From: Clostridia bacterium
GTDB taxonomy: Bacteria > Bacillota > Clostridia > Oscillospirales > SIG627
Assembly: GCA_017537265.1 (NCBI GenBank)
Contig: JAFYLE010000055.1
Location: forward strand, 1-44,459
DNA: 44,459 nt
Reading direction: 5' to 3'
Both the position numbers and the translations under genes were made by a program. Below the pieces are notes generated by a model that had not been told where the DNA came from, ran no database searches, and saw nothing but the letters and a program-made list of their open reading frames with translations. This document shows positions 1 to 44,459 of this stretch, piece by piece. Every line of letters begins with the position of its first letter. Positions within the stretch are counted from its first letter, which is position 1.

Positions 1-85
1 GAATGAGGTCAAGCACGACACCGACCTTACGAGGGGTCACGCGCACATCGCGGCGATATGCCTTTGCAACGATGACTGCATCCAT
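1..85 (-). CDS. rplV: 50S ribosomal protein L22, N-terminal fragment (gene continues beyond window start)
   Basis: Minus-strand ATG at 85-83 sits behind an AAGGAG RBS. The translation MDAVIVAKAYRRDVRVTPRKVGVVLDLI resembles the L22 N-terminus. Its position after rpsS fits S10 operon order. Confidence 0.75.
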   Translation of the reverse strand, partial: MDAVIVAKAYRRDVRVTPRKVGVVLDLI

Positions 86-122
86 TTTTGGATTCTCCTT
101 TTCTCCGGCTCAAAACCGGCTA

Positions 123-398
123 TTAAGAGTTAGAGGTTTTGGAACCGGAATGGCCGCGGTAAGTTCTGGTCGGGGCGAATTCGCCGAGTTTGTGGCCGAC
201 CATGTCTTCCGTGACATACACCGGGACGTGCTTTCTGCCGTCATACACCGCGATGGTGTGGCCGATGAATTCCGGGAAGATGGTGGAAGCGCGAGACCAG
301 GTCTTGACAACCTTCTTCTCGTTCTTCTGGTTCATCTCCTCGATGGAGGCGAACAACTTCTCGTGGACAAAAGGTCCTTTTTTAACGCTTCTGCTCAT
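123..398 (-). CDS. rpsS: 30S ribosomal protein S19
   Basis: 91-aa ORF with the S19 signature KKGPFV...[33 protein letters not shown]. It lies between rplB and rplV. Confidence 0.97.
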
Positions 399-413
399 TG
401 CTATCCTCCGTAA

Positions 414-1247
414 TTATCTGTCATTGCGACGCTTGACGATCATAGAATCGGTACGCGCCTTCTTGTTGCGGGTCTTGTAACCGAGAGCGGGCTTGCCCCA
501 CGGGGTGACCGGGCCGGGATGGCCGATCGGGCTCTTGCCTTCACCACCACCGTGCGGGTGATCGCAGGGGTTCATAACGGAACCGCGGACGGTCGGGCGG
601 ATGCCCATGTGACGCTTGCGACCCGCTTTACCGATCTTCACGTTGGCATACTCGATGTTGCCGACCTGACCGATCGTTGCTTTGCACTCGGGGCGAATGT
701 AACGGACTTCGCCGGAGGGCAAGCGGACGGTTGCCATGTTGTTTTCTTTTGCCATGAGCTGTGCCTGAGTGCCGGCGCTGCGAACAAGCTGTGCGCCCTT
801 ACCGGGGGAAAGCTCGATGTTGTGAATGAAAGTACCAAGCGGGATGTCCCAGATAGGAAGGGTGTTACCCGGTTTGATATCTGCCTCGGAACCGGAGACG
901 ATGCTGTCGCCAACCTTCAGGCCGTTGGGAGCGATGACGTAGGCACGCTTCTTGTCGGCGTATTCCACAAGCGCGATGTTTGCGGTGCGGTTGGGATCGT
1001 ATTCCAGTGCGATGACTTCAGCAGCTTCGCCGGTGCGCAGACGCTTGAAGTCGATGAGACGGTACTTCTGACGATTGCCGCCGCCGTGATGACGGACGGT
1101 GATGCGACCGGTGTTGTTGCGGCCCGCGGTTTTCTTCTTCGGGGCAATCAGGCTCTTTTCGGGAGCCTTCTTGGTGAGTTCCTCGAAGGACTGAACCGTC
1201 ATGCCACGGCGACCGGGCGTAGTCGGATTATAAACTTTGTTGGCCAT
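414..1247 (-). CDS. rplB: 50S ribosomal protein L2
   Basis: 277 aa with typical L2 motifs: [12 protein letters not shown] and [18 protein letters not shown]. Confidence 0.98.
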
Positions 1248-1270
1248 AATCTTTCTCCTTTACGGTTCTC

Positions 1271-1561
1271 TTACATCATGCCTTCGAAGAATTCGATCGC
1301 CTTGGAGTCGTCGGACAGGGTGACGATCGCTTTCTTCCAAGCGGCGGTCTTGCCGACGTTCATGCCGAGGCGCTTTTCCTTCGCGCGGACGTTGATGGTG
1401 TTAACTTTGACGACTTTAACGCCGAAGATGTCTTCGACAGCCTTCTTGATCATGATTTTGTTCGCATTCTTAGCCACTTCGAAGGTGTAGCACTTATCGG
1501 CAACACCCTGCATGCTGTTTTCCGAAATGACCGGGCGAATGATGATATCGTGGTTCATCAT
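1271..1561 (-). CDS. rplW: 50S ribosomal protein L23
   Basis: 96 aa, IIRPVISENS...YTFEVAKNANKIMIKKAVEDIFGVKV. Its start overlaps the rplD stop (ATGA). Confidence 0.95.
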   Translation of the reverse strand: MMNHDIIIRPVISENSMQGVADKCYTFEVAKNANKIMIKKAVEDIFGVKVVKVNTINVRAKEKRLGMNVGKTAAWKKAIVTLSDDSKAIEFFEGMM

Positions 1562-2193
1562 GCCGTGTACACCTCCTCAAGAACTTTGAGGGAGCTCTTC
1601 GCGAAGATGAGCTTGTCGCAGTTCAGGATATCATAAACGTTGATGTTGTTGGCCTGGGTGGTCTTGACACCGGGGATGTTGGCAAAGCTCTTAATGAGTT
1701 TGGCGTCCATCTCGGGCAGAACGACGAGGGCCTTCTTCTCCACTCCCAGAGCGTTGAGCATGGCGGCCATGGTCTTGGTCTTGTATTCCTTGGCGACGAG
1801 CTTGTCGACGACGAGGATCTCCTTGGAGGCTGCCTTTGCGCTCAGCGCGCTGATGAGTGCGGTGCGGCGAAGCTTCTTATTGAGCTTCACGCGGTAGCAA
1901 CGGGGCTTGGGACCGAGGGCGATACCGCCGTGGATCCACTGCGGAGCGCGGCGAGAACCCTGACGGGCACGGCCGGTTCCTTTTTGACGCCAGGGCTTGA
2001 TGCCGCCGCCGCTGACTTCACTGCGGGTCTTGGTGGACTGAGTGCCTTGACGCTGGTTCAACAGGTAGGCGCGAACGACTGCATGAAGTGCCGCGCTGTT
2101 GATTTCTTCACAACCGAAGAGTTCCTCGGAAAGTTTGACCTTACCGGTCTCTTCGCCTGCCATATTAAAAACTTTCACTTCAACTTTAGACAT
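1558..2193 (-). CDS. rplD: 50S ribosomal protein L4
   Basis: 211 aa with the L4 motif GGGIKPWRQKGTGRARQGS. S10 operon order. Confidence 0.97.
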   Translation of the reverse strand: MSKVEVKVFNMAGEETGKVKLSEELFGCEEINSAALHAVVRAYLLNQRQGTQSTKTRSEVSGGGIKPWRQKGTGRARQGSRRAPQWIHGGIALGPKPRCYRVKLNKKLRRTALISALSAKAASKEILVVDKLVAKEYKTKTMAAMLNALGVEKKALVVLPEMDAKLIKSFANIPGVKTTQANNINVYDILNCDKLIFAKSSLKVLEEVYTA

Positions 2194-2196
2194 GGC

Positions 2197-2832
2197 TTAC
2201 GCTCCCTTCACCGAATTGCGCAGGGTCACGATGCCGCCCTTCGGACCGGGAACCGCGCCGCGCACTGCGATCAGGTTGTTTTCGGCATCCACACGGACGA
2301 CGTCCAGGTGAAGAACCGTGACTTTCTCATTACCGTACTGACCAGGCATCTTCTTATTCTTAAAGATGCGGGACGGACTGGAGTTTGCACCCATGGAACC
2401 GGGCTGACGATGGACAGGGCCTGCACCGTGGGTCATGCGGAGGCGATGGCAGCCCCAGCGCTTGATGACGCCGGAGTAACCGCGGCCTTTGGTGGTGCCG
2501 GTGACGTCGACGGTGTCGCCTGCGGCGAACACGTCAGCGTTCACGACCTGACCGACTTCCATGGAAGCGGCGTCGTCCAGACGGAATTCCTTGAGGTAAC
2601 GCTTGCCGGAAACGGCAGCCTTCTTGAAGTGGCCGAGTTCGGGCTTGTTGAGCTTGCGGTCTTCGATGTCTTCGAAGCCGAGCTGGACTGCATTGTACCC
2701 ATCGGTATCAACAGTCTTCTTCTGAACAACGGGGCACGGACCGGCAAGAATGACGGTGACGGGCACGACGTTGCCGTTTTCTTCAAAAAGCTGGGTCATA
2801 CCCAGTTTTTTTCCGATGATAGCTTTTTTCAT
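2197..2832 (-). CDS. rplC: 50S ribosomal protein L3
   Basis: 211 aa; IGKKLGMTQLF...TKGRGYSGVIKRW are L3 signatures. Confidence 0.97.
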   Translation of the reverse strand: MKKAIIGKKLGMTQLFEENGNVVPVTVILAGPCPVVQKKTVDTDGYNAVQLGFEDIEDRKLNKPELGHFKKAAVSGKRYLKEFRLDDAASMEVGQVVNADVFAAGDTVDVTGTTKGRGYSGVIKRWGCHRLRMTHGAGPVHRQPGSMGANSSPSRIFKNKKMPGQYGNEKVTVLHLDVVRVDAENNLIAVRGAVPGPKGGIVTLRNSVKGA

Positions 2833-2884
2833 GATTTCCTCCTAAGTGATTGGTTGAGTTTCCCCAACATGACTTAATTGCTGC

Positions 2885-3196
2885 TTACTCGAAGTTGTAC
2901 TCGAGTTCCACGCCCGCCGGCAGCTCGACGGAAATCAGCGCGTCAACCGCTTCCTTCGAAGGCTTCAGCACATCGATGAGGCGCTTGTGGGTGCGCGTTT
3001 CAAACTGTTCGCGGCTATCCTTGTACTTGTGGACCGCGCGCAGGATGGTGACGATCTCTTTTTCGGTGGGCAGCGGCACAGGACCCGACACCTTTGCACC
3101 GAAACGTTTTGCCGTCTCGACGATCTTGGTTGCGGACTGATCGATCAGTCTGTGATCGTAGCTCTTGAGACGAATGCGAATTTTGTTCTTTGCCAT
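2885..3196 (-). CDS. rpsJ: 30S ribosomal protein S10
   Basis: 103 aa; [16 protein letters not shown]...GPVPLPT...RTHKRLIDV is the S10 signature. It is the first gene of the operon. Confidence 0.97.
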
Positions 3197-3445
3197 GGTA
3201 ATTTCTCCTTTTTGATTGGAGGCTCATTCAAGTGGATACGCCGTCGGGCGTCTCACGCCTTCGACATAACAAAACCGGATTTTTCCGCATCACTGCGGGC
3301 AAACCCGGGAAAACAGTGCGCTATAGCCCAACGATTTTGGAGCATAAGCATATCCTTCTTGTTTTCGCCCGATTTTCGGACATACTCTGCGGAAATTACC
3401 CGTTTTCACGGCAACCTCCCGCTTCATCGCACATCAAGCTCTCCC

Positions 3446-3474
3446 ATTATATATAAGGAAGGGGGAGAATGCAA
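3446..3474 (-). promoter_or_regulatory. Predicted sigma-A promoter of the S10 operon (TTGCAT-17 nt-TATAAT)
   Basis: On the minus strand, TTGCAT is at 3474-3469 and TATAAT at 3451-3446 with an exact 17-nt spacer. This leaves a leader of about 240 nt before rpsJ. Confidence 0.55.
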
Positions 3475-3511
3475 GGTTTTTCCAAAAATTTTCAGGCAAA
3501 AATGAAATAAT

Positions 3512-4651
3512 TTACAATTTGTTCACAATTACAGGGTTCTGTTTGAGGTAAAAGGCCCCTTCTCTGCCCAAAAGCAAGGCATAAACGCTGTCTGCGCGGG
3601 CATTGAGTTCCGAAAGTGCGCCGATCTCGCCCTCCTGCTTTAGGGGGGCGGAGGGTTTTGTGAAAACGGGAAGTTCCCCTATATTATATATAAAGGAAAG
3701 AACTGCCCTTCCTTTTTCGTTTGCGCCAAGCAAAATCGTGTAGGGTGCAGGTGGGACCTTCCCCTCCCTGACGCCGAAATACGCGTGCAGTACTCCGCGG
3801 CGGATGCGAGCAGACGTGATCTTACGGGTCTTGGCAAGCTGCACGAAATCTTCAAAATCCCGAGCCGCCCGTGCAGCCTCGCCGACGCGGGCGCCGAGTG
3901 AGGAAAGTTCCTCACAGACAAGACCCGCGCGCAAGGCAGCGAGCAAGGTCTTCCCCATTGCCTCTTGCGGGAGTGTTTGGATCGCAGAAAGTTCTTCGCG
4001 CAGAAAATCGCAAGGAACGTCCGCTTCGGTGAGTGCTTCCTTCTTTTGTATACGCGCGCGAAGAGCGGTTGCAGAGGGCTCCGGAGAGCGCGGCAGAACG
4101 AACGGGGTGATCCCTGCTCCTTCGCGTTCTATGGCGGCGAGATACTCAATGGACAAAATATTATTCGGCTCCTTGAGAAGAACTTGCGCACCGGCAACGA
4201 GAGACTCCAGTGCAAGGGCGCGCAAATGGGCGTACGAGGCGCGTGAATCCTCTTTGAGTAAAGCAGACAGTTTTTCCTCAAAAGTCGCAGAACACAAGGC
4301 TTTTGCGCACTTTTTCAACAGGGCTTCGTCACCACACTCCGCCCCGAAAGCGAGGGTATCCACAACGCCGCTTTTGGCAAGGAGATGCACAGCTGAGGCG
4401 GCGTAACCCTGCGCACCGAAGGTGGAATACGGGAAGGGCAAAAGCAACACAAGGTCCGCACCGCACTCCAAGGCGGCGCGAGCGCGCAAGGTATGATCGC
4501 AAACCGCGGCCTCAGCGCGCTGAACGAAATTGCCGCTCATGAGAAGCACGATGGGCTTGTCCGGAAATTTTGCGCGCACGGAGGAAAGCTGCCACGCATG
4601 ACCTGCGTGGAGCGGATTGTATTCGCACACGATTGCTACAGCTTTTTCCAT
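3512..4651 (-). CDS. tmcAL: tRNA(Met) cytidine acetate ligase (YlbM/UPF0348 nucleotidyltransferase family)
   Basis: 379 aa. The N-terminus AIVCEYNPLHAGHAWQL...LMSGNFVQRAEAAV...ALECGADLVLLLPFPY matches the YlbM/TmcAL HxGH-type nucleotidyltransferase pattern. Confidence 0.8.
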   Translation of the reverse strand: MEKAVAIVCEYNPLHAGHAWQLSSVRAKFPDKPIVLLMSGNFVQRAEAAVCDHTLRARAALECGADLVLLLPFPYSTFGAQGYAASAVHLLAKSGVVDTLAFGAECGDEALLKKCAKALCSATFEEKLSALLKEDSRASYAHLRALALESLVAGAQVLLKEPNNILSIEYLAAIEREGAGITPFVLPRSPEPSATALRARIQKKEALTEADVPCDFLREELSAIQTLPQEAMGKTLLAALRAGLVCEELSSLGARVGEAARAARDFEDFVQLAKTRKITSARIRRGVLHAYFGVREGKVPPAPYTILLGANEKGRAVLSFIYNIGELPVFTKPSAPLKQEGEIGALSELNARADSVYALLLGREGAFYLKQNPVIVNKL

Positions 4652-4671
4652 GCTCTTTTGCGATTTTCCTC

Positions 4672-4700
4672 TTGAAAATTCAACCTCGGTGTTGTATAAT
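4672..4700 (+). promoter_or_regulatory. Predicted sigma-A promoter of ackA (TTGAAA-17 nt-TATAAT)
   Basis: TTGAAA at 4672-4677 and TATAAT at 4695-4700 with an exact 17-nt spacer. Confidence 0.55.
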
Positions 4701-4756
4701 CTTGGTTGTGCCTGTCATTATACTATGACAAGCCCGAAAACTCAAGGGGGCATTTT

Positions 4757-5989
4757 ATGAAAGTTTTAGTTGTCAACGCCGGTTCCTCTTCCATCAAATA
4801 CCAACTCTACAACATGGACGACAGTTCCGTGCTGGCCAAGGGCCTGTGCGAACGCATTGGAGTGGACGGCAAGATCAAACATACCGTCATCGGTCAGGAC
4901 AAATGGGAATGCAACATCCCCATGCCGACCCACAAAGAAGCCATCAGTGCCGTCATTGACGCGCTCGTGGACAAAGAACACGGCTGTCTGGAATCCATTA
5001 CCGAGATCGAAGCCATCGGCCACCGCATCGTTCAGGGCGGTCCGTACTTCTCCGCTTCCGTTCTCGTTGACGACACCGTCATCGAAGACCTTGAAAAGTG
5101 CATTGACCTCGCGCCCGTGCACACCCAGCCGCACCTTTACGGTATCGGCGGCTGCCGCGCAGCTCTGCCGGATGTCCCGCAGGTCCTGGTCTTTGACACC
5201 GCATTCCACCAGACCATGCCCGAAGAAGCGTACACCTACGCCCTTCCCTACGAGCTTTGCCAGAAGTACAAGATCCGCCGCTACGGCTTCCACGGAACGA
5301 GCCACCGCTACGTTTCCGGCCGCGCGCTGGACTACCTCGGTCTGGATCCCAACAACTCCAAGATCGTCACCTGCCACCTCGGCAACGGCAGCTCCATCTC
5401 CGCAGTCAAGAACGGCAAGGTCATTGACACCTCCATGGGCTTCACGCCTCTGGAAGGCGTCATCATGGGTACCCGCTGCGGTTCCATCGACCCCGCCATC
5501 GTCCCGTTCATCATGGAAAAAGAAGGCATTGAGCCCAAGGACATGCAGGATTGGATGAACAAAAAGTGCGGTATTGCGGGCTATTCCGAGATCGGCAGCG
5601 ACATGCGCGATATTGAAGCGGCCCTGAACGAAGGCAACGAACGCGCAGAACTCATCTATAAAATGCTCTCCTACGGCATCAAAAAGTACATCGGCTCTTA
5701 CGCCGCCGCCATGGGTGGTCTGGACGCCATTGTCTTTACCGCCGGCATCGGTGAAAACACGCCTATCATCCGCGAAATGTCCATGGAAGGACTGGAATTC
5801 TTGGGTGTGGAATTCGACGCCGAAAAGAACGCCGCATACCCCCACGTCAGCGAAGAAGTTCTCCTCTCCAAGGACAGCAGCCGCGTGAAAGTGGCCGTCA
5901 TCCCCACCAACGAAGAGCTCGTCATCGCAGGCGATACCATGGAAGTGGTGAAAAACAACGTCAAGTACGAAAGAAAGTACTTTGATTGA
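4757..5989 (+). CDS. ackA: Acetate kinase
   Basis: MKVLVVNAGSSSIKYQL..., FHGTSHRYV and TAGIGENTP are acetate/propionate kinase signatures. ATG 4757 follows an AAGGGGG RBS. The ORF-track start at 4706 lies immediately after the predicted -10 box. Confidence 0.97.
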   Translation: MKVLVVNAGSSSIKYQLYNMDDSSVLAKGLCERIGVDGKIKHTVIGQDKWECNIPMPTHKEAISAVIDALVDKEHGCLESITEIEAIGHRIVQGGPYFSASVLVDDTVIEDLEKCIDLAPVHTQPHLYGIGGCRAALPDVPQVLVFDTAFHQTMPEEAYTYALPYELCQKYKIRRYGFHGTSHRYVSGRALDYLGLDPNNSKIVTCHLGNGSSISAVKNGKVIDTSMGFTPLEGVIMGTRCGSIDPAIVPFIMEKEGIEPKDMQDWMNKKCGIAGYSEIGSDMRDIEAALNEGNERAELIYKMLSYGIKKYIGSYAAAMGGLDAIVFTAGIGENTPIIREMSMEGLEFLGVEFDAEKNAAYPHVSEEVLLSKDSSRVKVAVIPTNEELVIAGDTMEVVKNNVKYERKYFD

Positions 5990-6013
5990 TCGGTTCTAAC
6001 AATCAAATAACGT

Positions 6014-6038
6014 GTTAACCCCCTCTTCGGGGGTTAAC
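6014..6038 (+). terminator. Perfect 10-bp hairpin after ackA (GTTAACCCCC-tcttc-GGGGGTTAAC)
   Basis: The inverted repeat was read directly. There is no long U-tract, so termination efficiency is uncertain; it may instead be a processing element ahead of the tRNA. Confidence 0.45.
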
Positions 6039-6044
6039 ATATAC

Positions 6045-6133
6045 GGAGACGTATCGAAGTGGTCATAACGGGGCTGACTCGAAATCAGTTTGCGCGAAAG
6101 CGCACGTGGGTTCGAATCCCACCGTCTCCGCCA
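6045..6133 (+). tRNA. tRNA-Ser (anticodon CGA), encoded CCA end
   Basis: - Acceptor: GGAGACG pairs with CGTCTCC, followed by discriminator G and CCA.
- Anticodon: stem GCTGA/TCAGT with loop CTCGAAA, giving anticodon CGA.
- Variable arm: long, GCGC-GAAA-GCGC, i.e. a type II tRNA.
- T-arm: GTGGG-TTCGAAT-CCCAC. Confidence 0.93.
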
Positions 6134-6137
6134 AAGA

Positions 6138-6177
6138 ATAACCGTCATTCTGATACAACGGAATGACGGTTATTTTA
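6138..6177 (+). terminator. Rho-independent terminator after the tRNA
   Basis: 13-bp stem ATAACCGTCATTC / GAATGACGGTTAT with a 10-nt loop, followed by TTTT. Confidence 0.7.
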
Positions 6178-6246
6178 TGCTTAAAATCAGCTTTTGAGAA
6201 CTTTTCGGGAAACAAATTCTCCAATTGTCTGTTTAAACCTACTTCA

Positions 6247-6311
6247 AATCGTTAAAAGACAGATAATCGTTCAATCATAGCTATAATCGTTGATTTACAG
6301 GGGTAATCGTT
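6247..6311 (+). repeat. Four direct copies of (T)AATCGTT spaced 18-20-20 bp
   Basis: AATCGTT occurs at 6247, 6265, 6285 and 6305. Copies 2-4 share TAATCGTTnAnT. The last copy overlaps the -35 box of the downstream promoter. Confidence 0.8.
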
Positions 6312-6338
6312 GAATAATAACATTGAATATGTTATGAT
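6310..6338 (+). promoter_or_regulatory. Predicted promoter of the AT-rich lipoprotein gene (TTGAAT-17 nt-TATGAT)
   Basis: TTGAAT at 6310-6315 and TATGAT at 6333-6338 with a 17-nt spacer. Confidence 0.45.
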
Positions 6339-6372
6339 ATTTACAACGAAAATTGCAAAGGATAGATTGATT

Positions 6373-6912
6373 ATGAAAACACGGCGTTTTATTACTATGA
6401 TTCTGTGCTTGTTTGCTGTTCTCTCTCTGCTGACTTCTTGTTCCGGCTATAATAGCCGAATGCGAAATCACTTAAGCGACGAGGCGAACTACCATTCTTT
6501 CTGCGGTACAATCTGCGATATTTATTATTTTGACGCAGAGAACAATAAAGTAAGCCTTTTGGAATCAGATATAATCCCCGAGTGCGATGTTGTAATTGAA
6601 TTGACATTTGATGATCGTGATGTCATTAGTAAATTTTTGGGTGGTGAGCCAAACCCCGAATGGTCTTTGGATGAATATAAATTTACATTTGACATCACAA
6701 AAGAAAACAATCAGATTCTTGTTACGAATGGGTTCTATGAAGCTGTTAATATGAACACCCAAATTGAAATAACTGCATCAAGTTTTATCTATATGGATTC
6801 TAATTTCTTCTTTATTGCTGCGGTCACCTATAATGAATCAGAGTATTTGCGTTTTGAAGATGGAATCCAAAATATTCGAGAATATATGAAAGAACATAAG
6901 AGCTTGCTGTGA
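6373..6912 (+). CDS. Hypothetical lipoprotein (AT-rich, no recognised family)
   Basis: The 179-aa product starts MKTRRFITMILCLFAVLSLLTSC, a signal peptide plus LTSC lipobox. AAAGGA lies upstream of ATG 6373. The codon composition is visibly AT-rich compared with its neighbours. Confidence 0.7.
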   Translation: MKTRRFITMILCLFAVLSLLTSCSGYNSRMRNHLSDEANYHSFCGTICDIYYFDAENNKVSLLESDIIPECDVVIELTFDDRDVISKFLGGEPNPEWSLDEYKFTFDITKENNQILVTNGFYEAVNMNTQIEITASSFIYMDSNFFFIAAVTYNESEYLRFEDGIQNIREYMKEHKSLL

Positions 6913-6931
6913 GATAGAGGTAATAATTTTT

Positions 6932-6968
6932 TGCACCCCCTTGGCTCAAAAGGGGGTGCATTTGTATT
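6932..6968 (+). terminator. Rho-independent terminator
   Basis: TGCACCCCC / GGGGGTGCA stem with an 11-nt loop, followed by TTTGTATT. Confidence 0.6.
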
Positions 6969-7040
6969 AAAATTAGGGGCAGTCTTCAAAAAAACTCCTG
7001 CAGGTTTTGAGTCAAGGGAATTTTTTGTTTTCGGCAGAGC

Positions 7041-7079
7041 GGGGGCGAAAAGCGAGGGGGCGAAAAAGCGGGAGCGGGG
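7041..7079 (+). repeat. G-run tandem repeat (GGGGGCGAAAAGCGA, GGGGGCGAAAAAGCG, then GGGAGCGGGG)
   Basis: Read directly: two 15-nt near-identical units plus two further G-runs, four G-tracts in all. Confidence 0.6.
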
Positions 7080-7101
7080 CTGTTTTTTTGCGCCTTTTCC
7101 C

Positions 7102-7130
7102 TTGATATATCGAACGTTTTGTTATATAAT
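7102..7130 (+). promoter_or_regulatory. Predicted promoter (TTGATA-17 nt-TATAAT)
   Basis: TTGATA at 7102-7107 and TATAAT at 7125-7130 with an exact 17-nt spacer. Confidence 0.55.
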
Positions 7131-7175
7131 CGCCCGTAGGTAGAAAATAAACTGATTTTTTGGGTAGATTTTGTG

Positions 7176-9080
7176 ATGAAAAACAAGAAAAAACTGCTGA
7201 TCATTGCCGGTGTTTTGGCGGTGATCTTACTTGCGGCGGCGACCGTCCTCGTCACGGTCATCCTTCCCGCGATGAACGAACAGGCGCGCAAAGAGGCGCT
7301 CGAAGAAGCAAAGGCGGGCTACGCCGCTTACCTCGGCGACAAGGATGCAAACGAAGCAGAATTGGCAATCTTTGTGCACGAAAAACTCTTCGTCGCCATT
7401 CGCGCAGGCGAGATTCTGGACGTATTTGACAGCGCGGATCAAGCCGCAAAAGCACTGCTTGACAACCCCAAGAGCACGGAGGACGAGTCCGTCGGATTTC
7501 GCACGGGGGACGTTGAGGGCCACGACAACCTCTTCCTGATCTTCCCCGCCCCGACGACCGCGCCGACCGCCGACACGCTCGGCGTCCGCTTCACCACCGA
7601 GGACGCCTGCACGGTAAACCGTGCCTTTGACGTGATGCCCGCCACCTTCGAAGCATGGGTGAAGATCCCCAAATACCTGGAAGGCAGTGCCGGTGTGATC
7701 CTCGGCAACTACGCTGAAAACGTATTCCCCTGCTTTACCTTCAACATCGGCGAAGGCGGCTCCCCGAGCCTGTACCTTGCCTACGAAAACGGCAAGTCTG
7801 CCGCCGCCACCTTCAATAGCGTTGACCTATGCACCGGTGAATGGGTGCACGTGGCGATCGTCAACAACCCCGAACTCGGCACCGCGACCTGCTACGTCAA
7901 CGGCAAAATAGCCGATGAAACCGATGCGCTGCAGCCCATCGGCAAGAGCGGTCCCGCCCGACTCGGCGGCGACAACCGCGCCTACAACCGCCGCGTATTC
8001 CGCGGAGAATTGCACAGCGTGGCGGTTTACGAAGACGTACGCAGCATGCGCGACATCCACGGCGACATGCAGAAACTTGACACAGACGGGCTTCTTGCCG
8101 CGTGGACGCTCTCCGAAATGAACGAAAACCGCACCTATACCGATATTTCCGGAAACGGCTACAGCGTGAGCTGGCCGCAAGTGTGGTTTGAGGAAAGCGC
8201 CTTTGATTCCGACTACGATTACACCTTCGTCGCAATCGGAGACACGCAGCTGACCAACGTATTAGACCCCGAAAACTTCCAGCCGATCTTCGACTGGATC
8301 GCGGAAAACAAGGATGCACAAAAGATCGGTTACGTGATGGGCATGGGCGATATCACCGACGTGGACCGAGACCCCGAATGGAACCGCGCAGAAACCGGCT
8401 ACGGCACGATCTTCGACGCGGACATTCCCTGCTCGATCTTGCGCGGCAACCATGACTCCGTTGCGAAATTCAACCGCACCTTCGCCAAAGCGCCGTACAC
8501 CGAAAGGCTCAGCGGTACCTACGGCGAGGGCGTGATCAACACCTACCGCAAGATCAACGTGCGCGGCATCAAGTACCTCATCATCACCATGGACTTCGGT
8601 GCGCGCGACGACGTGCTTGCCTGGGCGGACGAGATCATCTCCGAAAATCCCGATTTCAACGTCATCATCACTACGCACGCCTACCTCTACCCCGACGCGA
8701 CGCCCATCAAAAAAGGCGACAAATACGCGCCGACCAACTCCGACCCCGAAAACAACAACGGTGAGGACATGTGGGAGAGACTGATCAAGAAGCACGAAAA
8801 CATCGTTCTCGTTCTCTGCGGCCACGAGTCCCACCCGACCATCGTCACCGCGCAGGACAAGGGCGAGCACGGCAACGTAGTCACGCAGATGATGACTGAC
8901 CAGTCCTGCGTGGACTCCAACCTCATCTATGCCAAGCAAAACGCGGCCGGCATGCTGACGCTCCTGCACTTCTCCGAGAGCGGCACAAAACTGACCGTGG
9001 AGTGCTACTCCCCCATCTACGACATGTACTACCGTGCGGAAAATCAATTTGAACTCACGCTTGACACGGTAAACAAATAG
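7176..9080 (+). CDS. Membrane-anchored LamG-like (concanavalin-type) domain + calcineurin-like metallophosphoesterase
   Basis: - N-terminal TM segment: LLIIAGVLAVILLAAATVLVTVIL.
- LamG-like block: FEAWVKIPK...GVILGNY...GEWVHVAIVNN...CYVNGK.
- Full metallophosphoesterase motif set: AIGDTQ, GMGDITD, RGNHD, TTHAY, CGHESH.
- A GTG at 7173 is an alternative start. Confidence 0.8.
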   Translation: MKNKKKLLIIAGVLAVILLAAATVLVTVILPAMNEQARKEALEEAKAGYAAYLGDKDANEAELAIFVHEKLFVAIRAGEILDVFDSADQAAKALLDNPKSTEDESVGFRTGDVEGHDNLFLIFPAPTTAPTADTLGVRFTTEDACTVNRAFDVMPATFEAWVKIPKYLEGSAGVILGNYAENVFPCFTFNIGEGGSPSLYLAYENGKSAAATFNSVDLCTGEWVHVAIVNNPELGTATCYVNGKIADETDALQPIGKSGPARLGGDNRAYNRRVFRGELHSVAVYEDVRSMRDIHGDMQKLDTDGLLAAWTLSEMNENRTYTDISGNGYSVSWPQVWFEESAFDSDYDYTFVAIGDTQLTNVLDPENFQPIFDWIAENKDAQKIGYVMGMGDITDVDRDPEWNRAETGYGTIFDADIPCSILRGNHDSVAKFNRTFAKAPYTERLSGTYGEGVINTYRKINVRGIKYLIITMDFGARDDVLAWADEIISENPDFNVIITTHAYLYPDATPIKKGDKYAPTNSDPENNNGEDMWERLIKKHENIVLVLCGHESHPTIVTAQDKGEHGNVVTQMMTDQSCVDSNLIYAKQNAAGMLTLLHFSESGTKLTVECYSPIYDMYYRAENQFELTLDTVNK

Positions 9081-9086
9081 ACACGA

Positions 9087-9113
9087 AAAAGCCCTGCTTT
9101 TGCAGGGCTTTTT
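9087..9113 (+). terminator. Rho-independent terminator
   Basis: GCCCTGC-tttt-GCAGGGC followed by TTTTT. Confidence 0.8.
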
Positions 9114-9233
9114 ACGTTCGGCAAACCGCTTAAGCCAGCCGCCCGCCGCGGCTATGTGATCCGCAAAAAAGAGACAATTTCCCTCTCCGTGCCTCTTCTT
9201 TTTTGGCGCGATCGCCCGCCGTCCCACTCGGCG

Positions 9234-9262
9234 TTGCAAACAAAGAAGTTTTGGTATATAAT
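9234..9262 (+). promoter_or_regulatory. Predicted promoter of the SPFH/Zn-ribbon/TPM cluster (TTGCAA-17 nt-TATAAT)
   Basis: TTGCAA at 9234-9239 and TATAAT at 9257-9262 with an exact 17-nt spacer. This implies a 5' UTR of about 175 nt. Confidence 0.55.
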
Positions 9263-9441
9263 AAATACGGTAACAGGAAGGCTTGAAAGCATTGCCGCGC
9301 ACGGAGCGCGGCGAGCGGTATATAACCCCCTTTCCCCTCCTCCGTTTGCTTTACACGAAGCGGCACGGCAAACGCACTTGATGAAACAAGTGAACCTACC
9401 ATGTAAAGAAACAAACAATAAACATACAAAGGAGAACTACT

Positions 9442-10746
9442 ATGGGACTTATCAAAGCAGGCATCGGTGCGCTCGGCGGCGTACTGGCAGATCAATGGAA
9501 AGAATTTTTCTACTGCGAAGCGCTCGACATGGACACCCTGATGGTCAAGGGCCAAAAACGCGTCGGAAACCGCTCCTCCAACACCAAGGCCTCTGACAAC
9601 GTCATCTCCAACGGCAGCGGCATTGCCGTCGCCGACGGTCAGTGCATGATCATCGTCGAACAGGGCAAGGTCGTGGAAGTTTGCGCCGAGCCCGGCGAAT
9701 TTACCTACGACTCTTCCACCGAGCCGTCCATCTTTGCCGGCAAGTTCGGCCAGAGCCTGATCGACTCCTTCAAGGCCATCGGCAAACGCTTTGCCTACGG
9801 CGGCGACACCGGAAAGGACCAGAGAGTCTACTACTTCAACACCAAGGAGATCATGGGCAACAAATTCGGCACGCCCACTCCCATCCTCTTTGAGGTCATG
9901 AACAAGAAGATCGGCTTCAGCCGCACCGTCAACGTGCGCTGCAACGGCGTGTACTCCTACATCATCACCGACCCGATCCTCTTCTACACCAAGATCGCCG
10001 GAAACGTGTCCGACGTGTTCACCCGTGACATCCTCGACGAACAGTTAAAGGCGGAATTCATCTCCGCCCTGCAGCCCGCCCTCGGCGCGCTTGCCGAACA
10101 GGAACTGCGCCCCGCGCAGCTTCCCGCGAAGGTCAACGAGCTCAGAGCGGCAATGAACGAAGCCCTCAAACACGAGTGGGTCGAATCCCGTGGTATCAGC
10201 GTGGAGAAGATCGCCATCAACCCCATCTCCCTCACCGAAGAGGACATGAAGAAGATCCAGGAGATGGAAGACTCCTCCTCCTACGGCTCCAACGCCGCAA
10301 TGGCACTCGGCCGCATGACTGCCGCGCAGGCAAACGCCATGGAGACCGCCGCCGGAAACAACTCCGGTGCCATGGCCGGTTTCATGGGTATGGGTATGGC
10401 GGCAGGCGCGATGGGCGGCTTTAACCCCGCGCAGCAGATCGCTGCCATGCAGCAGCAACAGCAGGCCGCACCCGCCTCGACCGATTGGAAATGCGCTTGC
10501 GGTGCCACCGCCACCGGTAAATTCTGCGCGGAATGCGGCGCCAAGAAGCCCGAAGCCTCCGGCTGGACCTGCACTTGCGGTGCGGTCAATACCGGTAAAT
10601 TCTGCGCGGAATGCGGCGCCAAGAAGCCCGCCGGTGTTCCGCAATACAAATGCGACAAGTGCGGCTGGCAACCCGCCGAGGCCACCAAGGCACCCAAATT
10701 CTGTCCCGAATGCGGCGACCCCTTTGACAGCGGAGACATCATCTGA
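9442..10746 (+). CDS. SPFH-domain protein of the YdjI/COG4260 type with Met/Gly-rich linker and three C-terminal zinc ribbons
   Basis: 434 aa. AGGAG RBS 8 nt upstream.
- N-terminus MGLIKAGIGALGGVLADQWKEFF.
- A body resembling the so-called 'virion core protein'-annotated SPFH family.
- Linker AMAGFMGMGMAAGAMGG.
- CxxC...CxxC ribbons: KFCAECG (twice) and FCPECG. Confidence 0.75.
   Translation: MGLIKAGIGALGGVLADQWKEFFYCEALDMDTLMVKGQKRVGNRSSNTKASDNVISNGSGIAVADGQCMIIVEQGKVVEVCAEPGEFTYDSSTEPSIFAGKFGQSLIDSFKAIGKRFAYGGDTGKDQRVYYFNTKEIMGNKFGTPTPILFEVMNKKIGFSRTVNVRCNGVYSYIITDPILFYTKIAGNVSDVFTRDILDEQLKAEFISALQPALGALAEQELRPAQLPAKVNELRAAMNEALKHEWVESRGISVEKIAINPISLTEEDMKKIQEMEDSSSYGSNAAMALGRMTAAQANAMETAAGNNSGAMAGFMGMGMAAGAMGGFNPAQQIAAMQQQQQAAPASTDWKCACGATATGKFCAECGAKKPEASGWTCTCGAVNTGKFCAECGAKKPAGVPQYKCDKCGWQPAEATKAPKFCPECGDPFDSGDII
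10486..10641 (+). repeat. Tandem 78-nt (26-codon) duplication encoding two zinc ribbons
   Basis: The units are W(K/T)C(A/T)CGA..TGKFCAECGAKKP. Both copies contain an identical 40-nt run, ACCGGTAAATTCTGCGCGGAATGCGGCGCCAAGAAGCCCG. Confidence 0.9.
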
Positions 10747-10908
10747 ACACAACAACAGCCCGAGTAAATCGTTTTTGTCAAACGATCGGAATGAAACAAA
10801 CGTTCCGTTTGCCAAAGCCGCAACCGAAACCGCACCCCCGCCAAGGCAAAAAACGAACGGATCTAAACGCCCCCCCTTTTTTAAACTTGCAAAAAGGAGT
10901 GACCGACA

Positions 10909-11994
10909 TTGGCTGAACTCAGAGAATTTAAATGTCCGAATTGCGACGGCGCCATTGAATTTGACAGCAATTTGCAAAAAATGAAATGCCCGTACTGCGA
11001 TGCGGAGTTCGAAATGGAGTCCCTAAAGGCCTACGACGAAGAGCTCGCTTCCATGCCGGAAGAAAACATGACGTGGGACACCAAAGCCGGAGGCGAGTGG
11101 CAGGAAGGCGAAGCGGAAAACCTGCGCGTCTACACCTGCAACACCTGCGGCGGCGAGATCGTGGCCGACGAAACTACGGGGGCTTCCGAGTGCCCCTTCT
11201 GCGGAAATCCCGTCATCATGAAGGGACAGTTCGCGGGCGCGCTCAAGCCCAACCTCGTCATCCCCTTCAAGGTGGACAAGAAAGCTGCCATCGCCGCACT
11301 GCAAAAGCACTACAAGGGAAAACTCCTGCTCCCCAAGGTCTTCAAGGATGAAAACCACATCAAGGAAGTCAAGGGACTGTACGTGCCCGTATGGCTCTTT
11401 GACACGGATGCGGATGCCCACGTGCGCTACCGCGCGACCCGCGTGCGCCATTGGAGCAGCGGCAACTACGAATACACGAAGACGAGCTTCTACTCCGTGA
11501 CGCGTGCAGGCGGCATCGGCTTTGAAAACGTGCCGGTGGACGGCTCCTCCAAAATGGACGACACCTTGATGGAGTCCATCGAGCCCTACCACATCGAAGA
11601 TGCGGTGGACTTCCAGACGGCGTACCTCTCCGGCTTCCTCGCCGACAAGTACGACGTGGATGCAGAAGCGAGCATTGACCGCGCCAACGAGCGCATCCGT
11701 ACCAGCACCTCTCAGGCCTTTGCCTCCACGGTGCACGGCTACACCACGGTCACGCCCGTGAGCACCAACATCAACCTGCAGAACGGGCGTTCGCGCTACG
11801 CACTCTACCCCGTGTGGATCTTAAACACCAGGTGGAAAGACCAAAACTTCACCTTTGCCATCAACGGCCAGACGGGCAAGACCGCCGGCGACCTCCCGTT
11901 GGACAAAGGCAAGTTCTGCGCATGGCTCTTCGGCGTTTGCGCCGCGGTTACCGCCGTTTCCTTCGGCATCAGTTACCTGACGTGGTTGCTTTAA
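10909..11994 (+). CDS. YdjG-like membrane protein with N-terminal zinc ribbons and C-terminal TM helix
   Basis: 361 aa.
- TTG start 8 nt after an AGGAG RBS.
- Ribbons: CPNCDG...CPYCDA and CNTCGG...CPFCGN.
- C-terminal hydrophobic helix FCAWLFGVCAAVTAVSFGISYLTWLL. Confidence 0.7.
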   Translation: MAELREFKCPNCDGAIEFDSNLQKMKCPYCDAEFEMESLKAYDEELASMPEENMTWDTKAGGEWQEGEAENLRVYTCNTCGGEIVADETTGASECPFCGNPVIMKGQFAGALKPNLVIPFKVDKKAAIAALQKHYKGKLLLPKVFKDENHIKEVKGLYVPVWLFDTDADAHVRYRATRVRHWSSGNYEYTKTSFYSVTRAGGIGFENVPVDGSSKMDDTLMESIEPYHIEDAVDFQTAYLSGFLADKYDVDAEASIDRANERIRTSTSQAFASTVHGYTTVTPVSTNINLQNGRSRYALYPVWILNTRWKDQNFTFAINGQTGKTAGDLPLDKGKFCAWLFGVCAAVTAVSFGISYLTWLL

Positions 11995-12007
11995 GGAGGT
12001 GGACGAT

Positions 12008-12784
12008 ATGAAAAAAAGACTGCTTTCCCTCCTGATCGCCCTGGTGATTTGCCTTGGCACGGCCGTCTGCTGTGTCAGCGCCGAAAACACCGCACTCGAC
12101 TATTCCGAGCAAACCGAATGCCTCCTCTACGATCTTGCAGACCTTTTGAACAGAAGCGAAGAAGTTGAACTGTGCAAAAAGCTGGAGCAGGTCAGCGCCG
12201 CCTACAACGCGCAGATCACAGTCGTGACGATGAACGAATACGACGGCACAAACTTTGACGCCTATATCAACCGTTACTACTACACCATGCAGTTCGGCTA
12301 CGGCACGAAACGCGACGGTGTGATGCTGCTCATCAGCATGGCAGAGCGCGACTGGGGCATCGTCTCAAACGGCTTTGCGGGCGTTGCCGTTAACAGCAAC
12401 ACGATCGACGAGATCAGCGAAGAGGTGGTTCCCTACCTCTCCGACGGCGATTACCTTGCCGCATTCTCCAAGTTTGCCGACGAGTGCGACTACTACTTAA
12501 ACGGCCACCTCAACGGATTCCCCTTCGAATTCACCGAGAACCTTCTGATCAGCCTCGTCCTCGGCATAATTTTCGGTCTGACCGTAGCCTTCATCCTCAA
12601 GGGACAACTCAAAAGCGTGCGCAAGCAGAGCACCGCAAACGTTTACGTAAGGCAAGGTAGCATGGTCGTTACCGTACAAAACGACCTCTACCTCTACAGC
12701 CACACCACGCGCAGGAAGAAAGAATCGCCTTCCTCCGGCGGCGGTGGCGGCTCCGCCCGCAGCAGCGGAAGCGGAAAATTTTAA
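12008..12784 (+). CDS. TPM-domain (YdjH/YgcG-like) membrane protein
   Basis: - Start: ATG 12008 lies 8 nt after AAGGAGG; the ORF-track GTG at 11999 lies inside the RBS.
- Signal peptide present.
- TPM-like core: ITVVTMNEY...GVMLLISMAERDWGIVSNG.
- TM helix LLISLVLGIIFGLTVAFIL.
- Gly/Ser tail GGGGGSARSSGSG. Confidence 0.75.
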   Translation: MKKRLLSLLIALVICLGTAVCCVSAENTALDYSEQTECLLYDLADLLNRSEEVELCKKLEQVSAAYNAQITVVTMNEYDGTNFDAYINRYYYTMQFGYGTKRDGVMLLISMAERDWGIVSNGFAGVAVNSNTIDEISEEVVPYLSDGDYLAAFSKFADECDYYLNGHLNGFPFEFTENLLISLVLGIIFGLTVAFILKGQLKSVRKQSTANVYVRQGSMVVTVQNDLYLYSHTTRRKKESPSSGGGGGSARSSGSGKF

Positions 12785-12797
12785 GACAAAACAAAAA

Positions 12798-12828
12798 GGC
12801 AGACGGCGAAGGCCGTCTGCCTTTTTTT
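12798..12828 (+). terminator. Rho-independent terminator
   Basis: GGCAGACGGC-gaag-GCCGTCTGCC followed by TTTTTTT. Confidence 0.85.
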
Positions 12829-12839
12829 GCGCTTTGCTC

Positions 12840-12868
12840 TTGCGAAAGAGAAAAAAGAGGTGTATAGT
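12840..12868 (+). promoter_or_regulatory. Predicted promoter (TTGCGA-17 nt-TATAGT)
   Basis: TTGCGA at 12840-12845 and TATAGT at 12863-12868 with a 17-nt spacer. Confidence 0.45.
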
Positions 12869-12904
12869 GTAGCGGTGTGAAAAAAACAAGATTTTGAGGG
12901 CACC

Positions 12905-14017
12905 ATGACGAAACTGTTGAGATTTGCAAAAAAGCACGCGGTGCTGTGCATTGCCGCACTCGCGGCGCTTGTCACCTGCTTTTTCGTGCCGCCGGACAAG
13001 GAATACGTCGGCTACTTTGACTTTCGAACGCTTGCCTGTCTGTTTTTGACGCTTGCGGTCATTGCCGCGCTGAGAAACATTAAATTCTTCACCATCCTCT
13101 CGCGCAGGCTGGTGGTCTTGGCAGGCAGTCTTCGCACGCTGTTTTTACTTCTGCTTGCGATCACCTTCATCGGTTCCATGATCATTGCAAACGACATGGC
13201 GTTGATCACCTTCCTGCCGCTCGGCTACTTTGCCCTCTCGGTGAGCAAAAAGGAAAAATACGCGGCGTTCCTCTTCATCCTGCAGAACATTACCGCAAAC
13301 CTCGGCGGAATGCTGACGCCGTTCGGAAACCCGCAAAATCTCTACCTCTACTCCTTTTTCCACATTGAAACGGGCGAGTTCCTCTCCATCATGGCGTGGC
13401 CTTTCTTCTTTTCCATCTGTCTGATCGTGCTCTTTTGCTTCTTTGTGAAAAACGAGAAACTTGTGCTTTGCGACGATTACTCGGAAAAACTCAACGTGAA
13501 AAAAGCTCTTCTGTACCTCGCGCTCTTCGCCCTCTCGCTGCTCATCGTCTTTCGCGTGATCGACTACCGCTTGGGAATCGTGCTGATCGTGCCCATCCTC
13601 TTTTTTGCCGACCACGAGGCAATTCTGATGGTGGACTATCCTCTGCTCTTCACCTTCTTTTTCTTCTTCATCTTTGCGGGAAATCTCTCCCGCATTCCCG
13701 CGGTGCACGCGCTGTTCTCCTCGCTTTTGGGAGTGGACACCTTCCTCTTCTCCACGCTCTCCTGCCAAGCGATCAGCAACGTGCCGAGCGCGATCTTGCT
13801 CTCCCGCTTTACCGACAACTACCGAGCGCTCTTGCTCGGCGTGAACGTCGGCGGGGTGGGCACGCTCATCTCCTCGCTTGCAAGCCTGATCACTTTCAGC
13901 GAATTTTGCATTCTCTACCCGACGGAAAAACGCCGTTATCTGACGCTGTTTGCCGTTCTCAACGCCGTTTTTCTCCTGGCGTTGATCTTGTTCGTCAAGC
14001 TCCTTGGACTTGCGTAA
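12905..14017 (+). CDS. ArsB/NhaD-superfamily (citrate-transporter-like, YbiR-type) anion permease
   Basis: 370 aa and polytopic. The motif NLGGMLTPFGNPQNLYLYS is typical of this permease superfamily. Confidence 0.75.
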   Translation: MTKLLRFAKKHAVLCIAALAALVTCFFVPPDKEYVGYFDFRTLACLFLTLAVIAALRNIKFFTILSRRLVVLAGSLRTLFLLLLAITFIGSMIIANDMALITFLPLGYFALSVSKKEKYAAFLFILQNITANLGGMLTPFGNPQNLYLYSFFHIETGEFLSIMAWPFFFSICLIVLFCFFVKNEKLVLCDDYSEKLNVKKALLYLALFALSLLIVFRVIDYRLGIVLIVPILFFADHEAILMVDYPLLFTFFFFFIFAGNLSRIPAVHALFSSLLGVDTFLFSTLSCQAISNVPSAILLSRFTDNYRALLLGVNVGGVGTLISSLASLITFSEFCILYPTEKRRYLTLFAVLNAVFLLALILFVKLLGLA

Positions 14018-14031
14018 CGACAAAAAAGATG

Positions 14032-14061
14032 CGCCCCTCGCAGATCGCGAGGGGCTTTTTT
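14032..14061 (+). terminator. Rho-independent terminator
   Basis: GCCCCTCGC-agatc-GCGAGGGGC followed by TTTTTTT. Confidence 0.85.
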
Positions 14062-14098
14062 GCGCATAGAACGCCGCTTTTGCTCATACCTTTGTAGC

Positions 14099-16693
14099 AT
14101 GAACAAACACGCGGGACTTACCTACGCAGAAGTGCAAAGAGCAAGACGGCTATACGGCGAAAACGTGCTGAAAAAGAAAAAAGAGCGGGGATTTTTCCTG
14201 CAATTTTTGTGCGCCTTCTGTGACCCGATGATCCTCATTCTGCTCGCATCCCTTGCGCTAAACGTGCTCTTTTCCCTCTCCGACGGACAGTTTTACGAGG
14301 CGTACGGGATCGCGGGGGCGATCTTGATCTCCGTCTTTGTCTCCACGCTTTCCGAATACAAAAGCATGCGCGCCTTTGAAACTCTGCGCGAAGAGGCGGG
14401 CGAGATGAAATGCCGTGTGTGGCGCAGCGGAAATCTGAAAACGATCCCCGCGCGCGAGGCGGTGGTGGGCGACGTGATCGAGCTTGCTGCGGGTGACGTG
14501 GTGGCGGCGGACGGTTACATGATCGAAGGGCGCGTATCGCTCGACCAGAGCGCGCTCAACGGCGAGAGTCGCGAGGTGCACAAATACCCCGCGTCAAAGC
14601 ACGAAAGCCTGCAGGATGCGGGAGCACTCTTCCGTGCTACGACGGTGCGCTCCGGCGAGGGGTTGATGCGTGTCACGCAGGTGGGCGACGCGACGCTCTA
14701 CGGCAAACTTGCCCTCTCCCTCGGCGAGGACAAGACGAAAAGCCCGCTGAAGGAGAAACTTGCAAAGCTCGCAAAGTTCCTCGCCCTCATCGGCTACTGT
14801 GCGGCGCTGTTTCTTGCCGCGGCAGACTTCCTCTCCGCCATTTACGACCTTGGCGGCAAAAGTCTCGGGGCGGGCTTTGCCAAGGTGGCGGAAAACTATG
14901 CGCTTCTCTTCCCGCCGCTTCTGCACGCGCTGACGCTTGCCGTGACAGTGGTAGTGGTCTCCGTACCCGAAGGCCTTCCCATGATGATCACGGTGGTGCT
15001 CTCCGCCCAAATGCGGCGCATGATGCGCGAAGGAGTGCTTCTGCGAAAACTCACGGGTGTGGAGACGGCGGGCGGAATGGATCTTTTGTTTTGCGACAAG
15101 ACGGGCACGCTGACCGAAGGCCGACACGCGGTGGAAGCCTTCTATACCGTAAAAAACGGCTCCCTCTCCCCCTTTGCGCCAAACGAGCGTGACCTTGTGC
15201 GCCACCTTGCACTAAACAACGAGGCCAAACGCGCACACGGTAAAATCTACGGCTCCAACGCGACCGACCGAGCTCTGCTTGCGGCGGTGAGCGAATCGGT
15301 GAAAATCACGGAGAGTGCCGCTTCCCGCACGCCGTTTGACAGCGCAAAAAAATACTCCTCCCTCACCCTCACGGACGGCACGGTGCTCATCAAGGGAGCT
15401 CCGGAGGTGCTGATGGGGCTGTGCGACACTTTTGAGTCGGGCGGGACGAACTACCCTTTGACGGGCGAGATGCGAAAGCGTCTGCATGCCGAAGTGGGCA
15501 GAATTGAGGCTCAGGGCGCGCGTGTGTGCGCGTTTTGCGAAAAAGCAGGCAACGTTGAGGGTGCGACGCTGAAGTTCTTTGCGGCGCTCTCCGACGCGCT
15601 GAGGGCCGATACAAGAGACACGGTACAAAAACTGCAAACGGCGGGCGTGCAGGTGGTCATGCTGACCGGTGACTCCGAACAGACGGCAAAAACGATCGCA
15701 AAAAAAGCGGGCATTGCCAAGCAAGGCTGTGTTTGCCTCGCTTCCGAAGCACTTGCAAAGGCCACGGATTCGGAAGTTCTCTCGCTCCTTCCGCGTCTTG
15801 CGGTGGTGTGGCGCTGCACGCCCGCCGACAAGAGCCGGCTTGCCGCGCTTGCGAAGTCCGTGGGGCGCGTGGTCGCCATGACGGGAGACGGCGTCAACGA
15901 CGCGCCCGCGCTGTGTGCGGCAGACGTGGGATTCGCCATGGGCAGCGGCACGCAGATCGCAAAAGACGCCGCAGACGTGGTGCTGACCGACGACCGACTG
16001 TCCTCCCTCTACCGTGCCGCGCTCTACGGACGCACGGTGACGCGCTCCATTCAAAAATTCCTCGTCTTCCAACTGACGATGAACTTCTGCGCGCTTGCGG
16101 TCTGTCTGTTCGGGCCGCTTTTCGGCATCGAAACGCCGATCGGTGTCCTGCAAATGCTGTGGGTAAACCTCATTATGGACACGCTTGCCTCCCTCGCGTT
16201 TTCCGGAGAGGTGCCGAGAGAAGAATACATGCGCCAAAAGCCGCGAAAACGCCACGAGCACATCCTCGCACGCGGGGAGCTTGCGACGGTGGCTTTTGGC
16301 ACGACGTTCTCCCTCATCCTCTGCCTTTTCTTCCTTTCCTCCGAGAGACTGAGGTCGCTCTACGGGTTTTACAGCGACCCGAGTGCTTTTTTGACGGCGT
16401 TTTTCATGCTCTTCGTATTCCTCGGGGTCTTCAACATGTTCAACGTGCGCACGCCGCGGCAAAAACTGTGGGCGAACCTCTCCCAAAACCCCGGCTTCGT
16501 TGCGGTGATCACGCTTATCAGCACCGTACAGACCGTACTGGGAGCACTCGGCTCCTCCCTCTTCGGCTGTGTGAAGCTTCGCGCACCGCTTTTGACCCTC
16601 CCCATTCTCCTCGCCTTAAGCATTCTGCCCGCTGACCTTCTTCGAAAAAACCTGAGAGAGTGCATACACTCTTTTCGGACAAGAAAACGCTAA
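14099..16693 (+). CDS. Cation-transporting P-type ATPase (type II, Ca2+-ATPase-like)
   Basis: Contains the PEGLP, DKTGTLT and TGDGVNDAPAL motifs, with the N-terminus GLTYAEVQRARRLYGENVL. The ORF-track start at 14060 lies inside the upstream terminator, so ATG 14099 was chosen. No strong RBS is visible. Confidence 0.9.
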   Translation: MNKHAGLTYAEVQRARRLYGENVLKKKKERGFFLQFLCAFCDPMILILLASLALNVLFSLSDGQFYEAYGIAGAILISVFVSTLSEYKSMRAFETLREEAGEMKCRVWRSGNLKTIPAREAVVGDVIELAAGDVVAADGYMIEGRVSLDQSALNGESREVHKYPASKHESLQDAGALFRATTVRSGEGLMRVTQVGDATLYGKLALSLGEDKTKSPLKEKLAKLAKFLALIGYCAALFLAAADFLSAIYDLGGKSLGAGFAKVAENYALLFPPLLHALTLAVTVVVVSVPEGLPMMITVVLSAQMRRMMREGVLLRKLTGVETAGGMDLLFCDKTGTLTEGRHAVEAFYTVKNGSLSPFAPNERDLVRHLALNNEAKRAHGKIYGSNATDRALLAAVSESVKITESAASRTPFDSAKKYSSLTLTDGTVLIKGAPEVLMGLCDTFESGGTNYPLTGEMRKRLHAEVGRIEAQGARVCAFCEKAGNVEGATLKFFAALSDALRADTRDTVQKLQTAGVQVVMLTGDSEQTAKTIAKKAGIAKQGCVCLASEALAKATDSEVLSLLPRLAVVWRCTPADKSRLAALAKSVGRVVAMTGDGVNDAPALCAADVGFAMGSGTQIAKDAADVVLTDDRLSSLYRAALYGRTVTRSIQKFLVFQLTMNFCALAVCLFGPLFGIETPIGVLQMLWVNLIMDTLASLAFSGEVPREEYMRQKPRKRHEHILARGELATVAFGTTFSLILCLFFLSSERLRSLYGFYSDPSAFLTAFFMLFVFLGVFNMFNVRTPRQKLWANLSQNPGFVAVITLISTVQTVLGALGSSLFGCVKLRAPLLTLPILLALSILPADLLRKNLRECIHSFRTRKR

Positions 16694-16731
16694 AAAGAAA
16701 GACGCGCAATTTTGCGCGTCTTTCTTTTTTT
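16694..16731. terminator. Bidirectional terminator between convergent genes
   Basis: AAAGAAAGACGCGC-aatttt-GCGCGTCTTTCTTT, flanked by A and T tracts. Confidence 0.8.
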
Positions 16732-16738
16732 ATAAAAA

Positions 16739-18112
16739 TTATTCGTTTGCGAGGAAGGCAAGAGATGCCTCGTACATGGCGTAAACGTCCAACTTGGAGA
16801 CGACCTCGAAGGGTGCGTACATGGAGAGCACGGGCACACCGACGTCCAGAACTTCCACGTTGAGTTTGGCAACGTACTTGGCAAGCGTTCCGCCGCCGCC
16901 GAGATCCACGCGGCCGAGTTCCGCGCTCTGCCAGGCAACGCCCTTGGCGTTGAAAAGGCGACGCATCTTGGCGACGACTTCCGCGGGAGCGTCGGAGGTG
17001 CCGTACTTGCCGCCGTGGCCGGTGTACTTGGCGAGGGCGACGCCGCAGTTCAGATAAGCGGCATTCTTTCTCTCGTGAGCTTCGGGATAAGTCGGGTCGA
17101 AGCAAGCGGAAACGTCCGCGGAGAGGCAGATGGACTTGGAGAGCATGAGACGCGGGTTGACGCCTGCGTTCTCAGCGAGTTCGTACAAGAAGTCGCGCAG
17201 ATAATTGGCGTCCAGACCGGTGACACCGTCGGAGCCGATCTCTTCCTTGTCGGAGAGCACGAGCACGGCAGTCTTGGTATAGGTGCCGTCGAGCATGGCG
17301 CGAAGCGGCGGGTAGGAGCAGACCTTATCGTCGTGGCCGTAGCCGAGCATCATGCTGCGGTCAAAGCCGAGGTCGCGCACCTTGCCTGCGGGAACGAGGG
17401 TGAGTTCTGCGCTGACGAGATCCTCTGCGGTGACGTTATAGTTATCCTTGAGGTAAGAAAGCACCGCTTCCACGATGGGTTCCTTCTCGTAATCGCCGTT
17501 CGGATAAGAGGCGATGAGGGTGTTGAGCATCTCGCCGCTGAAGCCCTCGCCGAGCGTCTTTTTGTCGCGGCCGCGATCCAAATGCGGGAGAAGGTCCGGA
17601 ATGCAGAACACGGGATCGTTCTCGTTCTCGCCGACGCAGATATCCACCTTAGTGCCGTCTTCACGCACGACGGTGCCGATGAGGGCAAGCGGAATGGTGG
17701 GCCACTGATACTTCTTGAGACCGCCGTAGTAATGGGTACGGAAGAAGGCCATGCCGCCGTCTTCGTAAAGCGGATTGGGCTTCAAGTCGATACGGGGAGA
17801 GTCGATGTGGGCGGCAATGAGGTTTACACCGTCGGCAAGGTTGTCCTTGACGTCCGCCAGAATGACGCTATGGCCGCGGTTGACGTAGTAGATCTTGTCG
17901 CCCGCCTTGACGCTGTCGCCGAAGTTAAACTCGCGATAGCCTGCGGCCTCGGCGAGTTTCACACATTCGTTGACGCTCTGACGCTCGGTCTTGGAATTTG
18001 CCAAAAACTCGGCGTAGTCGCGGCAAAACGCAAAAGCACGTTCGATCTTCTCGGGAGATTCCTTTGCCACATTCTTGGGTTCGTAGAGATTGGATTTCTT
18101 GGTTTCAGACAT
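16739..18112 (-). CDS. M18-family aminopeptidase (aminopeptidase 1 type)
   Basis: 457 aa from ATG 18112 (MSETKK...). AAHIDSPRIDLKPNP and GHDDKVC are typical of M18. The ORF-track start at 18148 would overlap the upstream gene. Confidence 0.85.
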   Translation of the reverse strand: MSETKKSNLYEPKNVAKESPEKIERAFAFCRDYAEFLANSKTERQSVNECVKLAEAAGYREFNFGDSVKAGDKIYYVNRGHSVILADVKDNLADGVNLIAAHIDSPRIDLKPNPLYEDGGMAFFRTHYYGGLKKYQWPTIPLALIGTVVREDGTKVDICVGENENDPVFCIPDLLPHLDRGRDKKTLGEGFSGEMLNTLIASYPNGDYEKEPIVEAVLSYLKDNYNVTAEDLVSAELTLVPAGKVRDLGFDRSMMLGYGHDDKVCSYPPLRAMLDGTYTKTAVLVLSDKEEIGSDGVTGLDANYLRDFLYELAENAGVNPRLMLSKSICLSADVSACFDPTYPEAHERKNAAYLNCGVALAKYTGHGGKYGTSDAPAEVVAKMRRLFNAKGVAWQSAELGRVDLGGGGTLAKYVAKLNVEVLDVGVPVLSMYAPFEVVSKLDVYAMYEASLAFLANE

Positions 18113-18113
18113 G

Positions 18114-18692
18114 TTAGTTCCACTCCTTTTCCGCTCCGTAAAGAGCAATATATGTTTTTGTATGTTCTGTCACTCGCTCAACGTAGGCTCGCGTCTCGTC
18201 AAGCGGGATATTCACAAGTTTGCCATCCTTACCGTAGGCGGGGTTCTGCAACCACTCTGCCACGCGCCCTTCGCCTGCATTGTAGGCGGCGAGCATGGCA
18301 TCCCCTTCGCCGAAACGGTTTTGCATGCGGGAAAGTTGCAGACAGCCGTAGCGGATATTCGTCTCTGCATCCGTCAGACGGGACGGATCGTATTCCTCGC
18401 CCGTCAGGGTGACGAGGTACTCAAAGGTGGATGGCATGATCTGCATCAGCCCCACGGCACCCGCGCGGGAAACAGCGTCTTTGTCAAAGTCGCTCTCCGT
18501 CTTGATGACACCGTACACCAGGGCAGGAGAAAGCGAATACTCGCGGGCGTATTTTTCCACAAGCTTTTCATACTTGACGGGGTACAGATAATCACGCCGC
18601 ACCATGTCGTAGGCCTTGAGCCCAACGAAGGCGATCGCTCCGAGCACGAGAAGCCAGACAAGGACTTTGAACACGATTCGAAGGGCCTTCAC
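18114..18692 (-). CDS. Membrane-anchored lytic transglycosylase (SLT domain)
   Basis: N-terminal TM helix, then the ESDFDKDAVSRAGAVGLMQIMPSTF and AYNAGEGRV motifs. Confidence 0.9.
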   Translation of the reverse strand: MKALRIVFKVLVWLLVLGAIAFVGLKAYDMVRRDYLYPVKYEKLVEKYAREYSLSPALVYGVIKTESDFDKDAVSRAGAVGLMQIMPSTFEYLVTLTGEEYDPSRLTDAETNIRYGCLQLSRMQNRFGEGDAMLAAYNAGEGRVAEWLQNPAYGKDGKLVNIPLDETRAYVERVTEHTKTYIALYGAEKEWN

Positions 18693-19291
18693 ACCTCTTC
18701 TCCCAAATTCTGTTCAATGAAGGAAAGCAGACGGTCCGCCTCCTCCTCCAAATGCAACACGGCGGAGTCGTTGTAAAGCAAAAGATCGCACTTTTCCTCA
18801 AGTTCTTCGTCGGTAAGCTGGTTGTCGAGTCGAGCGCGGGCGGCTTTTTCCGTCAATTTATCACGCTCGATGATGCGCTCCTCCTTGCGGGCGGAAAGCA
18901 GACCGACGACAAGGTCGCATTCACGGTCAAAACCGCTCTCAAAAAGCAGGGGTGCTTCCACCACGACGAGTTTTTCCGTAGCGGAGAGGTCGTAGAGTCT
19001 CTGACGCAAAACGCCCAAAATATGCTTGTGCATAATGCGGTTCAAGTCGGTGAGGGCCTCCTCGTCCGAAAAGACGAGTGCGGCGAGTGCGCCGCGGTTG
19101 ACGTTGCCGTCAGGAAAGAGGATCTCACCGCCAAAACGCTCCACAAGTTCCAGAAAACAGGGCGTTCCCTTCTCCTGTACCTCGTGGGAAATGCTGTCGC
19201 AGTCGATGGTTTGGATGCCGCGACGGGAAAGCAGTTCGCAAAAGACGCTCTTCCCGCTTCCGCTGCCGCCGGCAAGGCCGATGACCTTCAT
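18689..19291 (-). CDS. coaE: Dephospho-CoA kinase
   Basis: 200 aa with the P-loop GLAGGSGSGKS. The length and layout are typical of CoaE. Confidence 0.9.
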   Translation of the reverse strand: MKVIGLAGGSGSGKSVFCELLSRRGIQTIDCDSISHEVQEKGTPCFLELVERFGGEILFPDGNVNRGALAALVFSDEEALTDLNRIMHKHILGVLRQRLYDLSATEKLVVVEAPLLFESGFDRECDLVVGLLSARKEERIIERDKLTEKAARARLDNQLTDEELEEKCDLLLYNDSAVLHLEEEADRLLSFIEQNLGEEV

Positions 19292-19294
19292 ACG

Positions 19295-20323
19295 TTACAC
19301 CTCAATGATATCAAATTCGCAGGCGCGAAGCAGGCGGTTCTTCACCGCGAGTCCCACACCCTCTTCCTTGGGGAGTCTGGTATAAATGCGCTCCACGCGG
19401 CGCTTGTCAAAAGTGCGCAAGGCACAAAAGAGCGTTTCCGCCTGAGCGGCGTAGTCCTCGGCGCTGCCGAGAGACATGGTTCTTTCGTTTTTCGCAAGGT
19501 ACTCAAGATCCTCTTCATAGCAGAGGATGCCCGCACCCTCGCTTTGCGCCTTTGCAAAAAAGGCGCACACCCGCTCGTCCTCCCCGACGACGGCACTCAA
19601 GGGCGCCTGCGGGGCGTAGTGACGATACTTCATGCCGGGAGACGCCACGCGGCGCACGTCCTCCACACGAGACAGAACGCCTGCGTCCACGAGTACTTCT
19701 CTGCCCGTGACTTCTTCGATCATCTCCCGCGTGACGGCACCCGGGCGCAAAAGGCGCAGGGTGTCCGACAGAAGCAACACCGTGCTCTCCACGCCGTGCT
19801 CACACGTGCCGCCGTCCAAAATGGCGGCGATCTTCCCGTCCATATCCTCCACGACGTGGGAGGCAGCCGTCGGGCTGGGACGGTGCGAACGGTTGGCGCT
19901 GGGGGCCGCGATGGGACGGCGCGCAGCGCGAATAAACGCGCGAGCACCCTCGTGCGAGGGCACGCGCACCGCAACGGTGGAAAGTCCCGCAGACACGCGA
20001 GGAGACAGGGCGTCCTTACGCGGCAAAACCACGGTCAGGGGGCCCGGCATAAACGCCGCGGAAAGTTTTTCAAACAAGGCTTTGTCGGGAATGGAGGCGT
20101 ACACCTCGATGTCCGCAGGGTCGGCAAAGTGGACGATCAGAGGATTGTCTCCCTCTCTGCCCTTGGCCTCGTAGATCTTACAGACGGCGTCGGTATTCGT
20201 GGCGTCGGCACCGAGACCGTAAACGGTCTCCGTCGGGAAGGCGACAAGCTCGCCCTCGCGGATCAGTTTGCCGCAAAAATCCAATGCCGTCTCGGTAATC
20301 TTATCAAAAAAGAGCGTTTTCAT
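19295..20323 (-). CDS. tsaC: L-threonylcarbamoyladenylate synthase (Sua5/YwlC type, with C-terminal Sua5 domain)
   Basis: 342 aa with the motif VAFPTETVYGLGADA. Its start overlaps the prfA stop (ATGA). Confidence 0.9.
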   Translation of the reverse strand: MKTLFFDKITETALDFCGKLIREGELVAFPTETVYGLGADATNTDAVCKIYEAKGREGDNPLIVHFADPADIEVYASIPDKALFEKLSAAFMPGPLTVVLPRKDALSPRVSAGLSTVAVRVPSHEGARAFIRAARRPIAAPSANRSHRPSPTAASHVVEDMDGKIAAILDGGTCEHGVESTVLLLSDTLRLLRPGAVTREMIEEVTGREVLVDAGVLSRVEDVRRVASPGMKYRHYAPQAPLSAVVGEDERVCAFFAKAQSEGAGILCYEEDLEYLAKNERTMSLGSAEDYAAQAETLFCALRTFDKRRVERIYTRLPKEEGVGLAVKNRLLRACEFDIIEV

Positions 20324-21387
20324 CCCACACTCTCCTGCATGCGGCGTTCAAGATCCGCCGCGGTAAGTGCCTCAAACAGATCGGAAAGGCGGCCGTTTAA
20401 GACCTGCTCGAGATTGTGGGCGGTAAAGCCGATGCGATGATCGGTGATGCGGCCCTGCGGATAATTGTACGTACGGATACGTTCACTGCGGTCGCCGCTT
20501 CCCACCTGGCTCTTGCGGGAGGATGCGATCTCATCCGCCTGCTTTTTCTGCTCCGCCTCGTAAAGTTTGGCGCGGAGCACACGCATGGCCTTCTCGCGAT
20601 TCTTATGCTGGCTGCGCTCATCCTGACACTCCACGACGATACCCGTAGGCTTGTGGAGGATGCGGATGGCGGAGTCGGTCTTATTGACGTGCTGTCCGCC
20701 TGCGCCCGACGCGCGGTGGGTGTCGATCTCCAGATCGTCCTCGTTGATCTCCACCTCGACCTCTTCCATCTCCGGCAGGACTGCCACGGTGACGGCGGAG
20801 GTGTGGATGCGTCCCTGCGACTCGGTCTCCGGCACGCGCTGTACGCGATGCACGCCGCTCTCAAACTTAAAGCGAGAATATGCGCCGTCGCCCGAAATAA
20901 GACAGGTGACTTCCTTAAAGCCGCCAAGCTCGGTCTCGTTCGCGGAGAGGATCTCCGTCTTGAAGCCGTTCTGCGCGCAGTACATCTGATACATGCGGTA
21001 AAGCACGGCGGAAAACAGTGCGGCCTCTTCCCCGCCCGCGCCGCCGCGGATCTCCAGAATGACGTTTTTGTCGTCGTTCTCGTCGCGCGGGATCAAAAGC
21101 GTGCGGATCTCTGCCGTTTTTGCCTCGATGATCCGATCGGAAGTTGCGATCTCCTCACGGGCGAGTTCGGCAAGTTCACCGTCGCCCATGGCGAGGATCT
21201 CCTCCGCCTCCGCCTTGGCGGTCACCGCCGCCTGCAAAGCGGCGCGCGCCTCCACCACGGGCAAAAGGCGCTTTTGCTCGCGGATCAGGGCAAGGGACTC
21301 CTTGGCGCTTGCGGCAATCTCCGGACGGGACAACAGCTCGGTGATCTCCTCGCAGCGTTCAAAGAGGGGGCGTGTTTTTTCCAACAT
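20320..21387 (-). CDS. prfA: Peptide chain release factor 1
   Basis: Contains the GGQ motif (SGAGGQHVNKTDSA) and an RF1-type RVQRVPETESQGRIHTS. ATG 21387 lies 10 nt after an AAGGAAG RBS. The ATG at 21396 is an alternative start but is too close to the RBS. Confidence 0.93.
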   Translation of the reverse strand: MLEKTRPLFERCEEITELLSRPEIAASAKESLALIREQKRLLPVVEARAALQAAVTAKAEAEEILAMGDGELAELAREEIATSDRIIEAKTAEIRTLLIPRDENDDKNVILEIRGGAGGEEAALFSAVLYRMYQMYCAQNGFKTEILSANETELGGFKEVTCLISGDGAYSRFKFESGVHRVQRVPETESQGRIHTSAVTVAVLPEMEEVEVEINEDDLEIDTHRASGAGGQHVNKTDSAIRILHKPTGIVVECQDERSQHKNREKAMRVLRAKLYEAEQKKQADEIASSRKSQVGSGDRSERIRTYNYPQGRITDHRIGFTAHNLEQVLNGRLSDLFEALTAADLERRMQESVG

Positions 21388-21420
21388 GGGAGACATTCTT
21401 CCTTAAACTTCGTGTTTTGA

Positions 21421-21465
21421 AAAATAAAAAGAAAGCGCCGGGGCGTATAAAACGACCCGGGCGCT
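21421..21465 (-). terminator. Rho-independent terminator after the 92-aa ORF, 24 nt upstream of prfA
   Basis: The minus strand reads AGCGCCCGGG-loop-CCCCGGCGCT followed by TTCTTTTTATTTTT. Confidence 0.75.
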
Positions 21466-21475
21466 GTGAAATTTG

Positions 21476-21754
21476 CTATTTCTTGAGTTCGCGGTCAAGC
21501 CAGACCGTGCAGAGATCCAGCGCCTCATACAGTCCGGAGCGCTGTGCCTGTTTGACCTCCTCACCGGTCTCGTTGTTCATGAGCTGGATAAAAATGAGGT
21601 CGGAAATCTCCTGTCCGCGCACCTGCTTGGTGGTGAGGACAGTGAGGATCGCGCAGTACTTCTCCTTCGGGTCGCCGTAGCAGAAGATGCCCTCGCCGCG
21701 AACCAGCGGACGATCCTTGTAAATGGTGTAATCGGAAAGTGTGTTCTTTGCCAT
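21476..21754 (-). CDS. Hypothetical 92-aa protein (family not recognised)
   Basis: ATG 21754 sits behind a GGAGG RBS. The product is MAKNTLSDYTIYKDRPLVRGEGIFCYGDPKEKYCAILTVL... The composition looks protein-like and a terminator follows. The ORF-track 5' extension to 21934 overlaps ireB. Confidence 0.6.
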   Translation of the reverse strand: MAKNTLSDYTIYKDRPLVRGEGIFCYGDPKEKYCAILTVLTTKQVRGQEISDLIFIQLMNNETGEEVKQAQRSGLYEALDLCTVWLDRELKK

Positions 21755-21764
21755 GAGGCCTCCG

Positions 21765-22022
21765 TTAGCTCTTGAGATAACTCTTGACGATCTGCTGCAA
21801 GAGTTCGTCGCGATCGATCTTGACGATGAGCGCGCGAGCGTTGTTGTAATTGGTGATATACGTGGGGTCTTCCGACAAAATGTAGCCCACGATCTGGCTG
21901 ATGGGGTTGTAACCCTTCTCCACCAGTGCCTCATAGACCGCCATCAAAATGTCGCGAATCTCCTGCTCACGGTTGCGGTTGATGGCAAACTGGATTGTGT
22001 CGGTAAATTTTCTTTGATCCAT
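21765..22022 (-). CDS. ireB: IreB-family regulatory phosphoprotein (UPF0297/YrzL)
   Basis: 85 aa from ATG 22022. MDQRKFTDTIQF...VYEALVEKGYNPISQIVGYILSEDPTYITNYNNAR is the UPF0297 signature. RBS AAGGGGGAAAG at 22037-22027. Confidence 0.9.
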   Translation of the reverse strand: MDQRKFTDTIQFAINRNREQEIRDILMAVYEALVEKGYNPISQIVGYILSEDPTYITNYNNARALIVKIDRDELLQQIVKSYLKS

Positions 22023-22044
22023 AATTCTTTCCCCCTTGGAGACG

Positions 22045-22411
22045 TGTAGAGTGACTGAGCCTGTAAGCCGGGTTCTGTCCGACACTTGCGTGCCGTGGCG
22101 ATCATCTATCTGGGACGTGTGTTGCCACGCGCCTCTTGCCACCTGCGGGCGGGTCGGGCAAACCCATACTGCCCATATACGGTGTTGCTTCGGATAGGGT
22201 TTACAGGACTGCCATGTTACCATGGCGGCCGGTGAGCTCTTACCTCGCCTTTCCACCCTTACCTGCAAAATGCAGGCGGTATATCTCTGTTGCACTTTCC
22301 CGGGAGTCGCCTCCGGCGGGTGTTACCCGTTATCCTGCCTTGTGAAGCCCGGACTTTCCTCACCTCTCAGACTTTCGGCTCGTGCGGCGCGATCGCCCGT
22401 CTCAGTCACTT
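22045..22411 (-). ncRNA. rnpB: RNase P RNA (bacterial type-A-like)
   Basis: All on the minus strand:
- GAGGAAAGTCCGGGC at 22361-22347.
- ACAGAACCCGGCTTACAGG at 22078-22060.
- Closing P1 helix: AGTGACTGAG (22410-22401) with CTCAGTCACT (22059-22050).
- A consensus promoter immediately upstream.
The ends are approximate (+/-5 nt). Confidence 0.9.
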
Positions 22412-22415
22412 TTGC

Positions 22416-22444
22416 ATTATACCGCATTCTTCGTTATTTGTCAA
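22416..22444 (-). promoter_or_regulatory. Consensus sigma-A promoter of rnpB (TTGACA-17 nt-TATAAT)
   Basis: On the minus strand, TTGACA is at 22444-22439 and TATAAT at 22421-22416 with a 17-nt spacer. The predicted start coincides with the P1 5' strand. Confidence 0.7.
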
Positions 22445-22467
22445 ACATACTCTTAAATTTTTAACAC

Positions 22468-22496
22468 TTGATAATTTTTCTTATTAGATATATAAT
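22468..22496 (+). promoter_or_regulatory. Predicted promoter of the murD operon (TTGATA-17 nt-TATAAT)
   Basis: TTGATA at 22468-22473 and TATAAT at 22491-22496 with a 17-nt spacer, in an AT-rich divergent region. Confidence 0.6.
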
Positions 22497-22535
22497 ATTA
22501 TAGATTATTAAGCATACGCGAAAGGATGCGCGCTG

Positions 22536-23936
22536 ATGACTCGCAGAAAAGACGGTATCCAAGGGCTGAAAAGCCTTGTGGAGAACAAACGCATTGCCCT
22601 CATCGGACTGGGCCGCACGCACAAGCCGCTCGTGAGTCTCTTTCTTTCCCTCGGAGCAAAGAGCGTCACGGCCCGTGACAGGAAAATTGCCGAGCACCCT
22701 TCCCTCGTTGCCGACGGTGCAACGCTCGTTTTGGGTGACGGCTACCTTGAAAACTTAAGCGAAGACATTATCCTGCGCACGCCCGCCATTCGCCCCGACA
22801 TTCCCGCGCTGAATGCGGCGCGCGAAAACGGTGCGCTGGTGACAAGCGAGATGGAACTCTTCCTCACCTTCTGTCCCGCGAAGGTCTTTGCCATCACGGG
22901 CTCCGACGGAAAGACCACCTCCTCCACGCTGACGGCAAAACTTCTGGAGGCCTCGGGATACCGCGTCTTCCTCGGCGGAAACATCGGTCTGCCGCTCTTG
23001 CCGGTGCTGCACGAGATCACAAAGGACGACGCGGCGGTTCTGGAGCTGTCCAGCTTCCAGCTGATGGGCATGACGGTCTCCCCCGAGCATGCGCTGATCA
23101 CCAACCTCTCGGAAAACCACCTCGACTGGCACACGGACATGGCGGAGTACTGCGAAGCGAAGACCGCCGTTTTTACCCACCAGAGCGAAGACGACCTTTT
23201 GGTCTTAAACGCCGACAACGCCGTCACGCGCGCACTTGCGGGACGCGAAAACGGCAGACTGCGCTTCTTCTCCCGCAAGGAAAAAGTGAAAAACGGTACG
23301 TACTGCACCTCCGACACCCTGCGCTTTGCCGAGGACGGAAACGAAAGCCCGCTCTTTGCCCGCGAAGACATTCTGCTGCCCGGGGAGCACAACTTGGAAA
23401 ATTACCTGGCGGCCCTCGCGCTGACGCACGACTTCATCACCGTATCCGCCGCCCTCTCGGTCGCGCGCTCCTTTGCCGGAGTGGCACACCGCATGGAGCT
23501 TGTGCGCGAGGTAAACAAGATCCGCTTCTACAACTCGTCCATCGACTCCTCGCCCGCGCGCTCTTCCGCGACGCTGAAAGCCTTTGCCAAAAAGCCGATC
23601 GTCATCATGGGCGGGTACGACAAACACTTAAACTACGCGCCGCTTGCCCCCATCATCACCGAGCACGTCAAGGCGCTCGTGCTGACCGGGCAGACGGCTC
23701 CCAAGATCGAAAAAGCACTCGCGGAATACGCTGAATTTGCCGCATCCGGCATTCCCCTGCTGAAGGCCGAAGCCTTTGCGGATGCATTTGCCCTTGCCGC
23801 GGGACTTGCCGAAGAAGGCGACCTTGTCTTGCTCTCCCCCGCGAGTGCAAGCTTTGACCAGTTCCGCGACTTTGAAGAACGCGGTGAGGTCTTCCGCACC
23901 TTGGTGCGAGAATTGGAGGAACATGAAAACATTTGA
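22536..23936 (+). CDS. murD: UDP-N-acetylmuramoyl-L-alanine--D-glutamate ligase
   Basis: - 466 aa.
- N-terminal Rossmann segment RIALIGLGRTHKPLV.
- Mur ligase P-loop ITGSDGKTTSSTL.
- C-terminus SPASASFDQFRDFEERGEVF, typical of MurD. Confidence 0.9.
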   Translation: MTRRKDGIQGLKSLVENKRIALIGLGRTHKPLVSLFLSLGAKSVTARDRKIAEHPSLVADGATLVLGDGYLENLSEDIILRTPAIRPDIPALNAARENGALVTSEMELFLTFCPAKVFAITGSDGKTTSSTLTAKLLEASGYRVFLGGNIGLPLLPVLHEITKDDAAVLELSSFQLMGMTVSPEHALITNLSENHLDWHTDMAEYCEAKTAVFTHQSEDDLLVLNADNAVTRALAGRENGRLRFFSRKEKVKNGTYCTSDTLRFAEDGNESPLFAREDILLPGEHNLENYLAALALTHDFITVSAALSVARSFAGVAHRMELVREVNKIRFYNSSIDSSPARSSATLKAFAKKPIVIMGGYDKHLNYAPLAPIITEHVKALVLTGQTAPKIEKALAEYAEFAASGIPLLKAEAFADAFALAAGLAEEGDLVLLSPASASFDQFRDFEERGEVFRTLVRELEEHENI

Positions 23937-24981
23937 CTTTGCAAAAGAGATCGAGGCGCTCTCCTTCATCTCCGGCATTTCCGGCTGTGAGGAGAAGACC
24001 GCCGAGTTCTTCGCGCGCCGTCTTGAAACGCTCTGCGACGAGGTGAAAACGGACGCGATGGGCAACGTACTCGGCATTATCCGCGCCGAAAGCGAAAACG
24101 CGCCGACGATCCTCATCGACTCCCACTCCGACGAGATCGGTTTTCTCGTCTGTGAGCACGCGGGCGGCGGATTCGTCCGTCTGGCACGTGTGGGCGGTAT
24201 GGACCCCGGTGTGCTTCCTGCCAGCGAAGTGATCCTCTACGGTGAAGAGACCGTGCGTGCCGTGGTGGCCGCCAAGCCCCCGCACCTGCTCTCCGCCGAG
24301 GACCGCAAGAAAAAAAGAAAACTCGAAGATCTCTTCGTGGACACCCTGCTCGACGACGAGACTTGCCGCCGCCTCTGCCCCATCGGCACGCCCGTGGGCT
24401 TCTCCGACGGCGTCGTAAAACTTGCCGAGCACAAGATCGCCTCCCGCGGTCTGGACGACCGTGTGGCGGGTCTGACGCTTCTGGCACTTGCCGAGGCGCT
24501 TGAGAAAAAAGCGCTCAAGGCAAACGTCGCCCTGCTCTTCTCCGTTCAGGAAGAAGTGGGCGGCATGGGTGCGAAAGTAGCCGCCTTCGGCCTTGCACCC
24601 GATACCTGTCTTGCCGTAGACGTGAGTTTTGCCACCTTCCCCGGCGGCGAAGGTCGCCTTTTGGAAATGGGCAAGGGTGCGGGCATCTCCTACTCCGATA
24701 CGCTCTCCCGCACGCTGACGCGCGACGTGATCCGCGTGGCAAACGAGAAAGAGATCCCCTTCCAACTTTTAGCCGAGCCCGGAGAGACGGGCACGAATGC
24801 GCACGACATTCAGGTGGCGGGGCGCGGCGTTGCCTCCACCATCATCTCCCTCCCTCTCTCCTACATGCACTCCCCGAGCGAGGTCATTGACACGCGCGAT
24901 CTGGAGAGCGCGGTGCAACTGATGAAAGCCTACTGCGAGAACGCAAAATTCTTCCCCGAGGAGGTACAGATCGTTGGATAA
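23923..24981 (+). CDS. M42-family metallo-aminopeptidase (FrvX/YsdC/TET type), paralog 1
   Basis: 352 aa from ATG 23923, overlapping the murD stop by 14 nt. Metal-ligand motifs: DSHSDEIGFLV, GLDDRVAG, FSVQEEVGGMGA. Confidence 0.85.
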   Translation: MKTFDFAKEIEALSFISGISGCEEKTAEFFARRLETLCDEVKTDAMGNVLGIIRAESENAPTILIDSHSDEIGFLVCEHAGGGFVRLARVGGMDPGVLPASEVILYGEETVRAVVAAKPPHLLSAEDRKKKRKLEDLFVDTLLDDETCRRLCPIGTPVGFSDGVVKLAEHKIASRGLDDRVAGLTLLALAEALEKKALKANVALLFSVQEEVGGMGAKVAAFGLAPDTCLAVDVSFATFPGGEGRLLEMGKGAGISYSDTLSRTLTRDVIRVANEKEIPFQLLAEPGETGTNAHDIQVAGRGVASTIISLPLSYMHSPSEVIDTRDLESAVQLMKAYCENAKFFPEEVQIVG

Positions 24982-26035
24982 CTTTTACGACCTCTTAAAA
25001 GAGCTCTGCGACATCCCCGCACCGAGTTCTCTGGAAGAAAACGTGCGCGCCTTCCTTATCCCTTACCTCAAGGACCACGTGGATTCGATGAAACTCGACC
25101 GCATGGGCAACCTCATCTGCGAAAAACGCGGCAAAAAGAAGCCCAAGGCCAAAATTTTGCTGTGCGCACACATGGACGAGGTGGGATTTATCGTGACCGA
25201 CATTACCGGTGACGGATACCTGAAGTACGGCACGCTCGGCGGCATTGAAGCAAGCATTCTGCCCGCAAAGCGCCTGTACTTCCCGGAGCTTGACATCTAC
25301 GGCGTCATCTGCGCCAAGCCCATTCACCTCTACCGCGACGAAGAAGAGCTCTACGCCCCGACCAAGCACTCCGCGCTCTACATCGACATCGGTGCGCGCA
25401 CCAAGGAAGAGGCGGAAAAACTCGTCAAGATCGGCGACGTTGCCGTCTTCTCCCGCGAGGCACTCCCCTACTACGACGCGGGTGAGATCATTCGCTCCTC
25501 GGCGCTGGACGACCGTCTCGGCTGTGCGATGCTCTGCGAGCTTTTGACCAAGGGCACACCCGAATACGACATTACCGTCGTCTTCCACGTCAAAGAAGAA
25601 TCCGGCCTGCGCGGTGCAAAGGTCGGCGCTTACGTCAACGACTATTCCTACGCGATCATTCTGGAAGGCACGACGGCCTCCGACCTGCCGGAGGCGGTGG
25701 GCATGAACGCCGTCTGCTACCAGAAGAAGGGCGGCGTGCTCTCTCTCTTCGACGGGGCGACGCTCTACGACACGACGCTCGCGCGCGGCGCCATCGACGC
25801 GCTGAAATCCGCGGGCATTGCCGTGCAGACCAAGCTGAGACTCGCGGGCGGAAACGACGCCGCGGCTCTGCAACGCAGTGCGGGTGCCAAAAAGGTGCTT
25901 GCCCTCTCCGCGCCTTGCCGCTACATCCACTCCCCCGTCTCCACCGTGGCAAAACACGACCTCGACGCCATGCGTGCTTCCCTTGACACACTCATCTCCT
26001 ACTGCGCCGCACAAGGCGAGAAAGGTACCTTATGA
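24974..26035 (+). CDS. M42-family metallo-aminopeptidase, paralog 2
   Basis: 353 aa. TTG start 10 nt after GAGGAGG. Motifs: CAHMDEVGFIV, ALDDRLGCA, FHVKEESGLRGA. Confidence 0.85.
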   Translation: MDNFYDLLKELCDIPAPSSLEENVRAFLIPYLKDHVDSMKLDRMGNLICEKRGKKKPKAKILLCAHMDEVGFIVTDITGDGYLKYGTLGGIEASILPAKRLYFPELDIYGVICAKPIHLYRDEEELYAPTKHSALYIDIGARTKEEAEKLVKIGDVAVFSREALPYYDAGEIIRSSALDDRLGCAMLCELLTKGTPEYDITVVFHVKEESGLRGAKVGAYVNDYSYAIILEGTTASDLPEAVGMNAVCYQKKGGVLSLFDGATLYDTTLARGAIDALKSAGIAVQTKLRLAGGNDAAALQRSAGAKKVLALSAPCRYIHSPVSTVAKHDLDAMRASLDTLISYCAAQGEKGTL

Positions 26036-27042
26036 ACTCCATCACCTCCACCCTGCGCGCGCTGACGAACATCCTCTCCGTCAGCGGCGCGGAAGAAAAA
26101 ATGGCCGCTTATATCTCCGAGACCATGCGCCCTCTGTGCGACGACGTGAACGTTGACGCAATGGGCAACGTGATCTGCAAAAAGAACTACAAGGGCGCAA
26201 AAGAGACCGTGATGCTCACGGCACACATGGACGAGATCGGTTTTCTCGTTTGCGACATTGACGAAAACGGCTTCGTCCTGCTTGCACCCATCGGCGGTAT
26301 CCACGCGGATGCCGCGGCCTACACCCGTGTGAAATTCGAAAACGGCCGTCTCGGCGTGCTCGTCCCCTCCCACGGCACGAAGGCTGCGGATCTCGACGCG
26401 CGCGCCTTTGCCTGCGACATCGGAGCAAAGAACCGTGCCGCCGCCGAAAAGCTCGTCAAGATCGGCGACAGATGCGCAAGTTTTGTTCCCCTTGCCACCC
26501 TCGCCGGCAAGCGTGTGACGGCACGTGCGCTGGACAACAAGGCCGGCGTGCTCTCCCTCATCTGCGCCGCCGATGCCCTGAAAGATGAAAAAGACATGCC
26601 CTACAACCTCGTGTACGTCTTTACGGTGCAAGAGGAGGTCGGTCTGCGCGGCGCCGCGCCCGCGGCCTTTGCCGTTGAGCCCGACTACTGCATCAACGTG
26701 GACGTGACCTCCGCAAACGACGCGTACGGCGCAAAAGGCAGCGTGAAGCTCGGCGGCGGTGCCTGCATCAAGTTCAAGGACCGCTCCGTCATCTGCAACC
26801 GCCGCATGATCTGCCACCTGCAGGAATGCGCGAAGAAAGCCGGCCTCAAAACGCAGGCCGAGATCTTGTCCATGGGCGGCACCGACACGGGTGCCGTACA
26901 GTCCTCGCGTGCAGGCGTGGTCTCCGGTGCGATCTCCATTCCCCTGCGCTACGTGCACAGCGACTGCGAAACCGCCTCCCTCTACGACATTGAGGGTACC
27001 ATCGCCCTGCTTGTTTCCGCAGTGAAAACGAACATTCAATAA
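26032..27042 (+). CDS. M42-family metallo-aminopeptidase, paralog 3
   Basis: 336 aa. ATGA overlap with paralog 2. Motifs: TAHMDEIGFLV, ALDNKAG, FTVQEEVGLRGA. Confidence 0.85.
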   Translation: MNSITSTLRALTNILSVSGAEEKMAAYISETMRPLCDDVNVDAMGNVICKKNYKGAKETVMLTAHMDEIGFLVCDIDENGFVLLAPIGGIHADAAAYTRVKFENGRLGVLVPSHGTKAADLDARAFACDIGAKNRAAAEKLVKIGDRCASFVPLATLAGKRVTARALDNKAGVLSLICAADALKDEKDMPYNLVYVFTVQEEVGLRGAAPAAFAVEPDYCINVDVTSANDAYGAKGSVKLGGGACIKFKDRSVICNRRMICHLQECAKKAGLKTQAEILSMGGTDTGAVQSSRAGVVSGAISIPLRYVHSDCETASLYDIEGTIALLVSAVKTNIQ

Positions 27043-27051
27043 AGGACTCAC

Positions 27052-28278
27052 ATGAACACAAAACAACTTCTGCCCGTCATCCTCGGCAGTGACCAAAACG
27101 CGTACGGCATTGCGCGCTCCTTCTACGAAGCGTACGGTGTCAAGAGCGTAATTCTGGCGCGCCGCGCCCTCTCCGCTACCTCGGAGAGCCACATCGTGCA
27201 TTACGCCGTGCTGGAAGAGAGACTGGAGGAAGACGAGGTCTTCGTCGCGACGCTCGTGCGCTTTGCCGAGAATTCCGGTGACAAGTGCCGCCTCCTCATT
27301 CCCTGTTCCGACTACTACGCACGCCTTGCCGCGCGCCACGCGGAAAAACTGAAGGACCACTACCTCTTTGCCCTCTCCGACGAAGAGACGCTCGTGAGCC
27401 TGGCACAAAAAGAAAACTTCTACGCCATGTGCAAGAAATACGCTCTCTCCTACCCGAAGACTTACGAATTCGACCCCAAGCACGAAGAACCGTGCCTGCC
27501 CTTTGACTTCCCCGTGGTGCTCAAGCCCGCGGACAGCGCCTCTTACTGGAACTGCTCCTTCGAGGGTAAACGCAAAGTGTTTTTCCTGACGGATAAAGCG
27601 CAGTTCGACGACGTTGTGCGCCGCCTGAAGGACAGCGACTACAACGAAAACGTACTGGTACAAAAATTCATCGGCGGCGACGACAGCGCCATGCGCGTGG
27701 TCAACGCCTACATCGGCAAGACGGGCGATCTGCGTCTGTTCTGCGTGGGACAAGTGCTTCTGGAGGAACACACGCCCGAGGGAATCGGCTCTTACGCCGC
27801 CATCATGCCCACGCGCGACGAAGAGCTCTTCGCGCTCTTAAAGCCGATGCTGACCGAGATCGGATACCGCGGCTTTTTGAACATTGACGTCAAGGTGGAT
27901 CCCGCAGACGGCACGTACCAATTCTTTGAACTCAACCCGCGCCAAGGCAGATCCAGCTTCTTCGTGACGGCCGCCGGCGCAAATCTTGCCCGTGTCATCA
28001 CCGAGGACGTATTGGGAGAGGCGCCCACCACGCCCCTCTTCCCCTGCGAGGACGTGCTGTGGACCAATCTGCCCAAGGGTGTCATCCGCCGCTACGTGAA
28101 AAACGAAAAACTGCGCAGTGCCGCGCTGAAGGCCATGCGCCGCGGCCGCGTGTGCCACCAGCTCTACTACAAGAAAGACAAGAGCATAAAGCGCACGAAA
28201 TTCTACCTCTTAAACCAACTCAACCAATACCGCAAATACCGCCGCTACTTTATCGACAAACTTGCCCTCGGCAAGTAA
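27052..28278 (+). CDS. ATP-grasp carboxylate-amine ligase (COG3919-like; the family that, as I recall, includes D-aspartate ligases)
   Basis: 408 aa. Blocks: ILGSDQNAYGIARSFYEAYGV, PVVLKPADS, VLVQKFIGGDD..MRVVNAY, FLNIDVKVDPADGTYQFFELNPRQGRSSFFVTAAG. Confidence 0.7.
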   Translation: MNTKQLLPVILGSDQNAYGIARSFYEAYGVKSVILARRALSATSESHIVHYAVLEERLEEDEVFVATLVRFAENSGDKCRLLIPCSDYYARLAARHAEKLKDHYLFALSDEETLVSLAQKENFYAMCKKYALSYPKTYEFDPKHEEPCLPFDFPVVLKPADSASYWNCSFEGKRKVFFLTDKAQFDDVVRRLKDSDYNENVLVQKFIGGDDSAMRVVNAYIGKTGDLRLFCVGQVLLEEHTPEGIGSYAAIMPTRDEELFALLKPMLTEIGYRGFLNIDVKVDPADGTYQFFELNPRQGRSSFFVTAAGANLARVITEDVLGEAPTTPLFPCEDVLWTNLPKGVIRRYVKNEKLRSAALKAMRRGRVCHQLYYKKDKSIKRTKFYLLNQLNQYRKYRRYFIDKLALGK

Positions 28279-28293
28279 GGAAGGAATCAACCT

Positions 28294-30159
28294 ATGTGTG
28301 GCTTTGCCGGATACATTCGTGACAGTTTGCGCGACAACGACACGGATATTCTGAAAAAAATGACCGACCTCATCGCCCATCGCGGGCCGGACGACGCCTC
28401 CGCCTACATTGACGAGGGGGCGTGCCTCGGCTTTCGCCGCCTGTCCATCATTGACCTTGAGGCGGGCAGACAGCCGATGAAAAACGAGGATTCAACGCTC
28501 GTTCTGACCTTCAACGGTGAGATCTACAACTTCCAGTCCCTGCGCGAAGACCTCAAGGCACGCGGACACGTATTTGCCACGGGTGCGGACAGTGAGGTGC
28601 TTCTGCACGGCTACGAAGAATACGGCGAAGAACTCCCCGCACGTCTGCGCGGCATGTTTGCCTTCGTCATCTGGGATACGAAAAACAAAAAACTCTTCGG
28701 CGCGCGTGACATTTTCGGCATCAAGCCCTTTTATTACTACAAAAACGGCTCCTCCTTCTTCTGGGGCAGCGAGATCAAAAGTTTTCTCGCACATCCCGAC
28801 TTCTGCAAGGAGTTTGATGAAAGCCTGCTGCCCACCTGGCTCTGCTACGAGTACATCCCCTGCGAGAAGACCTTCTTCAAAAACGTATTCAAGTTGCCCG
28901 GTGCCCACTCCTTCACGTATCAAAACGGCGTGATGGAAATTCAAAAATACTACGATATCCGCTTTGACATCCGAGAAGGCCGCACGATGGACGACTGGGC
29001 CGCAGACATTCGCCGCGTCTTTGCCGAAAGCGTGCGCGCACACCGCATCGCCGACGTGGAAGTGGGCTGCTTCCTCTCCAGCGGCGTGGACTCCAGCCTG
29101 GTGGCAAACGAAGTCTCCGTTTCCGCCTCCCCGATGGAGGGCGTGACCGATCCCGTTAAGACCTTCTCCGTGGGCTTTGCCGAGGAGAACGTCTCCGAAC
29201 TTGCCGACGCAGCTGAATTTGCCCGCGCGGTGAACTTGCCGAACATTCAAAACCGCATTACGGCGGACGACTTCTTCTCCGCGACCTCAGCAATTCAATA
29301 CATGATGGACGAGCCGCTCCCCAACCCCAGCCAGGTGCCGCTCTATTTCTTGTGCGAAAATGCCGCCAAATACGTGAAAGTAGTCCTCTCCGGCGAAGGT
29401 GCTGACGAACTGTTCGGCGGCTACCCGATGTACCTTGCCGAATGGCATCAAGCGCGCTTTGCCCGCAGAGTGCCGCGCGCCGTGCGCCGCCTTATGGGAA
29501 AAGCGGCCGCCCGCTTCTCCTTCAAAGGCAGTCACTTCCTTGCAGAAAGCGCAAAAACACCTCTGGAGCGTTACCCGCGCGCAAATTACAACTACACCAG
29601 AGAAAGCCGTTGGGACATACTCAAAGAAAAGACGGACGCCCCCGATCCCCTCACCTTCTCCGCACCCTACTTTGCACGCGCCGAACGCGAGGGCTGGGAC
29701 TCCCCCACCGCGACGCAATACGCAGACATTTTCGTGTGGATGGCCTACGACATTCTGCAAAAGGCAGACCGCATGAGTATGGCGCACTCGCTGGAGTTGC
29801 GCGTGCCTTTCCTCGACCGCGAAGTGCTCGCCCTTGCCATGCAGTTGCCGCAGAGCATGCGCGCCTTTGACACCACGACCAAGGCCGCCCTACGCGCCTC
29901 CGCCGCGCACCTGCCGAAAAAGACGGCGACCATGAAGAAAAAAGGCTTTGCCACCCCGCTTGACGCGTGGCTGCGCGAAGAAAAATTCTACAACGAAGTC
30001 TACGGAAAACTGACCGGCGAGATCGCCGAAAAATTCTTCAAGACCGACGTGCTCAAACGCCTGATGGAAGAACACAAGAAGGGCGCGCACAACATGAAAA
30101 AGATCTACCTGATCTACTCGTTCGTGGTATGGTACGAAGAATTCTTTGTAAAAAGATAA
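28294..30159 (+). CDS. asnB: Asparagine synthetase B-type glutamine amidotransferase
   Basis: 621 aa. N-terminal nucleophile MCGFAGY, PP-loop FLSSGVDSS and a typical AsnB C-terminal domain. The true substrate is not determinable from sequence. Confidence 0.85.
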   Translation: MCGFAGYIRDSLRDNDTDILKKMTDLIAHRGPDDASAYIDEGACLGFRRLSIIDLEAGRQPMKNEDSTLVLTFNGEIYNFQSLREDLKARGHVFATGADSEVLLHGYEEYGEELPARLRGMFAFVIWDTKNKKLFGARDIFGIKPFYYYKNGSSFFWGSEIKSFLAHPDFCKEFDESLLPTWLCYEYIPCEKTFFKNVFKLPGAHSFTYQNGVMEIQKYYDIRFDIREGRTMDDWAADIRRVFAESVRAHRIADVEVGCFLSSGVDSSLVANEVSVSASPMEGVTDPVKTFSVGFAEENVSELADAAEFARAVNLPNIQNRITADDFFSATSAIQYMMDEPLPNPSQVPLYFLCENAAKYVKVVLSGEGADELFGGYPMYLAEWHQARFARRVPRAVRRLMGKAAARFSFKGSHFLAESAKTPLERYPRANYNYTRESRWDILKEKTDAPDPLTFSAPYFARAEREGWDSPTATQYADIFVWMAYDILQKADRMSMAHSLELRVPFLDREVLALAMQLPQSMRAFDTTTKAALRASAAHLPKKTATMKKKGFATPLDAWLREEKFYNEVYGKLTGEIAEKFFKTDVLKRLMEEHKKGAHNMKKIYLIYSFVVWYEEFFVKR

Positions 30160-30164
30160 CGAAA

Positions 30165-30192
30165 AAGCCCGCGTTCTGCGGGCTTCTTTGTT
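30165..30192 (+). terminator. Rho-independent terminator ending the murD operon
   Basis: AAGCCCGC-gttct-GCGGGCTT followed by CTTTGTT. Confidence 0.75.
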
Positions 30193-30201
30193 GCTCAAAT
30201 T

Positions 30202-30254
30202 TTACGATTATTCGTAATATTGAACTTGACTTTTACGAAAACTTGTGATATAAT
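30202..30254 (+). promoter_or_regulatory. Promoter (TTGACT-17 nt-TATAAT) with TTACGA operator-like half-sites
   Basis: - Promoter: TTGACT at 30226-30231 and TATAAT at 30249-30254.
- Palindrome TTACGA-ttat-TCGTAA at 30202-30217.
- A third TTACGA at 30233-30238, inside the spacer. Confidence 0.55.
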
Positions 30255-30309
30255 TTGCTCAAGCGAATGAGGGGCGCGAAGAATGACTTTTGCAAAGGAG
30301 AAAATACAA

Positions 30310-30522
30310 ATGAATACGACTGCAAGAGAGATGCGTGGAAATCTTCGCGCCGCGCTGGACTCCGTACGGCAGGCAACGCAGAGTCTGCCGCAGGAAATGG
30401 AAGAGATCTACGACGACTTAAAGTGGGTGGAAGAATCGTTATTGGCGGCGCTTGTCGAACGCGAAGAAACGTTCGCCGTCGAGCGGGAGACCAAGGAACT
30501 CGAGGAGCTCTTCGAATGCTGA
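30310..30522 (+). CDS. Small acidic helical protein (70 aa), unknown family
   Basis: ATG 30310 lies 10 nt after AAGGAG. The product is MNTTAREMRGNLRAALDSVRQATQSLPQEMEEIYDDLKWVEESLL... The stop overlaps the next gene's start (ATGCTGA). ATG 30283 is an alternative start. Confidence 0.55.
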   Translation: MNTTAREMRGNLRAALDSVRQATQSLPQEMEEIYDDLKWVEESLLAALVEREETFAVERETKELEELFEC

Positions 30523-31037
30523 AAAACGCCGCCGGACACGCAATGCGCGGAGATGCGGCAAGCCGCTTTTTGGCAAAACTTGAGCGCATGCGCACCTGCA
30601 TTGACGAAGAGGAACGCCTGCTTTCCCTCTTTGAGCGACAGGTGCCGAAGCCCCTTTCCGAATACGGCGGCATGGATCTTGCAACGCACGACGTGCTTCT
30701 GGAACTTGCCCCGACCAAGGACGCCGTGCGCACCAAGTTGTTCGTGCACTACCGCGTGTTTGAACGAATGTGCCGTGCACTCTCCGCGGCGATCCGCCGC
30801 ATTCCCGAAAGCACGGTGCGCGACTACCTCGTATGGCACTACCTCTACCAATTCACCCACGAGGTCATTGCCGAGGTGATGAACTACTCCGTGCGCCAGA
30901 TCTACCGACTGGCCGCGCGCTCGCGCGTGGAGCTCTCCCGCGCGCTGAAGATTCCCCCGCAGGCAAAGCCCGCAAAGTTCAAGCGCTTTCGCGTAGTGAA
31001 ACGCTTAAAGAAGTGCAAACTGAAAAAGGCGGGGTAA
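30516..31037 (+). CDS. Sigma-70 region-4-like HTH regulator (DUF1492/phage or ICE-type activator-like)
   Basis: 173 aa. The C-terminal segment TVRDYLVWHYLYQFTHEVIAEVMNYSVRQIYRLAARSRVELSRAL looks like a region-4 HTH, followed by a basic tail. The ORF-track start at 30255 lies inside the -10 box and its first 87 codons are Arg/Gly-rich shadow frame. Confidence 0.55.
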   Translation: MLKNAAGHAMRGDAASRFLAKLERMRTCIDEEERLLSLFERQVPKPLSEYGGMDLATHDVLLELAPTKDAVRTKLFVHYRVFERMCRALSAAIRRIPESTVRDYLVWHYLYQFTHEVIAEVMNYSVRQIYRLAARSRVELSRALKIPPQAKPAKFKRFRVVKRLKKCKLKKAG

Positions 31038-31135
31038 AAAACGATAACAAACGTTCTTTTCAAAAGAAAAACGCAAAAACGGCCTACGGTGTATCCGAAC
31101 CGTCTTGACACCGACAAAGAAAAACCGCGCTTTAT

Positions 31136-31171
31136 GGCGTTGTACCCGTAAGGATACAACGCCAGTTTTAT
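31136..31171 (+). terminator. Hairpin with GUAA tetraloop plus U-tract
   Basis: GGCGTTGTA-cc-c-GTAA-gg-a-TACAACGCC followed by AGTTTTATT. Confidence 0.6.
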
Positions 31172-31288
31172 TCGCCTTTGGCGAGTTGTATTGCTTCGCA
31201 GTTATATTTGTCTTACGACAAGTGTTATTGCCTTCGGCAGTTTCGGGGCGAATAAAATACCACTGAAACCGTAAGGTTTCAATAACAC
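31166..31288 (+). other. Hairpin-rich spacer with two interleaved perfect inverted repeats
   Basis: - Pair A: TTTTATTCGCC (31166-31176) with GGCGAATAAAA (31247-31257).
- Pair B: GTGTTATTG (31222-31230) with CAATAACAC (31280-31288).
- The order is A-B-A'-B'.
- Small local hairpins lie at 31172-31184, 31208-31221, 31229-31239 and 31265-31280. Confidence 0.7.
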
Positions 31289-31304
31289 TTTTGATTTATC
31301 AAAA

Positions 31305-31365
31305 ATATCACTGTGAGACCTGTCTCACAATATCACTTGAAAAACAAACTAAAAATTTATATAAT
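31305..31365 (+). promoter_or_regulatory. Operator-like palindrome plus consensus promoter (TTGAAA-17 nt-TATAAT)
   Basis: - Palindrome TGTGAGAC-ct-GTCTCACA at 31312-31329.
- Flanked by direct ATATCACT copies at 31305-31312 and 31330-31337.
- Promoter: TTGAAA at 31337-31342 and TATAAT at 31360-31365. Confidence 0.55.
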
Positions 31366-31383
31366 AAACCTAGAGGTGATTTT

Positions 31384-31788
31384 ATGGGTTTGTTTGATAT
31401 CTTTAAGAAAAAGAAGGTTGAATTAACCGAAGAACAATTAAAATGGAATAAAATGTGGGAGCTGTGGACTGAGAAAAAGGTGGATTCTCCATATGCAGAG
31501 CTTATGACATACCAAAGCGAAATCAACAATGGCGGACACAACCAATATTTCACCAATGTTGAAAACACAAGTGATTTAAACAAAGAAATTTCCGCCTTGG
31601 AACAAATCTTGTCAGCAGAACTGAAAAATAATCTGAATAAAGCATATAAAGCTTATTTGATATTAGAGAAAAAAGAGGAAGACGAAGAAGCGGAGGAAAC
31701 TTTAGAACAGTGCGACGATGTATTCTATGAAAACGAGGAAGAAGTTAATCGTTTGCTTGAAGAATATGCTTGTAAAATAGAACTGTGA
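31384..31788 (+). CDS. DMP19/DUF4375-like protein (DNA-mimic or immunity-type family), AT-rich
   Basis: 134 aa from ATG 31384. The motif SEINNGGHNQYFTNVEN resembles the NNGGFxQFFxN core of DUF4375. The C-terminus is acidic. The ORF-track TTG start at 31291 precedes the predicted promoter. Confidence 0.6.
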   Translation: MGLFDIFKKKKVELTEEQLKWNKMWELWTEKKVDSPYAELMTYQSEINNGGHNQYFTNVENTSDLNKEISALEQILSAELKNNLNKAYKAYLILEKKEEDEEAEETLEQCDDVFYENEEEVNRLLEEYACKIEL

Positions 31789-31894
31789 TTTAACCCGCTG
31801 TTTACTTAGCAAGGTTGAAAGGGTTTTAGGTTCTCCTAAAGTGTAGAAAATTTGATATACATTTTCCCTGCTTGTTACGGTGTAAGACAAAATT

Positions 31895-31928
31895 AAAAGA
31901 AGCACGAAATTTTCGTGCTTCTTTTTTT
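31895..31928. terminator. Bidirectional terminator between convergent genes
   Basis: AAAAGAAGCACGA-aattt-TCGTGCTTCTTTTTTT. Confidence 0.85.
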
Positions 31929-31972
31929 GCTGTCCTTTAGAGTACGCCTCTTATGGCGCGGTTTTTCTGCTT

Positions 31973-33877
31973 TTACTCTTCATCGAAGCCGAAGATGGGG
32001 GCGTCGCCGCCGTCCTCCTCGTCCTCGTCGATAATGGGGTTATTCTTACGGAAGACGTCCTCGTCGCTCTCCCCGTTGAAGATGCGCTCGATCTCCGGAT
32101 GTCCGCGGCGCTCCTCGGCGGGGACTGCGCTCGCCGACTTGGGCGCGCTCTCGCGGCGCTGGCGGGAAGGTGTAAGTTCGGACAAGGGCTCGATCGTTCC
32201 GAGCTCCTCCCAAATGGGAACGGAACGGCTTCCCTTCTCCTCGCCCGACGTTGCGGCAAGTGCGGCCACGAGGGCGGCGGCGTCCTCTGCGAGAACGGGT
32301 TCCTCCTTCTTTGGCAAGGGCGGGATCTCCTGCGTGGGGGCGGCGGCGGTAAAAGACACAGTCTCCTCTGCGACGGAGGAAATCTCCTGCGGCAAAAAAT
32401 AAGGCGTTTGCTCTTGCGGCACGTCCTCGCGCGCGACGGTGGCGGGCGGGTAATACAAAGGCAATTCCTCTTGTTGCTCACGGCGTTTGCCGCGACGGGC
32501 AGCAAGGACGGCAAAGACGATCACAAGAATGATGAGAATCAGAATGACGGCGCCTGCAATAAGAACTGCATAATTGAAATAGCGCAGAAGTTCGCCCTTT
32601 TCCTCCACGGCCTCGGACAAGGCGGCTTTGAGCTCCTCGTTCTCTCCCTCCTGCGGCGTGACGGTCTGCGGCTCAAAATAAAGAGTAAAGTCGCCGCTCT
32701 TGCGATCGTAACGGTAAAAAGCGGGGCTGCCGTCGATGGGGGCGGCATACACGAGTGTTTGCGGAGAAGACAAGGTTACGTCGTTCTTCTCCCAGGCGTC
32801 TTGCTCGACACCCGCAACCACGAGAATGCTCGGCACAAAGCCCTCGGGGACGGAGACGTTTTGCGGTTTTTTTACAAAAACGTATTTCTGCGGGACGGTC
32901 TCCACCTCAAAGTAGGGGTAGAACTCGCCCGACGCCTCGTCGTACAAAAAGGCCTTAGATGCGCTCTCTGCCGAAGTCTGCGTGATGAGCACGGCAAGCT
33001 TCAGCGAAGAAGCGGCGTTCTCATAAAACAAAACCGACTTGCCGTTATACGTACCCTCCACGGGGGCAAAACCTGCGGGAGCGGTGACCTCCGAGGGATC
33101 CCGCGGGAAGAGGTAACTATCCCCCTCGACGGTGACCTGCTCGGCAAACAAATTCGACGCCTTGCGATTTACGACGACGGTATAAGTCCTGGTATTGCCG
33201 TTCTCGGCGGTGACGGTGATCTGAACGGTATTCTCACCCTCTGCGAGTTCGTCCGCGCCCGAAACGCGCACGGAGGCGGCGCTGTGTTTGGCGGAAGCGG
33301 CAAACTTGAGGCCCGTGACGGAATACGGCACCTCGCCGCTGTAGCGGGTGACGTCGGGGTCAAAATCCGGTGTAAATGCAAAGCCCTCGCAAGTGAGTGC
33401 AGAGAGGCGGTTCTCCCACGATGCGGCGGGACGATTGACGATGGAAACGGTGCGGCTCGCCTCCGAAACGGAGATGGAAGAATAATCCTCCGCATACACC
33501 TCACGCGTGACGGTGGAGATCCTTGCCTCGCCGAGAGCGACGGTCTTGAACGTGATGGTATAGCTCTTGCTCGTCACACCGCCCGAAGCAGGCTGATCGA
33601 CAAAATTCAAGGTGCCGCCCGTGGTGGACTGAGCACCCGAGACGTACTGCAGTTTGTCGGAATCGTACTCGATACCGAAGCTCCACGTGGCCATGGGTGT
33701 GGCAGAGGTATACGTGACGGTAACGTAAACGTGATTGCCCAGATACACCTCGCGTGCGGAAAGGCCGATGGTAGCCGTGCCGCCTGCCGCATAGGCGCGC
33801 AGGCTGATAAAAGCAGGCAACAGAAGGGCAAGGGCAAGCAAGATCAAAAACAGACGGAACACAAAGCGTTTTTTCAT
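31973..33877 (-). CDS. Type-I membrane protein with cohesin-like domain, cadherin-like beta-sandwich domain, TM helix and long acidic cytoplasmic tail
   Basis: - Signal peptide MKKRFVFRLFLILLALALLLPAFISLRAYA.
- Cohesin-like block: ATIGLS..YLGNHVYVTVTY...WSFGIEYDSDKLQYV...ITFKTVALGEARI.
- Cadherin-like block: LSALTCEGFAFTPDFDPDVTRY...ITVTAENGNTRTYTVVVNR.
- TM helix AVLIAGAVILILIILVIVFAVLAA. Confidence 0.7.
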   Translation of the reverse strand: MKKRFVFRLFLILLALALLLPAFISLRAYAAGGTATIGLSAREVYLGNHVYVTVTYTSATPMATWSFGIEYDSDKLQYVSGAQSTTGGTLNFVDQPASGGVTSKSYTITFKTVALGEARISTVTREVYAEDYSSISVSEASRTVSIVNRPAASWENRLSALTCEGFAFTPDFDPDVTRYSGEVPYSVTGLKFAASAKHSAASVRVSGADELAEGENTVQITVTAENGNTRTYTVVVNRKASNLFAEQVTVEGDSYLFPRDPSEVTAPAGFAPVEGTYNGKSVLFYENAASSLKLAVLITQTSAESASKAFLYDEASGEFYPYFEVETVPQKYVFVKKPQNVSVPEGFVPSILVVAGVEQDAWEKNDVTLSSPQTLVYAAPIDGSPAFYRYDRKSGDFTLYFEPQTVTPQEGENEELKAALSEAVEEKGELLRYFNYAVLIAGAVILILIILVIVFAVLAARRGKRREQQEELPLYYPPATVAREDVPQEQTPYFLPQEISSVAEETVSFTAAAPTQEIPPLPKKEEPVLAEDAAALVAALAATSGEEKGSRSVPIWEELGTIEPLSELTPSRQRRESAPKSASAVPAEERRGHPEIERIFNGESDEDVFRKNNPIIDEDEEDGGDAPIFGFDEE

Positions 33878-33883
33878 GAATAA

Positions 33884-35767
33884 TTACCCTTTCTGTGAAA
33901 TGGTGTATAGTCCGAGATTGGCGTCGCGCAGTTTCAGTAAGTCAAGCGAATTGACCTTGCCGTCACCGTCGATATCCGCCGCGGCTTTGTAGGCTGAGGC
34001 AAAGTCCTTTTTGCCGAGCAAATAGTCGCGCAGATACAAAAGGTCAAGCGCTTCCACGCCGCCATTACCCGAGACGTCCCCACGCACGACAGCGGTATAG
34101 CTGCGGATCACTTCCCCTTTGAAGAGAATGCGCACCTGCGTGCCGGTACCGACTGCGGCGGAAGAGATGCTAAGCGTCGTTTCCTCACCCAAAGTAAAGC
34201 GGGAGCGGAAAGCCTTTTCTTCGGTCTTCGGTGCAATGCCGTACATGAAACCGTCGTCCGTCATGGTGTATTGTGACTCGAAAAACGGCTTAAGCTCCTC
34301 TGCGGGAGGATCCTCCTGTGCGGGCGGTTCGGTCGGTTCTCCGCCCTCGGGGGTCTCTCCTCCGCTTCCCTCTCCGCCGCCCGACGGCGGGACGGGACTG
34401 ATACTGTCCACGGTCGGCAAGGGAGAAACGGTCTGCGGCATATCATTGTAAACAGGGATCAAAAACTCATGGGAAAGCTCCGTCAAAGTATGCTCCTGCA
34501 TACTGCGGAAGGTGAAAAGAGCCTCCGTCTCCGGATGGGTGAGGTTCTGCATGTACTGATGCCAGATACCGTTGGGAGAGGCGGGATTGACGTTGAATTT
34601 CTTGAGATACGCGGTCTGCTGACCGTTGTTTATGTAATTGTCCCCTTGGAATGAGGCGCCGCCGACGATGGCCTTGTACGCCGTATTCCAGCCCTTCTCC
34701 ATGGCGTAGAGCAGGCCGTTGTGCTGGGGGCTGCCGCCCGGTGTGGAACCGATGCCGTAAAAGTTATAATAGCCGCGATGCTCCTCGCTGTCACAGCCTG
34801 CCTTGGTGCAGACGATCCCGTCGTGATTGCCCATGGAAAGACCCGTGCCGACGGTGCCGTTTTCCGCAAAGGAGGTGATGAGAAGGTAATACGGGCTGAT
34901 GCCGGTGAGCTTGGCAGCGTCCAAAAACGCCTCGGCGTAGCTGACCTCTTCCTCCCGATCGTTTACAGTCGTCAAGGTAGCCATATAAGTGCCTTCCACC
35001 ATCTTTTCCACGCTCTCAAGCGTGTGGATGCTCTCGTCATACGCCTGTGCGGAGAACATGAAGATATCCACGTCGTTCAAGAAATTGCGCGGATCCATGA
35101 AATACGCAACGGTCGCCTCCGACGCACAATACTTGGTGCCGCCGTCAAGCAAGGTGGTGGCGGCGTTCATGCCGTTGAGCGTAACGGTGGAGCGGTAAAC
35201 GGACGCGTACGACTTGTCGATAAACGAGGGAGAGGAAAGATCCCCGCGGCTGTTGACGGAAACCACCGCCTGCGCGCTGACGGCCGAGGAAAAGTCCTTC
35301 TCGGTCTCCAGCGGTAAAAACGTCCACGTAGGATGAGCCGCCTTGAGCGCGGCGAGGGCGGGACGGTAGCTTTGCGGAAACTTTGCAAACTCCTCGGTTT
35401 CATAGTCCAGCTTCTCCCCCGCAAACACGAGGGTGCTGTGCACGTAACCGACGTAACACTTCCCATCCTTCAAATTGGTGTAGCGCACCTTATACCAAAG
35501 CGTGGAGCCGTCGTAAGAGTCGCCCTCAACTTCCTCCAAAACGGGCAAGACCTGATGCTTGCCGAAGGAAAAGTCGTACTTGCTCTCCGGATTCAAATTC
35601 GGCGCCTTGCGGAAGCGAATGGAGGCGGTGGTATAACAGTAGCGCAAAGGAAGTTCCTGTTCTGCGGGTGCGTCTGCAAAAAGAGTCAAAAACGGCGGGA
35701 GGACGGCAAAAAACAGAAGGGTACACAAAAGGGCGCAGAGAGCGCGCAAAAAGCGAGTGCGATGCAT
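33884..35767 (-). CDS. Secreted SH3b + glucosaminidase-like (GH73-type) peptidoglycan hydrolase with C-terminal type-I dockerin
   Basis: - Signal peptide present.
- SH3b-like block: LWYKVRY...GYVHSTLV.
- Hydrolase-like block: YYLLITSFAENG...YYNFYGIGS...GQQTAYLKKFNVNP.
- Dockerin duplicated Ca-binding loops: DVSGNGGVEALDLLYLRDYLLG and DIDGDGKVNSLDLLKLRDANLG.
The dockerin call is strong; the catalytic family call is moderate. Confidence 0.7.
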   Translation of the reverse strand: MHRTRFLRALCALLCTLLFFAVLPPFLTLFADAPAEQELPLRYCYTTASIRFRKAPNLNPESKYDFSFGKHQVLPVLEEVEGDSYDGSTLWYKVRYTNLKDGKCYVGYVHSTLVFAGEKLDYETEEFAKFPQSYRPALAALKAAHPTWTFLPLETEKDFSSAVSAQAVVSVNSRGDLSSPSFIDKSYASVYRSTVTLNGMNAATTLLDGGTKYCASEATVAYFMDPRNFLNDVDIFMFSAQAYDESIHTLESVEKMVEGTYMATLTTVNDREEEVSYAEAFLDAAKLTGISPYYLLITSFAENGTVGTGLSMGNHDGIVCTKAGCDSEEHRGYYNFYGIGSTPGGSPQHNGLLYAMEKGWNTAYKAIVGGASFQGDNYINNGQQTAYLKKFNVNPASPNGIWHQYMQNLTHPETEALFTFRSMQEHTLTELSHEFLIPVYNDMPQTVSPLPTVDSISPVPPSGGGEGSGGETPEGGEPTEPPAQEDPPAEELKPFFESQYTMTDDGFMYGIAPKTEEKAFRSRFTLGEETTLSISSAAVGTGTQVRILFKGEVIRSYTAVVRGDVSGNGGVEALDLLYLRDYLLGKKDFASAYKAAADIDGDGKVNSLDLLKLRDANLGLYTISQKG

Positions 35768-35817
35768 GCGTACATCCTCCTTCCGACACTTTTTTCTCTC
35801 TTTTTACAGATACATTC

Positions 35818-35846
35818 ATTATACAACAACTAAAGAGCGCGGTCAA
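35818..35846 (-). promoter_or_regulatory. Predicted promoter of the dockerin/cohesin gene pair (TTGACC-17 nt-TATAAT)
   Basis: On the minus strand, TTGACC is at 35846-35841 and TATAAT at 35823-35818 with a 17-nt spacer. Confidence 0.55.
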
Positions 35847-35890
35847 CACGAAAAATGTGAACAAACCTATGGCAAAAAGTGGGTGCGTGC

Positions 35891-35919
35891 TTGCCTTTTT
35901 TGTTTTTTTATGTTATAAT
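35891..35919 (+). promoter_or_regulatory. Predicted promoter of DUF2344-proS (TTGCCT-17 nt-TATAAT)
   Basis: TTGCCT at 35891-35896 and TATAAT at 35914-35919 with a 17-nt spacer. Confidence 0.5.
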
Positions 35920-35944
35920 ACACGCTTGATACGGAGGGTTTTGC

Positions 35945-36565
35945 ATGGAACAACTCTATCTCTTGAATTTTCAGAAAACAAATGCCGCGCGCTTTCTGTC
36001 ACACCTCGACATGGCGCGACTCTTTATCCGCGCGTTTCGCCGCGCGAAATTGCCGCTGAAATTCTCCGAGGGATTCCACGCACACCCGAAGGTACGCTTC
36101 TCCCCCCCTCTGTCCGTCGGTGTGGAAAGTCTGTGCGAATTTTGCCAATTCACCCTGCTTGACGAGACGAGAGACAACGAAGAATTGCTTGAGAAGATCC
36201 GCGAGGGCATGGCTGACGGATTCGTCCTGAATTCGCTCGACAAGATCGAATCAAAGCCCACGCCGCCGCCCTTCTCCCGCTACGAGATCTCCTTTTCGGC
36301 AGAGCCTGCGGCACTCAAGGCGGCCTTCGACGCCCCGATGACGGTCGTCAAGCGCACCAAGTCCGGAGAAAAAGAACTGGACATTTACCCGCACCTGATC
36401 CTTGAGGGCATTCGCGAAGAGGACGGGCTTTGCATCCTCACCGTGCTCGCCCCCGCGAGCGAGGCGCTGACCATCAACCCGACGCTCATCTGCACCGCAC
36501 TGCAGACCAAAAACGATACACTGATTCCGGCGCGCATTCTAAAGACCGCCGCCGTGGAAATTTGA
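35945..36565 (+). CDS. DUF2344 / TIGR03936-type radical-SAM-linked protein (stand-alone)
   Basis: 206 aa. [44 protein letters not shown] is the family signature. Confidence 0.8.
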
Positions 36566-36576
36566 AAGGAGCCGCT

Positions 36577-38016
36577 ATGGCAGACAAAAAACAAGCGATT
36601 GAAAAGATCACTCCGATGGACGAGGACTTCGGTCAATGGTACACCGACATCGTCAAGCAGACCAAGCTCTGTGACTACTCCAGCGTGAAGGGATGCATGG
36701 TCATCTGCCCTTACGGCTACGCCATTTGGGAGAACATTCAACACCTGCTCGACGCCGAATTCAAGAAAACCGGCCACGAAAACGTGTACCTGCCCCTCTT
36801 CATTCCCGAAAGCCTTCTGAACAAAGAAAAAGACCACGTGGAAGGCTTTGCACCCGAGGTTGCCTGGGTGACCTACGGCGGCAGTGAGAAGTTGACCGAG
36901 CGCATGTGCGTGCGTCCGACCAGCGAAACGCTCTTCTGCGAGCACTACAAGAACACCGTGCAGTCCTGGCGTGACCTGCCCAAGCTCTACAACCAATGGT
37001 GCAACGTCGTCCGTTGGGAAAAGACCACGCGTCCCTTCCTGAGAAGCCGCGAATTCCTCTGGCAGGAAGGCCACACCCTGCACGCCACGAGCGAAGAGGC
37101 CATTGCCGAGACGCGCCAGATGCTCAACATCTACGCCGACTTCTGCGAAGGTGCGCTCGCCATGCCCGTCATCCGCGGCCGCAAGACCGACAGCGACAAA
37201 TTTGCCGGTGCCGAGGCGACCTACGCCATCGAAGCGATGATGCACGACGGAAAAGCACTGCAGGCCGGCACCTCCCACTACTTCGGCGACGGCTTTGCAC
37301 GCGCGTTTGACATCACCTTCACCACGAAGGAAAACCAGCTTGCCCACCCCTTCCAGACCTCTTGGGGTGTGACCACGCGACTCATCGGCGCCATCATTAT
37401 GACCCATGGCGACGACCGCGGCCTGAACCTGCCGCCCGCCGTTGCCCCCATTCAGGCGGTCATTCTGCCGATCGCCCAGCACAAGGAAGGCGTGCTTGAC
37501 GCCGCTCGTGCTCTGGAAGAAAAACTGCGCGGCGTGTGCCGTGTGAAACTCGACGACTCCGACAACTCCCCCGGCTGGAAGTTTGCGGAATACGAGATGC
37601 GCGGCGTGCCGGTGCGCATTGAGCTCGGCCCGCGTGACATTGAGGCCGGTCAGTGTGTGGTCGGCATTCGCTACAGCGGCGAAAAGCGCGTCGTCAAACT
37701 TGACGACCTTGCAGAAGAACTGCCCAAGATCTTCTCCGAGATCCAAAAAGGCATGTTCGACAAAGCCTGCGAAAACCGTGCCGCCAACTCCTACCGCGTC
37801 ACCAAGATGGACGAGATCCTCGCCCACCTGGAAGACGGCGACTGCTTCATCCACGCGCCTTGGTGCGGCGATGAAGAATGCGAAGACAAGATCAAGGAAA
37901 AAACCGGCGTCGGCAGCCGCTGCATTCCCGAAGACGGCAAACTTGACGAGGGCGCAAAATGCGTCTGCTGCGGCAAGGATGCCAAGCACGAAGTCCTCTT
38001 TGCAAAAGCGTATTGA
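36577..38016 (+). CDS. proS: Proline--tRNA ligase (archaeal/eukaryote-like short form)
   Basis: 479 aa from ATG 36577. Blocks: [35 protein letters not shown], class-II motifs and a C-terminal Cys cluster. The ORF-track start at 36430 overlaps the upstream gene. Confidence 0.93.
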
Positions 38017-38028
38017 TCAACAAAAAAC

Positions 38029-38060
38029 AAAAGCCCTCCGCAATTGGCGGAGGGCTTTTT
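38029..38060. terminator. Bidirectional terminator
   Basis: AAAAGCCCTCCGCCAATTGGCGGAGGGCTTTTT palindrome. Confidence 0.85.
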
Positions 38061-38076
38061 CTGCTTTTTACAAAAA

Positions 38077-39294
38077 TCACTCTTCCTCGTCTTTGGGATA
38101 ATCGAGTTCCGAAACCGAAGAAAGCAGGGAAAGCTTATCGCGGATGGGCTCGTACGCCTCCGAAATGCGGCGGCGCAGATCCGCACGTTTTTCCTGCAGA
38201 GCAGACTCGACGTTCAAGCTCTTCCAGGCGGCGGAAAACAGACGTTCCGTCATTTCCCGCAGGACGGAGCGCGTTTTGTCGTCCATATCCTTATACCGTC
38301 TGTACACGCGAGAAAGGGAGCGCGCCATCTGTCGGGTAAGTTCGCCGACACTTGACGCCTCGGTGGAAGAAAGCAATTCATACACGGCGTCCACGAACTG
38401 TTCGCGCGCAGAAAGATCCATGCCGGCAAGCCACGTGCAAAGCGTCTTATCCACGTAACGGCTATGAGCGTCCGTCGCATCCTCCCGCACGAATGCTCCC
38501 CCTTCCACTTGCCAGCTGTAGGGGTCGTGCTGCAAGAGGCCGAGGGTGTCGGAATGCACGACGGTGCTCTTGCCGAAGTCGCCGAGGAGCATACCGATCA
38601 CCGAGGTCTGCGGTATGAAACCGTGACAGATAGCGTGAACGGTGAGATACCCCTCCCCCGTCAAAAACTCCGAGAGAAAGCCGGGGGCGTCGTGTGCGAA
38701 AATGCCGCCGAGGTGCAGTTGCACCTCGCGCGAAACACTCGCCGCGGCAAACACGGCAAGGTTGCCGCCCTTGGAATGACCGCCTACATAGATCGGCTTT
38801 GCGGGCAGGATATTTGCGGCGCTCTCCAGATACTTTGCGGCGGCAAGCTGCGAGGGCGTGGCACAGAGGAAACTCATGTTAAAGTCCTCCTTCCAACCGA
38901 CCAGGGTGTCGTCCGTGCCGCGAAAAGAGATAAAATGAAAATCGGGAGCAAGAACCGTCAGCGCGGCAAACTGCATTTGCCGCTCTTCGTCGTGGCGGTC
39001 CGCAAAGCCCGTGATGCGAAGAGAAGAAAAACGCGTGCTTCTTGCCATTGCCTTGAAAAACGCGGTGTTGCCCAGTGCAAAACGGCGGTTATACGCCGCC
39101 TCGCACTCCTCCTGATACACGAGATACAGTCCGCAGAGCGACTGCAAAGTGTACTCGCTCTCAAAGCCCTCCTGCACGTATGCGGAGAGCGGCAAATACG
39201 ACAAAAGCGAGAGGCAAAGCGAATCCACCTCGCAAAACGCACGTTCTTCAAACGTGTATGCGCCGTACTCTTTTACGTAATCAATGACGTTCAT
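38077..39294 (-). CDS. DUF2974 (Mbeg1-like) alpha/beta-hydrolase, lipase-like
   Basis: 405 aa from ATG 39294. The nucleophile-elbow motif VGGHSKGGNLAVFAA is typical of DUF2974. The ORF-track TTG at 39315 lies inside the upstream terminator. Confidence 0.7.
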   Translation of the reverse strand: MNVIDYVKEYGAYTFEERAFCEVDSLCLSLLSYLPLSAYVQEGFESEYTLQSLCGLYLVYQEECEAAYNRRFALGNTAFFKAMARSTRFSSLRITGFADRHDEERQMQFAALTVLAPDFHFISFRGTDDTLVGWKEDFNMSFLCATPSQLAAAKYLESAANILPAKPIYVGGHSKGGNLAVFAAASVSREVQLHLGGIFAHDAPGFLSEFLTGEGYLTVHAICHGFIPQTSVIGMLLGDFGKSTVVHSDTLGLLQHDPYSWQVEGGAFVREDATDAHSRYVDKTLCTWLAGMDLSAREQFVDAVYELLSSTEASSVGELTRQMARSLSRVYRRYKDMDDKTRSVLREMTERLFSAAWKSLNVESALQEKRADLRRRISEAYEPIRDKLSLLSSVSELDYPKDEEE

Positions 39295-39313
39295 ATACTC
39301 ACCTGAAAATTGC

Positions 39314-39339
39314 AAAAAGCGACCTTGCGGTCGCTTTTT
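39314..39339 (-). terminator. Terminator after the SGNH gene
   Basis: AAAAAGCGACC-ttgc-GGTCGCTTTTT, functional in either orientation. Confidence 0.75.
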
Positions 39340-39347
39340 GATCGAAC

Positions 39348-40325
39348 TTAATTCTTCTCACGGGGCAGAACTTCCTCCTGCGGTTCCATGACGAAGTTGG
39401 AAAGTGCGACGGGGCACTTCAAAACGGCGTCCGCAACCAATCCTGCCACGCGAAACGCGCCGTAACGGGAAAGGTGGGTGACGTCGATCGTCTTTCGGTC
39501 TGCGGCCGAATAAGCGTGCAAGTGCAAGGTTGCCTCCCTGCCCTGCTCCGAAACAAGACCGTTATAGAACTCCTCGGTCAAGGCGGTCATGTCAAAAAAC
39601 GCAATATTTTCCTCGCTCGCGAAACGCTGCATCGCATCGCGGTACGGGAGGTGACTTTCCACGCTTGCCTTACCCGACTCCGAGTCGAGACGGGCGATCG
39701 GCGAGAGCAATACGGGCACGGCGCCGACACTGCGAGCGTACTGCACGTAATACTCATTCAAGATCCACTCAAAAGAATAGAGGCCGTTTTCGTTCTTGCC
39801 CTCCGCAGAGACCTCATCCATTCCGAGTTTAGCAGAAATCGCGGCGGCGGGGTTCTCGTCGTTATGGCCAAACTGGATAAACAGATAATCGCCGCGGGAC
39901 AGGTACTCCTTCAAATACGAATATCCGTCCGAGGTCGTATACGACAGCGAGCTTGCGCCGGAGACGGCATAATTATAAACGGAAACGCCTTGCGCGCCAT
40001 CCCGATCCTGATCCTCGGGAAGGAAATAATAATTCAAATACTTGCCCCAGCCCATCAGATCCTGCGCTTCCACGCGAGTGCTGCTGTACGTGCTGCAAGC
40101 GGTGGAGTCGCCCACGATGAAGATCCTGCCCGAAAACACAAAGCCCTCCGGCTCATGCACGCCGAGGCCGAAAAACTCCTCCGACGGGGTATATTCCTCT
40201 TCCTCATCCTCCTCGGGAGCGGGGAGAATGTTGAGCGAGGAAAGCACGCGCATGCTGCACGATGCCATGAACAGGGTGCTCAAGGCAAGAAGCAGGCAAA
40301 ATACGCGGCGAAGGGCTTGGAACAT
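39348..40325 (-). CDS. SGNH/GDSL-family esterase lipoprotein
   Basis: Signal peptide plus lipobox LFMASC. Block I is IFIVGDSTA; a GHNDE block is also present. Confidence 0.8.
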   Translation of the reverse strand: MFQALRRVFCLLLALSTLFMASCSMRVLSSLNILPAPEEDEEEEYTPSEEFFGLGVHEPEGFVFSGRIFIVGDSTACSTYSSTRVEAQDLMGWGKYLNYYFLPEDQDRDGAQGVSVYNYAVSGASSLSYTTSDGYSYLKEYLSRGDYLFIQFGHNDENPAAAISAKLGMDEVSAEGKNENGLYSFEWILNEYYVQYARSVGAVPVLLSPIARLDSESGKASVESHLPYRDAMQRFASEENIAFFDMTALTEEFYNGLVSEQGREATLHLHAYSAADRKTIDVTHLSRYGAFRVAGLVADAVLKCPVALSNFVMEPQEEVLPREKN

Positions 40326-40405
40326 GAACGCAAATCTCCTAAAAACGTTGTGTATTTATTCTACCACTTCCCCCATGAATTGGCAAGAGAGACACAAAAA
40401 TTTCT

Positions 40406-40434
40406 TTGCAAAAAACCGCGCGTTATGTTATACT
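40406..40434 (+). promoter_or_regulatory. Predicted promoter (TTGCAA-17 nt-TATACT)
   Basis: TTGCAA at 40406-40411 and TATACT at 40429-40434 with a 17-nt spacer. The ORF-track start codon at 40406 is the TTG of this -35 box. Confidence 0.5.
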
Positions 40435-40480
40435 GACTATGTTTACGACCTGTCCTTTCACCATGCACCCGAGGTACTCT

Positions 40481-42310
40481 ATGCTCAAACCGAAAAAACC
40501 AAAGATCCCCGAAGAAGTGCAGGCAGAAATCCAAGCGGAAAGCCCGAAGATGGTTGTCCCTCTCTTTCCCAAGTTCCCCATTCGGCTTTTGATCGTGCTT
40601 TTTCTCGTCGCCGCCCTTCTTCTTCCGATATGGCTCTTGTTTCAGGCGCCGGAAGATCACACACTCTTACCGAAAACAGCCGACACTTACCAAAAGCTGT
40701 ACGACGCTTTAAGCGAGCGGCACAGACTCTGTGCACCGACGCAAGCGTCGGACTCCGCCCTCTCTGCAGCAAACGGCGCGCCGAGTTCTGCTGAGAGTGA
40801 CGTTGCGAAAAGTAACGGCAACTACGTGTACTCGCTTTCCAAAAGTGTTGTCGGCGGACAGAGTCTGACGTTTTTAAACATTTCCTCCGTCGATGAAAAC
40901 GCGCAGGCGACCCTGCACTCCAAGACGGAGCTTTCCGCTCTCCTGCAGGCTGAAAACAAATGCCTCAAGGCGCAAGAGTTCTACCTGTACGAAAACAAAC
41001 TGATCTTCCTCTTCCCCGAAGAGGCCAAGGGGACCGTGGCGGTCAAGGACCGTGAAAAAACGGTGCTGGCCATTGTGGATGCAAGCAACCCCGCCGCGCC
41101 GACTCTGGAAAAACGCCTGTCGCAAGACGGCCGCTTCATCACCGCGCATATGAGCGCGGATGCCTTCTACCTCGTCACGCAACTTTCCATTCCCTACCAG
41201 AACATGAACAAGCGCGACCCCGCCACCTTCATGCCGACCTACTACAACGGAGAAGTCGTCATGAAAGTGCCCGTGGAACGCATCTTTTTGCCGCACGTGG
41301 CCCTCGGCGACACCATTCCCTACACGATCGTCGGAAGCATCGACCTTGGCGAGAGCTCTTACAAAAACTGCAACGCCACTTTAGGCCGCACCGACGCATT
41401 CTGCCTCTGCGCCGGAAAACTCTACCTCTGCGTGTCGCAAGGCCGCTTTGCCCTGCGCTTCGGTAAAACCGGCGAAACAAGCAGCACGCTGATCTCCTAC
41501 GAACTCGAAAACGCCGCCGTCCGTCGCATGGCGGAACGTCAGTTCAGCGGAAAGATCTTAAACGCCGACGCCCTGCACGTTTACAACTCCACCACGCTCT
41601 TTGCGGTGGCAAACTACGAAAAAGGCGCGGACACGCAGTCCTGCATTTACGCGCTAGACCTTGACCTCAAGACGCTCTCCTCCACTCCCGGACTCGGCAA
41701 AACGCAAAAGGCGGTTGCGGTGCGCTTTGACAAAGGACTCGTTTACCTCTTGGCAAAAGAGGCCGCCGAAGCGTTCTGCTGCATAGACCTGACCAATCCC
41801 AAAAAGCCGCTTCCGCTCTCGGAATTTCTCTTATCGGAAGCGACACCGCGGTTTTACACCTTAGATGAAAACACGCTTCTCGGCCTTGGGTACGCCGACG
41901 AAAATGCAGACGCGCTGACGGAAGGTGTGAAGCTCTCCGTCTTTGATGCGAAAAGCCTTACGGAAACTCAAGAATTCCTCTTTGCCGAGGCGGACAACAG
42001 CCGATACGTTTACTCCCGCGCCATAGACGACCCCAAGGCGATGCTCGTATCCTCCGAAAAAAACGTCGCTTGCTTCGTTCTGCAGCGCGGCGCCGCCTCC
42101 TCCCCCGAACTTGCCGTCCTGCGCAAAGGGACCGACGGCTTCACCCTTGACCTGATAAAAACACCCGAAGAAAACTTCTTCTCCCTCGAAGATCCGCTCT
42201 ATACCTACCGCGCGTTCTGCATGGACCAAACGCTGTGTCTGGTGGGCGAACGTGCCATGCAGACGTACTCGCTCGAGACGTTAGAGGCACTCTCCACCCT
42301 GCTTTACTGA
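40481..42310 (+). CDS. Membrane-anchored beta-propeller-domain protein (COG4880/PF09826-like)
   Basis: 609 aa from ATG 40481, 5 nt after a GAGGT RBS. There is an N-terminal TM helix, IRLLIVLFLVAALLLPIWLLF. The family call rests on overall layout and SNGNYVYS-type blocks only. Confidence 0.55.
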   Translation: MLKPKKPKIPEEVQAEIQAESPKMVVPLFPKFPIRLLIVLFLVAALLLPIWLLFQAPEDHTLLPKTADTYQKLYDALSERHRLCAPTQASDSALSAANGAPSSAESDVAKSNGNYVYSLSKSVVGGQSLTFLNISSVDENAQATLHSKTELSALLQAENKCLKAQEFYLYENKLIFLFPEEAKGTVAVKDREKTVLAIVDASNPAAPTLEKRLSQDGRFITAHMSADAFYLVTQLSIPYQNMNKRDPATFMPTYYNGEVVMKVPVERIFLPHVALGDTIPYTIVGSIDLGESSYKNCNATLGRTDAFCLCAGKLYLCVSQGRFALRFGKTGETSSTLISYELENAAVRRMAERQFSGKILNADALHVYNSTTLFAVANYEKGADTQSCIYALDLDLKTLSSTPGLGKTQKAVAVRFDKGLVYLLAKEAAEAFCCIDLTNPKKPLPLSEFLLSEATPRFYTLDENTLLGLGYADENADALTEGVKLSVFDAKSLTETQEFLFAEADNSRYVYSRAIDDPKAMLVSSEKNVACFVLQRGAASSPELAVLRKGTDGFTLDLIKTPEENFFSLEDPLYTYRAFCMDQTLCLVGERAMQTYSLETLEALSTLLY

Positions 42311-42314
42311 ACCG

Positions 42315-42349
42315 AAAAAACGGACAGGCATCTTGCCTGTCCGTTTTTT
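42315..42349. terminator. Bidirectional terminator
   Basis: AAAAAACGGACAGGC-atctt-GCCTGTCCGTTTTTT. Confidence 0.85.
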
Positions 42350-42356
42350 GTTGTGT

Positions 42357-42788
42357 TTACAAAAAGGTCTTCATCGTCTCCACGTTGCGTTCTTCCAGAT
42401 CGCAAAGCGTATTCATGAGGCTCTGCGCCTCCCCCAGATCCTCGCCCTCGTAGCGGCGCAGGTTCTTTTTGGCGTCGATGATGCCCATGGTACTGCCGAT
42501 GACCATCATCTCTGCAAGGTGCGCAGTCGTTCTGTCCATGATGCTCTGCATATCGATCATAAGATACGTCTTGACCTTGGACAATGCGCCGAGTCCCTTC
42601 TCGTCACATCCCGTGCGGCAAAGCGCGTCACGCGCGGCGGCATTGATGGAAAGATACTCCCTTTTTTGATCGCGCAACGCCTTTTGAAAACGCTCGTCGG
42701 AGGTGTACTCCGCCAAACGGTCGATGGAAATTGCACCCATTTCCGAGTTTTGGTACACGAAATTCAGCAGTTCCTGTCTTGCATCCAT
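42357..42788 (-). CDS. Hypothetical 143-aa all-helical protein (family not recognised)
   Basis: The ORF is clean, sits between a terminator and an AT-rich promoter region, and has protein-like composition. No motif recognised. Confidence 0.5.
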   Translation of the reverse strand: MDARQELLNFVYQNSEMGAISIDRLAEYTSDERFQKALRDQKREYLSINAAARDALCRTGCDEKGLGALSKVKTYLMIDMQSIMDRTTAHLAEMMVIGSTMGIIDAKKNLRRYEGEDLGEAQSLMNTLCDLEERNVETMKTFL

Positions 42789-42838
42789 AAAAAATCTCCT
42801 TTTTCTTTTTATTCTGTGCCGAGAAATGCAAAAAATAC

Positions 42839-42867
42839 TTGTAGCGGCAATTCTTTTTTGCTATAAT
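42839..42867 (+). promoter_or_regulatory. Predicted promoter (TTGTAG-17 nt-TATAAT)
   Basis: TTGTAG at 42839-42844 and TATAAT at 42862-42867 with a 17-nt spacer. Confidence 0.45.
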
Positions 42868-42904
42868 AAAAACCAAGAAAAATACCGTTTTTTCGGAGGA
42901 AACT

Positions 42905-43174
42905 ATGAAAGCAGTTCTGACGGTCGTCGGTTCGGACTCCGTCGGCATTCTTGCCGAGGTTGCTCTGGCCTGCGCCAAACTTGAGATCAACATTGAAGAA
43001 GTGACGCAATCCATTCTCGCCGGCACCTTCGCCATGATCATGGTGGTGGACCTTTCCCGCTGCACGGTGGACTTTGAAGCGGCACAGGCATCCCTTGCCG
43101 CCGCCGGTGTGAAAAAGGGCGTGGAGGTCAAGATGACCCGCCGCGAACTCTACGACACGATGCACCGCATCTGA
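42905..43174 (+). CDS. ACT-domain protein (UPF0237 family)
   Basis: 89 aa. [47 protein letters not shown] is typical of UPF0237. Confidence 0.85.
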
Positions 43175-43182
43175 GGGCTGCT

Positions 43183-44459
43183 ATGCTGAATAAATCCGAC
43201 ATTCTCGACACCATCCGCATGATCGCGGATGAGAACTTGGACGTGCGCACGGTCACGATGGGCATTTCCCTGCTCGACTGCGCCGACCGCGATCCGAAAG
43301 TCGCGTGCGACAAGATCTACGAGAAGCTCTGCCGCAAGGCGGAGCACCTCGTCTTTGAAGCGGAAAAACTCTCCGCCGAATACGGCATTCCGATCGTGAA
43401 CAAACGCATTTCCGTCACGCCCATCTCCTTGCTGCTCGGCGCGACCGAGGGCAAAGCCAACCCCGTAGACTATGCAAAAACGCTGGACCGCGCCGCGAAA
43501 ACGCTGGGCGTGGACTTCATCGGCGGCTACTCCGCGCTGGTGCAAAAGGGCTTTGCCGCGGGCGACGAGGCCTTGATCGACTCCATTCCCGAAGCGCTTG
43601 CCGCAACCGACTTCCTCTGCTCCTCCGTCAACGTGGGCAGTACGAAAGCGGGCATCAACATGGACGCGGTGGCGAAAATGGGCCACATCATTCGCCGCGC
43701 CGCCGAACTGACGAAGGACCGCGACTGCATTGGCGCGGCAAAACTCGTGGTGCTCTGCAACGCCCCCGAAGACAACCCCTTTATGGCGGGAGCATTCCAC
43801 GGTGTGGGTGAGCCCGACTGTGAGATCCACGTCGGCGTCTCCGGCCCCGGTGCGGTGCGCGCCGCACTCCAAAAGGCGGGCCCCGACATGACACTCGACG
43901 CCCTTGCCGAGATCATCAAACGCACCGCATTCAAGATCACCCGCATGGGTTCGCTCGTCGGCAGCATTATGGCAAAGCGACTGAACATGCCCGCGGGCAT
44001 CGTAGATCTCTCCCTTGCACCTACCCCCGCCATCGGCGACTCCGTGGCAAACGTGCTGGAAGAAATGGGTCTGGAAACCTGCGGCGGTTGCGGTACGACG
44101 GCTGCCCTTGCGATGCTCAACGACGCCGTGAAAAAAGGCGGCGTTGCGGCAAGCAACTTCGTAGGCGGACTCTCCGGTGCGTTCATCCCCGTCTCCGAGG
44201 ACGCGGGCATGATCGCCGCCGCAAAAGCCGGCATTCTGACCCTGGAAAAACTGGAGGCGATGACCTCCGTCTGCTCCGTGGGCATCGACATGGTGGTGCT
44301 CCCCGGTGACACCCCTGCCGAGGTCATCAGCGCGCTGATCGCCGACGAGGCCGCCATCGGCATGGTCAACTCCAAGACCACCGCCGTGCGCGCCATTCCC
44401 GCGCTCGGCAAACAGGCGGGCGAGATGCTCTCCTTCGGCGGGCTGCTCGGCGAAGGCCC
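43183..44459 (+). CDS. UPF0210 (DUF711/PFL-like) protein, C-terminus beyond window end
   Basis: This gene is not in the ORF track because no stop falls in the window. My own translation from ATG 43183 gives [33 protein letters not shown]..., the UPF0210 N-terminus. It is the conserved partner of the UPF0237 ACT protein. Confidence 0.85.

Follow-up and report, generated by a model that had tools for sequence, protein, structure and literature searches.

The D-Asp cross-bridge of the peptidoglycan of lactic acid bacteria is produced by a pathway that consists of AslA (Aslfm), RacD and AsnH (PMC4155827, PMC13631041). In Lactococcus lactis, aslA forms an operon with racD, and asnH is not reported to lie beside it (PMC4155827). 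Also well documented are AsnB-type amidotransferases that act on meso-diaminopimelate (mDAP) (PMC4155827), and AsnB-type enzymes that amidate peptidoglycan are known from the literature on Listeria, Bacillus and Corynebacterium. The characterized enzymes of peptidase family M42 are TET aminopeptidases, that is, general L-aminopeptidases (PMC3511314); our literature search found nothing relevant on a link between M42 peptidases and murD.

Here we describe a locus in which a putative ligase and an amidotransferase of these kinds, three M42 peptidases and MurD are encoded together. In the window, that is, the entire stretch of 44,459 nucleotides analyzed here (contig JAFYLE010000055.1 of the Clostridia bacterium assembly GCA_017537265.1), six co-directional ORFs occupy positions 22536-30159 of the + strand, between one strong promoter-like site and one terminator-like hairpin (Table 1). 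The overlaps and gaps listed in the first-pass annotation were all reproduced in the ORF coordinates, and the protein families that it named, namely, MurD, three M42 peptidases, an ATP-grasp enzyme and an AsnB-type amidotransferase, agree with the domain and model scores and with the AlphaFold model of the ATP-grasp protein. The hairpin, which is readable on either strand, is the top terminator-like site on the + strand in the scanned 10-kb region, and the interior of the operon contains a single weak promoter-like site (9/12 positions) and a few stems of 5-6 bp. An opposing, divergent promoter-like site on the - strand (22444-22416; 12/12 positions) lies ahead of rnpB, and this divergent rnpB was the only match in an Rfam scan of the region ahead of murD, which detected neither a riboswitch nor a leader. 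Given the tight geometry of the six genes, they are probably expressed as a single transcript. We interpret the operon, with a probability of about 0.65, as a clade-specific concatenation of three separately conserved, known modules, namely, murD, the M42 trio, and a pair of genes for a D-Asp ligase and an AsnH-like amidotransferase.

Table 1. Predicted features of the six-gene operon (positions in the window)
Feature	Coordinates	Strand	Description
Promoter-like site, sigma-70-type	22468..22496	+	TTGATA-17-TATAAT, 11/12 positions; upstream of murD
murD, 466 aa	22536..23936	+	UDP-MurNAc-L-alanine:D-glutamate ligase
M42-1, 352 aa, TET-type aminopeptidase	23923..24981	+	ATG start, GGAGGA ahead; 14-nt overlap with murD
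M42-2, 353 aa, TET-type aminopeptidase	24974..26035	+	TTG start, GAGGAGG ahead; 8-nt overlap with M42-1
M42-3, 336 aa, TET-type aminopeptidase	26032..27042	+	ATGA overlap with M42-2
ATP-grasp carboxylate-amine ligase, D-aspartate ligase (AslA/Aslfm) family, 408 aa	27052..28278	+	9-nt gap after M42-3
asnB-like, AsnB-type glutamine-dependent amidotransferase, 621 aa	28294..30159	+	15-nt gap after the ATP-grasp gene
Terminator-like hairpin, intrinsic	30165..30192	+	AAGCCCGCG-TTC-TGCGGGCTT, then CTTTGTT (T-rich tail)

The MurD protein scores 341.6 bits against TIGR01087 (cut-off 212) over its full length (residues 20-458), contains the Mur_ligase_M and Mur_ligase_C domains (Pfam) and, in the alignment with its relatives, retains the P-loop GSDGKTT and the NHLDWH motif. 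The gene is flanked in the window by rnpB and IreB upstream and by the M42 genes downstream and does not belong to a dcw cluster, which had been taken for an oddity. The genes that recur beside murD at 80 related loci of Oscillospirales encode M42, IspD, GNAT, YunB, RNase J, Tex and VanY-like proteins, and none of mraY, ftsW and murG is among them; thus, the location of murD outside dcw is the norm, ordinary in this order, and no sign of a special paralog. In the sets of ligase and murD loci (L001-L160), we looked for another Mur ligase and for a dcw cluster and found just murE beside asnB2, in loci of the Gemmiger/Allofournierella type.

The three M42 paralogs score 223 (M42-1), 221 (M42-2) and 250 (M42-3) bits against Peptidase_M42, and among three related solved chains, the best match differs from paralog to paralog. 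In M42-1, to which the lysyl aminopeptidase 4x8i and 1vho are the closest solved chains, the metal ligands H/D/EE/D/H are intact; M42-2, closest to 2fvg, keeps the metal ligands save for one D-to-E change; and in M42-3, every metal-binding and catalytic residue is conserved in the alignment with PhTET2 (1y0r), the leucyl aminopeptidase TmPep1050 (3isx/4p6y) being a close second match. The ordered triad is present at all but a few of the 80 murD loci and is found without murD in Tissierellia, Alkaliphilus, Marinisporobacter and Anaerolineae. Judging from this distribution, M42-1/-2/-3 is an old, autonomous three-gene cassette with a fixed order. Because the cassette exists without murD in distant phyla, the trimming of wall peptides that had been ascribed to these enzymes is not indicated, and general aminopeptidases of the TET type fit the observations.

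The ATP-grasp protein has no Pfam match, GNAT included, and a sequence search of solved structures produced only marginal matches (carbamoyl-phosphate synthetase, E 1e-3), with no D-Asp ligase structure among them. Its AlphaFold (AF2) model (pLDDT 88) has the ATP-grasp fold, Foldseek matches this model best to PDB structures of L-amino-acid ligases, PurK, biotin carboxylase and Ddl, with E values of about 1e-13 to 1e-15, and the Mg/ATP-binding motif E293-x-N295 is invariant in an alignment of 21 relatives. A profile search retrieved 527 family representatives at E<1e-30, and the family includes proteins from Lactobacillaceae, Abyssicoccus and Paraoerskovia that are named D-aspartate ligase by UniProt/JGI. 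The window ligase is 36% identical to a Lacticaseibacillus protein (E 2e-87, residues 8-405) and, end-to-end, 35% and 30% identical to proteins named 'D-aspartate ligase' from Paraoerskovia and Periweissella, respectively, the link to Aslfm/AslA running via the annotated Lactobacillaceae homologs; with the Periweissella protein as the query, we retrieved proteins from Lactobacillaceae and none from Enterococcus or Lactococcus. The clade to which the window belongs keeps 82 family-wide conserved columns of the ligase, and 11 columns change, mostly conservatively.

The contexts of the ligase genes point to the cell wall. In 36 of 64 related loci, a gene for aspartate racemase (TIGR00035, 220 bits) is located directly 3' of the ligase gene, ligase-racemase and DegT-ligase-FemAB fusion proteins occur in the family, and the neighbors in relatives include murE, a PBP, BacA and BlaI/BlaR. 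The family assignment, the racemase adjacency and fusions and the wall-gene neighbors agree with the original suggestion that the ATP-grasp and AsnB-type enzymes tailor peptidoglycan by adding an extra amino acid and then amidating a carboxylate, and the sequence relationships predict that the ATP-grasp protein is most likely a D-Asp ligase of the AslA/Aslfm type. Aspartate racemase is encoded neither in the 44-kb window nor in the related six-gene loci, so the added amino acid could differ from D-Asp; one Lacticaseibacillus homolog of the ligase likewise has no adjacent racemase.

The amidotransferase contains the GATase_7 (152 bits) and Asn_synthase (272 bits) domains, scores 472 bits against TIGR01536 and begins with Met-Cys-Gly, as in glutaminases with a Cys nucleophile. 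An ortholog (53-59% identity) follows the ligase in 60 of the 64 related loci. Where a genome encodes two paralogs, the copy beside murE is 45-49% identical to the window protein, whose ortholog is the other copy, encoded after the ligase and racemase (53-59%). This context makes an AsnH-like function the most likely predicted role of the protein.

The full operon of murD, M42, ATP-grasp and asnB genes recurs in three relatives (L164, L165 and L166), with ligases 81, 70 and 60% identical to that of the window, and this linkage of all six genes is confined to one clade of the genome collection used for comparison, in which the nearest ligase is about 80% identical. The tight packing is kept in all three, the junction distances being -4/-8/-4/+12/+18 in L164, -4/-11/-4/+1/+3 in L165 and -8/-11/+15/+15/+3 in L166. 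At other loci, the modules are apart or in differing orientations, and in several genomes (SVTV01, JAZRZU01, JAZQTE01), murD-M42 and ligase-asnB are on separate contigs. Within the order, the three modules adjoin one another in several differing arrangements (e.g., L041, L054, L061, L099, L052, L036), which could mean that the M42 genes are indeed functionally coupled to wall synthesis.

From the genes present, their homologs, their recurrent contexts and the fusion proteins, we infer the following scheme, in which the substrates, the reaction order, expression as one transcript and the part played by the M42 trio are all predictions. All three modules would be expressed from one promoter, and MurD would be the housekeeping enzyme by which D-Glu is attached to UDP-MurNAc-L-Ala. 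The M42 proteins, which are divergent and, by sequence, catalytically intact, would break oligopeptides down into free amino acids, probably with specificities that complement one another, as in the Pyrococcus TET paralogs, or as mixed dodecamers, and would contribute to wall synthesis at most indirectly, via amino-acid supply. The ligase would form an acyl phosphate at the beta-carboxylate of D-aspartate and couple this carboxylate to the amino group in the side chain of the diamino acid at position 3 of UDP-MurNAc-pentapeptide; the AsnB-type enzyme would then, at the expense of glutamine and ATP, amidate the alpha-carboxylate that is left free, yielding a D-iso-asparagine side chain that would form the cross-bridge. 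The predicted activities of the ligase and AsnB most likely reproduce the known AslA/RacD/AsnH pathway, through which peptidoglycan receives cross-bridges of D-Asp or D-isoAsn. The operon had been put forward as an uncharacterized system, but its ligase/amidotransferase step corresponds to this published pathway of lactic acid bacteria and, because each of the three gene sets is already known, it is not a new system but an interesting instance of known modules joined.

It can be imagined that all six proteins make up one dedicated system of peptidoglycan stem-peptide tailoring or recycling, in which the M42 enzymes trim wall peptides and murD is a specialized second copy. The translational coupling at every junction, the retention of the six-gene operon in a clade and the varied adjacencies of murD, M42 and the ligase pair in other Oscillospirales are compatible with such a system, but we find it quite improbable in view of the M42 triads that lack murD or the ligase in distant phyla, the separation of murD-M42 and ligase-asnB on different contigs, the MurD score above the equivalog cut-off, the presence of one murD per related genome among the 80 murD loci retrieved, and the general L-aminopeptidase activity of the characterized M42 enzymes (PMC3511314). 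There is a slim chance that the fusion into one transcript is not accidental, in that the ligase product is not D-Asp or the M42 trio is dedicated to the wall. In the former case, the ligase of this racemase-less clade would add, for example, D-Glu, matching the murD linkage, and so create a peptidoglycan chemotype undescribed for gut Clostridia; in the latter case, the M42 trio would feed or recycle amino acids of wall precursors, which would explain the welding of murD and M42 across Oscillospirales.

A different substrate of AsnB also has to be considered. MurE of the Gemmiger/Allofournierella relatives carries DNNR, which retains the arginine of DNPR, the motif of the mDAP type, so Lys as the acceptor at position 3 is not assured. 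This arginine in MurE of related Ruminococcaceae, together with the report of mDAP in Faecalibacterium (PMC11382707) and the documented mDAP amidotransferases, would be consistent with amidation of position-3 mDAP, as by AsnB1 of L. plantarum, LtsA and AsnB of B. subtilis or Listeria, instead of ligase-added D-Asp. Such a role is nevertheless unlikely for the window protein, which is orthologous to the ligase/racemase-linked copy and not to the murE-side paralog, and belongs to a type adjacent to the ligase in nearly all related loci. Highly improbable is the synthesis or turnover of a small amidated peptide unrelated to peptidoglycan by the M42, ATP-grasp and AsnB proteins, after the fashion of the NAGGN system (AsnO, Ngg, M42 peptidase): the three enzyme classes are the same and there are weak matches to the trio_amidotrans (318 bits) and trio_M42_hydro (39-69 bits) models, but these scores are far below the cut-offs of 570 and 398 bits (TIGR03104, TIGR03106), the ligase lacks a GNAT domain and is a member of the D-aspartate ligase family, the racemase and FemAB fusions and wall-gene neighborhoods point to peptidoglycan, and the partner of the M42 genes, where they have one, is murD and not the ligase pair. 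On the strength of the scores, the missing GNAT domain and the gene context, we rejected the NAGGN trio.

The concatenation of a D-Asp ligase and AsnH-like pair with murD and the M42 cassette bears on the cell-wall chemistry of gut Oscillospirales, which is unmeasured for most of them; the table of a recent review gives no peptidoglycan type for Ruminococcus and Oscillibacter, and its entry for Faecalibacterium is limited to the diamino acid, mesoDAP (PMC11382707). The ligase/racemase/amidotransferase set occurs widely, being found in Acutalibacteraceae, Gemmiger, Allofournierella, Anaeromassilibacillus, Neglectibacter, Fumia and [Clostridium] methylpentosum, and so predicts D-Asp or D-isoAsn side chains or cross-bridges in many abundant commensals. 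Such structures affect the sensitivity to lysozyme and autolysins, the responses to beta-lactams and the muropeptides seen by host NOD receptors. In addition, the expectation of annotators regarding murD is corrected for Oscillospirales, where this gene is outside dcw, and the conserved murD-M42 linkage, which is without a published explanation, is flagged.

Several known systems resemble parts of this operon. The NAGGN osmoprotectant trio likewise combines the three enzyme classes in one gene set, but the window ligase has no acetyltransferase domain and its context points to peptidoglycan. MurT/GatD, which amidates D-isoGlu of lipid II, similarly encodes a Mur-ligase-family protein together with a glutamine amidotransferase, whereas the Mur ligase of the window is a true MurD (above the TIGR01087 cut-off) and the amidotransferase is of the AsnB type (class II), not GatD (class I). 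The TET/M42 enzymes, such as PhTET1-3 of Pyrococcus, TmPep1050 of Thermotoga, CelM of C. thermocellum and the three M42 proteins of Symbiobacterium, share the fold and all metal ligands, and several divergent paralogs per genome are present, as in Pyrococcus; unlike these, the three genes of the window are translationally coupled to murD, and their aminopeptidase activity and assembly are predictions. The mDAP amidotransferases AsnB1 (L. plantarum), LtsA (C. glutamicum) and AsnB (B. subtilis, L. monocytogenes) have the same architecture of Ntn-glutaminase and synthetase and act on peptidoglycan precursors, and asnB1 of L. plantarum adjoins murE, as does the paralog in the Gemmiger/Allofournierella relatives; by contrast, the window AsnB is the ortholog of the ligase-linked copy, with added D-Asp, not mDAP, as the predicted substrate. 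A further counterpart is AslA/Aslfm + RacD + AsnH of Lactococcus lactis, Enterococcus faecium and Lacticaseibacillus. The window operon differs in its host, an uncultured high-GC clade of Oscillospirales instead of Lactobacillales, in the mere 30-36% identity of the ligase to the Lactobacillaceae enzymes, in having no racemase, in the adjacency and probable co-transcription of the ligase and amidotransferase genes, and in the joining of this pair with murD and M42 in one operon. The ligase nevertheless belongs to the same sequence family and is followed by an AsnB-type amidotransferase, an aspartate racemase is situated between the two in most relatives, and the predicted chemistry is the same, namely, D-Asp attached to the position-3 side chain and amidated to D-isoAsn.

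The six co-directional ORFs that run from murD to the asnB-like gene are, as the first-pass annotation had proposed, packed between a promoter-like site and a hairpin, and the ORF coordinates, overlaps and gaps bear this out (see the table). The promoter and terminator scan showed in the operon interior a single weak promoter-like site (9/12) and short stems, and the geometry suggests that the six genes are co-transcribed. The rnpB gene is divergent from murD, and its sigma-70-like promoter (12/12) stands back to back with the murD promoter; the murD -35 box lies approximately 25 nt from the rnpB promoter, so that a common AT-rich spacer of 60 nt serves both. The IreB-family phosphoprotein and the SLT lytic transglycosylase encoded upstream are further cell-wall-related neighbors of the operon, and the M18 peptidase, also encoded in the relatives' contigs L164 and L165, is the fourth metallo-aminopeptidase of this neighborhood.

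Features of the operon and its surroundings
Feature	Position	Strand	Remarks
37% GC island	6001-7000		just after tRNA-Ser(CGA); contains a 200-aa ORF, no Pfam match
tRNA-Ser(CGA)	6045-6133		
M18 (aspartyl-type) aminopeptidase gene	16739-18148	-	4 kb upstream of operon
SLT lytic transglycosylase gene	18114-18692	-	upstream of operon
IreB-family regulatory phosphoprotein gene	21765-22049	-	124 bits; just upstream of operon
rnpB (RNase P RNA, class A)	22048-22408	-	279 bits
rnpB promoter	22444-22416	-	
Promoter-like site TTGATA-17-TATAAT	22468-22496	+	upstream of murD
murD	22536-23936	+	first of six ORFs
M42-1	23923-24981	+	ATG after GGAGGA; 14-nt overlap with murD
M42-2	24974-26035	+	TTG after GAGGAGG; 8-nt overlap with M42-1
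M42-3	26032-27042	+	ATGA overlap with M42-2
ATP-grasp gene	27052-28278	+	9-nt gap after M42-3
asnB-like gene	28294-30159	+	15-nt gap after ATP-grasp gene
Hairpin	30165-30192	+	GC-rich, T-rich tail; 3' of asnB-like gene
Strong promoter-like site and following ORF	30226-31037		TTGACT-17-TATAAT, TG extension; directly past operon terminator
37% GC island	31001-32000		
DMP19-like protein gene	31291-31788		in the second island; own promoter-like site
Two genes for large proteins	31973-35767	-	

The same six-gene operon, with junctions as tight as those in the window, is present on the contigs of relatives whose ligases are 81%, 70% and 60% identical to that of the window, and the gene neighborhood is thus conserved within one clade. 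The upstream context M18 peptidase-SLT-coaE-sua5-prfA-IreB is common to the window and two long contigs, L164 and L165. In a species-representative collection from which the window genome is absent, the nearest ligase entries come from Eubacteriales/Clostridia MAGs of ruminant guts. Elsewhere, murD-M42 and ligase-asnB are located on separate contigs in several genomes (SVTV01, JAZRZU01, JAZQTE01), are divergent neighbors (loci L041, L054, L061 and L099) or lie several kb apart (L052), and only in the window clade do they form a single predicted transcription unit. The operon thus joins three modules, each of which is also conserved independently.

Outside the operon, the two islands of 37% GC, against approximately 57% for the genome, are possibly small acquired islets. 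The ORF directly past the terminator shows a weak match to sigma-70 region 4, and in L164 and L165 small unannotated ORFs occupy its position after the operon. Further downstream, one of the two large proteins contains a cadherin-like beta-sandwich and the other a type I dockerin domain, a domain content hinting that this organism may have a surface apparatus of the cellulosome type.

The first module is murD. The match of its product to the MurD equivalog model spans the full protein and scores 341.6 bits, where the cut-off is 212. Among the 80 related murD loci that we fetched, an M42 gene is immediately downstream in 34, and clustering of the flanking ORFs identified IspD (18), GNAT (9) and YunB (4) as other downstream neighbors; the upstream neighbors are diverse, including transporters, RNase J, Tex and a VanY-like protein. 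None of mraY, ftsW and murG was detected among the annotated recurrent neighbor groups or the individually inspected loci of this set; thus, a murD outside the dcw cluster, which had initially seemed unusual, is the norm in this lineage, and the position is therefore no marker of a special paralog. Among the retrieved loci, each of the 80 genomes is represented by one murD, although a genome may carry a more divergent second copy. In many Oscillospirales, murD(-M42-M42) is followed by genes for a GNAT acetyltransferase and for a YnbB-like PLP enzyme (Pfam Met_gamma_lyase, 584-620 bits; loci L082, L097, L036), a recurrent arrangement with no obvious connection to wall synthesis.

The products of the three M42 genes match Peptidase_M42 at 221-250 bits and share just 27-34% identity with one another; alignment with PhTET2 showed that the His/Asp/Glu-Glu/Asp/His metal-binding and catalytic positions are kept in all three, with one Asp-to-Glu change among the ligand positions of M42-2. 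A search seeded with M42-1 orthologs yielded 80 loci, and with few exceptions among the sufficiently long contigs the homologs of M42-1, -2 and -3, or the first two, occur in that order. murD directly precedes the M42 genes in 45 loci of this set, each of them from an Oscillospirales-type genome, and the attachment of the triad to murD is an Oscillospirales feature; the triad without murD was found in Tissierellia, Alkaliphilus, Marinisporobacter, Anaerosalibacter, Sedimentibacter, Monoglobales, Anaerolineae and other Bacillota. The best partners among three related solved 'endoglucanase' chains differ (1vho for M42-1, 2fvg for M42-2, 3isx/4p6y for M42-3), and we take these chains to be the products of the adjacent Thermotoga maritima genes TM1048-TM1050. 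The M42 enzymes that have been characterized, CelM and TmPep1050 among them, are TET aminopeptidases activated by cobalt, not cellulases (PMC3511314). Given this activity and the presence of the triad without murD in distant genomes, the M42 genes appear to be an old, self-contained peptide-degrading cassette, and the idea that they trim wall peptides is most likely wrong. A literature search found nothing on the murD-M42 linkage, which is of modest interest and as yet without explanation.

The ATP-grasp protein has no Pfam match and only weak NCBIfam matches. Its AlphaFold model, built with 21 relatives (pLDDT 88, pTM 0.85), resembles L-amino-acid ligases, PurK, biotin carboxylase, PylC and D-Ala-D-lactate ligase. 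The full profile search revealed that this family is large, with 527 representatives at E<1e-30. UniProt or JGI gives the name D-aspartate ligase to sampled members from Periweissella, Pediococcus, Lacticaseibacillus songhuajiangensis, Abyssicoccus and Paraoerskovia; the window ligase aligns end-to-end with these named enzymes, with identities of 30-36% and E values between 2e-65 and 2e-87. Of the columns with at least 93% conservation in the rest of the family, the window clade keeps 82; it consistently deviates at 11 columns, mostly conservatively. The family representatives P0127, P0156, P0232, P0164 and P0257 are fusion proteins. The partner is an Asp/Glu racemase in two of them (649 and 677 aa), a DegT-like aminotransferase with FemAB in another (1235 aa), DegT without FemAB in a fourth (832 aa) and a response-regulator receiver domain in the remaining one (627 aa).

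The AsnB protein starts with Met-Cys-Gly and consists of GATase_7 and Asn_synthase domains. We fetched 80 related Oscillospirales ligase loci (Acutalibacteraceae, Gemmiger, Allofournierella, Anaeromassilibacillus, Neglectibacter, Fumia and others), 64 of them with enough downstream sequence; of these 64, 60 have the AsnB ortholog (53-59% identity) after the ligase, and in 36 a gene of approximately 240 aa, which encodes an aspartate racemase (Asp_Glu_race; TIGR00035, 220 bits), intervenes. Cultured carriers of the ligase/racemase/AsnB locus include [Clostridium] methylpentosum DSM 5476, Fumia xinanensis, Anaeromassilibacillus senegalensis and Neglectibacter. [Clostridium] methylpentosum has the order asnB2-ligase-racemase-asnB, followed by BacA and BlaI/BlaR. 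No racemase is encoded in the 44-kb window or the related six-gene loci, and a Lacticaseibacillus ligase homolog likewise lacks an adjacent one. In Gemmiger/Allofournierella-type genomes (L046, L055, L060, L062, L070, L071, L074, L076), murE and a second asnB are divergent, approximately 1.5-3.5 kb upstream of the ligase, and in L076 a class B PBP is encoded a few genes beyond. The DNPR motif is that of mDAP-type MurE; the MurE of these relatives has an invariant DNNR at this position, which together with the murE/asnB2 adjacency suggests that amidation occurs in two distinct steps and that the specificity for position 3 is unusual.

The view that the last two genes resemble a wall-tailoring system thus stands, on the ligase family and the AsnB and racemase context, and the system itself is not new. 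An analogy with the NAGGN trio, which involves the same three enzyme classes, was rejected on scores and context. AsnB-type amidation of peptidoglycan mDAP is documented in L. plantarum, B. subtilis, Listeria and Corynebacterium (PMC4155827 among the sources), and the assignment of D-Asp rather than mDAP as the probable target of the window AsnB is by gene context. The prediction, of modest interest, is a D-Asp/D-isoAsn-type peptidoglycan in poorly characterized gut Clostridia (PMC11382707). In the known pathway, RacD produces D-Asp, the ATP-grasp ligase AslA/Aslfm joins it to the position-3 L-Lys of UDP-MurNAc-pentapeptide, and AsnH amidates the ligated D-Asp to D-isoAsn (PMC4155827; PMC13631041); a pathway of this type has been noted for Bifidobacterium adolescentis as well (bioRxiv 2023.10.08.561446). 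Judged by sequence, the ligase family and the racemase/AsnB context together match this published RacD/AslA/AsnH pathway.

Follow-up and report, generated by a model that had tools for sequence, protein, structure and literature searches.

A D-aspartate-ligase-family ATP-grasp enzyme and a coupled AsnB paralog at the end of a murD operon in a gut Clostridia genome: candidates for an amidated D-Asp branch on a predicted meso-diaminopimelate wall

Organization of the murD-ligase-AsnB locus

The window, the whole stretch of DNA analyzed here, is 44,459 nucleotides long and carries on its forward strand a unit of six genes, which runs from murD through three M42 aminopeptidase genes to an ATP-grasp ligase (P0001) and an AsnB-family amidotransferase (P0002).

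22468..22496, + strand: promoter-like site upstream of murD, TTGATA-17-TATAAT (prediction; consensus scan, 11 of 12 matches)
22536..23936, + strand: murD, UDP-MurNAc-L-Ala:D-Glu ligase, first of the six genes (TIGR01087, 341.6 bits, cut-off 212; Pfam Mur_ligase_M and Mur_ligase_C)
23924..24981, + strand: M42 aminopeptidase 1 (Peptidase_M42, E = 3.9e-66)
24974..26035, + strand: M42 aminopeptidase 2 (Peptidase_M42, E = 2.1e-65)
26032..27042, + strand: M42 aminopeptidase 3 (Peptidase_M42, E = 3.4e-74)
27052..28278, + strand: P0001, 408 aa, ATP-grasp ligase of the Asl (D-aspartate ligase) family (homologues, gene contexts, tree and AF2 model)
28294..30159, + strand: P0002, 621 aa, AsnB-family glutamine amidotransferase, ligase-coupled paralog (Pfam and NCBIfam domains, clade and genome distribution)
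30165..30185, + strand: predicted hairpin terminator-like site directly after the AsnB gene, 9-bp stem with 6 GC pairs, readable on both strands

The last two genes have the coordinates and lengths given in the initial annotation, and the stop of the ligase gene and the start of the AsnB gene are 15 bp apart. The start of the first M42 gene was read from the sequence as an ATG that follows GGAGG and overlaps the end of murD, the same place as in the called genes of two related loci (L003 and L004). A 590-aa open reading frame on the opposite strand (25999-27771) was set aside; homology is confined to the forward strand, and in this GC-rich DNA the frame was taken for a shadow cast by the M42 and ligase genes.

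Adjacent genes of the unit either overlap or are separated by no more than 15 bp, and between the promoter-like site and the terminator no comparable promoter or terminator was seen. From this spacing, the one upstream promoter-like site and the one terminator at the end, it is reasonable to infer that the six genes are co-transcribed, in which case the ligase and AsnB genes are probably read from the murD promoter. Co-transcription with murD had been proposed at the outset and fits this layout, but murD is not adjacent to the pair, the three M42 genes (23924-27042) lying between them. The murD-M42 operon, with its three M42 genes, is also found in relatives that lack the ligase; it is the older, ancestral operon, to the 3' end of which the ligase-AsnB pair has been appended in the host's genus. 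Because this operon occurs without the ligase, the link to murD says little about the function of the pair.

The ATP-grasp protein is a member of the Asl ligase family

The N-terminal VILGSDQNAYGIARSF block and the FELNPRQGRSSFFVT block, on which the initial comparison of P0001 with the D-aspartate ligases was based, are both present and are invariant or nearly so throughout an alignment of the family. The Mg-ATP and acyl-phosphate motif of ATP-grasp enzymes, E-x-N-x-R-x-G-R-S-S, is likewise present in P0001 and invariant in the family, and its FELNPRQGRSS block lines up with EMNPRVSRSS of carbamoyl-phosphate synthetase. The family comparison was made with homologues from lactobacilli, Vagococcus and Planococcaceae, in place of the characterized Aslfm and AslA. 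P0001 is 43-44% identical across residues 1-403 to proteins of Lysinibacillus, Ureibacillus, Viridibacillus and other Planococcaceae, 40% identical to the Vagococcus ligase, and 34-38% identical to homologues in lactobacilli, with which it aligns end to end and shares many invariant residues including the E-x-N-x-R block. Walls of the A4alpha Lys-D-Asp type mark the genus Lysinibacillus as a whole (PMC11961540), and, as judged from these alignments, P0001 is a full-length member of the ligase family of bacteria with chemically established Lys-D-Asp walls. The nearest Atlas clusters bear the automatic name 'D-aspartate ligase family', which we take as a lead only.

Domain and structure searches are less specific. 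P0001 matches no Pfam family at E <= 0.001 and, among the NCBIfam models, gives only weak 'carbamoyl phosphate synthase-like' matches and no specific one. An AF2 model (pLDDT 92.4), a type of check that the initial annotation had suggested, has an ATP-grasp fold, and every one of its top matches in the PDB is an ATP-grasp enzyme. The best of these is the L-amino-acid ligase 3VOT (TM 0.54-0.58), and the fold matches as a whole are generic ATP-grasp structures at 12-16% identity; no solved Asl-family structure is among the PDB matches to P0001, either by sequence or by fold.

In the ligase tree a long branch of 0.7 substitutions per site leads to the clade of P0001, which retains 95 of the 105 family-conserved positions and differs at the other ten (for example Y193K, K290Q and L361A), and the linked racemase has been lost. 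Because of these three features the donor or acceptor may have shifted in this clade. Some Planococcaceae with homologues of the ligase are said to have D-Glu bridges, and for that reason the donor of P0001 could be D-Glu.

Gene neighborhoods and the aspartate racemase

In about 100 related loci, the ligase gene is almost always found beside one or more of three others, for an aspartate racemase, for AsnB and for a second MurE that is not of the DAP type; the genes that follow it are of the aspartate-racemase family and/or AsnB. The order is racemase-ligase in L. curvatus, asnB-ligase in L. crispatus and asnB-murE-ligase-racemase in Vagococcus. In Merdivicinus-type loci, a ligase-racemase-AsnB set adjoins murD-M42 in divergent orientation to it. 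Together with the homologues, these Asl-type contexts support, at the family level, the proposal that the ATP-grasp protein belongs with the D-aspartate ligases.

The linkage of ligase and racemase holds in most loci of the family but not at the host locus, which lacks the operon link seen for racD and aslA; the window contains no aspartate racemase, as had been noted. A search of the genome, one of the checks proposed earlier, did find an aspartate-racemase-family gene on another contig (C65), unlinked to the ligase and situated between nagA and nadE. Its product scores 115.5 bits against TIGR00035 (cut-off 93.1) and keeps both catalytic Cys motifs. It is divergent, with 37% identity to a ligase-linked racemase, and the racemase tree leaves it on a long branch without a placement and is silent on its substrate, which we regard from the sequence as uncertain. 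Members of the aspartate-racemase family that score above the cut-off occur in 14 of 17 ligase-positive and in one of 14 ligase-negative genomes.

MurE type and the predicted acceptor

The host MurE, encoded on contig C81, carries the canonical DNPR (meso-DAP) motif in the form DNPRTEEP; the Asn and Arg of this motif bind the distal carboxyl of mDAP (PMC3829189). It reaches 541 bits against the DAP-ligase equivalog NF001126 (cut-off 373), as against 320 bits with the Lys-ligase model (cut-off 536). There is no second MurE in this genome, which is 80% complete, or in a congener (G119) that is 96% complete and has a single MurE of the DNPR type. The Mur-ligase-family genes of the host are all accounted for as MurC, MurD, MurE, MurF and FolC, so that an L-Lys-type MurE without the Arg of DNPR, which an A4alpha wall requires, is absent from this set. 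A DNPR MurE is also the only one in 16 of 30 further ligase-bearing genomes. Fumia xinanensis NSJ-33, a cultured species that bears the ligase, is likewise of the DNPR-only kind. By its MurE motif and scores, the host wall thus appears to be of the diaminopimelate rather than the lysine type. Because the only MurE in both members of the genus is a canonical DAP-type enzyme, the predicted acceptor of the ligase is mDAP and not L-Lys. As far as we know, the rare A4gamma type of Actinobacteria is the only wall reported to carry a D-Asp branch on mDAP.

The classical A4alpha arrangement, in which D-Asp is joined to L-Lys at position 3 and converted by AsnB to D-isoAsn, would call for a DNPR MurE that also takes L-Lys, or for a Lys-type MurE that is missing from the assemblies. 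It draws weight from the fact that L-Lys is the acceptor of every characterized Asl (PMC4155827), from the incompleteness of the host genome, and from nine ligase-positive genomes of the sampled order that do have a second MurE without Arg in the DNPR position, adjacent to the ligase in eight of them. In S. aureus, moreover, the selection of lysine by MurE is governed in part by substrate pools and not by the active site alone (PMC3829189). Against it stand the nearly complete congener with its single DNPR MurE, the 16 other DNPR-only ligase-bearing genomes, the full account of the host's Mur ligases, and the MurE scores, which lie above the DAP-ligase cut-off and below that of the Lys-ligase model. 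We think this arrangement unlikely in the host.

The AsnB paralog is coupled to the ligase

P0002 has the domains of the AsnB family (GATase_7, E = 9.8e-45; Asn_synthase, E = 1e-80). The N-terminal MCGF with its Cys2 nucleophile was correctly recognized at residues 1-4, but the PP-loop that had been described as of the SGGVDSS type reads SSGVDSS. This variant aligns with SGGLDSS of a solved homologue (7YLZ) and is found in 70 of 83 ligase-linked AsnBs.

The AsnB tree has a clade with 46 members and 100% support that includes P0002, and every member is encoded downstream of a ligase. Apart from G013, one of 14 ligase-negative relatives, the genomes in which an AsnB of this type (at least 43% identity to P0002) was found are ligase-positive, and among the sampled relatives of the host's family this type is confined to the ligase-bearing genus. 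A second AsnB type, named here for the host copy on contig C67, is 36-38% identical to P0002 (36% for that copy) and occurs in each of the eight relatives sampled within the family, whether or not the ligase is there. From its clade and distribution, P0002 is a ligase-coupled accessory paralog, distinct from the AsnB common to the whole family, and the AsnH-like pairing with the ligase that had been suggested is borne out by these two patterns. In many relatives the ligase is flanked by two linked AsnB genes, with one on its upstream and one on its downstream side.

Sequence does not separate D-Asp amidation, mDAP amidation and asparagine synthesis within the AsnB family (PMC8554201), and two other roles for P0002 have to be weighed. 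It could amidate the epsilon-carboxyl of meso-DAP and leave the D-Asp branch alone, with the ligase acting on amidated mDAP or independently of it. The known mDAP epsilon-carboxyl amidotransferases, AsnB1 of Lactobacillus plantarum, AsnB of B. subtilis, Listeria and C. difficile, and LtsA of Corynebacterium, resemble P0002 in belonging to the AsnB family, which combines a Cys2 glutaminase with a PP-loop synthetase domain, in their DAP-type background and in the predicted cytoplasmic wall-precursor substrate. The genome is predicted to be DAP-type, mDAP amidation by AsnB homologues is well documented in Firmicutes (PMC8554201, PMC4155827), and two ligase-linked AsnBs would fit two amidation sites. 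Unlike those enzymes, P0002 is coupled to an Asl-type ligase and not to murE: L. plantarum asnB1 adjoins murE (PMC4155827), while the host murE is on a separate contig. Nor is P0002 present regardless of the side-chain ligase; its group always lies downstream of one and has an ortholog in just the one ligase-free, DAP-type relative of 14, which is unexpected for a general mDAP amidase. We judge the mDAP-amidase role improbable, with the D-Asp branch as the likelier substrate.

It is very doubtful that P0002 is the cell's asparagine synthetase and lies beside the ligase by accident. It does pass the asparagine synthase equivalog TIGR01536 (472 bits, cut-off 267), and promiscuity is common among AsnB paralogs, which can complement asparagine auxotrophy (PMC8554201), but the C67-type AsnB is the one kept throughout the sampled family, and what marks the clade of P0002 is its place downstream of the ligase.

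Equally remote is a role outside the wall, in which the M42, ATP-grasp and AsnB proteins together produce or recycle some small amidated peptide, or else a dapdiamide- or tabtoxin-type secondary metabolite. The NAGGN osmoprotectant system (the TIGR03103/03104/03106 trio: Ngg GNAT/ATP-grasp, AsnO amidotransferase and M42 peptidase) places the same three enzyme classes side by side, and the best structural match of P0001 is an L-amino-acid ligase; but the matches to TIGR03104 (318 bits, cut-off 570) and TIGR03106 (39-69 bits, cut-off 398) fall far short, P0001 has no GNAT domain, its structural matches are generic, the M42 genes are part of a murD operon that occurs independently of the ligase module, and the recurrent neighbors of the ligase family are racemase, MurE and AsnB. 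On the scores and the ligase-free murD-M42 operons, a NAGGN-like trio was rejected.

A proposed pathway

We consider it fairly probable that P0001 is an Asl-type ligase and P0002 its dedicated amidotransferase, appended to the murD-M42 operon, and that the two form a D-Asp branch for which meso-DAP is the predicted acceptor. The add-then-amidate reaction on a peptidoglycan precursor that was first envisaged for the pair would then hold at the family level. By analogy with Aslfm/AslA and AsnH, the racemase-family enzyme on contig C65 would supply D-Asp; P0001 would use ATP to activate its beta-carboxyl as an acyl phosphate and link it to the amino group left free on the side chain of the diamino acid at residue 3 of a cytoplasmic peptidoglycan precursor; and P0002 would amidate a free carboxyl of the product with glutamine-derived ammonia, most likely the alpha-carboxyl of D-Asp to give D-isoAsn. 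In place of L-Lys, the acceptor in every characterized system, meso-DAP would be used here and might itself be amidated.

Among known systems the closest are Aslfm-Racfm of Enterococcus faecium and AslA-RacD-AsnH of Lactococcus lactis, which make the D-Asp or D-isoAsn cross-bridge of A4alpha peptidoglycan (for Asl, RacD and AsnH, PMC4155827). The host shares with them an ATP-grasp ligase of the same family, a coupled AsnB, an aspartate-racemase-family gene and linkage to mur genes, and the same gene sets recur in the homologous loci of lactobacilli, Vagococcus and Planococcaceae. It differs in that the racemase gene is outside the operon, the pair is joined to murD and the M42 genes, the ligase clade is long-branched, and the only MurE is of the DAP type, so that L-Lys is not the predicted acceptor; it is also an uncultured gut Oscillospirales-type Clostridium. 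The enzyme pair itself is a known pathway and is no surprise at the level of enzyme families.

The chemotype expected from a D-Asp ligase acting on mDAP is A4gamma peptidoglycan, in which meso-DAP carries a bridge of a dicarboxylic D-amino acid, as in Brachybacterium faecium. Such walls exist and are known from Actinobacteria; an A4gamma-like wall in the host is a prediction. More tentatively, then, and with somewhat less than even confidence, we suggest that the host genus and many of the other gut Oscillospirales that bear the ligase and AsnB with a DNPR MurE alone, whether they have a racemase or not, carry D-Asp or D-isoAsn on meso-DAP, as an A4gamma-like side chain or cross-bridge, possibly with amidated DAP. 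Our literature search found no report of this chemotype in Firmicutes and no paper on Lys-D-Asp walls in Ruminococcaceae.

Implications for gut Oscillospirales

The Ruminococcaceae and Oscillospiraceae are major gut commensals, and a 2024 review lists the wall chemotype of most of them as unknown and Faecalibacterium as meso-DAP only (PMC11382707). The ligase is usually annotated just as an 'ATP-grasp domain-containing protein', and because it has no Pfam and no specific NCBIfam match, standard annotation gives no sign of the predicted wall branch. If D-Asp or D-isoAsn is indeed placed on meso-DAP, the Asl family would include members with DAP rather than Lys as acceptor. If the stem peptides do carry amidated D-Asp on DAP, the muropeptides released by these bacteria would not be the plain DAP-type ligands that are presupposed for NOD1/NOD2 sensing, for susceptibility to lysozyme and endopeptidases and for sortase anchoring.

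A ligase-amidotransferase pair downstream of murD

The two genes proposed in the initial annotation to add and then amidate a residue on a peptidoglycan precursor were located on the + strand of contig C58, which makes up the window and belongs to a 1.12 Mb genome bin (145 contigs, 80% complete). They are the last of a run of closely packed genes:

Upstream of murD, - strand: genes for an M18 peptidase, CoaE, Sua5, RF-1 and IreB
22468-22496: the single strong promoter-like site (sequence prediction)
22536-23936, + strand: murD, first gene of the + strand run
23924-27042, + strand: three M42 aminopeptidase genes, between murD and the ATP-grasp gene
27052-28278, + strand: P0001, ATP-grasp ligase, 408 aa, reading frame open
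28294-30159, + strand: P0002, AsnB-type amidotransferase, 621 aa, reading frame open
30165-30185: a single clean hairpin, 3' of the AsnB gene
30226-30254: a second promoter-like site, opening a low-GC stretch

Neighboring genes in the run overlap or are no more than 15 bp apart, and together with the one promoter-like site and the one hairpin this layout makes co-transcription of the ligase-AsnB pair from murD plausible. The proposed link to murD is therefore reasonable as a one-unit layout, but is weak functional evidence by itself, since the murD-M42 operon exists without the ligase. A murD gene with two or three M42 genes in tandem behind it (22536-27042 in the window; L216, L217 and L218 among the compared loci) is a conserved operon of the family, ligase-free genomes included, and couples MurD, which adds D-Glu, to glutamyl-type aminopeptidases. 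The ligase-free family relatives G070, G104 and G149 carry it as murD-M42-M42(-M42), and in G149 it adjoins IreB, RF-1 and Sua5 as in the window. From these relatives we infer that the ligase-AsnB pair is a later addition to an older murD-M42 operon and that the M42 genes, considered as candidate members of the ligase module, lie outside it. In Merdivicinus-type genomes a divergent ligase-racemase-AsnB group lies upstream of murD-M42, and the region is thus a recurrent neighbor of the module.

Directly past the AsnB terminator is a stretch of low GC content (30200-31900; 45% versus about 57%) that has its own promoter-like site and two ORFs, one of 260 aa weakly matching sigma-70 region 4 and one of 165 aa that is DMP19-like. 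The closest relatives have other small ORFs at this position, and the stretch may be foreign DNA. Beyond it (31973-35767, - strand), a gene for a cohesin plus cadherin-like protein adjoins one for a dockerin-bearing protein, which suggests a cellulosome-like surface assembly.

Relationships of the ligase

Curated domain and family libraries gave no name for P0001 and no close solved structure was found; its AlphaFold model (pLDDT 92.4) has a generic three-domain ATP-grasp fold. Both motif blocks quoted in the initial annotation are present, and in a multiple alignment an E-x-N-x-R-x-G-R-S-S block is among invariant residues spread over the entire ligase. Homologs are plentiful among Clostridia bins, and scanning a single genome for each species gave 80 loci, many from Oscillospirales, plus Planococcaceae and Vagococcus. 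Homologs in Lysinibacillus, Ureibacillus, Viridibacillus, Rummeliibacillus, Paenisporosarcina, Planomicrobium and Sporosarcina are 41-45% identical to P0001, that of Vagococcus 40%, and full-length homologs in lactobacilli 34-38% (tblastn, plasmid-labelled records). All Lysinibacillus species characteristically have an L-Lys-D-Asp (A4alpha) wall (PMC11961540). In lactic acid bacteria the ATP-grasp ligase AslA joins D-Asp to L-Lys via beta-aspartyl phosphate, racD shares an operon with aslA, and AsnH later amidates the D-Asp alpha-carboxyl (PMC4155827).

A FastTree phylogeny of 101 ligases places P0001 with its two nearest homologs in a clade on a long branch, nested among 62 Oscillospirales sequences that form a group with a support of 98 and are sister to the Planococcaceae. 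Of 105 positions conserved at 90% or more in the remaining family, this clade retains 95.

Gene neighborhoods of the ligase

About 100 ligase loci were tallied in phmmer searches that used proteins of the window and of the loci as references, and an Asp-racemase-family and/or AsnB gene is nearly always found 3' of the ligase. The order is AsnB, ligase, racemase, AsnB in many Oscillospirales; asnB, murE, ligase, racemase in Vagococcus; aspS, amino-acid racemase, ligase in Latilactobacillus curvatus; and asnB, ligase in Lactobacillus crispatus. Of the 16 further genomes with a ligase that were sampled in the order of the window, 9 have a second MurE, which adjoins the ligase in eight; at the DNPR position it has DNPN, DNPD, DNPG, DDPG, E[DE]xG or DDPQ, without the Arg. 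Such neighbors form the pattern that a wall side-chain module would show.

Several loci depart from these arrangements. The second, non-DAP-type MurE beside racemase and ligase carries, in some Oscillospirales, a fused amino-acid-kinase domain at its C-terminus (PF00696; fusion proteins of 795-866 aa; L143:6522-9119, + strand; L144:3212-5596, - strand), an intriguing placement of an aspartokinase-superfamily domain beside a ligase working through beta-aspartyl phosphate. Seven loci from Gemmiger, Subdoligranulum and Faecalibacterium bins (L041, L047, L067, L070, L077, L088, L091) have a MurE (EDNNR[FY]E) and an AsnB divergent from ligase-AsnB, with no racemase nearby, and ligase-bearing Acutalibacter, Neglectibacter and Anaeromassilibacillus have the MurE variant ADNSR[FY]E. 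Members of the Lysinibacillus sphaericus group have an M42 peptidase gene 0.5-1.2 kb past the ligase (L058:9777-10982; same position in L060, L062, L083 and L086), at the racemase position of other Planococcaceae. Deep-branching ligase-like genes paired with AsnB (L155 and L156, in G045 and G117) may use another donor amino acid or have another function; in both genomes MurE has DNPR and the Asp-racemase family gives no hit above cut-off.

The amidotransferase and the racemase

P0002 begins with MCGF, has GATase_7 and Asn_synthase domains, and scores above cut-off, at 472 bits, on TIGR01536, a generic model for asparagine synthase. The expected PP-loop is present, but with SSGVDSS in place of SGGVDSS; the loop aligns to SGGLDSS of a solved homolog, and the SSGVDSS variant occurs in 70 of 83 ligase-linked AsnBs. 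The genome has one other full AsnB gene, on contig C67 (36% identical), with orthologs in all eight sampled family relatives, ligase present or not. P0002-type proteins (at least 43% identity) are confined, with one exception, to ligase-positive genomes. A tree of 77 AsnBs groups P0002, with 100% support, into a clade of 46 proteins, every one downstream of a ligase, and AsnBs upstream of ligases fall in other clades. These distributions and the clade identify P0002 as a ligase-coupled accessory paralog; a role as general asparagine synthetase is unlikely, although AsnB enzymes can be promiscuous (PMC8554201).

The genome search for a racemase recommended in the initial annotation yielded two Asp_Glu_race genes: murI, beside ddl on contig C83, and an Asp-racemase-family gene flanked by nagA and nadE on contig C65. 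The latter scores 115.5 bits with TIGR00035 (cut-off 93.1), keeps both catalytic Cys motifs, and is 37% identical to a ligase-linked racemase; its long branch in the racemase tree gives no inference on substrate. Of 31 genomes of the order, 17 have the ligase, and 14 of these have a member of this racemase family above cut-off, against 1 of the 14 that lack the ligase; the counts overstate independence because the genomes are related. All genomes of the window's own family with such a racemase above cut-off carry the ligase; they belong to the window's genus, apart from one that represents a second genus.

MurE and the acceptor

The sole MurE gene of the genome lies on contig C81, where it adjoins murF and a gene for a PBP. 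Its product has the canonical motif DNPRTEEP and scores 541 bits on the DAP-ligase equivalog, above the cut-off of 373, but 320 bits on the Lys-ligase model, short of the cut-off of 536; the other Mur-family genes are MurC, MurD, MurF and FolC. The congener G119 (96% complete) also has a single MurE, with DNPR, as well as DapA and a LysA-like gene, and both genomes have DapF. Two residues of DNPR, Asn and Arg, bind meso-diaminopimelate (mDAP) at its distal carboxyl, and S. aureus MurE has DNPA there (PMC3829189). With only a DAP-type MurE encoded, the L-Lys acceptor that defines the characterized pathway is not predicted in this genome.

Among 30 further ligase-bearing genomes surveyed, MurE has DNPR only (16 genomes), DNSR[FY]E (7), DNNR[FY]E (6), DDPA (1) or DNPR plus DNPA (1), and none was found in one; cultured Fumia xinanensis combines ligase-racemase-AsnB with a single DNPR MurE. 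Lysinibacillus sphaericus G004 (L105, L107) has two MurE paralogs, with DDPR and DNPR, in keeping with an older report that this species has lysine in its vegetative wall and DAP in its spore cortex.

Homologs and gene contexts support the family-level reading, in which a ligase of Asl-like type works on a wall precursor together with an AsnH-like amidotransferase. The system differs from the characterized, L-Lys-dependent Asl/AsnH pathway in its unlinked racemase, in the fusion of the ligase-AsnB pair to a murD-M42 operon, and in a genome with DAP-type MurE only. A review lists most Ruminococcaceae and Oscillospiraceae as having an unknown wall type and gives meso-DAP for Faecalibacterium (PMC11382707), and an mDAP wall with a dicarboxylic D-amino-acid bridge (A4gamma) is known in Brachybacterium. 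A DAP acceptor would be the simplest alternative.
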